Assembly (NCBI GenBank): GCA_965655095.1
Contig: OZ296649.1
Location: forward strand, 106,082,001-106,146,000
Direction of reading: 5' to 3'
From: Haplodiscus bocki
Lineage: Eukaryota
DNA: 64,000 nucleotides
In this document: piece after piece, positions 1 through 64,000 of the stretch
Layout: each line of letters starts with the position of its first letter
Numbering within the stretch: position 1 is the first letter of the stretch
Translations under genes and position numbers: made by a program
Notes under the pieces: model-generated
Seen by the model: only the letters and a program-made list of their open reading frames with translations
The model's database searches: none
Told to the model about the DNA's origin: nothing

Positions 1-68
1 ATCTTTAATTTCAATATTTCCACCACCTTTTAATTTATTTTTTCAATATTCAACTGGTTCGTTTAAGG

Positions 69-413
69 TTATTTTGCGGTCATTGAGGTCATTTTGAGGT
101 AATTTGAGGTCATCTTGACATCATCAAGGTTTGTGTTTGGAGTCTTTTGTTTTCTTGTGTGATTGGTGTTTGATGATGGTGGTATTCTATATTTATTTAT
201 TCCAAATTTAAGCATATTTATTCCTCTTCTATATTGTATTGTAGAAGATGATATTTTCAATTCTTTAGCTATTTCAGATTGTTTTAATTTTGGGTTGATA
301 GACTTGATTTCTACAAATTTTGCCATTTTATCCAATTTATGTTGTCTCATTATCAAATTAGCATTGAGATCACCGGTTTTTGCTATTTGATCTAAAGAAA
401 AAGTGTTATTCAA
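69..413 (-). pseudogene. Degraded helix-turn-helix protein of an AT-rich mobile element fragment
   Basis: The ORF contains an HTH-like segment, LKQSEIAKELKISSSTIQ.YRR. It lies in a very AT-rich, intronless block (1-1260) unlike the rest of the window. Confidence 0.45.
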
Positions 414-733
414 TTAGGTATTTAAAAAAAGAAATAAAAACAACGATACAATAATAACAAATAAACCTATAAGTATTTTGAAACATGTATTTTGCTTCGT
501 TGTGGTATCGACGAAACTGACATAATCTTCAAGTGATTTCATTTTGATGTTCATTTTTATAGTGGAAAATCAGAAGGATGGATCAGTTCATGACAACGAA
601 GTCATTATTGAATGTGGTAATTGTAAAATTATTCACGACAGAGATTCAACATAAATGTATTAGAGTTTATTCTTTTGGGTATTTTAATCGTCTCAAATTA
701 TTATTTTTCAATAAATGACTTCTTGGTAAATGA

Positions 734-1260
734 ATGCTGTTATGTGGTTTTGTGATAAATGTGATAAAACAATTAATATTGAAAGTAAATCAAAACATAT
801 CTATTCTAAATCTCAAAAACACAAAAAAATTTAGTGTCGTTATTAAAGAATATGAATTTATTAGACCAGACATTAATAGGACAGATTATACAATTAATTG
901 TCCTAGAGATTGTTATAACAAAAATTTTCATACGTTCAAATTTAGATGTATATATAATAATAAAACGACAAACGGTGATTTCGTCAATGGAATATTTTCT
1001 GATAGAAACTTAAAAAAATTGTTCGAGAAAATGTTTTACACATAAACAAACGAAAAAATTTTATTGAAGTCTATCAATTATAAATATATGTTATTATTAA
1101 AAATTCCAAGTACCAATAATGCATAGACAATTTTTTACAATCATTTCTCAAAATGCAGAATATGTAAAAACTAATTGTAAAGATTTATATAATCCTTTTC
1201 ATTTTGCATGTCGTGAATGGATTTTTCAAAAACAACGAAAAATTTCACGTTTAACAACTA
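734..1260 (+). pseudogene. Frameshifted zinc-finger-like ORF of the same AT-rich fragment
   Basis: An alternative frame from ~745 reads CDKCDKTINIESKSKHIYSKSQKH (CxxC...H...H), followed by KEYEFIRPDI..CYNKNFHTFKFRCIY in ORF 734..1045. Resemblance to Polinton accessory genes is inference. Confidence 0.35.
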
Positions 1261-1839
1261 TGAGAACATAATCTTTTAATTTTACAAAAACTCCACTGGC
1301 CAACATTCTAATCTACTATTTCTAGCAAATCCGAATGAGCATTCCTGGCAAAGTTCCGCATCAAATCATCTCAGCATTTTCAAGCTTTGTGATATTCAGA
1401 CAGTTCCTCCTATAGCTTCATAGCGATTGTACGACAAAGACTGGGAATACGTACTAAAGAGCGAACCCCAAACACTCCGGCAAGCCTTAACTTTTATCGA
1501 TGTCATTCTACAGTGCCAATCTGCTATAGGAGACGAAACTGAGATAGAAAAACTAGTTTATATATACATGAAATGTATTGTCAACAGAGCTAGCATGTAC
1601 ACTTTGTGTCATGTCGACATAGTGGTAGTGATATTTTCCAGTCTCGTGTATACGAATATTGTATTATGTCGACATGGCTGCAGTAGTGAATTTCTTCAAC
1701 CTCTCTTACAATGTAAAAGTGCACGTGCAACAGTTTCTCCTCAACTCTATGTTCACGTAAACGTGGAATTCTTTATACATGTTTTCATGCATTTATGTCA
1801 TATACTTATAATTTAACATAATTTTATAATTTCCCGACT

Positions 1840-2342
1840 AGTAGTGTATAAATAAGCATATGACACTAGTCGCATGGGATCGCATAGACTCAACAAGAAT
1901 TAATCATAAACAAACTTATAAAAGACAACATACACAATCATACATTATCTTATTTATTATTGTATTAATACACAAAGTTGAAATTTTGATATCATTTGAT
2001 ATTTTTTTAATTTAATTTTATGTCATTGATAAAGTATATTTTTTTTATTCATATACCAAATTCAATTTTAATTTTTTCGTTTCATATTATTGTGTATTTA
2101 TTTTTTTAATTTGTTATTTAATTCTATTGTATAATATTTTTTTGTTTTCCTTTCTTGTTGTTTAATTATATTTTGTCCTATTCTTTTTTTCATTTTTGTA
2201 ATGTAATTATATTTTATCTTATTTTTCATTTTATATGATTATACCTTGTGTATGGTGTCTTTTATAAACTTGTTTATGATTAATTCTTGTTGAGTCTGTG
2301 CGGCGCGCGCAGCTGGTGTCATATGCTTATTTATACACTACT
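1840..2342. mobile_element. Non-autonomous TIR element (MITE/foldback) with ~100-bp TIRs and AGTAGT...ACTACT ends
   Basis: AGTAGTGTATAAATAAGCATATGACAC..GACTCAACAAGAATTAATCATAAACAA..TTATAAAAGACA at 1840-1938 is the reverse complement of ~2246-2342. The spacer is T-rich and non-coding. Confidence 0.85.
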
Positions 2343-2399
2343 AACATTGCTAGCGATTGGAGCTCAGTGAAAGTTGGACGCTGTCATATCACAAACTCC

Positions 2400-5300
2400 A
2401 CAACGATGCAGTTTTGCAAAAGAAACATATCTGATCACTTTCTCTCAAAAAAAGCCGGCTGCAGACCGGAATCATCGTGATCTCTCATCTAAACTTTCCC
2501 AATACCGAAAAACTACTATGACTGCTGCCTGAAGCTGCAAATTGCGTCAAATAAGTTAGTTTTATCTGCCAGAATGTTGAATTTCCGTCCAGGATGTTAG
2601 TTTGATTTTCCTCTAAAAGTTTAGCTAGAAATGTCCCGAGTTTCTTCTGAAATTAATGTGGCAACACGATTTATATTCGTTTTTGGTGGCAGAGTACTTA
2701 TCATTCAATTTTCATTGAATATCAACCGCAGAGGTATTCAGCAAAAACCTTGCAGACTCTTCTCGTAAGTGCATTAAATGAATTTTCCGCAGATTTTGTC
2801 ATGCGGGATTTCAGCACTCGAATCGATAAAGGATCAAAAGTGTGACTATTGCAGCTGATGGTTAGGGAAGATTTTCAATTGCTCAAACAAGAACTGGTGA
2901 CCGCAATACAGAATGCACTACTTCACTTGTGTTTTGCGAGGCAACAGAAAAATTGTATTGTACAACGTCTTCAAAAGTCCAGTTGGTTCTCACTGACAAA
3001 CTTTTATCCGATTGCCCCCCGGATTTCATGACATTGGAGCCATTCGGGCTGCCATGTCCCGAATACAAAAGGAACTAAGTGCATCAAAGTTGCTATTTAA
3101 TACCTGAAGTGCCTGAAATTACACTTTTATAGCTCTCTTGTTTTGTGTCTTAATCTTAGTTCTTTCGCCAATTTGCTTACCGCAGCTCCTTCTCATTCAA
3201 ATATAATGGTTTGACTGATGTTTTTTGAGCTTTCCTCTGTCCTTTCGCAAGATGAAACAGAAAATATTATACGAAAAAACCTTCCAGTTTTCTCCCAACT
3301 CAAATAGAAATGTTTCCGGGCTAACATATCCGAATAATTATTGAGCTCAACGCCTTGTTGTTCAACTGACACGAGTGTAATTGATTGATGAGATTATCCG
3401 GCTTCATTCGGTAATCTTTGAGTTTTGTGCTCTTTGGATTCTCATTCTGCAGGCAGAGGACAAAATTTTGCAGAAGTTTCGGACAATTTTTAGGTAGGTC
3501 AAAAAAATCAAAACTCTTGTTTAGCATAATCAGGAATAAATTTTTTGAAATCTTCATGTTAACATTTTCCATTTGCTAGTCAATTGTAACAATTCTCGCA
3601 GAACCAGAGTTTCTTTTTAGTTACTATTTTTATTTCTTGTCATTTTTCAGTGAGGCTCTTCTGACGCAGACAGGTATCAGCCGCCATGATTAACCGTTAT
3701 TGAGAAAGTATCTGACGATAGGCTGCATTCGTTTCAGGTAGTTTTTTTTACAATCCTAGATTCGGTCTGAACTTTTTATCTAAGTAATTAAATTTACCTA
3801 TAGTCGGTTGATTGCTCTTTACGTCAATCAATTTTCAAGATTATCATTTATCTCAGTTGTTGAGGCTTTATCGCAATATTTCGATTTCACAATTGTTTCC
3901 CAAGAAAGGTAACTTCCTTGTTACTAATTGCTCTCCGTGATGTGAAAGTTGTTCGTTATATTATGAGTGTTTTAACTGTAATACATTCCGTTCCTTCACT
4001 CTTGTTGAAACAAATTTATTTCAAAACACTTTTTTACAGAAATTAGTCGACCCAACTTCAATTACTTTGTTTAGCGTCATGAATTATGCAATGAAACTGA
4101 CAAAACAACCAACCGCTGCCCTAAAAAAAAGTTGAAACAGCACTGTGCTCTGTACAAATCAGTGGAAAGGGGAAAGCAGTGTCCCCACTGATGAAGTCAA
4201 AGAAATCTGAAACCGTGTACAACTTAATCAAATAGCATTGCGCTTCACAATCGAATTCTGATGAATGCAGTGTGCCAGGGGAAGTTGGAAAAAAAGCGGG
4301 ATACGCCGCACGCAAGAGTCTTAGAGGTATGAAAAGATTGGAGATGTTTTTAACAGTAAACTTTGCCAAACATTGCACAACCTGCTTGTGCACATACTTC
4401 TCAGTTCGTGTTCCTCCACACTGACGTTTCTGTTACCTGATACGAATGGATCATTTTCTGATTGATAACCATGAATGTTTTGATGAAATTTCTCAATTTA
4501 TTCAGGATCATTTCATGTTTACTTTATCCTTGACGAGATGGATCAACATTTGCCGTGGATGTAAACTTTAGATATTCGTTCTATATTTCTTCATTTTTCA
4601 GGTAAGCGTTCACGTTTACATGCGATGGATAAACTAAATTTTTCTATTTTTTCAGCAAACGAACGACATAATTGAAATTGACGTGGTACCTTCCTCTTCC
4701 AGGGCATTGGAATCCACCAATGTTTGCGCAAAAGGTCACATTTTCTTTCTGAAACAGAGCCTTTTACATGCGCATTTCAAGAAAACCTGCACAACAACTC
4801 TCGAACAATTTCAGCCAAAACCCTCAACCACCTAATGTTTCGTCGAGACAATTATTCTTACAAATTATTGCTCGACATTTTTCAGTTCTGTAACGATCAC
4901 CTAAAGTGTCACTAGGTTTTTTGTAAAACTGCACCACTTTATCAGCAAATGACACTTCATGATAAAAATGCTGCAACCTCAAGAGCCTTGAAGGCTTTCG
5001 GGGTAAGTCACTGTTCCTCCGATCGAAATCATCCCTTCTAAGTTTGCAGAAGTTGACTGAAAAAACGCTCTATTAAGCTAGCTTCAAAATTGTATCTTTT
5101 ATTACGATGTGTACAGTCTTCCAGTTTCAATTTTACTTTAGGGAGAGTTGGAGTTTCAAGATCATTTTCAAGCGGCAGAGCATTCGTTTTCCCTCTGGTT
5201 GTAATGTTTGCAGCTTTAGAGATTCCAGGTTTTAGTGTAGGGACAACAGAAATGGTCACTTATCACAAGCGAACCGATAAAATTACTCTGCTACCCCAGG

Positions 5301-5700
5301 AAAAAAAGGTGATGAAACGTCTTTGGGAAGTTTGTTCACGTTCTTCTTTCATTAGTCATGGCTCGCTTCTTATTTTACGTTCTAAATTTTCAATGGACTC
5401 GAGCTTCCGGTTTTTGCGAGGTGGAAAAATCATAGGAAGTATCTATTCATATTTTCATTTTTTCTCATATGTTGCCTGCAGTCTCGAGAGTAGAAGCTCA
5501 TTTTGTCGTGTCTGCTTCCGGCGGACAAAGACCCAGAAGCGACAATGTTTATCACGTTCATACAATCGACGATCCTGTTGCTGACATCTTTTTTCTATTC
5601 CATCAGGTTAGTTGACTTTTGGATATCATCATCCGATGATTCTTGTTGGATATATTTCATTATTCAGGATAATTGTTTCTGCAGTACTTCTTGGTAAATT
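2400..5700 (-). mobile_element. Highly decayed Gypsy-like pol remnant
   Basis: Only scattered minus-strand fragments resembling RNase H/integrase-adjacent regions (e.g. WVD at ~4050, TVNHG at ~3690). No intact ORF; boundaries approximate. Confidence 0.3.
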
Positions 5701-5744
5701 TTACTGTATTTGTCTTTTCAAAATTAGTTTCACCTTGATTTTTG

Positions 5745-5940
5745 GAAAAAGATTTGTTCCATTCTAATACAAAAAGTAAAAATACCTTCTTTCAAAATTC
5801 GATTCCGTTTATCGAGAGTTGAAAATAATAACGCTCAAGTTGAGTTCAAACAAATAACACAAACAACAATTTATCAAGGGTGACAACAAAAATTCATAGG
5901 TTTTCCGGTTGGTCAGATGTGTAACGGTTACATAACCTGA
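5745..5940. repeat. Degenerate LTR (3' LTR of the minus-strand element)
   Basis: ATAACACAAACAACAATTTATCAA..CAACAAAAATTCATAGG..TCAGATGTGTAACG (5854-5927) matches 9181-9256 (offset ~3.33 kb). Ends approximate. Confidence 0.55.
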
Positions 5941-8900
5941 GAGCCCATGAAGCATTCTCATTATTCCAGCCTTCAGGTTCTACTCATCGCCTTTCGGGTT
6001 GTATTCCGAATTTTCTTCGTCCAACGTTACTTTTCTCGATTGTAGTGGATCCAAGCAGGTCAGATTTATGAATAGTTAAATTCATAAACAAGTGTATTTT
6101 GAAAGTATGGTACGCTAATCAAGTGTTCCGGTGATCCAAAGTTTCTATTGGATCTCCGTACCTTATGACTTTCATTTAATTTACTGCTCCTCTCCACAAA
6201 CTCACCATTGCTGTTAATTTCTTGATCGTCAGACTTGTTCAGTAGCAAAGCTAAGGCCGGAGTTTTCCCATCTACTTTCAACTCCTTGCCGACATCAACG
6301 AGGATCAGTTTGTCATGCGACTTCTTGTAGCAGTCGAATTGAGTAACTAAGGCATCTGAATCGCCTTTCCGCATTCTCGGTGGGAAGTCCTCAATGATCC
6401 CTGACTTCATCTTCCATTTAACTCCACATACGCTCACATTTTGCCCTGCCTCCTCTCGACTTGAAATTTTTTGGGATGATTGTTATTTAAGTGACTTCTG
6501 AAAGTTGACCGTTGTTGATAATAAGTTCCAGGGTAAATTTTTTTCAACTGCAGCACGGGCAGTAAGTTCGTTTGCGACTATAGCTAATTTGGGCTCGTCT
6601 GTTTACTCCCACTCTAGCGGTTTTTCCTGACTTCTTTTTGAACAAATTATCTGAGTAATTTAAATTTTCACCAAGAGGCCTTATCGGCTTTTCCATCGTT
6701 GGCCTTTGCGCTCAAACAATGGGCAATTTCTTTTTACAGCCGTGACAATATGAACCATGACTTGTTTTTCATTACTAACCACCTATGTTGGTAATTATTT
6801 CGGTGCTACTGAAATTTTCAATTTCGTCCAATCAGATGAATAGCTTTTGTTATCTTTAATCAGATTGATAAACTGTTTTCTGCCAGTATGTAACTCAAAT
6901 GGTATCATTTTCAATCACGTGTGTACGGCAGAGCGAAATACTATCAACTCTAGATTTACGCTATTGCTTGAACCAATTTTGCCCTCCAAATTCGCTACTA
7001 TCAAATTTTTTAAACTGTGTCGCGACTTGAAGCACTTGCTCCAGTGTGATCGTGATGCACTTTAGGCAACTTCATTTCTACTTTGGCAAAATTTTCTATA
7101 TGCCTGGGATATCTTTGTATATTGACATAGCTCTCGAAATTTGATCAACTTTCTTGAATATGATGGTTCGAATATCGGAACCACAGGCCAATTGCTATAA
7201 ACATCTTTTACAATCAGGCCACAAAAATCACCGGCGACATTTCGAGTTATTTTTCAAGAAAATCAACCTTTAGCTTTTGTTCCAGTTCGCTTAGTCTCGA
7301 GAGTTTATTTTTTTGGTTAACGGTAATTGATACTTTAAATTTTTAAACAAAATCAAACGGGCTGCACAGAAAGTACATTTGTTTCGAAGTTCTTTCCCCG
7401 ATCCGGACCACAAGATTCAGCTACACTCCGGACACATTTGATAGAGACGGAATGACCAAAGTGTACTCTGTCCACAACCTGTTTTTATTCACTTTGGGTA
7501 TGAGAGTTCCGTCGCCGGCAAATATCAAAAAGGTCCGTTTGGATTACTTGTGTGAACTGGAGTAAATTCATCGGATGCACGATCGTTTTGGTTATTTCCA
7601 ATGCCAATTTTTCATCGGTGCACTTTCGGATCGACTCAAGGCTTTTGAACCAAAATTTTCAGGAACACCATGAAGTTGAACTCTGCCCTCTTCAAGTTGT
7701 CCTCCACAACTGCCTTTCTCACCTTCGGTTGCTCGGCAGTGTCGTAGTCTTCCGAATCAACGATTGGAACGTTTCTGGTGGCACGTACAACATCGCTCTC
7801 AACATCCGATGCCATCAATCAGTTTCTTCACTTTTGGTTACAGTGAGTTTATGTTTCTTCGCTGAGCTCGAAGTACACACCGCCTATATGACCGACTGCT
7901 GATTTCTAAAGAGGAGTTCTTTAGATTTAAAATGAAAGCACCCCGGGCTTTGTGATTGAAGCACTGTTTTCCAACAACCGACGACTTTTTTTCCGCTTAT
8001 TATCTGCATTATCTTTTGGTAGCTTCTCAGTGATGACACGCGTAGTTATAATTCTTCCCAATTTCTGCATTGGTAAAACTGAAATCCTTGAAAATCAGAA
8101 CAAAACTGAAATCAGAGGCAATCAAATTGATTTCTTGAGTTCGCTCCCGTATGAAAGTCTTGTTTAACATTCTTAATATGATTTCCTCGGTCAAGTAATT
8201 CCCTTGGTCAGTTTTTGGATCGTGCTTAAAGTGATGTCAGTTGATTGGTCGGTCCGTCGAAACATCAGTTTTCCGTCTATCATCCGTCCCCATTTGTAGT
8301 TAGGCTTGAAAAGTTCCGAGAGATTACGAAAAACAATTTCTTCTGCGTGGAATTGTTCGGTCGATGCTTTCTCCACTGGGTGCTGCTAAAATAGTGCCGG
8401 AAATTAGGATTACTTCGGGCAGTGTGCTGTATAGATCAAATAAAAAATAAAAGTCTGTCTCGCCATCGTGTTTGTCGGGCACTATACTGTCGGCATGTTC
8501 AGTTACAAATCACTGGCGGTTCCAATGCCTGAAGGTCGGTGTTTAGAATTAATTTCCCAGAGGTGAAAACAAATATTTTCTAATCTTCAGCGCTGAACGT
8601 GAGAAAATCACTCTCTTGTTTCAGTTTAATCAGTTTCCCCCTATTGGTCTTCCAGTGTTTCCGTATCGGATTGTTTTGCCCAGAAAGAATTTCGTCTTTT
8701 TCCTGTAGGTAGTATCTGTTGTATAGTTTTAGTAATTTTTCAATTTTGATTTCGTCCCGTTCTGATCGGTATTCGGATCTTGTTCTTCGGTGTGCTGCTT
8801 CGGGTCGCAGCACACAGAAAAAGTCTTAATGTATCTTGACTCCGTTTCGATTATTGCTTCCTCAATGCTTCAATACCTGTGTGATTTTTTCTCTGTGTGT

Positions 8901-9071
8901 GCTGTTTGAACCTCTCTAGCCATTGTCGGTAGTTGTAGATTTTTTCTTGTTTAGGCCATTTTCGTCAAGGCACGGTATTTAGATTTCACTTCGGTCAAAC
9001 TTCGTCCTCATTTATCGGTGCATTTATTGAAAAAATTCCTCGGATGCAATTACCGGGAAAATCATGCCGAT

Positions 9072-9290
9072 TGTGACATGATCTTCTCTAATATTAGAGG
9101 TAAAAACAATTTGTCAGAGAGTTATCGGTCTACTTCTACCGATAGTTAAATCCGATTATGATCAACTTCGTTTGAAACGCATAACACAAACCACAGCTTA
9201 TCAATATATAACAACAAGAATCTATAGGTGCATTTTCCTTGATCAGATATGTAACGCTCATTTAACTGGATAAACGGATCAACAATTTAA
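9072..9290. repeat. Degenerate LTR (5' LTR)
   Basis: ATAACACAAACCACAGCTTATCAA..CAACAAGAATCTATAGG..TCAGATATGTAACG. Begins TGTGAC at 9072. Ends approximate. Confidence 0.55.
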
Positions 9291-12200
9291 CAGTAAAATA
9301 TTCAAGTTCTAGGAATTTCTTTTCCTTATCCATCCGGAAAAAAACTGCGGAACAGGTTGAGTAATGCTCGTTGCCAACAACCGAATTTAGAATTTGAGAC
9401 TCCAAATTCACGCATTTTTGTTCTCAGTAATGCATTTCAATACTTGTATTTCAATGTTTAATTGAGAGCAAAACTTTAACTTACCAAATATAGGATTTTT
9501 TGCTACTTCATGCTGTTCTGACCAACGCAACACCAAAAGCAATTGCTTTCAGCGAGCTTTTAACTCTCGTACTTAATCAATCAATCACTCACTTATTCAC
9601 ACTGAACCATTCAAACTCATATACGCACACACTCAAGAACACACAGAAATTACGCACACACAAAAAAACAAAAAACAAACAAACGGTCGAAGAAACAAAC
9701 GAACAAAAGCACACATTCACAAACACTATAACTGGGCAATAAGCGTTATTTCAGTGGTTAGCCGTTAAAAATGAAATCGATACTAGCGAAGAAATTGTTT
9801 TCCATCAGCTATGCAATACACTGGTGAGTTCCTGTTCTCTACAAGTGAAGAAAACGACTGAAATAACAAGAAAAAGGGAGCATGGTAAGATGCCGTTGTC
9901 TCACTTTCTTTAAAAAATTTGAGTTCTTTTCATTGGGCGCATGAATCGAGCGAGTCAAACTAAGTGATTTTGTTTTGTCTTTTATCAACTCCTGTGATTT
10001 GGCAAATCTGTTTGGTTCAGCGGATAGTTGTGCGTTACTATCAACAGACACGAAGAGAACTGCAGAGTTCGCGAATGAGAGATCTCACAACGTCCCAGCA
10101 CTTCGCACAGCCACATGGTCCGGTTTCTGCTATATCATATCGTACGGAACTGAAACTCTGTACTCGAGCAGATATACAAGCTTTGTTTTTTCCTCTATCA
10201 ACGAAGTATCCAAAACGATCAAAACAGCATGAAATCAAAGCTTACGGAAAAATCAGATCAGAAACTTGGTGGTGTTGCAAGTTGGAGGTGAAAAGTGAGA
10301 ACAGCGGTCAAAGTGAATCTATGCAGATATTCAAACGCCAGCCATCAAAAAAATGACAATCTGAAAAAGCGAGCTGCCTAGAAATCAGTTGTTGGGAAAA
10401 AAACAAAAAAACGCAGGAGTAAAATTGCCAAAATTGTGATTGAGTTCTACTTTCCTGCATTCACAAAGCGCAAAGGGACTGCTAGCAGCAGTTATTGAAG
10501 TCCCAGAGAGAAGTTATACAGGGAAGTACCAATCTCTCGCTCCCACTTTGAATTTATTTTTTGAACAATTCAATTAAGTTTGTATGTTATAATTCTATTT
10601 TTTTTCATCTAGGTTTCTTTTAGCTTTGTTTTGTTGTAATCTTAGGCAAATCAATGATATCGAAAGCCGTAGTTATTCAGTTTAGCCATCCTCCAGTATA
10701 AACAACATAACTGTTCAGTAATTCTCTTTATAAGCCAGCAATGTGTGTAAGCATTAGTCCGCCTAAACTTCGCTGTTGTAAAAAATGACACGCGATGGTA
10801 ACTTCTAGCAATAATTTTCAATGACTGTTTCTCTGTGATTTCAGTATTTTGGTTCCATACTTCATATATGGAGGGGGAACCTTTTATTCAAACTTGTTCA
10901 TGAAATATGTCAATTCTACGTCCACTTCCACTCTGATGGGTCGAGAGAAAAATGAAGGAGTATTTCAATCACTAATAATGGAGTTATCCCAGCTGTCAAA
11001 TCGACGCCTGGCGATTGCTTAGAAATTTTGGAATGGTGTATATAAACGCCAGTAGGAAATCAAAAGGTTGAGAGGCCGAGCCTCAGAAGGAACTACAAAT
11101 TTCGATACATTGCAAAACATGAAAAAAGTCACATGGTTCGTCCGGTGTCTTGTTAATTACTCAGCTTGTTCATCTGAAGTCAAAAACGCTAAAAGAATAG
11201 TTCTTTGACACTTTTTGGAACGATACTTTGCAAATGCATGCGAGGCAAGGATTCGACATTTGTCTGAAAAATATTTCAATGCGCAGCAAAGCTGCATGGG
11301 ATCACAGGTACAGGAGGAACCATATGGACCATCATAGTAGCGTTGAGGGCGTTCAAAGCAACAAAATTTCGGTGATTTTTTCTCTTAATTCCACGTCAGT
11401 ATACCTGAATAAACCCCGGCACTTTTCGATTCTTCGACACCCGTTGTCCTCCAGTTGTTTTCCAGCAAGCTCAGCACGTCGAAGTGGACTGGTTTGCGAT
11501 GGTCCTTGGGTGCGGACCCATGGCCATTTTAGTCTAAAGATCTATATAGTGTATGAAGCCTACATATTGTCGCAGAAGTTGCAGTGCAAAGTTATACAGT
11601 AGTTTGTTTCAACAAAAGAAGTTTATAACAGTCGTAGTTAATGAAGTTTTACACAGAATAAGTTGTAAGATATTTTTGTACGTAATTTTAGTGTTAGTAT
11701 TATGTATATTAAAAAGTTGTATATAGGCAATCAAAGAAAGGTCTAGAAGGTTTTGAAGTTTCTCCACTAAAATTTCAGGACTACCCATTATGCACGGATG
11801 TTATCATAGCCAGTTTCTTTCACAAAGGAAGCCAAGACATCGAAATCGGTATTATGTCTGCATGAAGCTGTCGAGAAGTACTTGGGCAAAAGGACGAAGA
11901 ATGAAACGCTCATGCAAAATGGAATGAAGCAAAAGAAAGTCACAAAACTCTGCCAATCTTTCAGCTTGAGAGAAGGAAAGCTGATCTACAAGGGTAGATC
12001 AAACGAGGTAAATTTTCCCTACCCCTCAAGCCGACGAGCGCTTGCATGATTGACATCTCACCGTTTTCGGGAAACATCTGACGGACTAGAAGACCATGTT
12101 GAAGGCGTTCTCAATTGCCGGATATGCTCAACCTCAAATCTCGGAGGCATGAGGCATTACAAGAGAGTGAAAAAAGAGGAAATCAATATTGTTGGGGAAA

Positions 12201-13299
12201 CGACGAAAAAAGCGGTCTGAAAGAATATGTCAAACAGAAGGTATCTAAGGATCTGTCGACCTTGTTTATTCATGGGCGTTACAAAGTGAACTGAACGGTA
12301 GAACACATCATCCCTCGCAATTGAAATGACCTTTGTGCCGGGCTCGGATAAACTTGTCACTAGGAAGCAGCAGTGAAGTCCTGGAAGGGAGAAATGGTTA
12401 TGGAATCAGACAGCCAAAGACAAAAGAATACGTGGAAAAGATGGGGGGAGGTTTATGTTTCGCATTATAGTACTTATTACTGGGAAGTCAATCCGGTTAG
12501 TGGAGGATTCCAACATGATATACGAGACAAAGAGGTAAAAGAAAATTCGGAAAAAAAGAGGCGGGAATGAATATTTGAAAGATTTCAGATCGTCGTAGCA
12601 GAAGGGAACCGCTGAAATGCAAATCCAAACGCGTGACAGCCATGAAAAAAGTCAAAGACATTGACTTTACCAAGTAAAGCAAAGATACACTGGGAACTTG
12701 CATGACTGATCACATGACACACGAGTGCGCCGAGGCAACAATGGTTATAGCAGAATATGTGTCGAGGAAAACCACATTCAAGTAAGAAAAACACTCTGGG
12801 GAAAAAGGAAGCAAAACCAAAAAGGGAAACAACTTGGAATGTTGGCAACAGCGAGACTGTTAAAATTAGTTATCGTTGTGTGCTGGAAAGGATGGAAGGC
12901 GGACGGTAGGTGATTATGACCATATGGAACAAAGGCACTACATGGGTCGGCGGAGCATTTCTACTGCAAACTGTTCAGAGAGGAAGGGGTCATTACAGTG
13001 CATTCCATTGTGAGCCGTTTTGGGACTTTCCGAAAACATTAAAAAACATGAAAAAATGAGTGATAACAACAAGAGAAACGGAAAGAATTATTTAAAATTA
13101 TGTCTTTTTCAACAGACCAAGGCCAGTAATACGGTTCAGAGAGATGCCCGAAGATACAAACGAGGGATAAGGATTTGAAAATCGATAAAAACCAGAATGA
13201 AAGCATTCCAATCAGAAAAACAATGTGCGAGGGTGGTTGTGGAAAAAAGGCGTAGCTAAAGTCACCGCTGGGGGTTTACAGGGGTTAGGTAGACTACAA

Positions 13300-16200
13300 A
13301 AACGCCTGGTTCACCATCAGGTATCTTAGGGGAACTCCTCCCATCACTGTCACGCTAAAATCAAAGAACTTTCCAAGGATTGAAGTCATCATTGCTAAGA
13401 AGGTCCGCAGAGCCAGAGCCAACAGGGACATCAGGCGAAGGTGGTGGTACAAGGTCATGTGGGAGAGGATTGGGGACCAACGGTTCAGTTGGTGTGCAGG
13501 ATGGTCGGGGTGTAATAAAGCACTAGGGGCTTCGACAACTTCATCAGTAAATCTTCAAGAAGACCAGGGAAAACCTGATCAAAAAGAGAAGGTTCAGACC
13601 CCTGCCGTGTTATCAGGTCAGCAAGGGAATTAAAGGGTTGATAACAGGCAAATCCTCAAAGGGTATTGTGGAGGAAATGGCCGAAGCATATACGATGTAG
13701 GCACTGAGTTAAATTCGTTCCTACTTAGCGACTGACGTATTTAGAATTCCTAAAGACTTGTTCCACTCTATAGAAACCAATGGGCACGGCATCTACCCAC
13801 ATGGCCAATATTAGAAGTTTTTGGATTCTGAACTAGCAAACAGTACTTGTGTTTTGGAAGAAGGGAAGAAGCTTAGCGGTCAAAGAAATATTGTACGCGG
13901 TGACGGTACCATCACGCGAAGCACAAAATACATTATACGGTCTTGCATAGAACTAGTGAAAACGTATAGAAGTTCCAGGTTTTGAATGATTTTGGTGTTA
14001 AGACATTGATCAAGGCTTGTAACAGCTTCTCTAAATTGAAACATTTAAGAAGTAGTACACCCCATGAAGGCATGACGGGAAGCATTATGAACATAAACAA
14101 CTATGTCAACAAACGTGTGCCAGTTTTTTCTGATTTTAATGTCATAAAAACCAAGATGCTGTTCAAGAGACACGAAGGCAATTCCAATTGAACCAACTGT
14201 TTGAAGTTGTTTGAAAGTGAAATACTCGAGATTGATTTCAAGAAGCTTTGAGAGCTCAGTCATTACCTTCGCTATAGAAGCAGTTGCCATCGCTAAATGT
14301 AGCTTTCGGAGACTAAACGATGAACCCAAGAAAAAGTGACATAAGTTTTGGCAACACGAAAGTAGGGGCATATTTTTTACACCTCGGAAATTCTAAAAGA
14401 CACTTGGGAAAAAACATCTTCAGCGGTTAAAATGTGTCTAAAGCCAGCGGAAAGTTCACAACGACATCTATTGAAGTAGGTCGCACAGCAAATCATTATA
14501 AGTGGCTAACCAGAAAGGTGGAGGATTTACAGTGGCGTGATTGACTTCAAGACTTGATGAACAGTTCTTGATGTAGTTCGCCAGAAATTCTACAAGCCTG
14601 GGAAAATCAAATTTTTGACGGAGAAAACACGATGTTTTACTAATGTTGACATGGCCAGCTAGCTCATTATGAATCCAATAAAAACTTCTCAACAAAAATT
14701 TGTTGCTAAAACATTTTGTCGCGTGAGAGATCCATCTGTGAAAAAAATTGCTGTTTGTAACACTTCAAAAAATTGCATGCGATCAAAACATCTCAAGTAA
14801 TTACGCAGTTCAGTGCTCCAGTACAGCAATGGTTCTGGCAGTTGAGTTGCCATCCAGTGAAAAACTAGTTTATTTTCAGGTCCTATTGATTGGTCTTTAA
14901 ATTCAAGGATTCCATTTTACGTGGGAGATAAAGCTCATTTACGAGACCAGAAGAATGAAGTTCACAATATCACTGGGAAAACGAGACGGCATAAAACCAT
15001 ACTGCATGGTGTAACGGAGATATCAGATATTTGCGTTCCAATCTTAAACGAGACATTTCGAACGGCAATTTTAGAATTGCAACGAAAGACAATTTTGCAG
15101 TGTAGCCTTATATGAGAACGAGACAAAAGTCAGCGGCAGTATTTGCTCACCAGAGAAGGTCAACACACGTCCACAAGCTTGGAGGAATGATTCTCCTGCG
15201 AAAATTTATTTAAAATACCACTAATAGTGAGGACTAAAACAGGTTAAGTGCTGCGCTGCCTGAAAGAATATGGGCAAAAGTAAGAAATCATAACGTACGG
15301 CAAAATAGTCAACGGAATAAAAGGAAGGTTTCAAGAACCTCGCCATTAAAAACTAGGGCCGAAAGAAACTGGGACATAGGTTTGTGTTTTCCCAAAATGG
15401 TCAGTGATATAATCCTCAATCATAAGAACATATCCTAGAGCGTATAAGCAAGCATCAATTAGAACTGCATACTGAGCAATTGCTTTAAAAGCCTTGATTA
15501 AAAGTTGGACTCAATCCGAAACTTTAACGAGCTTGTCAACACGTTTTTGATGTTTGTCAGCGGGGACAGGACATTTGTTTTTCTCAAAAGTTGCTAAAAG
15601 TGCATGTTTTCCTCTAAGTTTTGGTAAAAGATCCAGAATACAGTAAAAAAGCAACAAAATGACGAATCCTTTTCAGGCTTTCTGGTTTCTTAGGAGTAAA
15701 CAAGAAGTTTGAGCACATTCTCTTTTCATGTTGCATCCGTTCACTAGTGACTGTAAATGCAAGGAAAATCATTTCACTAAATCCGAACGGACTTTTACCA
15801 GGGTTGAGTTTAAGTCCCGCTTTGCTAAAACAGTCTAAAATGGACTTCAAATTGCTTAAAAAGTCATCAAAGATAGAGATGGCTGTACGCATGAGAACGT
15901 GATACAACTGACACTAGGCAACATTAGGTTGTGCGCACATGCATTACAACTCGAGTGTGCAAAAAGGGAATTGAAAAAAAAACATCTGTCTCGGTTACAA
16001 TGTGCGTCAAGCCAGCGGAAGTTTCCCGACGGTATATATTTGACGCAGTTCGCCCAGCAATTCACTACCATTGCCTTATGAGAGAAAAGATGGCTTTAGA
16101 GCTGAGTGTTTGACTGGATTGGCTTCGAAGATGTGAGAATAAGTTCATGCCGTAGTTCGTGAGAATCTTTGCAAGCCGGGAAAACGAATTTTCTGACAGA

Positions 16201-19200
16201 AAAGTTACGCTATATTACTAATACTGACATGGCCAGCAAGTTTATTTTCAAGAATGCACCATTAATTCTCTGACTAAAAATGTGCCGGAAAATCATGTTC
16301 TCTATCAATTGATCTGATATACCAGTGTTACCAAAAAGTTTGCTGCATAAAACACCATGAAAACTTCCTGAGTGATAGAAAGGTTTCAGGTATCTACGCA
16401 GATCAGAGCTCAAGTACAGCGATGGTTCTGGTGTTTGAGTTGCCAACCAGTACAGCGTGAAGCAGTTCAACAATCGGGTTCTTTCTTTGTTTGTTCGGTA
16501 AATAAAAAGAATTCCAATTCATGTATGATTTCAAGCTCATCCATGAGACTAGAAGCATGAAGTTCAGTAGAGGCAGTCCCGATATCACTTGGAGAACAAG
16601 AAGGCATAAAAAAACACCGTATTGGGTAATGGAGTTATCCCCCATTTGCGATATTCGAATGTGAATTTACACGAATACCGGTCAAAAAGTCAGCGGCAGC
16701 AATTGCTTTCCAGGGCATCTCTACCGGGACAAAGTAAGAAAAATCAAAACAAGGTCAACTTTTTCATATGAGAATGAAAGAATAGTTTCTGATGGGGAAC
16801 AAAAATTGTATTAAACTACCACTATCAGTGAGCACTAAAACAATTTACTGCATCACTACCCGAAAGAACATGGGCAAACGTCACAGAACATAAAGTTCGG
16901 CAATGATGTCCTGTGAAAAAATGAAAGGTTTTGAGTAACTTGGTATTAAAAGAATCGGAAAGAAGGAGACTGGAACATTGATATTGAGTTGTCCCAAACT
17001 GGTCAGTGATATCAACCTCGATCAAAAAGACATATCCTATAACGTAAAATCGAGCATAAGTTAGAATTGCATACTGAAATGTTTGCTTTAGGGAGCCTTA
17101 ACAAAAAGTTCCATGCTTATTCCAAATCCTAACTGAGTTCGTCAACACGTTCCTGTTTATCAGTGAGGACAGGAACATAGTCCGTTCTGAAAAAATGGTA
17201 GAAGTTCAAATATTTCTCTCAGAGTTGCGGTAAAAAAGAACCAGAAAACAGAAAAAAGCCAATGAAACTGTGGATATGCCCCAGGATTTTTTGCAGTTAT
17301 GGAGTAGACAAGAAGTTTGAACGAAGTCTTCAGTCACGTTGCATCCCTTTAGTAGTAATAGTAATTAAAAAGAAAGTTATTTCAATTATTCGGAATCCAA
17401 GTTTGCCAAGGATGAATTTAGGTCTTGCTTTATCAAGACACTCAAAAACGGATCTCAAATTTGGAAGTCATCAACTATAGACAAACCAGGTCTGAATTAT
17501 TTACGCATTGAGCGGGAACAAAACACTGGTAACTACATTTGGGCATAAAAAAACTCACGTCATTCACAGACCGACTGAAGCTTCGTGCTGAGCGTAGGTT
17601 GACAAAAGCTTGTGAAAAAAAGTTGATAGACAAAAGTTGAGGCAACGCCTCCACCATTTGCAAATGGCGACAAACCTGAACACAATCAAGCCTAGCAAAA
17701 GTTCTTTCCACGAGATGCGAGCTAACATCCGGAAAATGGCAATGGGACCATTATGATTAGCGTAGTCATGTCGCAGGTGATAAATCCGACGAAAATCTAG
17801 AGACAGTCCGAATATTTCTGAAGGTTTACGAACGGCAAATTTGGGTGGAGCAATTCGAAAAGGTTAGTGTTATGACGCCCCAAAACCCAATAAGTGGGGT
17901 AGTTCAACAGGGACCTCTTCACTAAAATGTATAGGAGAAAGTGAGCCTGCATTGTGTATGGGCCCACTGTGTACTGAAGTCAAGTTAACCTGAAACTCAT
18001 TACAACCCATGTCGAGCTTGGCATCAAAAAAGTGGCGTTGAGGGAATTGTTCTGAAAGTATCTATTGATCAGCAGAATTAATTGATGGGATAGGTTGCTC
18101 AGCGCTTTCAGATTGACAAAAATCTCATTGCAAAAACGACGTTAATGATCCGTGAGTTCTTCCGGAAATGGACAGTTTTCAGGTTTCGAAAACCAAAGAT
18201 CGTGAACGAAAAGTCTTCGTATATGAATCGCCGATAAGTGCATTATTGTTTCGAATAAAATAATCAGAAGGCACTTGTGGATTCATCGATTGAAGCTATT
18301 GCGTCCGTTGAAGCAAAAAAAGTGAATCTAGCAAAACACGTACTTTTCGGGCCTGCAATTTTTTCTGGGGGGAAAACATTCCAAACTGTCAAAGATACTT
18401 GTTTATCCGGTTTCAAGGTGTCAATTCCGCTAAAAACGCAAAGACCTTCACGTTCCGCGAACTTTGGATTACGGTCAAGGACTGCAACAGCTTCAGCAGA
18501 GTGTGATGAATTGGATAACGTGCAAGGTACCATTTCACTAATATAGGGAGAGAAAGCAATAGATTTTGTTGTCTTCAGAAAAACTAATCTCTGCAGATAA
18601 AGAACCGAAATTACCATTATGATGAAGACGTTCCATAAGTTGTTGAGCAAAGTCAGGAAGTTTGAGAGTCCGCCATTTTGGATCAATGGAAAAATCATTC
18701 TGGTCAAAAATAAAGGAGACCTAAACTAATTTGGCTCATAGACTTCAAAAAGGAAAGTGTATGAGAAAACGTTTTATTATCAATGTGAGAGGTAGCTTTG
18801 AATGTTCCATGGGACTGACAATAGCACCAATAGCAACTCAGAAGACACTACACAGGATTATGAAGAGAAATACAAGGGCATTGGCATTGAAGTTTGTTAA
18901 AACAGAAACACATATAGCTCTAGAAAAAACCTAAGCATGAATAAAAGCTCTCACTGGTAAAAATCAATGGATATGGAAAAGAAGCTTCGAAGAAAAAGAT
19001 TAATACAGGAAGGAGAAAAGGTGAGAGATTTGTGCGCCTTGGCTAGTTTTTATAATTATGCGCAGGGTAGTTCAGTTCGCAACAAGCATGATAGCCACGA
19101 CTGTGTGATCTGAATCCAATTCGTTGAAGGAATTATCTGCAGCCTTGCCATTTGTTGTTGTGGCACATAGTTCGAAAGCGAAGATTGAAGGTATGGTGAA

Positions 19201-20450
19201 GCAGTAGGTTGTAGATTCGGAGGACGAAACAAACAAAATGAAGCGTATGGCCAACCTTACTACAAATTGGACAATAGTGTTGCTATGGTTGAGAATACTG
19301 CTGATTGTTGGGTCGCGCAGTTTGCCAATTTTTACTATTAATGCTGTTGGTGTTACGCAAGTCGTTAATGTTTGGGGTCCAATTTTGTTAATTGTTACGC
19401 GACTTTGAATTTTAGTTACTTTTCATGGGAATTGTTGAAGTTACTAGTTTTCTTTTGGTTCTCCAGGCAATTTTGGTGAGTGAACCGATTTTGGTTGTTC
19501 TGCTTCAGCTGATTGATACCAGGTCCCCAGTGTATACTCAAATCTTGAGGTTTTGCTGATATTTTTTTGTCTCATGTTTCCGAGAACTTGCGCTTGAGAG
19601 CGATTGGTTCCCAGTTAGAAGATCCTTACTGGTTATGGAACTAACTTCATTGAAGACATAATCATCATCTTCGGGAAACAACCGGTCAACAATCACTTTC
19701 GTCGCCCAATCAATTGTGCTGTGCTCTGGTTGCGTCATCAAAAATCCTCCCAATTCTCACACGTCTGTTGCGCTATATGCTCTGCTGCAACAGCTGGTCG
19801 GTCACTTTCAGCTACACGTGCTTTTTTGTTTGCGTAAGCTTACAATGCCAATCGCTTTACCACACTTCCGAGGGTTTCATTTTTCGCTCTGTGATGAGAA
19901 GTTATTGAGACACTTTGATCACTTTGGTAGCGAGTGCAAAGTGCAGCAAGCGCATTACAACACTCTCCTCCTGTAGCAGCTAGCTCTTGATAACAAGTGA
20001 GAGCACCTCACTTGAAAAGATGACATTGAAATCGTTCTCTGTCGGCAATTCCAACAATTTTAATGCACCTTTTGAACTGGCGAAGAAACTTACTGAAAAT
20101 CTCTTTTCTGACCCATTGAAGGGTTGCAATGCGAAGAAACTTATTGATATACTTCTTCTTACCCATCGAAAGGTTGTATATTAAAAAGAGGCCGGATGGC
20201 GCTCAAGGATGATTAATACTAAATTTTTTTCCAATGAGCTGTGGTGAGGTAGAGCTATTTCGAAAATAACGTATTTGTATAGGCAAACATGTCGAGATTT
20301 GTAGAAGATTTGTAATGCAGTGTTAGAAGTTTGTAGACAAATGTGAAACAAGCGGCGATATTTTCTGTCAAGGGGGCGCAAAGAAGATTGATCGTACATA
20401 CACCAAGTCAATATCAAAAGAAAGCAGATATTTGACAAGATAAATCCGAA
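13300..20450 (-). mobile_element. Decayed Gypsy gag-pol (gag, Zn knuckle, protease, RT, RNase H, integrase)
   Basis: RT: ILDCFSKAGLKLNPGKSPFGFSEMIFLAFTVT (15614..15907) and FARLDCVQVCRHLQM (17475..17711). RNase H: QYAVLIDACLYALGYVLMIEDYITD (~15400-15475). Integrase HHCC-like: IHNELAGHVNISKT..NYIKNCSS (14468..14695). Degenerate protease and CCHC sites at ~18950-19095. The order RT-RH-IN is that of Gypsy. Confidence 0.8.
14800..17550. repeat. ~1.6-kb diverged tandem duplication of the RT-RNase H block
   Basis: Paired blocks: GTACAGC.ATGGTTCTGG at 14821/16413; AGTCAGCGGCAG at ~15128/16689; GGTCAGTGATAT..ACATATCCTA..TGCATACTGA at ~15399/17001. Confidence 0.75.
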
Positions 20451-20749
20451 GGAGATTTTGCAGAAGCATTCAAGCCGGTAGTTTCACAAAATTTTGAGTT
20501 TCAAGAACGACGAAAAATGAAAATCGAGCGGACCTTTTAGCGTTTTCGGCCCATCAAGACTCCAACCCGGGGAACAAAACAGATTGTTCCACCTGAACTC
20601 CATCAAAAAGTACAACACCGTCAATTCAGACCTTTAAAGAAGAATTTAAAGCTGTTGTTTTCCAGAAGGATAAGATGGAACATCGAGATAAGTCTTTATT
20701 AAAAGCACTTTTGCCACTAATGGCCTGTCAGCATTTTAATTCCGATGTA

Positions 20750-22250
20750 GAGAACAATTTTCAATATGAGATTTCCGATTGAGACTTTCGCCTATCAAGC
20801 CGAAATGAATCAAGCCTATGAATGTCGAGAAAAATAGTTTGAACATCGAGAAGATTCAATGTTACTAGCACATTCTGGAATCCTCCTCAGACTATCAGAA
20901 TTCTGGACCAAGTCTCCGAAGGAATTGTTTTTGAAACGAATTCGCCTCTATAGATGTGAAGCTGTGGATTGACACTTTGGGGCAAGAAATCAAACCTGTA
21001 GCCAATGAGAACTTTGACTCTGAAGATCGAGATAAGTCAATACTGTTAACGTTCTCTTGGGATCTTCAGTAAATCAAAATTCTGACCCACGCAACAGAAG
21101 TATTGGTTTTCAAATCGAGGACTCCTGTACAAGTTTTGAGTTTTTGATTGAGACCTCGATGGAAGGAATAGAGCCTGTCATTATCGAGAAACAAGAATTT
21201 GAAAATCGAGAAGATTACTAGCAATTTTTGGAAGCTTCTTCAGACAATCAGAATTCGAAATCAAGGCCCCAAAAACATTGGAATGCGTTGACCACCATGA
21301 ATGTGAAGCTTTCGATTGAATACTGGAGGGAAGAAATCAAACCTGTAGCTAGTGAATTACTTGAGTTTGAAGATGGAAATAAATCATAGTGTTAGGGTTT
21401 CTTGCAGTCTTCGGACAATCAATACTCCCACACATGGAAAAGAAGCAACAGTTTTCCAATCGAATAGTCCTTAGGACGTTTTGAATTTCCGATCGAGACC
21501 TTCATGCGAGGAATCAAGACTGTGATAACCTGGAAAACTGAATCCAAATTAACAGCATTTTTTTTGCATTGTTCGGGCTAGCACAATTCTGATGCAAAGA
21601 TAAAAGTAAAACATTTTTCAATCAAATCCACTTCTACAAATGAACAATTTTCGGTTGAGATCTAGATGGAAAAAACTGAACCTGTAATTACGGTTAAACA
21701 AGAGTTCGAATGTGAAAATTCGCAATAATAAAGCACATTTTGGATTTTTCGCATCATCAGGATCCTGATGCAAGTGTCAAAATAATTGATTTTTCAATCA
21801 AATTAACCTTTACAAGCGTACAGCGGTCGATTTAGAGGTCATTAGAAAATATGAAGCCTGTAGTTATGTAGAACGTTGATTTTGAATATAGAGTTACATC
21901 AATTTTCATAGAAAACTTAGGAGAATTCGGATTATCAGGATTCTGATGCAATTATCGAAGTCAATCATTTTCAACAGAATCTTCCACTACAAGGGCGACT
22001 TTCTTCGATTGAGATCTAAATGGACGAAATCAAACCTGTGATTAGCGGGAAACATCAGTTAGAATGTCCACTTGAAACAAAATTTTATGCACTTTTTCGG
22101 AATATCAGGATTCTGATGCATGTACCAAAACGGACAGATTTTTATGGGAATGGTTTGCTACTACTTGAAAGGTTTCAATTGAGACTTTGACAGAAGAATG
22201 CGAGTAAGTAGTTATGTAGAATTGGAGTAATTGAAAATCGAGCTTTCAAA
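20750..22250. repeat. Degenerate ~175-bp tandem array (about 8 units)
   Basis: Recurring [AG]AT[TC]CTGATGCA at ~21586, 21761, 21940, 22109. AA[AG]CCTGT-like cores at ~20811, 20991, 21171, 21338, 21516, 21678, 21853, 22032. Confidence 0.7.
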
Positions 22251-22834
22251 ACTAATGGCAATTTTGTCGCATTAACGGTGGCACAAGGTAGAAAACCAAA
22301 GATTTCTCCATGGAATACTCTTGTAGAAGTAGAAAAATTTCGATGGAGACTTGGATGAAAGAATTTAACCATTCATTTTTGAAGAAAAGTGAGTTGCAAC
22401 AATAGAATTTCTATGCTATTTGCCCTTTTTGGCGTTTTTTCAACGTAAGAATTCCAGAACGATTTGGTCCAGCAGATCTGTTTTCGAAATAATTTTGTGT
22501 TTTTTTTTATCCCAGAGACACTAAGATAGTGAAAAAAAACGGATCCCAAAAAGTCTGAAAAAATTTCAGTTAGTTTCCTTTATATTTAAAAATTTCAATG
22601 GATCAATGAATTTCTAATTTTTTCGGCTTTTCAGGAAAACCAATTCTTTCATTTTGTTTTGAAAAATATCCCGAAAAAACTTTGGTTTCAGTTACGTCGC
22701 CAAACCTATTTTTTTGAGAGAAAAGCTCAGTTTTCAAAAAAAAAAACCATGACTTCTGTTGAAAAAACCCTGTTTTTTGCTAATAAAAAGTAGGAATGTG
22801 TCAAGGAGTGTCTGAAAATATGTAAAAAAAAATA

Positions 22835-22900
22835 TGGCCTACATCGGGATTCGAACAAGCCACCTCCGCTTCCGAACCGCGGTCACACCCGACCAATGTA
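22835..22900 (-). mobile_element. tRNA-derived (SINE-like) head, degenerate
   Basis: The minus strand reads ..TTGTTCGAATCCCGATGTAGGCCA followed by a T-run (B-box-like). No complete cloverleaf. Confidence 0.35.
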
Positions 22901-24280
22901 TTATACAACACACCGACTCTGCAGACTTGAACTCTGCGCGTCATGCGCAGTTTCAGGAAAAGGAAAAAACTCCGACTACTGAATTGAATATTTTCTTTTC
23001 GAAAAATTTTTTCGAAGAAAAATGATGAAGCAGAAGACTAAAACTCCTGCTACCAAGTCATGTGACACAGGTCGTCGGGCCGTTCAGATTATTTTCATGT
23101 TAGTTATGTGAGAAGGCGGAAAATTAGGAAATGTAATTTCTGATGCTTCTCATCCCTTTGTATCACAAAAAAGAGTACTACAGGTTCATCTCCTATACAT
23201 CTTTTGAGGGAGAAAGGCCTTCCTAAAGTTTTATCAGTGAGGAGATAAGGGAAACAGTGTAGATTTCACAGGAGTTGAAAGAGGATGCGGGCAGTTTGTC
23301 TTGCGTTACTCTGAGGAGTAATTCTCTATTAAGTGGTTCTTCTGTCTCGCTCACTGTTACACACGTATTGTGTGTTTAGCATCGTGCTGTTTTGCAATTT
23401 GGCCAGAGTTGTCATGGTTTCATATCTGCTTCCTTGGGTAGAACGATTTTTTGATGTTTTATCTATGAATAGTATCATGACAATATGGCTATTATGAAAA
23501 AAAAGTCCGTCAGAGTTCTGACATAGAATTGGATAAAATATTTCAACTGCGATCAAAAGAAGCTGAAAGAAACAGAACTCAGGTCGCTCAGAAATCGTTA
23601 AAACAGTGCGGGAACTACACTTGGAGTTTACCGCCAATAATCGCCTCTTGGACAACTGAAGAAATATGGAATCAAAGTTTCAAAAAATTACACGGACAAA
23701 AGATGAAGTAAATTGAAGAAGAAATTTTAAAAGGGAAGCCACGGATGGAATTGTACTGGTATTCACATTCTCTGAAGGTGGCATTCGAAAGTCTGAGCAA
23801 CGTCCAACAGTTTTTTCAGGGAGAAGGTGAGACTGGAGAAAAAAGCAGAACTTGTTTTTTGGATTCAGTTCATGCTTGTATGAATACATAAATTGATGTC
23901 TCAATGTACCATTTGCTCCGTAATTTTTTTTACGCAGTTTTGACATACTGCCCTTAGAAGTAGGCTATACCAACATTTAGGCGTACACAGAAAGTTCTAA
24001 AAAAACTGCAAACAGCTCATGTCACCGCTGCTCGTGGACATTTACGAAAAGTGGTGAAAATAGCCCATAGCAACCTCGGACACATCAGAGTTGGTCAGTT
24101 CAGCTCAATACAGGGGTTTCCAAACCAGCAGGCTTCAAAAAAGAACATTTTTACTAATTTCGTTGGGCTAAAACTGGTCATTACGAAATTTACGTTCCAT
24201 TTATCATCCTTTTCAAATCATGTGAAACAAATCAAGTTCTCAAACTTGTCTCAATTAGAAAAGAGCATTTTATAACCTAC

Positions 24281-24511
24281 CTTCGCATCCATCTCCATTC
24301 TCGGCTGTTTCTCATTTGGCGACTCTCTGGCCTGAGAATCATTTGATGCTAGTCTCCAGTTTCTCCTCACATTAACAAAGTTTTTGGCGAAATCATTCAC
24401 CTCATTCCATTCCAAAGGAGCCTGTTGTGGCACATCATAACACATTGTCGGCCATCCATCCCGCATCGAGCCTTCAGAATCTTCCGAGTCCGAATCAGAA
24501 GCTTCTTCCAT
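24281..24511 (-). pseudogene. F-box family copy C, coding exon 1 (downstream exons not recognisable)
   Basis: Acidic start MEEASDSDSEDSE plus the family motif GWPTMCYDVPQQAPLEWNEVNDFAKNFVNV. Phase-0 donor AAG|GTAGG at 24280, as in copy A. Confidence 0.6.
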
Positions 24512-27188
24512 CTAAGTAATCTGAAAGCTTCAAATTAATTGGGACAAGCAGCTTCCCGCTACCTATAAAGGAATCTAGAGCATTACAAATTGGAAGCTTC
24601 TGGAAATGTCGGCGTCACGCAAAAAAATTACACGACACTACGTCTCGTGACTTTATTTATAAACAAAACGCTGACGGGTCATATTTATTTGAAAATTTTA
24701 ATCGAGCCAATCAAACTTCTTTTCTCCTGTGAAGTCCGTTGAATTCTCAATGTGTAGCAAAATAATGAGTCGGAAACAAAGAAAATAGGCCACTGACGGG
24801 GCTCGATTATCGAAGCAAAATTAATTAGAGTTAAATTGAAACCTCCTGGTTACTCTTATTTTAAAAAATAGGTCATACCAAGGCCTAGGTACCACAATCA
24901 AGGACTGAAACTTGATGAAGTACCTGGAAAATAGCCAAACCATGCTCGATTTTCAAGTTTTTCTCCCAAAAAAAAAAACAATCAAAAATTTTTCAAACTC
25001 AACGAAAATGTGTTGTAAAATATATTCTTCCGTAATAGTTCTGTCGGAAAATTAGATGAATCCGTTCAAAAGGTGAAGAGACATTGAACTTTGAACAAAA
25101 AATTTTGATTTAAAAATGTAACAGTAAAAAAATGTCTATGAAAGTTGTTGGTTTCGTCTCTGAAACATCACTCCGTTTGCTTCATAATAAACGTACAGAT
25201 GTATGATGGCAAGAATCTTATTCAACTGCAGTTACGTTACGTATTGAGGGAACCTTATGTTAGTGAAGTAGAAGTGTCCGATTCCGCTATGTCACATCTT
25301 AAAAAAGATCAAGGTCGTATCTATAATATCTTTTGCCTTCGGTTGCGATATTAAAAAGACAAGCGTTAATTCAACAATCAGATATTTCCTAGAGGAACGT
25401 AGGTCACATAGTTGCGAGGCATTTAGCGCTAAGACTTTAGAATATTAAAACAAATTAAAATTAGAATTTAGCAGAATTCCCATCACATCGAAATCTGCAG
25501 ACAAATCAGAGCATCGAAAATTTTCCCATAGGATCGAAAAGCTGCAGAGTAATCAAAGCCGGTGCATTGATCATTAATCAGCTGCCCCTTAGCGATTTGC
25601 GGGTGTTTTTAGAAGCTGTATTAGCGATCCTCATGAAGGCGGCATTAGTGATTTTTTATTATCGATGCAATACAATGATCAAAGCGTCGAAAATTTTGGA
25701 CCATATAATGGTCTACTGGTCAATTTCGACGCTTTGGAATCAACAGTTTTCAGAATCGATGAATGGTTACCGTTTTGAAAAAGCGGAAAACAAGATGCAA
25801 CTTAGTGTGATAAATTTGAGAAAAAAGAATCTTTGAAGTACTAGAATATTTGAATCTAAGCTCTGATAACCACAAGTATTTGAAATTTAAAAGTAAACAA
25901 TGACGCTCGCCCTAGCAGGGGTAAGGGAAGAAACTTAATACAAAAGAATAAAGTAAATAACTAGCACGGACCATTTGGGTTTACTTAAGCGATCAGTCAC
26001 GCCCAGTAGGTCAACCACGAAGACGTTTGCGAAGAAACAATTAAAATCTAGAGGCTTTAAGTTTCACTGGATGCCTGAAACAAAGTCTCCCAATTGTACA
26101 ATCCAATCAACGTGCACTGTTACTTTAAATTGCTGATGACATCAAATACTCTATTCGGAATGGACGAGTGAAAAAACGCGCGAGGAAAATATTACTATTA
26201 ATATCAGAGTTATAAGCTCTGAGCCAATAAGAATCAAGTATTCGATTGTTCACAGGGACGCTTAGCGAAGGCCAGGTACCTAAGAGTTTCATGGCATCTG
26301 CTCCAGTAAAGCGAACAATCAATTCTAAATCGATCCTATTAACCCTAATTGACCTAGCGCTGCTTCAAAGCAAGCTACCGTTTTTCAACTTCCGAAACAG
26401 ATTTTCACAAACCATATTTACTTGCACGCTACATTTTCCACAGTTTGTTCTCATCTTGTCTAAGAGAATTAGTGCTTGGCGCTGCACTTTTATGTACGGT
26501 ATTCAAAAATACCAATCCTTCCTTGCAAAATGTCAAATTTCACGAAAAGTCCCTATGTGGCAAATTCTAAATCATTACGCACCCACGCCTTGTGCGTTAG
26601 AACCCAATACATAGTACTATGTTCTTACTACACGCCTCCGCGAAGCTGCGGTACCGAAAAAAAAACAAATTGTAAAGGGGGCGTGCGACGACAGGGGATC
26701 ACCGGAGCAAAATGAACGCTGATTGACAGACTTTTCAAACGCTCCATCATTCATTTCCCAAAAGTAGTGAAGATATTCAACTTTTAATTTTTTCTTTGTT
26801 CTCAATTTCGCTACTTTGTCTGGGTTTATTGGGGTTAAAACAGAAGAGCTGAACCTAAACTAATAAATTTACAGGCATCTATCACGCATTCAGATGGCAT
26901 TCCTTGGTACGAGTATAGTAGATTATATCCTGTAGAGTAAAATAAGGAGGTGATTGCTGCAGCTTTTAAGTTTTGCGTTAATTTCGCATAATTAACCTGA
27001 AGATTCTGCTGAGTACACATAAACACTACTTATACCCGAAACAAATGTCACCATTTTTTCTAGACAAGCCTTATTTTCGAATTAACTGAATTTGATTACT
27101 ACACTCATTTTACCAAAAGAAAGAGTTTCAAATTCCAATTACTAGCTAATGCAATCAATGCAAATTCAAAGAAGCCATAATATAGCCA

Positions 27189-27830
27189 TCACGACAAATA
27201 TAAACGATGTCTACACCATTTGTTTTTGCTCTCTAACCTTTTGTTGCTCTCCGGGTATCTCAGGACTTGGTCCCCGAAACGGAAGTACTTCAGTCTTCCA
27301 TGATTTGTAACAGCAGTTTTCATCTTTTCCGGTACGAGTTTCCTATCATGATAACCAGATAAGATACACACATCTTAAGTGTCAAACATGAGAACATTAG
27401 GCAGCAATTTTTCACAGTAGTCTTCGCCCAACTCGCTGTCAGGCTTTCGACTTTCCAATTGCAACAATTCCAAGTTGAATTGTGGTTTGATACCATCACT
27501 TCTCTCAAAAATTTTATTTACGTTTTGCAGTTCCACATTCATGTTGAAAGCCTCAATGCACAGATTTTTGACGGACGTTTCAAAGAACACAAATGATCCG
27601 AAAAATTTGTATTATATAAAAAGACAGAAACAGGAGCAAGGCTCTGAAGCGTCCACCAATCATCGAACACTGCATAACGATAATAAAGCCTGTCTCGGAT
27701 GAAAAATTGGTAAGTTTGCAAATATGGAAAGATTTTTGGTATTAGATCGGAATGCCACCTAAAGTCATAAGCATGACGTATTACGACTGATGATAATTCG
27801 TTGAAAACAGGTGGGTCTGGGTCTCTAACG
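27189..27830 (-). pseudogene. F-box family copy B, 3' part of exon 3 (left of the Polinton)
   Basis: Clear paralog of 56322..57320 (CILSGYHDRKLVPEKMK..KYFRFGDQVLRYPESNK; FLYNTNFSDHLCSLK). It has a premature TAA at 27377-27375 and a 7-nt deletion near 27575. Confidence 0.9.
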
Positions 27831-27912
27831 AGAAGAAAGATACCGCAAATAAACCACCTAAAAATCATAATCAACCATTCCTACCATTTTAAAAACAGCT
27901 TAGATATGCAAA
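27831..27912 (+). repeat. Polinton left terminal inverted repeat
   Basis: AGAAGAAAGATACCGCAAATAAACCACCT...: the first 29 nt match the right TIR exactly; 9 mismatches over 82 nt by manual count. Confidence 0.95.
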
Positions 27913-27914
27913 TA

Positions 27915-28657
27915 CTAAATATACAAAAAAACAGCAACAAAAAAAAACGCTTGGTCACCTCCGATAGAACGAACTCTTTTGGAGTCAACCGGACGGTCTA
28001 GCAAATCTATAAATGTACAAAAAGTATTTATAAATTTTAGGCCTCGCTCCAAAAGGCACGAGCAGCTCCACAGACACAGTGTTTTAATGCGTGACAGCTC
28101 CATCGGAGAAAAACCCGATCTAACTATCCGGAGTTTAGGCAACTCGCGACAAAGGCGGTAAACTCTTTTAACTTCCGCCACCTTCGTCCTGCCCGAGAAC
28201 ACCGAATAAATTTTTAGTTCTTCCAATACTTCGGAGCTGCTTTTCTTGTTCAGGTTATGTTGAATCGCTTCAACAATGATGCCGCCTATATAAAAGTTTT
28301 GCTCATTCAGGCCTGCACTCTGCAGTCTCTCGATGTTCAATAACTTTTGGCACACTTCTGCCATCGCTACGGTTCTACTGAACAGCTCCTCGTCACTCTG
28401 GCGCTCTGAAGTGTGAGGAGGGAGGGGCTCATTTAATCCCGTCATTACTCTTTGACTTCGTCCAGCGAAAGTTGACTTTTCGGGCGCCGCGGAGTTGCAG
28501 AGAAAGTTGAGTTTTGAACAAGGCTTACTGGGGGCGACGTCATCTCAATGTTCGAAACGTCGAACATGCCTGCCGCCGGTGAGATTCTTACTGCATCCTC
28601 TACCGGCGCGGGAATGGCCAAACCAGTTCGGGAGGACGATGCAAGGATGGCAGACAT
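27915..28657 (-). CDS. Polinton orphan ORF(s): 176 aa (27915..28445) and Ser/Pro-rich 70 aa (28445..28657)
   Basis: From the ORF track; same strand as all viral genes. No recognisable motif. May be a single frameshifted or spliced gene (acceptor-like TTTGTTTTTTAG at ~28763). Confidence 0.45.
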
Positions 28658-28849
28658 TGAACTAAAGACCTGTCCACTTGTTCAACCTGACGTGGTGTTA
28701 GCACCAAACCAGAGAAAGATATCCTGAGCGCAATCAAGGGCGGGTGACTTTCTTCAGGCAACTAAAAAACAAAATTTTTTTAAAACATCAATTATTGAAC
28801 ATTTTTGATAAACAAAGATGCGAAAGAATAAATGAATTATTTCCTATAT

Positions 28850-29342
28850 TAAAGCTTTGAATCAAGGTAAAATGGCTGCGGCGGAGCGCAAGATGTCTTC
28901 TTCTGTGGCAAAGGCAGGAAAACTACATATTTGAATTGCTTTTTTATCAGTCAACGATTTCTTTGTCCCTTAAAAAAAATATGCAATAAAAAGACAAAAT
29001 ATGCCAGAAAACTGGCTATCAAAAGGTTGGAAGAGCGTCGATGTTGGCATGTACTGAAAAACTTTTTGGTGTGAGAGCCTGCTTCATGCTTGAACTTTTT
29101 CGTATAAGTCCCCAAAAAACTGTCAGAAGTCCATTTCAAAACTGTCGTATAGCAACACCGTCGTTAATTGACGCTATGAGCAGCCAAAGCTCGCCAACCT
29201 CGGATCACGGGTCAGTGTTAACAAGGACAAACTCGTTATGTTTTAAAAAGGGGAATGTGTCTCGTGCAAAACAGCCGCGATATTTTAACTTCAGAATAGG
29301 GTCTCGGTTGATCAAGTAAGTGAGCTGGGTCTTATCAACCAT
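28850..29342 (-). pseudogene. Adenain-like (C5) maturation cysteine protease
   Basis: Manual translation from ATG 29342: MVDKTQLTYLINRDPILKLKYRGCFARDTFP..VLVNTDP*SEVGELWLLI..LYDSF..LQPFDSQFSGIFCLFIAYFF. This fits the Polinton pattern NTD..GxHW..FDSFG..Q..S..CG.FC, but the catalytic His and Cys positions read L and S. The 3' end is approximate. Confidence 0.8.
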
Positions 29343-30708
29343 TGTAGATAATTGAATTTTTTATAACTTCTCGATTGCGGTCGATAAGCACAACAGATCT
29401 TCTCTCAACGAGTACAATAGGACGTACTGCGTCTGTGGCGGCTTTTGAAAACTGCAGTTCAAGACCCAACCGGGCACCAGTTAGTTCCGGGCGAATTGTG
29501 TTGTCTTCAATATAGTAGTCGACTGTAAGTTTGAAAACTCAACAGAAGTGGTTTTCAAAATTGCCAAGTGTTATCCCAATACCACCGTGCTCGAATCCCA
29601 AGGCTTTGAGCTACTGGTAGTAGGAGCGGACCAGGTTGTCGTTTCGATGTAGAGGCGTCGCGCTGACGAGTGATCCCTCGTGATTGAGACGAACTGTTTC
29701 CAAACCCATCTGCTGGAAGTGGAAAGGGTTTGTTTCGAAGTTTCCACTAAACCTCGTTTCGGGTACCATAAACATGATTAGGCGGCTAATCCGAACTTTG
29801 TTGAAAATACCATCCAATCGGAAGTCGGTTGAAAATATCATCCCGATAATACATAGTTACACTACTGGATATCAGAAACGACTTTGGCACTCTTTCCTGA
29901 AAATCGTAATGGGCTGCTTTTTTTGACAGCATGCGTTCAATTGTGAGATAAGTCTCATTTTTAAGCTCTAATTTGTGGACCAACAGTGACGCATTGAGAA
30001 TCTGTAGAGAAAATTCACCTTGAGAATCTTTTACCGAATTCGGGTGTATGAGGACAAATTGGTCAGCAGAGCGATACAGACGAACACGCACTTCGATTCC
30101 TGGTAACAGGAACATGTGATAGTCCGCCAGAAAACTGTCAGGAAGTCGACCGCAATAGGAGAATTTGTTGTGAGTTACTTCCCAAATTTTGACGATTTGC
30201 GAAGGCTTCACCATCTGCAATATCTCCAGGATCTGTCTCGAACTCGTATCTTTGACAGCGAAGCCAACCTTCTGTACAGGAAGCATTGTGCGATAATTCT
30301 GCTTCAACTAGAGCTTTAAATGGATACAGGTTGTTTGCAGAAGAAATTGGTGTTCCATTGAGTGAAATTTTTACATTTTATTGCGCATCAGTGAAATAAA
30401 TTGCGCATCAGATTGTTGACAAACGTAGGTTTCAGATCAGACACATCTTCCGCTTTCTCCTTGCCGACATATTTAAGATTGACGTCTAACTTCACAAAGA
30501 GGTCGACTAGGCCTATCACTGTATCGCCAATGCCAGTTTTTGCGCCCTTGAAGTCATTCTAATACCGGCCCATCAGCGCTCGTTGGTGTAAAAATTTCTT
30601 CATGATATCCTCGTTGAAAATCTACGAGAATCTCGATGTCCCAAAGAGTGATAACCCGGGGTGCATGCCGGGCAATGGTGGCTCAGAATAAACAAATGAA
30701 TCAGGCAT
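29335..30708 (-). pseudogene. Major capsid protein (double jelly-roll), frameshifted
   Basis: GRLPDSFLADYHMFLLPGIEVRVRLYRS..ILNASLLVHKLEL..AAHYDFQERVPKSFLI..DDIFNRLP (29786..30307); FMVPETRFSGNFETNPFHFQQMGLETVRLNHEG (29611..29841); C-terminus LIDRNREVIK. Confidence 0.88.
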
Positions 30709-30936
30709 TACTCTAGAGTTGTTTCAAAATGTAGGGTCACATAGAAAAAATAAAATTCAACTGTGGAAGTTTCTCAAATAGGGATCAACCGCGATCAACT
30801 ATGGAACTGAAGAAAATTTGCCGACTTCTTTTTTCCTTTGTTGGTCCCTGATTGCGTGATTTGCCAACCGATTTACGGAACTAAACTTTTTCACTTGGTT
30901 AAGACGGTGCCTTGTTTTTTTTGTTGCTATTCTTCT

Positions 30937-31299
30937 TTAACATTGTTCGCGTTCTCTGAGAGGTCTTTGTTGTGTTTGGTCGACGTAACGGGACACGTCT
31001 TGTATTCTTCCACCGCGTCCCCCGCCAACTTGTTTTCGGATTGTCTTTTTCACAGCGTTTCGCATTGCTGCTTTCTGCTTAGTGCTACTATCCAAAATAT
31101 TGATCACTTCTGGAGCAGCCTGTTGTAAGAACGATTTTGCGACAGGAATACCATACCTTTTAACCATTGGTATTACGAATCCCTTCAAGCCAGCTTTGAT
31201 GGCTGCTCCGAAGCCACTTCTATATTGATGATATGGAGATCCTCGAAAGTAATTTACACTGCTCGGACCGCTGTTCTGATTTTGATTGACACGGGGCAT
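30937..31299 (-). CDS. Small basic Gly/Arg-rich core-like virion protein
   Basis: FRGSPYHQYRSGFGAAIKAGLKGFVIPMVKRYG..KQVGGGRGGR resembles the FxG..YQRGxG small proteins found between the capsid genes of Polintons. The function is inferred. Confidence 0.65.
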   Translation of the reverse strand: MPRVNQNQNSGPSSVNYFRGSPYHQYRSGFGAAIKAGLKGFVIPMVKRYGIPVAKSFLQQAAPEVINILDSSTKQKAAMRNAVKKTIRKQVGGGRGGRIQDVSRYVDQTQQRPLREREQC

Positions 31300-31455
31300 A
31301 AAATCATCTGAAAGTAAAAAAAACAAATGAAATTGTTCAACGGTCGTCCAATAGGAATCAAGAGAAGCTTCATTGAAGAAAATTGAACCAATATGTCAAA
31401 TTTGATCACAAAGGTACTTTCAACAAAATTAATAAAATCTGTACAGCTGGGATAA

Positions 31456-32266
31456 TTAAATTTTCTTCGGAAAAAGCAACGTCACAGAAGTACGACCAAC
31501 ACAGACAAAGGGAACAAAATCATTAGTATCAGTCCTCAGTTCAATCAACAAATCAATCAAAATCGTTTTCGAAACCTTCTTGAAAATAGGATTGGGGAAA
31601 GTGATCAATGAGCACGCGCCAAAACCTAAAGCACCACCAAGTTTTTCTCCTACTTCCTTGGGCGGCCTGTGTTGTGGGTTGAAGAGTGGAAGGCTGTCCA
31701 ACATTGGAGCTCGGCTGTTCCCAACGAACTGCTGCTCAAAGAAGTCTCCGTAAACGTACACATGGTGCCAGTGGTGAATATCAACAAGAAAAGCCCCAGG
31801 AGAATCGTGGATTGACGGCGGATTTTTCCATGGCGAAGGCTCATGTTGGCAGCCGAGAGCGTGAAAGAAATCAGGTGACACGTTGGCAAACCTAGTTTTG
31901 GAACGGTTGTTTAGTTCCAGTTTGCCTTGTTCATCCACTTTCTTTCAGTTTTTCCTTCATCCAAGCACCCCTCTTCCGGTGATTGGCTCCAATCATTTCT
32001 TCCAGAAGGTCGTCCACGCTATGGTAAATGCCTTCTCCGATTTCACATTCTTTCACCCAAGACTTCTTTCCATGATAATAAAAATAAAAAAAGACTCGAA
32101 TATTGTTTATTTGTCTCGGGTAGGTCATTTCGGTAACACCAACTTCCCAGCTTCCTTCGAGCTCGAATGGACATGACAGGATTGTTCTGAAGGAAGCTAG
32201 AGTATTTGATTTGTAAACATTAAGGGATGCGTTCGAGGACAAATTGATGGTGAATTGGTCGTGCAT
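31456..32266 (-). pseudogene. Minor capsid (penton-like) protein, frameshifted at ~31935
   Basis: N-terminus FTINLSSNASLNVYKSNTLASFRTILSCPFELEGSWEVGVTEMTYP; C-terminus HVYVYGDFFEQQFVGNSRAPML..IELRTDTNDFVPF..GRTSVTLLF. Confidence 0.88.
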
Positions 32267-32356
32267 GATGTAATTGCTCACTCTCTCGATAACAGCGTTT
32301 GAGAAAGTCATAAAAATGATAAGAATAAGTTATCAAAAAGTTATGCTGAATTGAAT

Positions 32357-33388
32357 TTAACTTGTAGCAAACGATATAGTTTGATGGCGCGACTGTCCAC
32401 GGTCCTGCAAGTATTTGAAAGGAGTCAGCTTGGGAGCGTAAAATTTGCCCAGAAGGGGTTCATCTTTAGAGTCGAAGAATTTGTATTTCACTGGACCTTT
32501 TAGTTTTGGTATACAAACTCGTGATACTTTTGCTCGTGAAAAGAAATCATTTGTATAATGCTGCTTGTAGCCTTTTTGAAATGACAATTCTTTGAAAGCA
32601 ATGCGAACTCGATCGCCAACTTTAACAACTTGATTTTGAACCAGGTAAAGAACGTCGTCTCTGAAGGGAGACTAAATGAGGAACATGTTTTGCGTTGACG
32701 CCATCAGCAGCCATTCCAATCGCCCGATTTCGCCGCTTGTTCACAAGGGAAACAATTTTTTGAAGTTGAGGAATACACCTGAAGGTTTGGTATTCCTCAA
32801 AATACTTGTATAGTGAAGTCTTCAAGGTCCTTATGTACCTTTCAGCCATGCAGCTTTTGGTTTCACTGTATGTATGGTAAACTTCGATCTCATTTTCTGT
32901 GCAGAGTTTTTCGAACTCAGCTTTGAACTCCTTACTTTTATCAACCCACAACATTATGGGGAACTGAACATTTTCAAAGTTAACCTTTGATTCGAAAGCC
33001 AACTTTGCAACAAGGGCGGTTTTTGATTTCAGCGGCTGAACTCCAATTTCTGGGCAGAGACTGTCTACTGCAAGAAGAAGATACTTGACACCGTCGTTGA
33101 TATTTGCCATTTTTTCCATATAAGCGATAACCAAGGACCAAATGTGGTTTATGCCTAGCGAAATCACTGGTAAACGTGGAAAATTCTTTGTGCTGGCTTG
33201 AACTTGGTGTAAGTTTTCGAGGTTTCTAAATATGCCAAAAATTTCGTTCGTGGCAATTCACTAGCTTTAGTCAAGTTGGAGATACTACCAAAAGCGCTTG
33301 GATGATTAGGTAATGTTAAAAGGCCATGTAGTTTGCGATATTCGGATTCTGTTGAGACCCTATTGTCAGCATCACTGGGACGCTTCAT
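32357..33388 (-). pseudogene. Retroviral-like (rve) integrase, three frameshifted pieces
   Basis: HPSAFGSISNL..TYTKFKP; NDGVKYLLLAVD..PLKSKT..LWVDKSKEF..KSCMAERYIRTLK; FQKGY..DEPLLGKFY. The first catalytic Asp region (normally WQxDLxD) reads WSLVIAY. Confidence 0.93.
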
Positions 33389-33472
33389 ATTGTCTGTCTC
33401 AGTCTTAATGAGTACGAATGTTTCTGTTCAAAATGTAGTTCAAGCAGTTTTTATTAACAATCAACTCAGCGT

Positions 33473-33757
33473 TTATGGCCGAAATGGGGCTCGTCGGCGG
33501 AAAAGTATGTCGAGAACAAAAAAGTAGTTTGCGGGTTTTTTCTTCTCATACAACTGGAGGTCACGAAGAAAGGTCAAAATTTTGATATCTCCAAAGAGCA
33601 AATTGTCAGCTCTTTCTGTCGGAACTATGGAAGTTTCTGGAATCCTTCTCCCACGTGAATCTTTTTTCGAAATTCTATAACTTTTGTTACAAGCATTGAA
33701 GCTCACTTCTTTTTCCATGAGTAACCTCAACAATCTTTCAATGCGTTCTTTCCGCAA
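33473..33757 (-). CDS. Polinton unknown ORF fragment between ATPase and integrase
   Basis: 94-aa ORF co-oriented with the viral genes; no family recognised. Confidence 0.35.
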   Translation of the reverse strand: MRKERIERLLRLLMEKEVSFNACNKSYRISKKDSRGRRIPETSIVPTERADNLLFGDIKILTFLRDLQLYEKKKPANYFFVLDILFRRRAPFRP

Positions 33758-34470
33758 CGATGAGTCTTTTTCATTGGTCTTAGGCGTTTCGATGGAATTT
33801 TTGTTGCTAATTCCTGTATACTTTGTGACATCTTCCAGCCGAGCTGTTTCAAATTTGTCTCGTGTCGTCTGATTCTTTTCGGCAGTAGGGTTGGCAAGGT
33901 CGTCTTCTGCAGCCCACTGGCCGAATTGGCAACGAGTCCTGATGACGAGGTTGAAGTTTGTCTATTGATTGATCCTTAGTAGTAATGTGAGGGGATACTT
34001 GATCGGGCAGATTACTCGATGAAACTAGAGCGGGACAGACGTGTGACGTTAACCTAAAAGAAAACTATAGGGAACAAGCACAAACTCATCCAGCAAAGTT
34101 GATGAAATATGATTGGCGTGTGTCCAGACAGTTTTGCAGAGTCTTTCCGATGATAAGTTTAGAACCAACCCGCAAAATTTGCTCTAATGTCAGCAGAGAT
34201 TTTACTAAGCGTTTATAGGTTGCAGCCGTTTAGAATAAAGTAAAAAATGGTATATTTGGTGGTTATTTCCTCAGTTTGCCATATTGATCATAATTTCTGT
34301 TTGCGTGATCTTCGGACGCAATTTCGCGAGCGTACTGAAACAACACTTTTTTTGGTTACAAAGAAAACCGTCGGCAACTGTAACTCATCAGTAGAAGTTC
34401 GACGACCATGCGGTAAAGATTGAGTTTTTGATATCTTATTCAAAAATTTGCCCGCTTTTCTCAGAAGCGC

Positions 34471-35254
34471 TTATTGGCTTGTCAAGCTATAATTGTTCCT
34501 ACCTCGATGGTTATTGTCAAAGTTACAAATTCTGGTACAAAATCTCAAAGAATCGTGGCATGTAGTGGTGAGATCAATCAACAAATGGCCAAAAGGAACG
34601 GACGTTGCCGGCTGGTAGGCTAATTCGAGGAAAGCAGAGTCCGCAATTTGCAGCTCTGAGCCAGGAAAGTTCAATTGTCGGCCTATTCTCGGCGATTTAC
34701 TACATGAGTAATGCTTTTGCCTACAGTAACGCATTACTTTCCTTGTTGGTACAAATTTTCTTTGATAAAAATAACACTCACGCCATTATGCCGGCCAGCT
34801 GTCGCCAAATTAGCAAAGCTGGCGCTTTCGAAAATCTCAGCACGAAAATCATTGAATATTGCCAAGACTTTGTCATTGCCCGAGACAAATTGAAAACCGC
34901 TGTCTTTCATTCGATGATTCAAAAGGTTTTCGATGAGCCAATCAATAGAAGATTGCTGGCTTGGGAAATTCAAAGGTGAACTAAATTTGGGCAAGGGGTT
35001 AGACTTCCAGGAAATTCCCACGGGAAACTTTGAGATCACTGCAATCCCCAATAAAAATTCGCAGAAAACCTTTTGATGAAGCGATCATACACAGGCTGCC
35101 AAAGGCGGTAAAAGTAAAGAATTTTTTCAAAACCAGGCTGAAAATTGCCGTTAATTTGTGGAAACATCTTCAAAATAACATGTGTTTTGCCTGATTCGGA
35201 CGAACCACATACGCATATAAAGACGCGAGTCTCAGTGCAAATACCTTTATTCAT
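34471..35254 (-). pseudogene. A32-like (FtsK/HerA) DNA-packaging ATPase, frameshifted
   Basis: Walker A VCGSSESGKT; Walker B-like LAIFND; GRHNGVSVIFIKENLYQQGK; KSPR..GRQL..AYQPATSVPFGHLLIDL. Confidence 0.92.
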
Positions 35255-35414
35255 TTTGTTAAACAGAAGTTTTTCTGAAAGCGCTGGCGTTAGGCAGTAA
35301 ATAGGCGATGGAAATGGAAAAAATCATGGTGTAAGCTGTACGTTCTTCGCAGCTTAAGGAGGAAACAATCAGAATCCTCAGCTTACAGAATACAACGGAA
35401 ACGAATACAAGAAT

Positions 35415-38400
35415 TCATTGTGAGCAAAAAATGAGAAACACACGGCCAACGTTTCGATTGAAAAAACTCAAAACGTCTTTGTTGTCTTCCTGGTTGTCAA
35501 CACATTGGTTATCGTGGGTCACCTTCGGTATTCCAGTCGCCAGGGTGACCTCCTGGCAGTCTGCGCATTCAGGGTAATCTTCTCCATAGGTTTCCGGCAA
35601 TGACGTATGTGGTTGTACTTTTGCGTAATCTCAGTTTTCTCGGTTTGGCTGCACACCTGCGTACCCTCATGTCCCGTGTATGATTGTTTCTGATTGCCTT
35701 TTCTGGAGATCCAAGGCGATAGAGGGAAATTTTTGCTCGATTTGCTCACACTTCCGGGAGCAGACTAGGTGTAGGAATTAAAAAGGCCAAAAAGGAGCTC
35801 AAAATGCTCATGTCACAAAATGTTTCTTGACACGTATCGTTGGATTCGTTTTTACAATTAGGGCTGTTCTGTTGAACCAGGCTCAATTTGAGTAAGGAGA
35901 AAGCGTCCAGAATGAAGATAAGTAGTAATTGTGTCACGAATAAAATCTGAGCAAGCGGTGGTGCTCTAATATTTCTTCTCACGCTCCTAACTTGGGAGGA
36001 ATTTTCAATAAAAAGACCCTGAGAGGGCTGATTTTGTCTCCCAGGGTTTTCTTCTTCTGATAATGATTTTCTCAGACGGCAGGTTTCCTGAGGATGGTCT
36101 GATTTGTCGTATTTTCCTAGTTTGTCAGCATGACTGGAATTGTCTGATGCATGCATCTGAAAAGTACATCTAAGCTACGTTAAAATACTTCCATGTTCTC
36201 TTGCAAGATCATGCCTGTCGAGAAAAAAAAGGCAGCGGTTTATGCAAAAAATTATTTTTTCAAAGGCACGCAATAAACTACCACAAAAGCGAGACTGTAT
36301 CAAAAGAAAACAATTACATATACTGAGAAAATTGTCGCAGCTCCATATCAGAAAGCTTAGGTTGCCATGTTCTACGGTAAATTGCCGGCTGTCAGTGGTG
36401 TCCCCTGTTTTTTTTTAAAAAAAATCAACCATAAATGGTTGTTTGTTATTGTAAACAGCTCTTTCCTCACGCTGTTGGGTTGCCCTCAATGTGCGCTTCA
36501 CTGCTAATGACCTCATTCTCCTCATCATAGCCGCTCATGTTTTCGTTTGCAGTGTAATCATTATCAGCACTCGCACTTGGGTCTTCCCAGTTGTCGAGAT
36601 TGGACGTGAGCGTTAATGACGAGCTGTTTGGGACATCTGATGACGTTGAAGATGGGCCTCCAGCAAAAGTGAACAGGTTGTCGGAAGCAGAAGCTTGACT
36701 GGTTCAATTCATTTGTGCTGCTAGGCTGACACTGCTGCTCACAATCGGTTGTCGCAATTGATGATATGTGCTAGCGTCTTGAGTGTTCAACTGATAATGG
36801 CTCGAGTTTGCTGCCACACCATCACCACAACCACTTTTCCATTCTCCTCGGGCACAGCAAGAGCCTCCACACGAAATTCGAGGGATATTCATGTAATAAC
36901 TAGATGTTCGAAGAAAAATCGACGAATGGTCAAACTGGGTCTGATGGTAATTGGACGCATCGTCTCTTACATAGGCAGCTGCTGAAATCATGTTGGTAGC
37001 AGCAACTGAATTCACGCTGTCTGCGGGGTGTTTTGATAAACGAAGTTAGACAGCATCACCTGGGAAGGATGATTGTAGTAAGATAAATTGCGCTGGTTTC
37101 GACCACCTTCTCCGCCCTGTTAATTATTTTGGTCGCGAAACGATACTATATTCAGAGCTAAAGGCTTGATTTGTACTAGACAGCAATATTCGTCCCAGCT
37201 CATATTCAAGTAATTGGGGCGTCTCGTGGCCTGTAAAGGTGCGCCTACAGACAGACCAATTCTTGTGTTTTCTTACCAGAAAAACTATCCCATAAGACGA
37301 CTGTTAAGGTGTTTGGTTCTTAGGTGCCGGAACTGCTTCTGGGAATTCAAAGTTTATGCGAAACGTGTCTGACAAAGGGAGGTAGGCAGTCATTTTGTTT
37401 GAGATTTGACTCGGCTGTTTTTGTCGATGTTCACTTTATTGTTGAGACAAAGTAACTGAAAGAGTGGAAATTTGTCACTGTCAATATGAAAAACAAAAAG
37501 AGACCCGTCATATGCCCCAGCCGAAAATAATTTGGGAGAACAGGTAAGCTAATCACGTAATTACAACCTGGACCTTTCCTACGAGTCCGGTACAAGTAAC
37601 CATAAGCATCATGAAAAACACGGCATGTAATTTGAAAAGTGGTGATACCGACGAAAAGACGGAATGTATTCTCAATGTAATACCCGGCCCTATTTTTCCA
37701 ACCCAAGGTGTAGTGTGAGATAACTCGCCACACTTCAAAATCATGGCAACAGCACATTCTTCACAGAACCCTGCACAAGAACATATGTTTGTTTCGACAT
37801 GCTCAAGAATAGTAAATGATTGAACTGTAAATAACTCGGTATAGCGTAACCTAATCGTGAAGGGATTTTCTCTGAGATCATTGCTTCATCAACTTTGCTT
37901 GAATCGATGTCTGTTATCATAAGTTGAATTAGTAAGTCAAAATTATCTTCCTGACTATGTTTGTAAAACTTATGAGGTACTTGAAAGATGATTCAATTTT
38001 TGCGATTGACAGCTACAACATATTTCTGATGAGAAAAAGAACAAAATGAATGCGCAAATAAAAGTGCTCAGAAAAGAAAATAAGGAGTATTAGTCCTAAA
38101 AAACCATTACATACACAGGCACACTAACACGATTCGGATGAACATATATGCGACGCGTCCTTGAATTATCAAGTAATTTTCTTCTTCAAGGATAACTTCA
38201 CAAACTAAATCTTGTGGCCCCACACACATTGAAAATCCCACACAACCTTTGCTCTGAGTTTCGGAGAACGTTTAGGCTACAACTCTCTGTTTACACAATC
38301 CGCACTTCGTCTCTTTCTTTCCTCCATCATTTTTGTTACGAAAGTGTTACTTTTCACCAATGTGAAACCATCGTTCATGCAGCACGGACAGCATACGGTT

Positions 38401-39240
38401 CTTTGTTGAAGAGAAAAATTTCCCAGCTCTATTCATCTTCAAGTTTGGGCAGGAAAAATCTTGTATTAGGCGAATCATCACCTCTAGCCGCCATTTTACT
38501 GTGTTTTCTTCTGTTGGGAAAACCTCATTAGTACCACTTGTGTCTTCTCGGAACTTACGTATACCATTGAATACTTCCTGGAAGCCAAGTTTTTCGGCTC
38601 CAATTGTATTTTCAGTCTTCAGCGGCGCTCTTGTTGAAGAGAGGTGTGCATTACTCCGTCCAGCTCTTGCCTCTTAGTTGTCACCATCTTCCTCCTCATT
38701 TGTCATTTGGGACTTTTTGAACGGAGCGGTATCCATTTTTTTCAGCTTTCGTAACTGAGGTGCCCGGTTTTGAATCAACATCAAGAGCAGCAACTGTTGA
38801 TGGGGCGTTGACTATAACACGAATGTGGTTATCGGTTGCAAAGCAGTTCCGAGGCTAAGGTAGAATATAGCACTTCCCTGCAGGGAAGCGACCGGTTTAA
38901 TTGTTCGGTGAGACCGCTAATACACAACGGACGTCGTCATTTTTGTATCCACAGAGATTATAACATTGGAAAAGATGGGCACCGATTACACAATCAACGT
39001 TGTTTTCAGCAAAAATGGCTTGCAGTTTTTCCCGAACGTACACGCATTGTTCAACAGCGTTTCCTCCGAAAATATGCTTGGGATAAAACACGAAATGTGC
39101 ATAAAGGGAAAATGATTTGCGTCGAAACTCCATAATACTCTCTCAAATTCAAAAAACGGCAATTACTGGATCCTAACAGTAGTTCATCATGGCACCCAAG
39201 GTTTGTTTTTTTTGAAAAAAAATCTTGTTTCAATTTATTC
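35415..39240 (-). other. Polinton accessory region with fragmented orphan ORFs
   Basis: Minus-strand ORF fragments (35415..35749, 35746..36156, 36704..37015, 37431..37757, 38897..39133) without recognisable motifs. Confidence 0.35.
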
Positions 39241-39289
39241 TATAGTAAATGCAGTGAACGTTAGACAGACAAAAAAACAGCCAGAGGAG

Positions 39290-42200
39290 CTACTTAAAGA
39301 AACCGAACGGTGAGGAGCTGCCTGAGTTGACATCAAAAACTCGTTTGTTGTTGGTCACATGAGCTTTTTTCTGGCAATATCTCGTTTTTACTTCACCAGT
39401 TTTCACACAACAACCCAAACTCGTGAAGGGGCTGTGCTGTTCATGAGTTTCGCCGAAAATTAGTTATTCAAAAGTTTCTGGGTTGAAAGTCTTCTCTGTT
39501 GCTCTATTCACCGTCACTCCTTTCACTTTGAAGACGTGACATTCCAGTCTAGATTTTACATTGTGACCTGAGAGACACTAAAATTTCGGTCCCGCAATCC
39601 AAAATTAGTCAAAAAGTACATCATTTCGGAGTTCATCGGTCATCTCACCGAGACGGCTACCAATCGGAAGAGCCGGGAGTTCGCACTTCTCTTTCTGGTG
39701 AACATACATAATACTGTCAGTATCGCAGTAGAGTACAAATTTCGAATTTTTCACTAGTTGCATATTGTTGAGCAGGATGATCCTGGCATGTGATGTCGTG
39801 AAAGCAGCCAGTAGGAAATTGGTTTTTCTTGGCGCATCGGCAGCATCGTCTATGAGCTGATACTGTAAAAGCATGAGGTCATCGCCAACTAGAGCTGCAT
39901 CTGTAACACGTTTCGTTCTCGACATAAAGAAGTCCACAACTTCACAATAGTTGTTGACATATCTAGTTTACGGCATGTTATCTCGCATTCCGAGATAGCC
40001 CCAAAAGCTGTTGACTAAGATTGATTTTTGCAATAAACCGCAGCCCTTCAATTCTTGAAACTTTGAGAGGGTCTAGAATGATCCCCTCTTTCTTCTGGAG
40101 ATCTTTCAAATAAGCAAGTCTGTGGCTATATAAATTTTCGAGTTCAGTCTCCTTGTCTTGTGGGCAGCTGCAAATTGACTGTGGCGAACCGGAGGCCTCC
40201 ATTTTGATTTTCAAGAACTTGTTTTTGTAGTTTCCGAACAGAAACGCTGATCTTTTGCTCCTTCACCAGTTCCAAGTCTCTGCGACATTGACGATACGAT
40301 ATCCATTCTCCAAGGCAAACTTTATTTCTGGAGTTGTGAAAGTACCCAAAAAGCATCTATCCTCCACCTGGGAGTGTATACATTTGTTTGATGTCATCTG
40401 TATACTACGATTAACCACTGTGCTGCTTCTTTCTTCGACGTATCGACGACACAATGGCAAGAAGAGCTTGGATTGAAATTTGAATGGGAGTACAGGTAAA
40501 CGTTAATCCGGGGGTGTTAACACTTCACTTTTATTTAGACCAAACACCTTTTTTTAACAGTTGGCATTCAACAAACGTAAAATGAACTTCAGAGAAATGA
40601 CGCTGAAAACATCAGTTCACCATGCAGTTTTGTTTGTCTAGCATGAGGAAAGGAAAGCGGTACTTTGAGCAAAAGTTCTTCTCGGTTCGAGAATCTAAAA
40701 TCAATTGGACCTATTCCATTGTTGCCAGGAGAAGACAAACTTGCTTGAAAAAGCTTTGCTGTGGCACTCTTGTCCGATTTATTGCTGTACTGATTTTGCG
40801 ACTATGTAGCAACTAGTATCAAGTCAGGATGGCCCAGAAGATAGAGACCGCGCGTTCACGTAAGGATACAAAGAACAAAAATCCACATAATTAAATTCTT
40901 GAGACTCCACTTTTCGGGACCAGTGCATTGCAAAGTTTTCCGTTCGCCCACCAACAAACGCTTCCCGCGGTTGGAAAGGACTGTAGCGTTTAACATCCAG
41001 AGCATTGTTCTGATTTTCTGCAACATTTTTGGCTCGATACAAATCGTTTTCTTCCAAGTAAACCACCACATGGAAATTGGTATCCGTGAACGTTGTGGTC
41101 GCTTCTGCATCGTTTCTAGACTTCGCTTTCAGGCCTTCTACTAAGGTACCAGGCAAGTAGTTTTCCATAAAGTCACGCTGGCACCCGTTTGCTTGTGACT
41201 CAATATTACTCAACTCAAGAAGTCGGTTAAATTAGCACTCCCAGTTGTAAAAAACGTCACCAACAGTAAACTTCAAGTTGCCAGCTGCAGTGAAAACGTT
41301 TTGATCGGTGATCTGCATTGTGAATCAATTCAGTCTATCCAACACAGTAGTTGCACATAAATCAGGCACTGTGATACCACTGCGTTTTTTATTGATCTCG
41401 CTACGGTCAGGATAACAAGATGGATAGCCGTGAAAGTAACATCCAAAAAACACCAAAACCTTAGAGTGGTAAACTTTGGGGGGTAACTTCGACTGCGAGC
41501 TGGAAATAGAAGAGTTTGCATAGCATGTTTTATAGATTAGAAGTCCGTAAACTTTGAATGAGCCCAGCGTTTGTTCTCTTCCTCTTCCTTCTTTCAGACT
41601 GCCCCCGGATATGTAGAGACGTATCTCGATTTCGTCCCCCCCATTTTTCGCTAATCCTATCGCGAGCAGTTTGCTCAATCCAGAAAAGCCACACAGCTGC
41701 GGGAAAAGAAGTTAACTCTACGCCGGTGTATCCATTATGAGGCAGTATAGCAAAGGAATCTTTCGGCATAAACAACTGCCGGTATATAAAATTGCGAGCT
41801 GATGCAGGAGTGCAGGCCACTTCAAAGGGATCAATGCCGATGCAAACTGATTGAATTAAAGGACGACATTCCATAAAACCTTCCTTCAACAGCTTTACAT
41901 CGGATATACAATAGCTAATAAGCTCTGCCTCGAAGATATAGGTCAACACGTTTTGTTTGTAAAATTTACATTGCTCTGTGTGCCAACCCAGAAATTCTAT
42001 ACTGTTCTGCCGTCCTTTCATTGAATTGATTGCAAAAAGGCAAGCTGGGGGAAACTGCCTTTCTTTGAATGCGAATTCTTGAGACTCTCTGCTTGACCAA
42101 TGTTTACTTGGAAGTCGAACGAAAGGAAACGGATTGGCTCCCGATTGCGTTACAAGAGTACAATCGGTAGAAATTATTTGCCTTTTACTGCAATGCGGTC

Positions 42201-43460
42201 CTTTGTCAAAGCTCCGGAAGTTGTGTATTTCAGTGCCAGCAGTTGGAGAAAGCGCCTCCTTTGATGTTAGAAAATGTGGAAAATATCCGTTTGTTGTTTC
42301 TTTGAGATTAAAGGTACTGGTGAACTTCGATATTGAGATTGGGATGAAAAGGTACGAGTCGATGAATCTTTAGTTTCCAACTCGCATTGACGCTACTTTA
42401 TTTCCCCGCAAAAAAAATGTTGATATGTACTTCTGTTGTCTGTATAATTACTCTAAAATTGGTGTAAAAAGTCAAAACCGCTTCCAAAGTGAGCAAAAAA
42501 CAATTCGGTTTTTCGTACACGCTCTGTGCCGGAATACATATAACCACAAAACTTGCTTATACAATGGTAGCCTAAATAAATTTTGTTCCTCACCTACCAA
42601 ATGATTCGGTAGCCAGTAGGATCGGCTTATGCAGGCCTTCATTACCACAACTTTGGTCTGTCTCGATAACAAAAACCCAAATAATGTCATCTGACAGTTT
42701 CTGGCCAGCTGAAGTTCAACTCCTCACAATGTTCTTTCCCATATCTTCGGGCCCATCTTTGTCGATTTGTGGTCGTTTTGCGGCTTTCAGATCCATCCTT
42801 CCCTGGTATGCTGGTTCGCACCCCATTAATCCATCGCCAAGGTTTTGGCTATGGACATCGTGAAAGGCTCGACTGTTCACTGAGGCCGCTTTGTTGTGAT
42901 GGATGGGTTTTTGTATGAAGCATTGGTGCTCTGCCAAGTTGTGGGAGTTTCCCTTGCGATCTGCAATGTGATAATACACCGCATAGACAGTGCATCGCTT
43001 CTTTGAGCAAATATGGTTTGAAAGAGCTCTCTTGGCAACCACGTTGTTACAAGAAGGAAACAGTGTATGAAGATGACATATACCAGAGCTCACATGGCAA
43101 GTATACCAAGGCACATATACCTAGTTTCTATCAGCATCTATCGCCTTGAAATTGCAATGGTTTGCCCTGGAAGCTGCTTTGAGAGGAGCTTAGTGTTGTA
43201 ATATTCATGGGTGAAAGATTAATGAATCCAGTTCGATTGAGGTAACCAGGTTGTCTGCAAAACACACAGCCACTCGCAGCACAGTGTTCAACAGTGGAGA
43301 AAGCCTCGTGGCAACTGTAACAGAAGTGACGAGCATCAGACAGACCTTTAATTGATGTTACCACATCCACATGGCAATTTTTGGCGCCATAAAGTCGATG
43401 TGTTGTACTGCGTTTGGGTTGTAACATTTCGGAAAGGCCGCATAAAGTTGCTGTCATAAG
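39290..43460 (-). pseudogene. polB: Protein-primed family B DNA polymerase (pPolB), many frameshifts
   Basis: N-terminal HVDVVTSIKGL..FCYSC. Exonuclease: FIDSYLFIPISISKF..GYFPHF and ELISYCISDV. VSR-like insert FFGCYFHG..CYP..NWEC. Polymerase: PREAFVGGRT, YVDFCSLYPYVN, LRFIAK.., LAAFTTSHAR, VLYCDTDSIMY, LGEMTDEL. Ends approximate. Confidence 0.95.
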
Positions 43461-43830
43461 CCGGGATACTCTATTCCCCCTCTTCCTCCTCCACATGTAA
43501 CCCCATTATTGAGTGCAATTTCTTTTGCTCTTGCAAATTCTTGAGGATAGTGGACATTTATCCCCGAAGCGACAGTGGCGGACTTGTCACCAAACTCCAG
43601 AAGCGTTGCAAAACAAGTCAATTCTTCCCGTTTGAAGAAAAATGGCTCTGACGGTACCAATGACCGGTTTCAGCGTCCGGTTTGAAGAGCCGTAGATCAA
43701 TATAAGTTGAGGAATTCCCGTAAGTCTTTACACCCGCTCGAACCCAACGATTGTGAGTCTTTTTAATAACCGACCACTTATCATGGCTCGTTTCGTTAGC
43801 ATTGGGCGTTATTCTCCATGCGGATGTCAA
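43454..43830 (-). pseudogene. PC4/Sub1-like ssDNA-binding protein, frameshifted at ~43655
   Basis: NRWVRAGVKTYGNSSTYIDLRLFKPDAETGHW/VPSEPFFFKREELTCF resembles the PC4 core R.V.V..F.G..YIDIR.......G...P...ISL..E.W. Confidence 0.55.
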
Positions 43831-44227
43831 CGATCGTTTACCATCGTAGCCGGGAACACTTTATGTCACGCTTCTGTTGGGACTTTTCGCGAATTACACT
43901 ATTCAACCAGCCCATGTTCATGTTACACAGTAACAGACACACTTTTCTGAAACGAAGGAAACATTTTACAAAATTAATTCAAGCAACAAATTTTTTTGCT
44001 TCCTTCATAAACATATATTGCTTTAAGCAGACCAATGTGTGGAGTAAAAAAACTTTGTTTTTTCCTTGACAACAATCAGCAAACATAATCAGAGGTTCTG
44101 TTGGGTTGCAAGGAAAATCAGACTTTATAGGGCAACTGGATGCTTTTTTTACATGTCATATATTAAAAAAATGTTAAAGTAAATCGGTTGACTTTTCACA
44201 AAAATTCTGTCGGCTCCCTCTTGAGCT

Positions 44228-45305
44228 TCAAGGCGTCTGCGAGAGACTTTCGCGTGGTCGAACGAGGATCAGACTCCCTGTCATTCTCTGCCTCTTGGTC
44301 ACAAGGTGAGAAGAAGAATTGTCCATTAGTTTCTTTGTGAATTGGTCGGGCCACTGCGATCCGAAAATATCTTCTGCTCGATCATAGTACATGTTCAGCA
44401 AATACTGTGGACAAAGATCGTTCAATTTCCTTGGACGGTTGAAGACCTCGACAAGCATCAAAGCCTAGGTTGACCAAGCGAAATCGACACGAAATTGGTA
44501 AGGCTCGTTACGTTTGATGAAAACTTTCTTCGGTAACACGTTGTTGTTCAGTCCAAAACGCAGGCAGATGGCGTCAAAGTTCACAAACAAAAGGAGTTCC
44601 AGAAATTCATCATCATTGCTGCTACTTAGCCATGTATTTTCGATGCTGTCCATATAGTCATCGGCAGTGAAAATTAGGGCTTCATCTTCTAGCATGACAT
44701 TCTCACTCACGTCCCAAAAATAACGGAGGGGGTTCATGCCTGACACATTGGGTGTCAAACCTTGCAGACCAAAAGAAGACTTTGATTCGCCCATTGCAAT
44801 GGAGGGAAAGTCAGAAGGTTTCACGGCGATTCTGAAAGCTCCAACTCCTCGTTTCTGATCTGCGGTTGTTATAATCGAGCTTGACACGCAAGTCGAGTCG
44901 CATATTTCATCATACTCGTCCTCCTCAGATTTTTCATCCGACGTGGGAAGAAAATGTTGACGAAACGCGTCGTAGTCCATTCCGACAACTTTTTGGAACG
45001 ATCTTTCGAAGTAGTTGTCCATGGCTTCATAAGATCGCCATTGATGCGTTTCGGTGGCTACATTGGGGCCGACAAAAATTTTGATAGAGTTTCTCCTTTC
45101 CTGCCGGCAAGAGTTCCTCTTGGTGTATACTTGCGTCCTTGCCTTCGATAACACAACCAAGAAACTCATTGGTTCCACTCTCTCTGTAAGGTATTACTAT
45201 GACACGGTGGCGACGCGAGATGAGCCCCCGCTTGTAGTGGTCGAAAAGGAATTGATCTGCGTCTCGTTGCTTGCGGAATTGGACAATCTGGAAATAAAAA
45301 TTCAT
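44228..45305 (-). CDS. Polinton orphan protein (237-aa core 44465..45178; probably continuous with 45027..45305 and 44228..44461)
   Basis: Longest uninterrupted ORF in the element. 44228..44461 follows in the same frame after a single TAG. Confidence 0.5.
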
Positions 45306-45346
45306 TGCAATCTACTCTCCACGTGCCACTAGTTTAGATGGAGCCC

Positions 45347-45690
45347 CAACCACACAAAAATGGCCGTTGCTTCGCGAAAAAGCAGTCAAAAAGCACATTT
45401 TGCCACGCTAATCAAGTCTGCAAAAAAGTTCGCGCAGCGCGAACGTTTTTCATCCTAGCCATTCTGCACAATACCCGTCTTTCACGGCGTCACAACCACT
45501 CAAAAATGGCCGTTGCCTGGCCAAAAACAGTCAAAAAGCACATTTTGCAAGGTTAATTTAGGCTGCGAAAAAGTTCGCGCGACGCGAACTTTGTTCATCC
45601 TAGCCATTTTGCATGTTACACGTCTTTTACGGCGTCCCAACCAGAAAAAAATGGTCATTGGTTGCTTGGCCAAAAACAGTCAAAAAACTA
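45347..45690. repeat. ~145-bp tandem repeat (about 2.3 units) with palindromic cores
   Basis: The unit CAACCA..AAAAATGGCCGTTGC..CAGTCAAAA(A)GCACATTTTGC repeats. Hairpins: GTTCGCGC-A-GCGCGAAC (45428-45444) and AAAGTTCGCG-CGA-CGCGAACTTT (45570-45592). Confidence 0.85.
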
Positions 45691-46515
45691 ATTTTTACTT
45701 GCTAGAACGTCATTACTTTTTCGGTATAGATATTTTAAAAAGTTTACTCTTTTACAAACACGGAAGCGCTCTCACACCAAAACCACATTTTTTTCAACTT
45801 TTTTACAAAAAACGATTCAAGCAGTGAAACATACCACGGCCATTGATGCCACATTGAGATCCTCCTAGTAAAAATCTTTGTAAGGCGGAGGAGGGAAAAA
45901 AATAGGCGTTGCTAACAGAGGCGAGGATGAGGAAGCGTCCACAATTCTATAACAAAAAATAATTGTCAGTTTTTTAGGTAAATAAACCGAAAATTTGAAC
46001 TTTGAGTGAAACACGGAACCTACATCTCGAGGTTGTCTTGGGCGCTTGGGGTTGGTTTGTTGCAGTTGTTGATGTTTGTTGTTGATTGCTGACATGCTGT
46101 AACAAAAAAATTACTAAGACTTATGTTCATTTTGTTAATCTACTTTGAATTTTTTCAAAACTACTCAAATTTTTGAGATCAGATTGTTTTATTTTGTCGC
46201 TGTAGCGTTGTAATGTGAGCGGCAGCAAGTTGTTTAGACACAATGGATAGTGAAAAGTATGGCGGTGATGAAATTTTGCTGCTATTCAATTGGCCTTGAG
46301 AGCGCTGAAATTTAGAGCTAAGCAGTTTGCAAATGGAGCTCGCGGTGAAGAAAATCGTGTAAGCACGGATCAATTCGCGCTGACAAAAAATACACGCGCG
46401 AATAACTACGCGCTGGTGAAATTTTCACGGCGCGAGTAATTGCTAATAGCGGTTGTTGAAAAAAAGGCTGCTTAAAAACACAGCACACAATGGGAGTGTA
46501 ATGAAATGAATGTTG

Positions 46516-46597
46516 TTTGTATATATAGGCTGTTTTTAAATTGGTGGGAATTGTTGAATGTGATTTTCAGGTGGTTTATTTGCGGTATCTTTCTTCT
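46516..46597 (-). repeat. Polinton right terminal inverted repeat
   Basis: ...AGGTGGTTTATTTGCGGTATCTTTCTTCT followed by the TSD CTAACG. Confidence 0.95.
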
Positions 46598-46603
46598 CTA
46601 ACG

Positions 46604-46978
46604 AACACAGTCATACACTTTACGAGCTCCATCTGTCAAACGGGTACAACTGAGACTTACACGGTGAGGTAGTCCAGATAATATCTTCAAATCATCATCT
46701 CCAAGTTTGTCCACTGATGAATGTGTTACATTTGGATAACTCAAAAGAGTTTAAAATGTAAACATTAATATACCAGTAATTCAATTTTTCAACAGGAAAA
46801 CACATCCTTTCCGTGGAATCGAAACGCCGCTTCAACTCAGAGCAGTGAAAACCCTTGAATAAAGAACTTTCTTCATAATCTGTGCAATAATCTGCCGGAG
46901 TAAACGTTATTGAACGTAGTTTGGGTAGCTTGGAAACAAAATCTTGCGCATCCTTCCAAGATTCAAGACTACCAGCAA
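46604..46978 (-). pseudogene. F-box family copy B, 5' part of exon 3 (right of the Polinton)
   Basis: Acceptor TTTGTTTCAG at 46980-46979, phase 1. Reads DAQDFVSKLPKLRSI..VTHSSVDKLGDDDLKILSGLP versus copy A DVEDFLRKLPKLQSI..VTHVSFNKLDPDDLHILSGLP. Confidence 0.85.
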
Positions 46979-47746
46979 CTGAAACAAACTCATTTTATGC
47001 ATGAACAACAAAAAGCTGGCAAACCAAAGGCTCTTCAAAGTATGCTTCCATTGAGTTCGCAATAATATACGAAAACCAATAGTTGGCACAAGCATAACAA
47101 ACCGCCAAAGAAGGAACGCCTCAAGTCAGCGCCGCCCTTGAGGTTCATAATGTTTTTAAGATGGGGGTCTTCGACATTTAGAATTTTTGCAAAATTGAAG
47201 TTGCAATAGTTTCGGTATACTCAAAGTAATTGTAATAAAAAATATCACGTATGAGCCAAAAAGATCGCCAGGAGGCCCCTTCACTTATTTTATAATGCGG
47301 TTCCTATTAATAGGCAGGGTTATATTACGAGGGAGGGTCCGAGTGAAAGTTACAGACACTTGAGGAGAGGGGGTTTCTAATAAGGAGGAGGTCCGAAAAC
47401 CTTCAGATTCGTCAGCTTTATTAGTCGCAAATTTGGAATTTGATTGTGATTCCACCAACATTTGTATCCGTTTAGGTCGGCAAAGCGCAGCCTTCGTGAG
47501 TCGCAGATTAAGCAAAGAGAGCAATTATGTAGACACGGCAAAACGAATTTTGCATATTAAGCAAGTTCAAAAATCGATACACCGGGGGATTAAAACTGGA
47601 GAGAAGATGGTTGCCAATTTTGAGGCCCAGACAGCACGATGGGGGTGACACTCGTTTTAGGAACCGCGGAATATTCTGTCTAAACTGCTATTTTTTCGTT
47701 TGCGTGGAATTGAATGTACGTTAGTTAATCTGAAAGCTGTTTTTAC

Positions 47747-48146
47747 CACTAAGTTCAGAGAAATCGATAATCAATTCCTCCAATTTGAACCATACCAAAA
47801 TTTTCAGAATTGCAGGGTCAATTTGACTTTTGGCCGCTGGATGGCTCTTCGTTATGACAAGTTTTAACTTTTTAATTCTCCAATTAACTTGTTCTAAAAA
47901 TTTTGAATACACTTCCATCTTATGCTCCTGTACTTCATCTTCACGTTCTGATATATCCAAAAACATAATTCCACACTCCAAATGGCCAGGAACGTGGCTT
48001 TGAAAAACGAAATTTCTCAAGTATGTGCAATTTTGCGCTAAATTCATCAAGTTTTTGTTGCGTCTATTGCTGGGTTCATTGCAGCAGAGATAGAAGATGA
48101 TCTTCTCTAGAACGCTTTCTGGCAAATCCAATAAATTTTGCGCACT
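47747..48146 (-). pseudogene. F-box family copy B, exon 2 (F-box)
   Basis: LLDLPESVLEKIIFYL..LMNLAQNCTYLRNFV F-box motif. Acceptor TTTCAG at 48148-48147; donor G|GTAAA at 47746, same phase as copy A. Confidence 0.85.
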
Positions 48147-48522
48147 CTGAAACAAGCATAGAGCATCTCATTTCGTTTCGATTGAATGAGGCACTGGGCT
48201 AACAAAGAAATTGATGTCTTAGTTGGTATCACTGCTAACCAGAGCCTTGAAAAATTAAGTACGGCATGTATGTCGAAAATGGCTCCAATAAAAATCTGTC
48301 TGAACGACGCCATCATTAAACTCCAGTTGATAAATTGCCGAAAATCACAGAATCATTTTTTATTACAACCCAGAATTCAGTTAAAAATTGAATTCTGAGC
48401 GATGAAAAAAAGTGTACTCTTATCGGCAAACGAATCCCTGAACAGTTTTTTGGAAAATTTCTGCCACTAGACAGTTACAGAAAGGTAGATCATTCAAGTT
48501 ACGGCTGTTTGTATCAATCATA

Positions 48523-48915
48523 CTTATTTGACTCCACATTTCCTGTACTGCAATTTTCTGCCTCTGGAGCCATGTCAGTTACGGCCGTTTCCTTTTTATC
48601 GTTAAAAACAGGCACAAACTGTTTAGCAAATTCACAAGGATCACTGCACATCGGAGGTGCCGGTTTTGGAAGGTCGTAGAACTTCGTCAGCCAACCATTC
48701 TTTGATAATATTCAGACTCCTTCGATTTTCGATAAGAAGTATTCGCCATTCGGATCAACGAAATGAGCTTCTGAATCAGTACCGTCTGAATCAGCCAATT
48801 CATCTGCATCGATATCGTCTGAATGAACCAATTCATCTGCATCGGTATCGTCTGAATCGGCCAAATCATCGTCCAAACGGGACGTATCCTTCTCTTCGAC
48901 AGCAAACTTGTTCAT
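48523..48915 (-). pseudogene. F-box family copy B, exon 1 (acidic; in-frame TGA at 48714-48712)
   Basis: Asp-rich N-terminus. Past the stop the frame continues GWLTKFYDLPKPAPPMCSDPCEFAKQFVPV. The donor near 48523 is uncertain. Confidence 0.75.
48783..48872. repeat. 33-bp coding tandem repeat (~2.7 units; SDDxDADELxx)
   Basis: CGTCTGAAT starts at 48783, 48816 and 48849. Confidence 0.85.
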
Positions 48916-49229
48916 TTATTTTATCTAAAGATATTGAAAAGTTCTACTTTCTTTTCTATCACACGATCACGAGAAAAGTTTTCAATCGTGTGATAAAAAA
49001 GGAAATAGAAAACTTTCCTGAAATTGGAGAAAAAATAGAAATCGTGGAGATTTTAAAAAAACGGTAGGTAGAAGTTGTGTACTTCTCAAATTAAATTAAA
49101 ATATAAAACTTTTCGAAATAAAATTGTGAATTGCCAAAATTTCATTTTGCGAACAGAGGAAAACGTTATGATTAATTCCCAAACAATGAGATTTCAGCTA
49201 GCGACGAAGAAGTGAGATATAAGTGCATC

Positions 49230-50110
49230 AAAGTTATAAGCCACCAAAAGAAAACATAGGCGTCAAGGATCCTTGGCATTCAGCACTAGGAACTTTGAAT
49301 AGTAAAAAAATAGACTAGAGGGAACTTAGAAAAAATAGCTGACAAAACAATTGAACACAGAAGTGAAGCAAAAATTTGGAACACATCCTACCTTGTCAGT
49401 TGGTATCAACGACAAAGTTGACAGATTGAAAGTCCTGACAGACATTTGAACCTTGATCGGATATACATGATTGACACTTTTAGAAATACTACACAATCTG
49501 TAAATGAAAACTTTGTTCCAAACAGTCCAACTGAGACCATTACCTCTCAGGGTCTAATAGTCAGAAAAGAGACCGGTCAATCATGTGTTTCATGAGTCGT
49601 CATTTTGCAGTCTATTTTTTAGAAGATTTACACAGTAAACTACACAAAAATAAACAATACTAAGTGTCCCAAAAAACGTTACGAGTAAAGAAACTGTTTC
49701 GGTCTCGAAATGGTTAATACTAGTCAACGAGACGTCAAAACAGTTCAAAAAATTCTTATCTCAATTGTCAATCATGAGGACTTGAGACTCCTGATAAAAA
49801 CATCAACAAATAAGCGAAAACGAATTTCGCAACACATTCTGACTTGTAAGTAGAGATCAAAAACAAAAATTACACATCAAAGGTTCAGAGACATTTGAAA
49901 AGATAATCGGAGATAAGACTGACACTTGTAGGATTACACGGGCTATCAATTGATAGTTTGTTCGAAAAAGTCGATCGCAACCTAATAACTGCCACAGTGC
50001 CTTACACTAACATTTAATCTGTCAATCATGCATTTTGAGGTTTTGCCATTTTGCAGCCCAATGTTTAAGATTTGCACAGTGAACAACCCAGAAATGAATA
50101 TTCCACCAAA
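49230..50110. repeat. Diverged ~450-bp direct duplication
   Basis: AGACATTTGAA..TCGGA..TGACACTT at ~49440/49889 and CATTTTGCAG..AAGATTT.CACAGT at 49601/50047. Confidence 0.5.
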
Positions 50111-53100
50111 TGTGTTTCATATTGAAGAGATTGATATGTATAACACCATTTTTTAGGAGGCCGTTGGTCATTTTTAGGACCACGTTTTTACAAAATTAGA
50201 ACTTGTCATATCGCGAAAATAAGCGAACCAAGCAAAAAATCAAATAAGTCATTTTTGATACCTTTCAGTATACCACTAGCCTCTGATGACGTCACAAAAT
50301 GCAAGATATGGATAGGACAAAAAAAAACAAAAGTATAGACCGGTTTCCAATACATATTCTTCCTTTCAGTCAGGATGCGCAGAACGCGGTCGATGATATA
50401 CGCATTAAATTGACAAATCTAAGACTATTTCGAAACAATTAATTGAAACGTATTAGTAAACGTTGCTATTCGCTCCAGCTCGGTAAAGGGAAAGAAACTA
50501 ATCACAAATGAATGAAAGTAAACAAACAAATTATTCGGCTGCACTTTATCGCCCAGCCGGCCAGTTATGAACCGATTTAGCGCGAAGATGCGAGGACAAA
50601 ATAATGAATTCTATACCTCTTGAACAAATAGCCCAATTCCTAGTAGAATTACACAATAAAAATTACAAAAAAGCACGAACGATACTTCGATTACAAGAAA
50701 CATGCAATGTTCACAGCAATGTGCCTAACGAAAAGTCCATTCCAATAATACTTTTGGTTTATCACAATCACTACAAAACATAAGTCAACCGTAGAATAAT
50801 TCAATCGTTTGTTACTTCGAATCGGAAATGTGGCACAGATGCTAAGCGGAGCTCCGCAAAGCTGGACAAAACAAGTTTTTCCAGTATTTTGAAATGTCGT
50901 TAAGAGCACATGACCAATCAAAACTGGAAAAAAGCCTGAAAAACGTGAAATTTTACGATACGAAATAGCAAAATGAATCGATAACCCATTAGAAAAACTG
51001 AAAATCGCCAAACTGTTTCAAACAAACCAATAGTAGGATTTTACTGAGCGAATATCCGAAGTCTTTTGGGAGCGAAAAGTGTGAAAATTAGGAAAAAATG
51101 AAACTTTTACGCATGAGCTTTGGACCATTATCGAAAGTAGGCACACTAAGAAGCATGAGGACTCGACCATGGCTGATAGAGAAGATTCACTCAAAAGAAA
51201 ACGCTTTAAAAAACGTACCGCGAAGTAGCACGTGCCTGTTTTAGCCCATCTGATGCAATTGAAGCAAAAAGATTGATTCGGAGGGCAAAAGAAGAGAACT
51301 AAAGCGACTATCGCAAATTTAGGAACTTTGGCGAGTCGGAAATTCTTCGACTAACGATTTTCTAGCAGAGTACTAAACATTTTATGAAAAGTTGGAAGAG
51401 ATGTCCAATCGCATTTCTTTATTGCGCCTGCAGCAAAAAAAAGCAGATTTGGAAATCACATGACAGGAAATTCTGTGAAAACGTTAAAATAGCTGCTTCT
51501 CTTTCGCTTCAAACCACGAAAAACCTCCTTCAGGAACATATTAAGAGATGCCTGCTGTATGACGCTGCATTTGCACTGCTGCGTTGAAATAGTTTAATAT
51601 CATACTTAGAAGATTGTGGAAAAAGTACAAACTTCCCAAGTTTACGTGAAAGGGCTTACGGCCTACGTCAAAGGGTAATGAACGCCATTTGTTGACAAAA
51701 ATCTCGAACTCCGGTGAAATTCCTCCAAGTGTAACGTTTGGAACTGACTGATGGTCGACTTGTAGTTGGTAGTTGGAACGAACTTAATGCAACAAATCGT
51801 ACTGCAAAAGAGCAAGAATTACGGAAAATAAAGCAAAATACAGCTAGTTTTGAACAATATAAAGCACGAAAACTTGCGCTTTGTTCCAAAAGTTCAAGAA
51901 GTACTGAACAACAAACTTCGATATTAATTAGATCGCACACAAGGGGAAAATGGCTTTGGCAGAGAAAATTACGGCCAAGAAAACAAAATTGTTGCTTAAT
52001 AGTCGAAAGTTTAGTTCAACTGCGAAGATGATGAAACATCATAAATTTTCAGCACGAATTTGAATAAACGTCGAAAAAAATGGATAGTCTGCAGAAAAAT
52101 TCAACCAAGAAATTTTTCAAAATATTAACTGCAGAATTCAGATTATTGGCAATTCAAAAACTTACAAATTTTTCTGAAAAAAAGTTCCAAAAAGGAGCAA
52201 CACAAAAAGATGAAACGCGCAAGAAAATTGGACGCAATGGGATTGAAACCTGATTGTTCATAGTACTTGAGCACACACGGGCGTACCAGAAATTACCTCA
52301 ATTACCACTTACAAACGAAGCTCGTCTCAACACTCATCTCCTGCGAGTTGTGAACTGTACAAGAAGAATTGCCATTGACCACAAAAAGCTGACAGATTAA
52401 GAGCTGAATAAAAGTATAGTGATTCAAGTTTATGTTCGGAGACGACCCTATTGATGTATTAATTTAGAGTGCCGAAAGATAGCGAGAAAGAACTACTTCG
52501 CATGAACAGTTTTCGTTTTTGGCGTAACAACTGCCGAATTTCTCAAACTCTAACGGGTACAAAACTTAGCAGTCAAGAGAGCAGCTTGATTTTGCGATTG
52601 CACACTGGATACTAAAAAACCCGAGAGTCCAAGATGACTTTCCAAAGAAAATGAATATATAAGAACAACACCAACATGACAATCTGTAGCTATTCATTAG
52701 TTTGATATATCCTGTGTTTTTATGCATTCTCTATTTTTGAGGGCATAGATAGAAATTCAAGGTTTCCGATAGCTGCATATTAACTTTCCCATTTTACCTG
52801 CTATTGTCACACGCTAATTTCAAGTTCAGCCCGCAAGTTCTGAATTCGATTGAGGCCAAGCCTGTTATGCCGACAAACGCGGTTAACCAAGGCTCACTCT
52901 CGGAAATTTTGACTGCGATATGCAGGAGCGTTTTCATTCTAGTATGCTGAATCTTCCCCGATAAAGTCAGATCGGTTAGTGTCGAGAAATACCGTGTATT
53001 TTCAGCTATTCATTTTTCATCACTACTTTAAGACATAATTGCACCATAACCTCTGATCGTTACCCATTACATAAGCATCCGGGGTCAGTAGAACGAGGTT

Positions 53101-55610
53101 CTGCACAGGTTATTCTAAATCCGGTACCAACTGACATAAAAACGCCAATTCTTCATGTTCGAGTCGAATTTCGAATTCATATCTCAAAATCTCTTTTTCC
53201 ATCCGTCTCCTGCGCGAAGGAGGAAACTCCGACACCATTCAATAACCAGTTTCGTTTTCGGCTTTTGACAGATCATATTCGCAGCGCTTCTACACTTTTC
53301 ATTCAATAAATGCATAAAAATCCACAAGAGATTGACTGATACTCTTTTTCCAATTGAAACCGCATTAAAATCAGATCTTAACCTTGCAGCGTAGAATTGT
53401 GCCTCGAATTTCGCCAATTTCTCGATTTTGAATTTCTTTTCTTTAACTTTGGTACTTTGCCGTATGGTTTTTTTCGATTCATTACCACCATTTTTTTAAA
53501 AGTCGCAATATGCCGATTTTCAACTACCGTTTTTCGGCATTTTAATTTAGATTCGCCAGCAACTCTCTCGAAAGTCAACATCAAGTGTCAAAATCTCACA
53601 ATATTGCATACAGCAAGAACATTTGAAACTTTTCCCATTTTAAAACCGCAAATCGTCAAAATGAAATCAACCCGTATAGAACCTCTCAGAAAATGTCCAT
53701 GCCGTAAGCCTTTTTGATAAATCAAGTGTTTAGTAGATTTCAAAGGGTTTTCGGATAGTGAAAAAATCGGATTTTCTTTTCGCGCCGGAGTTAGTAGCCC
53801 AAACAAAAATCGTGCGCTAATTGCTATCAAATAAAGTGGACTCATACGTTAACTTTATTATCGCCTTCTTTGTATACACCAGGAGCAAAACGACATGTGA
53901 GACTATGACATTTTGCCCTGAGTTATAACTTTCCCACCAATCTCTCTATCGCATGCAGTAGGCTTACGAGCGAAGTGGAAGAAAGTATAACAAACAAAAC
54001 GCACAAAAATCGTTTGAGATGGCATCCAAATCGTGATGGCCGTAGTAACCGAGCGTAAAGGGCCGTCGTTATTAATCACTACGCCGAAAGCTACCTGACT
54101 GACAAGGTACAAGCGAAGTTCTGCCAACTATTTATCTTGTGCGAGTTGTGAACGCTGCTAGAAAAAAAGGTCGACCGTAAAAAGCGGACCATTTACTAGG
54201 TTAACAGAGGCAAAGTAGAGCTTCGGAAGGATAGCAAAGCAAACTTCGCAAGTTGTCGGACAATTCGGAACATCATTATGCATCAAAGAAAAACAAAAAA
54301 AGTCTCTCAAAAATTAGGTGAACTTTCATGAAATCATCGGAGCGGATTTATAGCTCATTTTAAAAACTGAAAGATGCCACTTTCTTGGAAAAACCATTTC
54401 TTGGATTCATACCAACATCGAAAATTTTTCATTGAAAAACTGCGACTTTCTCAGAAAAAAAGGACTTTTTCATATATGAGGTGTTTAGTCCATCTCCGAA
54501 AACTTAACGAAACCTAGGTAGCCCAAAGTGTGAAATGGCTCAGTCCTCAGTCTTGGCTCAAGAAATAGAGTATTTCAGCGAAATGAAGCCTGAAGAATCT
54601 GTTCAGAGAAGTAGTAAGTGCGTTCTCATCCTACCTGATGCAGTTGTTAGCAAAAGGCTGAATTGGAAAACAGAAAAGCGGAGACTCTACCAGAAATCAC
54701 TTTTTAGCCATCTTTGGCCAACTCTGGAGAATGAGAAGTACCAGTTTGGGAGAAATATTCAAAACTCGAAAAAACGTTCAAAAATCAACACTTTTCATTC
54801 ACGTAAACTGGATGCGTAGTCACAAAGAGAATTAAAAAACAATAGAGCATCAATTATGTTACAAATCTCAAAGTTAGCAAATTTTTACCCGTTAAAAACT
54901 CTAGAAGCGACCATTTTCAAGCAAAATTAACATTTTGAAGAAAAGTTCAAACAAATGTCCTTTCACATGTATTTTTGCAATCGTAGCTATAAAGCAAAAT
55001 TATGAGGCAAAACAGCAAAAATCCATAAATTTTTAGAAAGTAGTCAATTCTCCTTTACCTTAAACGACTGATTAACTATAGCACTGAACATTTTAAAAAC
55101 TGCATGTTGTATCAGGCCATAGTTATGGTTCTGTATCGTAATAGTTCAGCCTATCAGCTAGAAATTCGATATGAAAAGCAACAGTAGAACTCCGGAAAAA
55201 TGCAAAAATAACTAATTTTCCATATTTTTACCATCAAAAACCCTTTTCAACAAAAAAATCTCGAAAGTTGTGAAATTCTCGGAATTTAACGCTTCGTCGT
55301 AATTTATGTCGGATGTGTCGTCAGAAAGATGATTCGTGAGGCAAAGAGTGAAAATTGTGAAAAAAAAACAGCAAAATTGAGCTATTTTTGTACATTAAAA
55401 AGACGAAATTTTGCGCTGTTCTCCAAAAACTCATAGAAATTTTCGTACCTTATGTTGGTATTACTTTCGCCGATATCTTTGAGAAAAAGTAAACTTGACA
55501 GAGAAAATAACAATTTGAGCCAATAAGCAAGATTTAGTTTTGATAGTCGAAATTTTAGTTCAATTGCGACAATGACAAAGTTTGAATTTTCAGACAAAAC
55601 ATGAAAGGAA

Positions 55611-55690
55611 TGGCGGATATGGGATTTGAACCCCGATTGTCCTCTTAACTGAGCGAACAATATTATCGCAACTATCCACTACCCTGACAG
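55611..55690 (-). mobile_element. tRNA-derived (SINE-like) head, degenerate; similar relic at ~52230
   Basis: The minus strand reads GGGTTCAAATCCCATATCCGCCA (B-box-like). No full cloverleaf. Confidence 0.3.
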
Positions 55691-56321
55691 GGACCTGATT
55701 TGGCAGTTATAAGCGAAGTGAAACCCATTGATTTAGTGCACGTTGAGAACGGCATGACAAAAGAAACAGAAAAAACGCGCGTTGACCGTAATAAGCTGAA
55801 GACGTATTTTTCAAAATGTCAAAATAGTCAAATTATCAATATTGTGATCAGTTCAGCTAATCGACAAGGGTTCTCTAAGAGATACGCGGAATACACGACG
55901 CTTCGAATTAAACTGGCTTTCATTCTAACTTCGAAAACCTTAATTTTTCCTGAGAAATAGTACACGATAGAACCAAATAACTTTATTTTGTAATTCAATT
56001 TTGTCGATGAACGAACAGTTTAAATTATATCTAACGATTCTTTTATATAGTTTTCTCGATTTGCAATAAGATTTCAATTCAACAGATTCTAATATTCATG
56101 AGAAGCGATCTCTGCAGCCTGACAATCCAATAAATAATAAGAGGCTAAGATGAATGCACTTTCCAAAAACAGTTGAAGTTGCTGTATCAGATCATTCATA
56201 GACTAAAGTAGCTGGCCAGCTTCGAAGGCGACAGTTTTGAGAGTATCAACCCAACTTTTCTTAGAACAGATAAATGTAAATAACGCTATCGAAAACACCA
56301 GAGTTGCATTCGTAGTACTAT

Positions 56322-59300
56322 TTAAGACAAATACAAACGAGATTTACACCATTTGTGTTTGCTCTCTAACCCTTTGTTGCTTTCCGGGTATCTCAGGACT
56401 TGGTCCCCGAAACGGAAGTACTTCAGTCTTTCATGATTTCTAACTGCATTTTTCATCTTTTCCGGTACGAGTTTTCTATTATGATAACTAGATAAGATAC
56501 ACACATCTAAAGTTTCGAACTGTAGAACATTAGGCAGCAACTTTTCACTGTACTCTTCGTCCAACTCGCGATCCGCTCTCTGAGTTTCTAATCGAAGCAA
56601 CTCCAAGTTGAATTCTGGTTTTATAACATCGCTCCTGTCAAAAATTTTCATCACGCTTTGCAGTTCCACATTCATGTTGAAAACCTCAATGCACAGATTT
56701 TTGAGACATGAAAGAATTTTCAAAGAACACAAATGATCAGAAAAATTGGTATTATATAAAAATATGGAAACAGAAGCAAGGTTCTGAAACGTCCACCATT
56801 GCGTCCGCTGGGTTGTGATTATTTCCAACTTGTCTTCCTTATCTTTGATTAAAGTTTCGTACGTTTGTAAACGAGGAAACATTTTTGGCAAGAAATAGGA
56901 TTGATCTCTGTAGTCCAGAGCACATCTGATAACCAGTGACGCAACTTTGTTAAACACCGGTGTCTCAGTCTCTAAGTCATAGTATGCAGAACCTTTTTCA
57001 AGGTTCAAACGCAAGCAACACAAGCTAGTGAGGCTAGGCAACCCAGATAAAATGTGTAAATCATCAGGGTCAAGTTTGTTAAATGATACATGAGTTACAC
57101 TTTTATGATATGAAAAACTTAGCGCGCAAAGCTCGACACGAAAGTAATCCCAGTTCACTAGAAAAACTCTGTCTTTGGGAATGAATTGCTTTAAAGATTT
57201 CCAGCTCCAAATGCCAGTGACCTGATTTTGTTGAATTCGTCGATGAGAAATTTTCAGATCCACCGTGCTAATAATTGATATTGATTGAAGTTTTGGCAGC
57301 TTGCGCAGAAAATCCTCCACATCAATGCGTTCAGCTATGTTATCTTCGATATCTGAAAAAAAATCAATTGTACTGCATATTTAGTGACGACGTCATCGCA
57401 TCATTCAACGAACAATCTAGCATTCAAGGAAGAAAATCAAACAAATCGCCGAATCTGAAAATCTGATATGCACATTGGTCTCAAACGCTGAAGGGCTGAC
57501 ACTAACACGTTTCTGTTATGCAATAAAACTTCGGTACATGCAAAAGGACACTACTTAAATTGTTGGTATCTGAGTTTTCGGATTATACAAAGAGAGGCAT
57601 CGCTAGAATATTTTGGAAAGGTAAAGCCTATAATTCTGACCAAAATCGTGAGAGAGTACATAATAGCAAATTTTAAATTTCCTAAAAAACGATAAAAATA
57701 AAAAAAATTATAATTCTTTTTACCTTTACAAAGAGTAAGATTCATCTTCTCGCTTGTAACTCTCCTGAAAACGTCGAAAATCACGACTGTTACTCGCTCA
57801 AGATAAACTCAAGCAATATTTGGCATTAATTTCAAAATTGAGCGTTTGGCTTTTTCAACACTTTCTGAATTTTCAATTGAGGTCAAAGATCCTCAGAGAA
57901 ATTTGAAACCAACATCGCAAATATGATTGACACTTTGTAAATTACTTCACCATCTATCAAAAGTGATGTCCAGTCTAACAGATTTTACCAGATTATTAAC
58001 AGATCTGTAAAATTTCCAGTTAGATGAAAACTTTCACCAAGTAACAGACCTGTTGAATTATCCGCGATAATTTAACAGTTAGCCGAGTGAATGGTCGCAA
58101 TATACAAACTATCGGCGGATTAGCAGCCAATAGAAATTGAGAAGCTAATATCTTGTCCCTTTTTTCCAGATTATTGTTTGCACAATGGGATGCAGTTCAT
58201 CATTGCTTCACACAGCTGTTGAAAAGCATTTCTAGTCTATTGCCTCAAAAAAAAAGATGAAAATGTGGATTTGCAAGAAAACCTTAACGTAATAAAACGA
58301 AAAACTTTCTCGTTAACAGCCTGGAACATTCGAAGAGACCGCATCCGGAGGAGCATGCTGCCTTACCAGCTGACAACGCCTGCCCCCCGATCAAAACCAG
58401 ATTGGTGCTAGATTGCAAGTGATGACGGACGAGAATGGATGACAATTGGAAGTTGCCCCGACATTTGCAAACACAATGCTTCCTATGAACCTATTCCGTT
58501 CAAAATGCAACAAAACGTTCCTGAAATCGCTCATTGCATAAGTCTGTTCGTGATTTTAAAACAGTGGAAAGTTACCTGGATTTAGTCGCTAATTCAAATC
58601 TCAAGAAGCTTCAAAGTCTTGATTGAATTGTAATGCAACTCGATCATTGGACAGGCTGCGATGAGGAAAAGATCTTAGTTATCGTTTCATGGATGGATAT
58701 ATACTGGAAGCACAAGGTGCAAGTTATTCATTTTGAGGTCGTGCTTCGAGCTGATGGCAAAACGACGGCGGATGAACTTTTGTATATCCTTCCTAAAAAT
58801 GACCTGGATCGTGATAAATTTGTTGGGTTTCAATCCGACAGTTGCAGTGCAATGATCAAAGGTGTTCGAAAGTTCCGTGCTGCAGCAGATGATGAAGCCG
58901 ATAATGACAGTGACTCCGAGGATGCATTCCTCACTTCAAATGACGACGATGACTATGAAGTTGAGAGTCCCTTCAGAGTTCTGTTCAAAAATCTGTTAAA
59001 ACCTTCCTGACATCAGCAACCTTTCTCGTATTTAAAACATTGATACGTGAAATATGATCTTTTAGGATGCCGTTGTTCATTTTTACAGATCAATTAAAAA
59101 AATAGCACTTTTAGAGCGCCAAAAACTAGTAGCAGCCAAATGTCTAAAAATGTCGGTCGTTTTGGCCATTTGAAATAGATACTAGACTCTCTAATGACGC
59201 TTAAAAATGCAATTTTGAACAGGATGAAAAATGGACGTAATACGGTTTCAATAGTCTTCCTTTCCGTCGAAAACACTTCACTCACAACACAGTTTCTACT

Positions 59301-62300
59301 ATGTTACCAAAATCTGCTATGCTGTAGTTCTTCACCTCGATACAATGCGTAATTTTGCTTCAGCATCAACAGAATCAACTATTTTCCCAACCGCTAACCA
59401 CATTCTACATTTTTCAGCTCCAGAAAAATATTCAGCCAAAAAATGAGTGAACACTCAAGAAGCTTGCGAAAACTATAGCTCTTCGATGGCCTAACACGGA
59501 GTTTATTCACATTTTGGATATCCATAAGTAAACATCCTTGGTACTACTGGACTCATTGTTGACGTGTATCCATCCCATTCAAAACAAAGTTGAAGGTCAA
59601 AATTGACAAAATACTCAGCGATTTTATGCTTGTTTTTAGATGACTTTTGTGGTATTAATACCTATAAGCAAGTCCTCAACAAATGAATGCCAATAAAAAT
59701 GGAGTCACACCCAAAACGAAAACAATCTCTGACTGAATACCTCTTCCTGCAAAACTAATTGAAATATTCCGACAATTCAAGTGACGTAAATTATATCGAG
59801 TATCAAACTTTCAAAAGTCTTTTGGCGCCCGAAACTGATAATAGATTAATTATTTACCGTAGAATTCGGAAAAATCGACTGTTAATTCTTCCAATTCGAA
59901 CCATCGCAAAATCGGGAGATTTGAAGGCTTGAGAGTGTAATTGTTTTCCTCCTGCCATTTGGAGATAACCAGTCTCAACTTCTTGATTCTCCAATTTACT
60001 TGGTCCAAAAACTTTGAATACACTTCCAGTTCCTCATGCTCTGTTGATTCGTCTTGAAGTTCTGATGTTTGTTCAAGATCTGACGATTCCGGTTCAGACT
60101 CTGAAGTCATATTTTTCGATGACATGCTCACTCTTGGCCATGTTTCAACATGCACACACATAATTCCCAGCTCCAAGTAGTCGGGAACGTAGCTCTGATT
60201 TACAAATCTTTTCAAGCCAGTGCAAGTAGCAGCGAGGTTCCTCAAGTGTCTGTTACGTCTATTAGATGGCTCGTCACAACACAGGTAAAATAAGACTTTA
60301 TCAAGTATGTGTTGCGGTAGATCCAGTAAAGTGCGCTCCGTCTAAAAAAGCGTACACGTCTTTTTCCCAAGTCTGTATTTATTAGCTCCATGAATGAGCT
60401 TACTTCCTACCTACAAGTACCGGAATATTTTGAAATTAAGTTTTGCACTTTAACAATTTTTCGGAAAAATTACTAAATTTCGGTTGCTGCAATTGATGTC
60501 AACTCTGAGGCTTCGCGGTTCCTTTCGAAAATGCTCTGCAGTTTCCATTAACAGTTCGGGATTTATTGAAGTGGGAACTGCTGAAAACAAGCCCGGAAGG
60601 TTCAAGTTTACAGACACACTGCATTTAAGGGTCAAAAAATGAAACGGGTATCAACAATTTTTGATACGTTTAACGGAAAAAATGGTGGGACTTCTTACTC
60701 ATAGACGGGTATTTTTCCGAAAATTTTGGGAGTGCAAAAATCTTGGGATTTCTGGCCCCTCAAACCCGAGCCTCAAACTTTTTGGCCTTCCAGCTAGACA
60801 CGTTTTGGTTTCAAGTAGGGGTGCATGATTTATTGATGTCCGGTTAAGTAAATGATAATTGAATGAAAAAGTTATGATAATTGAAGCTTATATCGATTAA
60901 TTGTTCAAGTAATTTCCAAACTTATAATCGCTCCGGATCCTCCGTAGATCGTGCTCCGTTTGCATTGTTTCCACTGAGCGGGTTAATCGCTTCGCTCACA
61001 ATCGCGTTAAGCGTTTTGCGCCACTGTTTCTTTTGCCATTCATGCTTTTCTCTTTTTCTTCCAAGTTTTCCACTTCTGTGGATAGGAGGCCAATCCTTCC
61101 GTTCTCAAAAATTATCAATTCCTCCGCGCGTTCCGAATATATCTGAAGCATACTTTTATGGCCCAATATTTAACCAAATTGAAAAACGAATCGTCTCAAA
61201 AATGGTGGCTCAGTGGAAACTGAGCGTGCCTGAGAAGGTCGGTGATCTCAGATCCAGCCTCGCAGCTTCGATTTTTCCACTTATTCGTCTTAGCGTACAC
61301 CTTTTTCAGCGTAAAGCGATTTGCCATAAGCGATAACTTGCCATGAGAGACAAGTCGCCATTGAAATCAAAAGGCAACAACTTGCCACAAATCAATCGAA
61401 GCGACAGGTTGCCACAAAAAGGAGGGGCGACTTGACATAATAATTTAACTGATTAGATCAAAGCGCACAACCAAGAAATGCGCGCAATAAAAAATAGCAA
61501 GTTATTCCACTGAATAATGAACAATGAACCAGTAACACAAATAATTGAGTCTGCATTAAACTGATGTAGATAATCATCAACTTACAGGTGTGAAAACTCA
61601 AAACAAGTACAAGAAATCATCACTCAGTTGTCTCGAATATAGATACCTTTGTTATTTACACCAGCAAATACCACTCGAATTAGCCATGCCTTTAGAAATT
61701 GTCAAAAGTCAACGGGGAAAGCCCAAACTTAAGCATGAAGGCTACTTGTACTGCCTGTAACGCGAAAAGGATGGATTAAAAACGTGGAGATGCGACAAAA
61801 GACACTGCAAAACCATTGCAACAACGTTCGAAGACAATGTTTTCACGACAAGAGAGCACTTGCACGAACCGGATATGAAGCATTCGGAGCAACTGAAGGT
61901 TTTAGAAAAGATGAGAGGAGGCCGCGAACTCCTACGAGCAGCCAAGAAAAATTGCGCGTGAGTGTGCAGTAGCACTGTCGAAACACAAGAGCTTGGCCCG
62001 AAGCATTGGAAGGCAACGTGGGAGGGGAAATAACCCGACGACATTGAAGGATGTGGCTATTCCATCGGAGCTGCAATTGACATTGCGGTGAGAAAATTTT
62101 CAAGCCTACGACTCTGGTTCTGATGATAGGGAAAGATTTCTAATTTTTAGCAATGAGCAAAATTTGGATCTCGACGAAAGCACTCTCTAATGGCACGCAG
62201 ACGGAACATTTAAATGCCGTCCAGCTGTGTTTTATCAATTGTATATAGTTCATGGTGTCCTAAAAGGACATACAATACCGCTTGTATACAGGCTTTTGAA

Positions 62301-63487
62301 ACACAAAACAAGAAAACTGTATCTCAGAGCTCATAATGAACGAGAAGATATCAACCCGTGTCTTCAGCGTTGTCAAATAGCGATTGACTTTGAAATCGCT
62401 TGCTTGTTGGCTTTCGAAGAGTTATTTCCGAAAGTTTCCATCAAAGGAGAATACATTTTGTAATTTTGTTGTTAAACCACATTGTATTTCGTTTTAGAAA
62501 AAAATAGTGTCTTTTAGAGTCTTGCGTATCATTGGCCCTAATTCCTCGCGAAGACGTAATTATGGGCTTCGATCAAGTATGCTCGGCATCGGAAAGTTTT
62601 CCAGAAATCAAAAGTTATCTCGAATACTTCGAACGAACTTGGCTTGGAAGTCCTGGTCGCGAAATGGTAACCCGTGGTCAAAAATTCCCCTGAAAATCCT
62701 GCAGTCATGGATATGTTTTGAATCAAAAACTAATTTGAAATAGTAAAACAGTCGAGATCCCAAAATAGCAATTTTTGAATTTACATGTCTTAACATGTAA
62801 TTTTGAAATTGGCATATTTATTACGTCCATTTTTAGAAAAACTAAATAACTTTATATCGAAAGGTATCGAAAGCTTCAGAGGACTTTTTTGGGAAAAGTT
62901 TGGCGAAGAGTTTATAACATCCTCAAAATTAGGAAAACGCTTAAAATCAATAAAAATTTTCTCAATAGGACCAATAATATTTGCGTATTTATCTTGATTA
63001 TCCAATGAGATTTCTCAAATTACGTCTATTTTGAGTGACGTGATGCTTTTGTTTTAGAATCACAACTGTATTCGCGTCCTACCTTTTCATTTTGAGTCTT
63101 GTCGATTTTCGCACGTTTTGCTTCAGATGCACAGTTAGTATGGGCCTCGTTAGAGCATGCTTGATCGTAAATCACACCCACAAACTTTCGAGCAAAGCTT
63201 TCGGGATCATCGTATATCACAGGAGTCGGTTTCGGAAGATCATAAAATTTTGCCGGCCAGCAATCTTCTGCCAAAGCCTCTGATACTTTCTCTTCCAAAT
63301 CAAATTCTTCATCCTCAGATGACGTTTCATTTTCTGAGTCAGCATATTCTTCCTCGAAATAAGCTCTTTCATACAGGAAATCGAGTGGGTCATAATAACC
63401 ATCATATTCATAATCCTCATAATCTGGATAAAATACATGAAAATAATCTTCATAATCTTCAGAATCTGAATCAAATAGTTCGTCCAT
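56322..63487 (-). CDS. F-box protein copy A, apparently intact: join(63487..63083, 60341..59858, 57352..56322), 639 aa
   Basis: GT-AG junctions are phase-compatible: AAG|GTAGG (63082), TTTTTTAG|ACG (60342), TACG|GTAAAT (59857), TTTTTCAG|AT (57353). 405+484+1031=1920 nt, open throughout. Architecture: acidic N-terminus, F-box LLDLPQHILDKVLFYL..LRNLAATC, LRR-like C-terminus (LPKLQSISI, LPSLTSLCC, FPRLQTY, LSCLKNLCI). Confidence 0.85.
58633..59010 (+). mobile_element. hAT-like transposase fragment in intron 2 of copy A
   Basis: LDHWT..ADGKTTADELLYIL..DLDRDKFVGFQSDSCSAMIKG resembles the hAT catalytic D.....D.AS.M.G region. Confidence 0.55.
61330..62700 (+). mobile_element. MULE (Mutator-like) transposon relic with FLYWCH domain, in intron 1 of copy A
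   Basis: From ATG 61686: SQRGKPKLKHEGYLY..WRCDKRHCK..EHLHEP (FLYWCH); WHADGTFKCRPAVFYQLYIVH..IPLVY.LL..IDFE (MULE); YFERTWLG. Subterminal repeats [AC]A[ACG][CG]TTGCCA at 61335-61420. Contains stops and frameshifts. Confidence 0.85.
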
Positions 63488-64000
63488 TCAACTCATCTGA
63501 AGATTAAAGAAATTGTCATTAAGTCACAGAAATGATCTCAGTTGGAAGCATCTTTTCACACAGGTAAGTAGGCACATAACAAAATAGTGGACCCTGACTT
63601 CAAAATTAGACATTCATTCTATTTTGAGGTCCTCGGGTCGATAAATTTGCCTAATTACTAACAATTATTTGAATCGAAAAAAAAACGTGCTAGGCTAGGC
63701 CTACTCAGACGCGGAAATTCCTCTTCTCACCGTCCTATCTCAGGAGACAACTCGAAAGTTAGAAGTAATTCCTCCAAGATGCTAAGCATAAAAGAAAGCG
63801 GCATAATTTAAACAATAATAAACAAGACATTCGGGTCATTTTCAGTCTTCCCAATTAAGAAAGAAAGTTTAATAAAACGTTATTTTTCACGATGGTGAGA
63901 CAATTGAATGCTTCAACGCTGAAAAAACGTCAAAAATTGTCTTCAATTTTTTAAAAAAAAACTCAATTTTGCACTTCAAAAAACCATTACCTTTGGAACA

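Follow-up and report, generated by a model that had tools for sequence, protein, structure and literature searches.

Polintons/Mavericks span 13-25 kb (PMC10748475) and are characterised by terminal inverted repeats (TIRs), a 6-bp target site duplication (TSD) and AG...CT ends (PMC4028283, PMC8097293, PMC10748475). They carry protein-primed DNA polymerase B (pPolB), RVE integrase, ATPase, penton and major capsid protein (MCP) genes, with the order INT-mCP-PW-MCP-PRO, and in the Xenopus tropicalis element every gene lies on one strand. Decay is the norm for Mavericks, with 96% of vertebrate loci affected (PMC8097293). The adintovirus Alpha-PolB class (PMC8502044) has a PF03175-type PolB, an integrase and a virion module, and in nematode Mavericks the accessory regions are lineage-specific and may harbour genes that resemble those of hosts (bioRxiv 10.1101/2022.07.12.499685). 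How does the locus described here, found in a 64-kb window (the whole stretch of DNA analysed), compare with these systems? It shares all of the above traits, its host being probably an animal as in the adintoviruses, and it is very probably a germline-integrated Polinton/Maverick (polintovirus) that has since decayed.

The element occupies positions 27831-46597, has AG...CT ends, and at 18,767 bp falls within the published size range. It is flanked by two identical, unstranded copies of the TSD CTAACG (27825..27830 and 46598..46603), a 6-bp match with a chance probability of ~3e-4. The 82-bp TIRs, at 27831..27912 (plus strand) and 46516..46597 (minus strand), pair with 9 mismatches and zero gaps, the outermost 29 bp being identical; a TIR one base longer (83 nt) was dropped, as the extension would destroy the TSD. 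The terminal 25-mer of the TIR occurs exactly twice in the 64-kb window, and two matches were obtained in 0/100 shuffles. The TSD, TIRs and termini thus bear out the exact boundaries, perfect duplication and short, ~82-bp repeats with 9 differences described in an earlier note, whose span of 27825..46603 counts both TSDs. On the other hand, the TIRs are short compared with published Polintons/Mavericks (82 bp against 46-1,447 and 100-1,500), and the end motif, (AGA)2//(TCT)2, is absent from the three vertebrate motifs of PMC8097293. Published Polinton TIR filters demand at least 100 bp and at most 2% mismatch (PMC11131425), and the short, imperfect TIRs of this element would slip past them.

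All HSPs to stored relatives were on the minus strand and between the TIRs, with none outside. A Pfam scan of the window's own minus-strand pieces recognised only pPolB (2/104 pieces); the other gene assignments pass through relatives rather than through window pieces directly. In pPolB (39302..43485, minus strand), PF03175 scored 26.7 bits on one window piece (cut-off 25.8) and 98.9 bits on relative P0001. The RVE integrase (32357..33388, minus strand) covers 322/342 aa of P0032, with two frameshifts and a degenerate first position in its catalytic triad; the Pfam rve model matches relatives P0032, P0038 and P0114 above its cut-off, and a PDB comparison returned a weak integrase match (E=0.08). 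The A32/FtsK-type packaging ATPase (34330..35254, minus strand), which carries two frameshifts and one stop, is identified by five relatives above the Pox_A32 cut-off. Between the ATPase and the integrase, in the PM/PZ position, lies a broken gene (33402..34058, minus strand) that is 65-86% identical to pieces of P0033, P0035 and P0046 and has no meaningful Pfam family.

The capsid genes were assigned with graded strength. For the penton (mCP) position (31456..32270, minus strand), between the integrase and the core-like open reading frame (ORF), the confident model of relative P0043, which is 45% identical to the window gene, matches the mavirus and adenovirus pentons as well as Drosophila-associated adintovirus 2 (E=1.6e-10); through these relatives, the predicted single-jelly-roll penton of the element is confirmed. 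The gene at 29335..30708 (minus strand) covers 442/445 aa of the unbroken relative P0019 at a mean identity of 77%. Its Atlas comparison scored 0.98 (226/256 features) to a cluster with PF21738 in 30% of its members, with recognition under the threshold; Pfam Capsid_N on its relatives likewise stayed under the cut-off (E=0.004), and a PDB sequence search with its profile gave no match. These similarities point with moderate strength to a putative double-jelly-roll MCP. The model built from 13 close relatives was poor (pLDDT 37.6), and a viral fold search with it listed several MCPs but at a TM of about 0.2, which was not counted. Directly after the MCP, at 28970..29342 (ends approximate, minus strand), a segment broken by a frameshift and stops retains, in a three-frame reading, a degenerate form of what we take to be the adenain-type catalytic motif; it had no profile match, and a PDB search of its pieces gave nothing useful. 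By motif and position, it is probably an adenain/Ulp1-type maturation protease. An open, basic ORF of 120 aa (30937..31299, minus strand; 21 K+R vs 6 D+E) occupies the PW/core-protein position, with the penton on one side and the MCP on the other as PMC8097293 describes, and had no profile match.

The resulting order, INT-mCP-(PW)-MCP-PRO, agrees with the published Maverick module (PMC8097293). The earlier note had claimed the whole morphogenetic module together with pPolB and integrase. Database relatives confirm pPolB, integrase, ATPase and penton, with pPolB and RVE integrase above Pfam cut-offs, whereas the MCP holds at moderate strength, with Capsid_N under its cut-off, and the protease and core-like genes are named by motif and position, with no profile match. 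A phage collection contained no match to the MCP and only the distant polymerases of Bacillus phages Sole/Sato (23%, 4 records); two pattern scans of prokaryotic genome contigs gave 51 and 54 matches, none confirmed as relatives.

The element is heavily decayed. All seven of the genes with relatives (7/7) are broken, in line with the claim that nearly every gene is, and about 3,026 aligned codons contain 19 stops, against 21 expected at 5.5% divergence. This count fits neutral decay of roughly 5% per base and, being independent of the TIR mismatches, upholds the description of the element as an old fossil. TIR divergence itself is an uncertain clock for its age because the inner 53 bp contain all nine mismatches (9/9), a clustering with P=0.015 under random placement. 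Could the breaks instead be errors of long-read assembly in an element that is really intact? Frameshifts are frequent, and many relatives are fragmentary too. However, host exons of 352, 163 and 148 codons are open in the same window, the substitution stops are at the neutral expectation, and 76/462 otherwise invariant columns of the window pPolB are changed, vs 0.6-13% in six relatives. Furthermore, the TIR differences are gapless substitutions, and a deletion of about 0.8 kb cannot be a base-calling error. We regard assembly error as highly improbable. Unaided, this copy can neither replicate nor integrate, nor can it form particles; virion capability would be a trait that the family inherits from its class.

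The deletion concerns pPolB, which also has about 8 frame switches and 12 stops. Residues 1-273 of P0001 pPolB have no counterpart anywhere in the 64-kb window, where no terminal protein (TP)-like piece was found at E<=50. The element is in this respect not "complete", as it had been called: about 273 N-terminal pPolB residues are absent, which sets it apart from described Polintons/Mavericks, and the OTU domain of adintoviruses is largely missing in this copy. We infer that the lost part comprised the TP and most of the vOTU, the domain names being taken from the published domain order (PMC11161782). The N-terminus is present in 4/4 full-length relatives; its loss is a lesion of this copy and not a difference of its family. 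The truncation may nevertheless predate the insertion, because the sister pPolB, P0003, likewise starts at residue 282. Accordingly, the element might have been non-autonomous already when it inserted, lacking TP and vOTU and being copied in trans with the help of an intact relative, or its TP might have been encoded separately, as in a Stylophora polinton with its own TP gene (PMC11161782). P0003 begins where the window match begins, as such a history would predict, but it is an ORF-called fragment, for which any break close by could produce the same start; with the intact N-termini of the full-length relatives and no TP-like piece in the window, we consider this history rather unlikely.

How did this copy arise? 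Full-length relatives are represented by P0001, P0004, P0019 and P0028 (32 cluster members), and the family is multi-copy and apparently without a name; the one named match is a protein of Oculina patagonica at 39%. The earlier note had called for an MCP phylogeny and for a search for intact relatives. In the MCP tree, the window copy falls within an unresolved 5-member clade (96/94) and has the longest end branch, and in the pPolB tree P0003 is its sister (100/99). Unbroken MCP and pPolB ORFs do exist in related subfamilies (ENA records); the diverged subfamilies, with MCPs 60-80% identical, have kept full-length MCP ORFs. By analogy with its class, the ancestor would have made a linear copy of itself, with pPolB starting from protein primers at the TIR ends. 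The RVE integrase would then have put the copy into a gene belonging to an F-box/LRR-like cluster of the host, within its last coding exon, leaving the 6-bp duplication and the split gene that are both seen here. The star-like MCP clade shows that the copy belongs to a set of several related insertions produced by an expansion, possibly a single burst. It then decayed under no selection, and its reading frames and the N-terminal part of pPolB were lost.

It is also conceivable, if doubtful, that the family moved purely as an intracellular transposon, its capsid module being a passenger or otherwise used and forming no virion. Amplification within the genome would agree with the star-like clade, whose copies are decayed to a similar degree, and PMC8097293 notes that Maverick particles have not been observed. 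Yet MCP, penton and ATPase genes occur in conserved order together with those for the probable protease and core protein, and the full-length MCP ORFs of the diverged subfamilies suggest selection on the capsid. The unbroken capsid and polymerase ORFs of this family are a place to look for evidence of animal polintovirus particles.

The remaining genes are accessory. A stop-free frame of 209 codons (27915..28544, minus strand) lies in a region, 27913-28900, whose minus-strand open-frame excess was matched by 3/300 simulations; it had no match in Pfam, PHROGs or NCBIfam. Between pPolB and ATPase, a decayed block of 4.0 kb (35258..39301, minus strand), which distinguishes the element from described Polintons/Mavericks, holds minus-strand stop-free stretches of at least 75 aa that total 984 aa, vs a mean of 315, and 0/300 simulations reach 984. 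It lies outside the coverage of every stored relative and had no meaningful profile matches. An SGNH-hydrolase-like reading of about 38720-39200 was a by-eye guess from a motif, and no search supports it. The small broken gene adjoining the truncated pPolB (43490..43860, minus strand) looks PC4-like by eye, judged from a motif that we presume to be diagnostic; profile searches gave no relevant match, and the reading was set aside. Kelch matches that turned up were discarded as sums of trivial repeats. Unlike adintoviruses, the element's decayed pieces had no profile match for PLA2X, GasderminX, Cupiennin or Oncoid, and unlike nematode Mavericks, it showed no fusogen, WASP protease or KRMA kinase in profile scans; its candidate cargo is of another kind.

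Apart from this cargo, which may recruit the protein-degradation machinery of the host, the element is an ordinary fossil. The cargo is a candidate E3 adaptor gene at 44199..45311 (minus strand), which encodes 371 aa in the unbroken relative P0184 and here has two frameshifts and one stop. The 371-aa product had no Pfam or PDB match; its Atlas similarity to SPRY/Neuralized clusters (0.93, 146 shared features, recognition 1980) is weak, the feature count and the recognition value both being under the benchmarks. NEURL2 has the architecture of an Elongin-BC adaptor. Like it and SPSB1-4, the gene shows a weak, central SPRY/Neuralized-like signal, and towards its C-terminus a BC-box-like motif precedes a cullin box, the two being spaced as published for such adaptors. 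Using the published consensus, the strict BC box, (S,T,P)LxxxC/S/AxxxPhi, was found in 0/14 sequences of this gene, position 1 being K or N. The rest of the BC box, with a Cul2 box 8-23 residues downstream, was present in 5/14 sequences, and in 5/6 of those that reach through the region. The background of this pattern was 1,355/20,000 shuffles anywhere, 262/20,000 in the last 100 aa, and 15/181 other stored proteins; an earlier pattern (8/20,000 shuffles) was discarded, having been written after the sequence was seen. Compared with the SPSB substrate adaptors of Elongin-BC (PMC3355856), however, position 1 departs from the strict BC box, the cullin box belongs to the Cul2 rather than the Cul5 type, the N-terminal region is extra, and Pfam and PDB offer no counterpart.

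Tentatively, the product could be a cullin-RING substrate adaptor of SPSB/NEURL2 design that the family captured and that serves to destroy restriction factors of the host. Adenovirus E4orf6 and lentiviral Vif destroy such factors. If this were true, an animal Maverick would carry a counter-defence gene of viral type, and an Elongin-BC adaptor in it would be a sign that elements of this kind oppose the defences of their hosts like true viruses.

The element sits in what was the last exon of an F-box/LRR-like host gene and divides that exon in two, its flanks aligning with successive stretches of a single exon in a paralogue. Neither this interrupted gene nor the candidate E3 adaptor had been recognised in the earlier note. 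The 3' part (27192..27824, minus strand) matches residues 137-352 of that exon (563/698 nt identical) and has frameshifting deletions of its own. The 5' part (46604..48167, minus strand) matches residues 92-125 at 46738-46637 and includes an F-box-like exon (47721-48167) that is 48% identical to 59853-60341. The uninterrupted paralogue (56322..60341, minus strand), with an open exon of 352 codons, serves as a stand-in for the empty site; LRR_14 (E=7.5e-5) and F-box (E=0.036) were both under cut-off in it. Joined with the captured-adaptor reading of 44199..45311, it is a possible but speculative corollary that the insertion also disabled a host E3 adaptor gene of F-box/LRR type. The locus offers a clean case of Polinton insertion in which a paralogue can be identified to represent the empty site. 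Over the 64-kb window, Rfam and ARAGORN reported 0 features, and an unstranded tandem repeat with a 145-bp unit (2.3 copies, 83% matches) lies at 45347..45686.

The element is a Polinton/Maverick by its TIRs, target duplication, size, pPolB, integrase and virion module, and it is real and precisely bounded, yet incomplete and dead. CTAACG lies on both sides (27825–27830 and 46598–46603), a 6-bp flanking match with a chance probability of ~3e-4, and places the element proper at 27831–46597 (18,767 bp). The TIRs are ungapped 82-bp inverted repeats with nine mismatches, identical over the outer 29 bp; two copies of the terminal 25-mer are present in the window, whereas 0 of 100 shuffles contained two. 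Both the perfect 6-bp duplication and the short TIRs (~82 bp, nine differences) of the earlier note were borne out. AG...CT ends are retained as (AGA)2...(TCT)2, which differs from the three end motifs given for vertebrate Mavericks in PMC8097293. GC content is 0.418 within the element and lower on either side (0.386 and 0.375). A 145-bp tandem repeat (45347–45686, 2.3 copies) sits between the first gene and the right TIR and may serve as an enhancer array for a promoter or origin.

Because Pfam recognised only 2 of the 104 minus-strand ORF pieces, both as DNA_pol_B_2, the genes were mapped via relatives. The pPolB piece matched 18 proteins among 616 candidates at up to 73% identity, including full-length proteins of 1,539–1,644 aa and, at 39%, an Oculina patagonica protein. 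The MCP piece matched 13 of 380 candidates (59–85% identity), six of them 445–452 aa long. Relatives with unbroken ORFs, of the kind the earlier note proposed looking for, exist for both genes. The integrase, ATPase, penton and one accessory gene were sought with one frame of 31934–35323, stops being replaced by X; among the best 150 of 412 matches, 30 were scanned, of which three passed the rve cut-off and five that of Pox_A32.

The MCP identification is less strongly supported than those of pPolB, integrase, ATPase and penton. Atlas placed it at 0.98 with a cluster carrying PF21738 in 30% of its members (recognition 2164, below the 2300 benchmark), Capsid_N scored 17.2 bits in Pfam against a cut-off of 24, the PDB gave no match, and structure modelling failed. 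The protease and core-like gene, tentatively assigned from motifs, composition and position, were recovered by no search. The earlier note had read the virion-type gene set as whole; pPolB (by profile on the window's own pieces), integrase (by rve in relatives), ATPase and penton stand, the MCP less firmly, and the protease and core-like gene are unsupported by the searches. HSPs to the relatives are all minus-strand matches that fall within the TIRs, and together they span 10,198 of 18,767 bp. The gene order, INT-penton-basic ORF-MCP-protease, is that of the Maverick module as presented in PMC8097293.

The boundaries claimed for the element hold, whereas its completeness does not, as the pPolB N-terminus has no counterpart. 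The match to the full-length relative P0001 begins only at about residue 274, and residues 1–273 gave chance-level matches only across the whole window (E<=50) with each of four full-length queries, all of which share this region. By the domain order TP-vOTU-EXO-PALM given in PMC11161782, this copy would lack the whole terminal protein together with the greater part of the vOTU protease. This is the sole tested Polinton feature absent here, and a lesion of this copy. P0003, sister to the window pPolB, likewise starts late, at residue 282, which may be a chance effect of how ORFs were called or a truncation common to both.

The claim that nearly every gene is broken applies to all seven genes with relatives. 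Approximate counts from HSP chains gave eight frame switches and 12 stops in pPolB, three and four in the MCP, two and none in the integrase, two and one in the ATPase, one and none in the penton, two and one in the 371-aa accessory gene, and one and one in the pre-integrase gene (33402–34058, minus strand). Assembly error could in principle produce such breaks, but the host exons nearby are open, which counts against it. Across ~3,026 codons there are 19 stops, where a neutral divergence of 5.5%, the TIR value if the repeats were identical at insertion, predicts 21; this clock is weakened because all nine mismatches fall within the inner 53 bp (P=0.015). Of the 462 pPolB columns that do not vary among the four full-length relatives, the window copy departs at 76 (0.6–13.1% in six others). 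The corresponding MCP figure, 63 of 263 (9–15% in relatives), is probably too high owing to misaligned stretches around frameshifts. Most copies of such elements are fossils (96% in vertebrates; PMC8097293), and in this respect the element is ordinary.

In the pPolB tree (13 of 18 relatives kept), P0003 pairs with the window copy (100/99). In the single-frame MCP tree (8 of 13 kept, five left out for short overlap), the window copy groups with four others in a clade (96/94) whose internal order is not resolved, and its terminal branch, at 0.14, is the longest. Full-length MCPs diverge by 12–40% and one cluster has 32 members, so several subfamilies exist. Longest-contig sizes of 56,208, 310,319, 126,221, 54,916 and 242,729 recur among MCP, pPolB and accessory-gene matches, which suggests multi-gene copies sharing contigs. 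Together with the Atlas taxa, the matches point to a probable animal host.

The 352-codon exon at 56322–57380, in the uninterrupted paralogue, matches the right flank with residues 92–125 and the left flank with residues 137–352. Of the two neighbouring paralogues, one therefore had its last exon split by the insertion. F-box-like exons lie at 47721–48167 and 59850–60341, with Pfam F-box and LRR_14 both below cut-off. The interrupted gene has frameshifting deletions of its own, and the insertion may have killed it or hit a pseudogene. Its exon halves differ in identity to the paralogue at 56240–57378 (81% for 27193–27828, 66% for 46636–47002), which may point to gene conversion, or to selection acting unevenly across the F-box/LRR-like genes. 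Immediately upstream of the F-box-like exon is a 33-bp tandem repeat (48770–48870, ~3 copies).

The accessory gene at 44199–45311 (minus strand) matched, besides the window's own protein, 12 relatives at 72–80% identity out of 73 candidates; one, P0184, is unbroken at 371 aa. No meaningful match came from Pfam, PDB, PHROGs or NCBIfam. For its middle part, Atlas gave a resemblance of 0.93 to SPRY/Neuralized clusters, a weak signal (146 shared features, recognition 1980). The C-terminus fits the BC-box plus Cul2-box consensus of PMC4878042 and PMC3355856, save at position 1; this fit is independent of the Atlas signal, whose query stopped short of the C-terminus. The strict BC-box pattern occurred in 0 of 14 accessory-gene sequences and the relaxed BC-box/Cul2-box pattern in five of the six extending through the region, By way of background, 20,000 shuffles produced it 262 times within the final 100 aa and 1,355 times at any position, and it was present in 15 of 181 other proteins. 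An E3 adaptor is a tentative reading, and one we rate as less likely than not. Accessory cargo is already known from nematode Mavericks (bioRxiv 2022.07.12.499685) and E3 ligases from Polinton-like viruses (PMC7805220). In the literature searched, no Polinton was described as carrying a SPRY/NHR-BC-box gene, although supplementary gene tables could list one; 'SPRY' and 'Neuralized' were absent from the Polinton papers among the matches listed, and searches pairing Polinton with 'SOCS box', or with PC4 and single-stranded DNA-binding, returned nothing related. Elsewhere in the element, 35258–39301 has a strong minus-strand excess of open frame, equalled in 0 of 300 simulations, in which no gene was identified.

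Other repeats and possible mobile-element traces lie outside the element. A 503-bp unit (1840–2342) has AGTAGT...ACTACT ends of classic Maverick type; its AT-rich core is enclosed by inverted repeats of ~100 bp that are 88% identical, but the 6-mers flanking the unit do not match. It closes an AT-rich segment (1–2342, GC 0.276) with short repeats at 62–118 and an HTH-like minus-strand ORF (69–413; HTH_24 in Pfam, E=7e-4, below cut-off); this segment could represent one end of another Polinton-like element, unrelated to the first. The tandem duplication at 14409–17481 (~1.5 kb, 66% identity), holding an Integrase_H2C2 piece above cut-off (14471–14764) and an RT-like piece judged by eye, is a decayed LTR retroelement. 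Degenerate ~175-bp tandem repeats occupy 20804–22130, a MULE transposase fragment lies at 62191–62463 (Pfam E=8e-5, below cut-off), and 58627–59010 looks by eye like a transposase remnant. An ATG-started minus-strand ORF at 63026–63487 encodes 153 strongly acidic aa.
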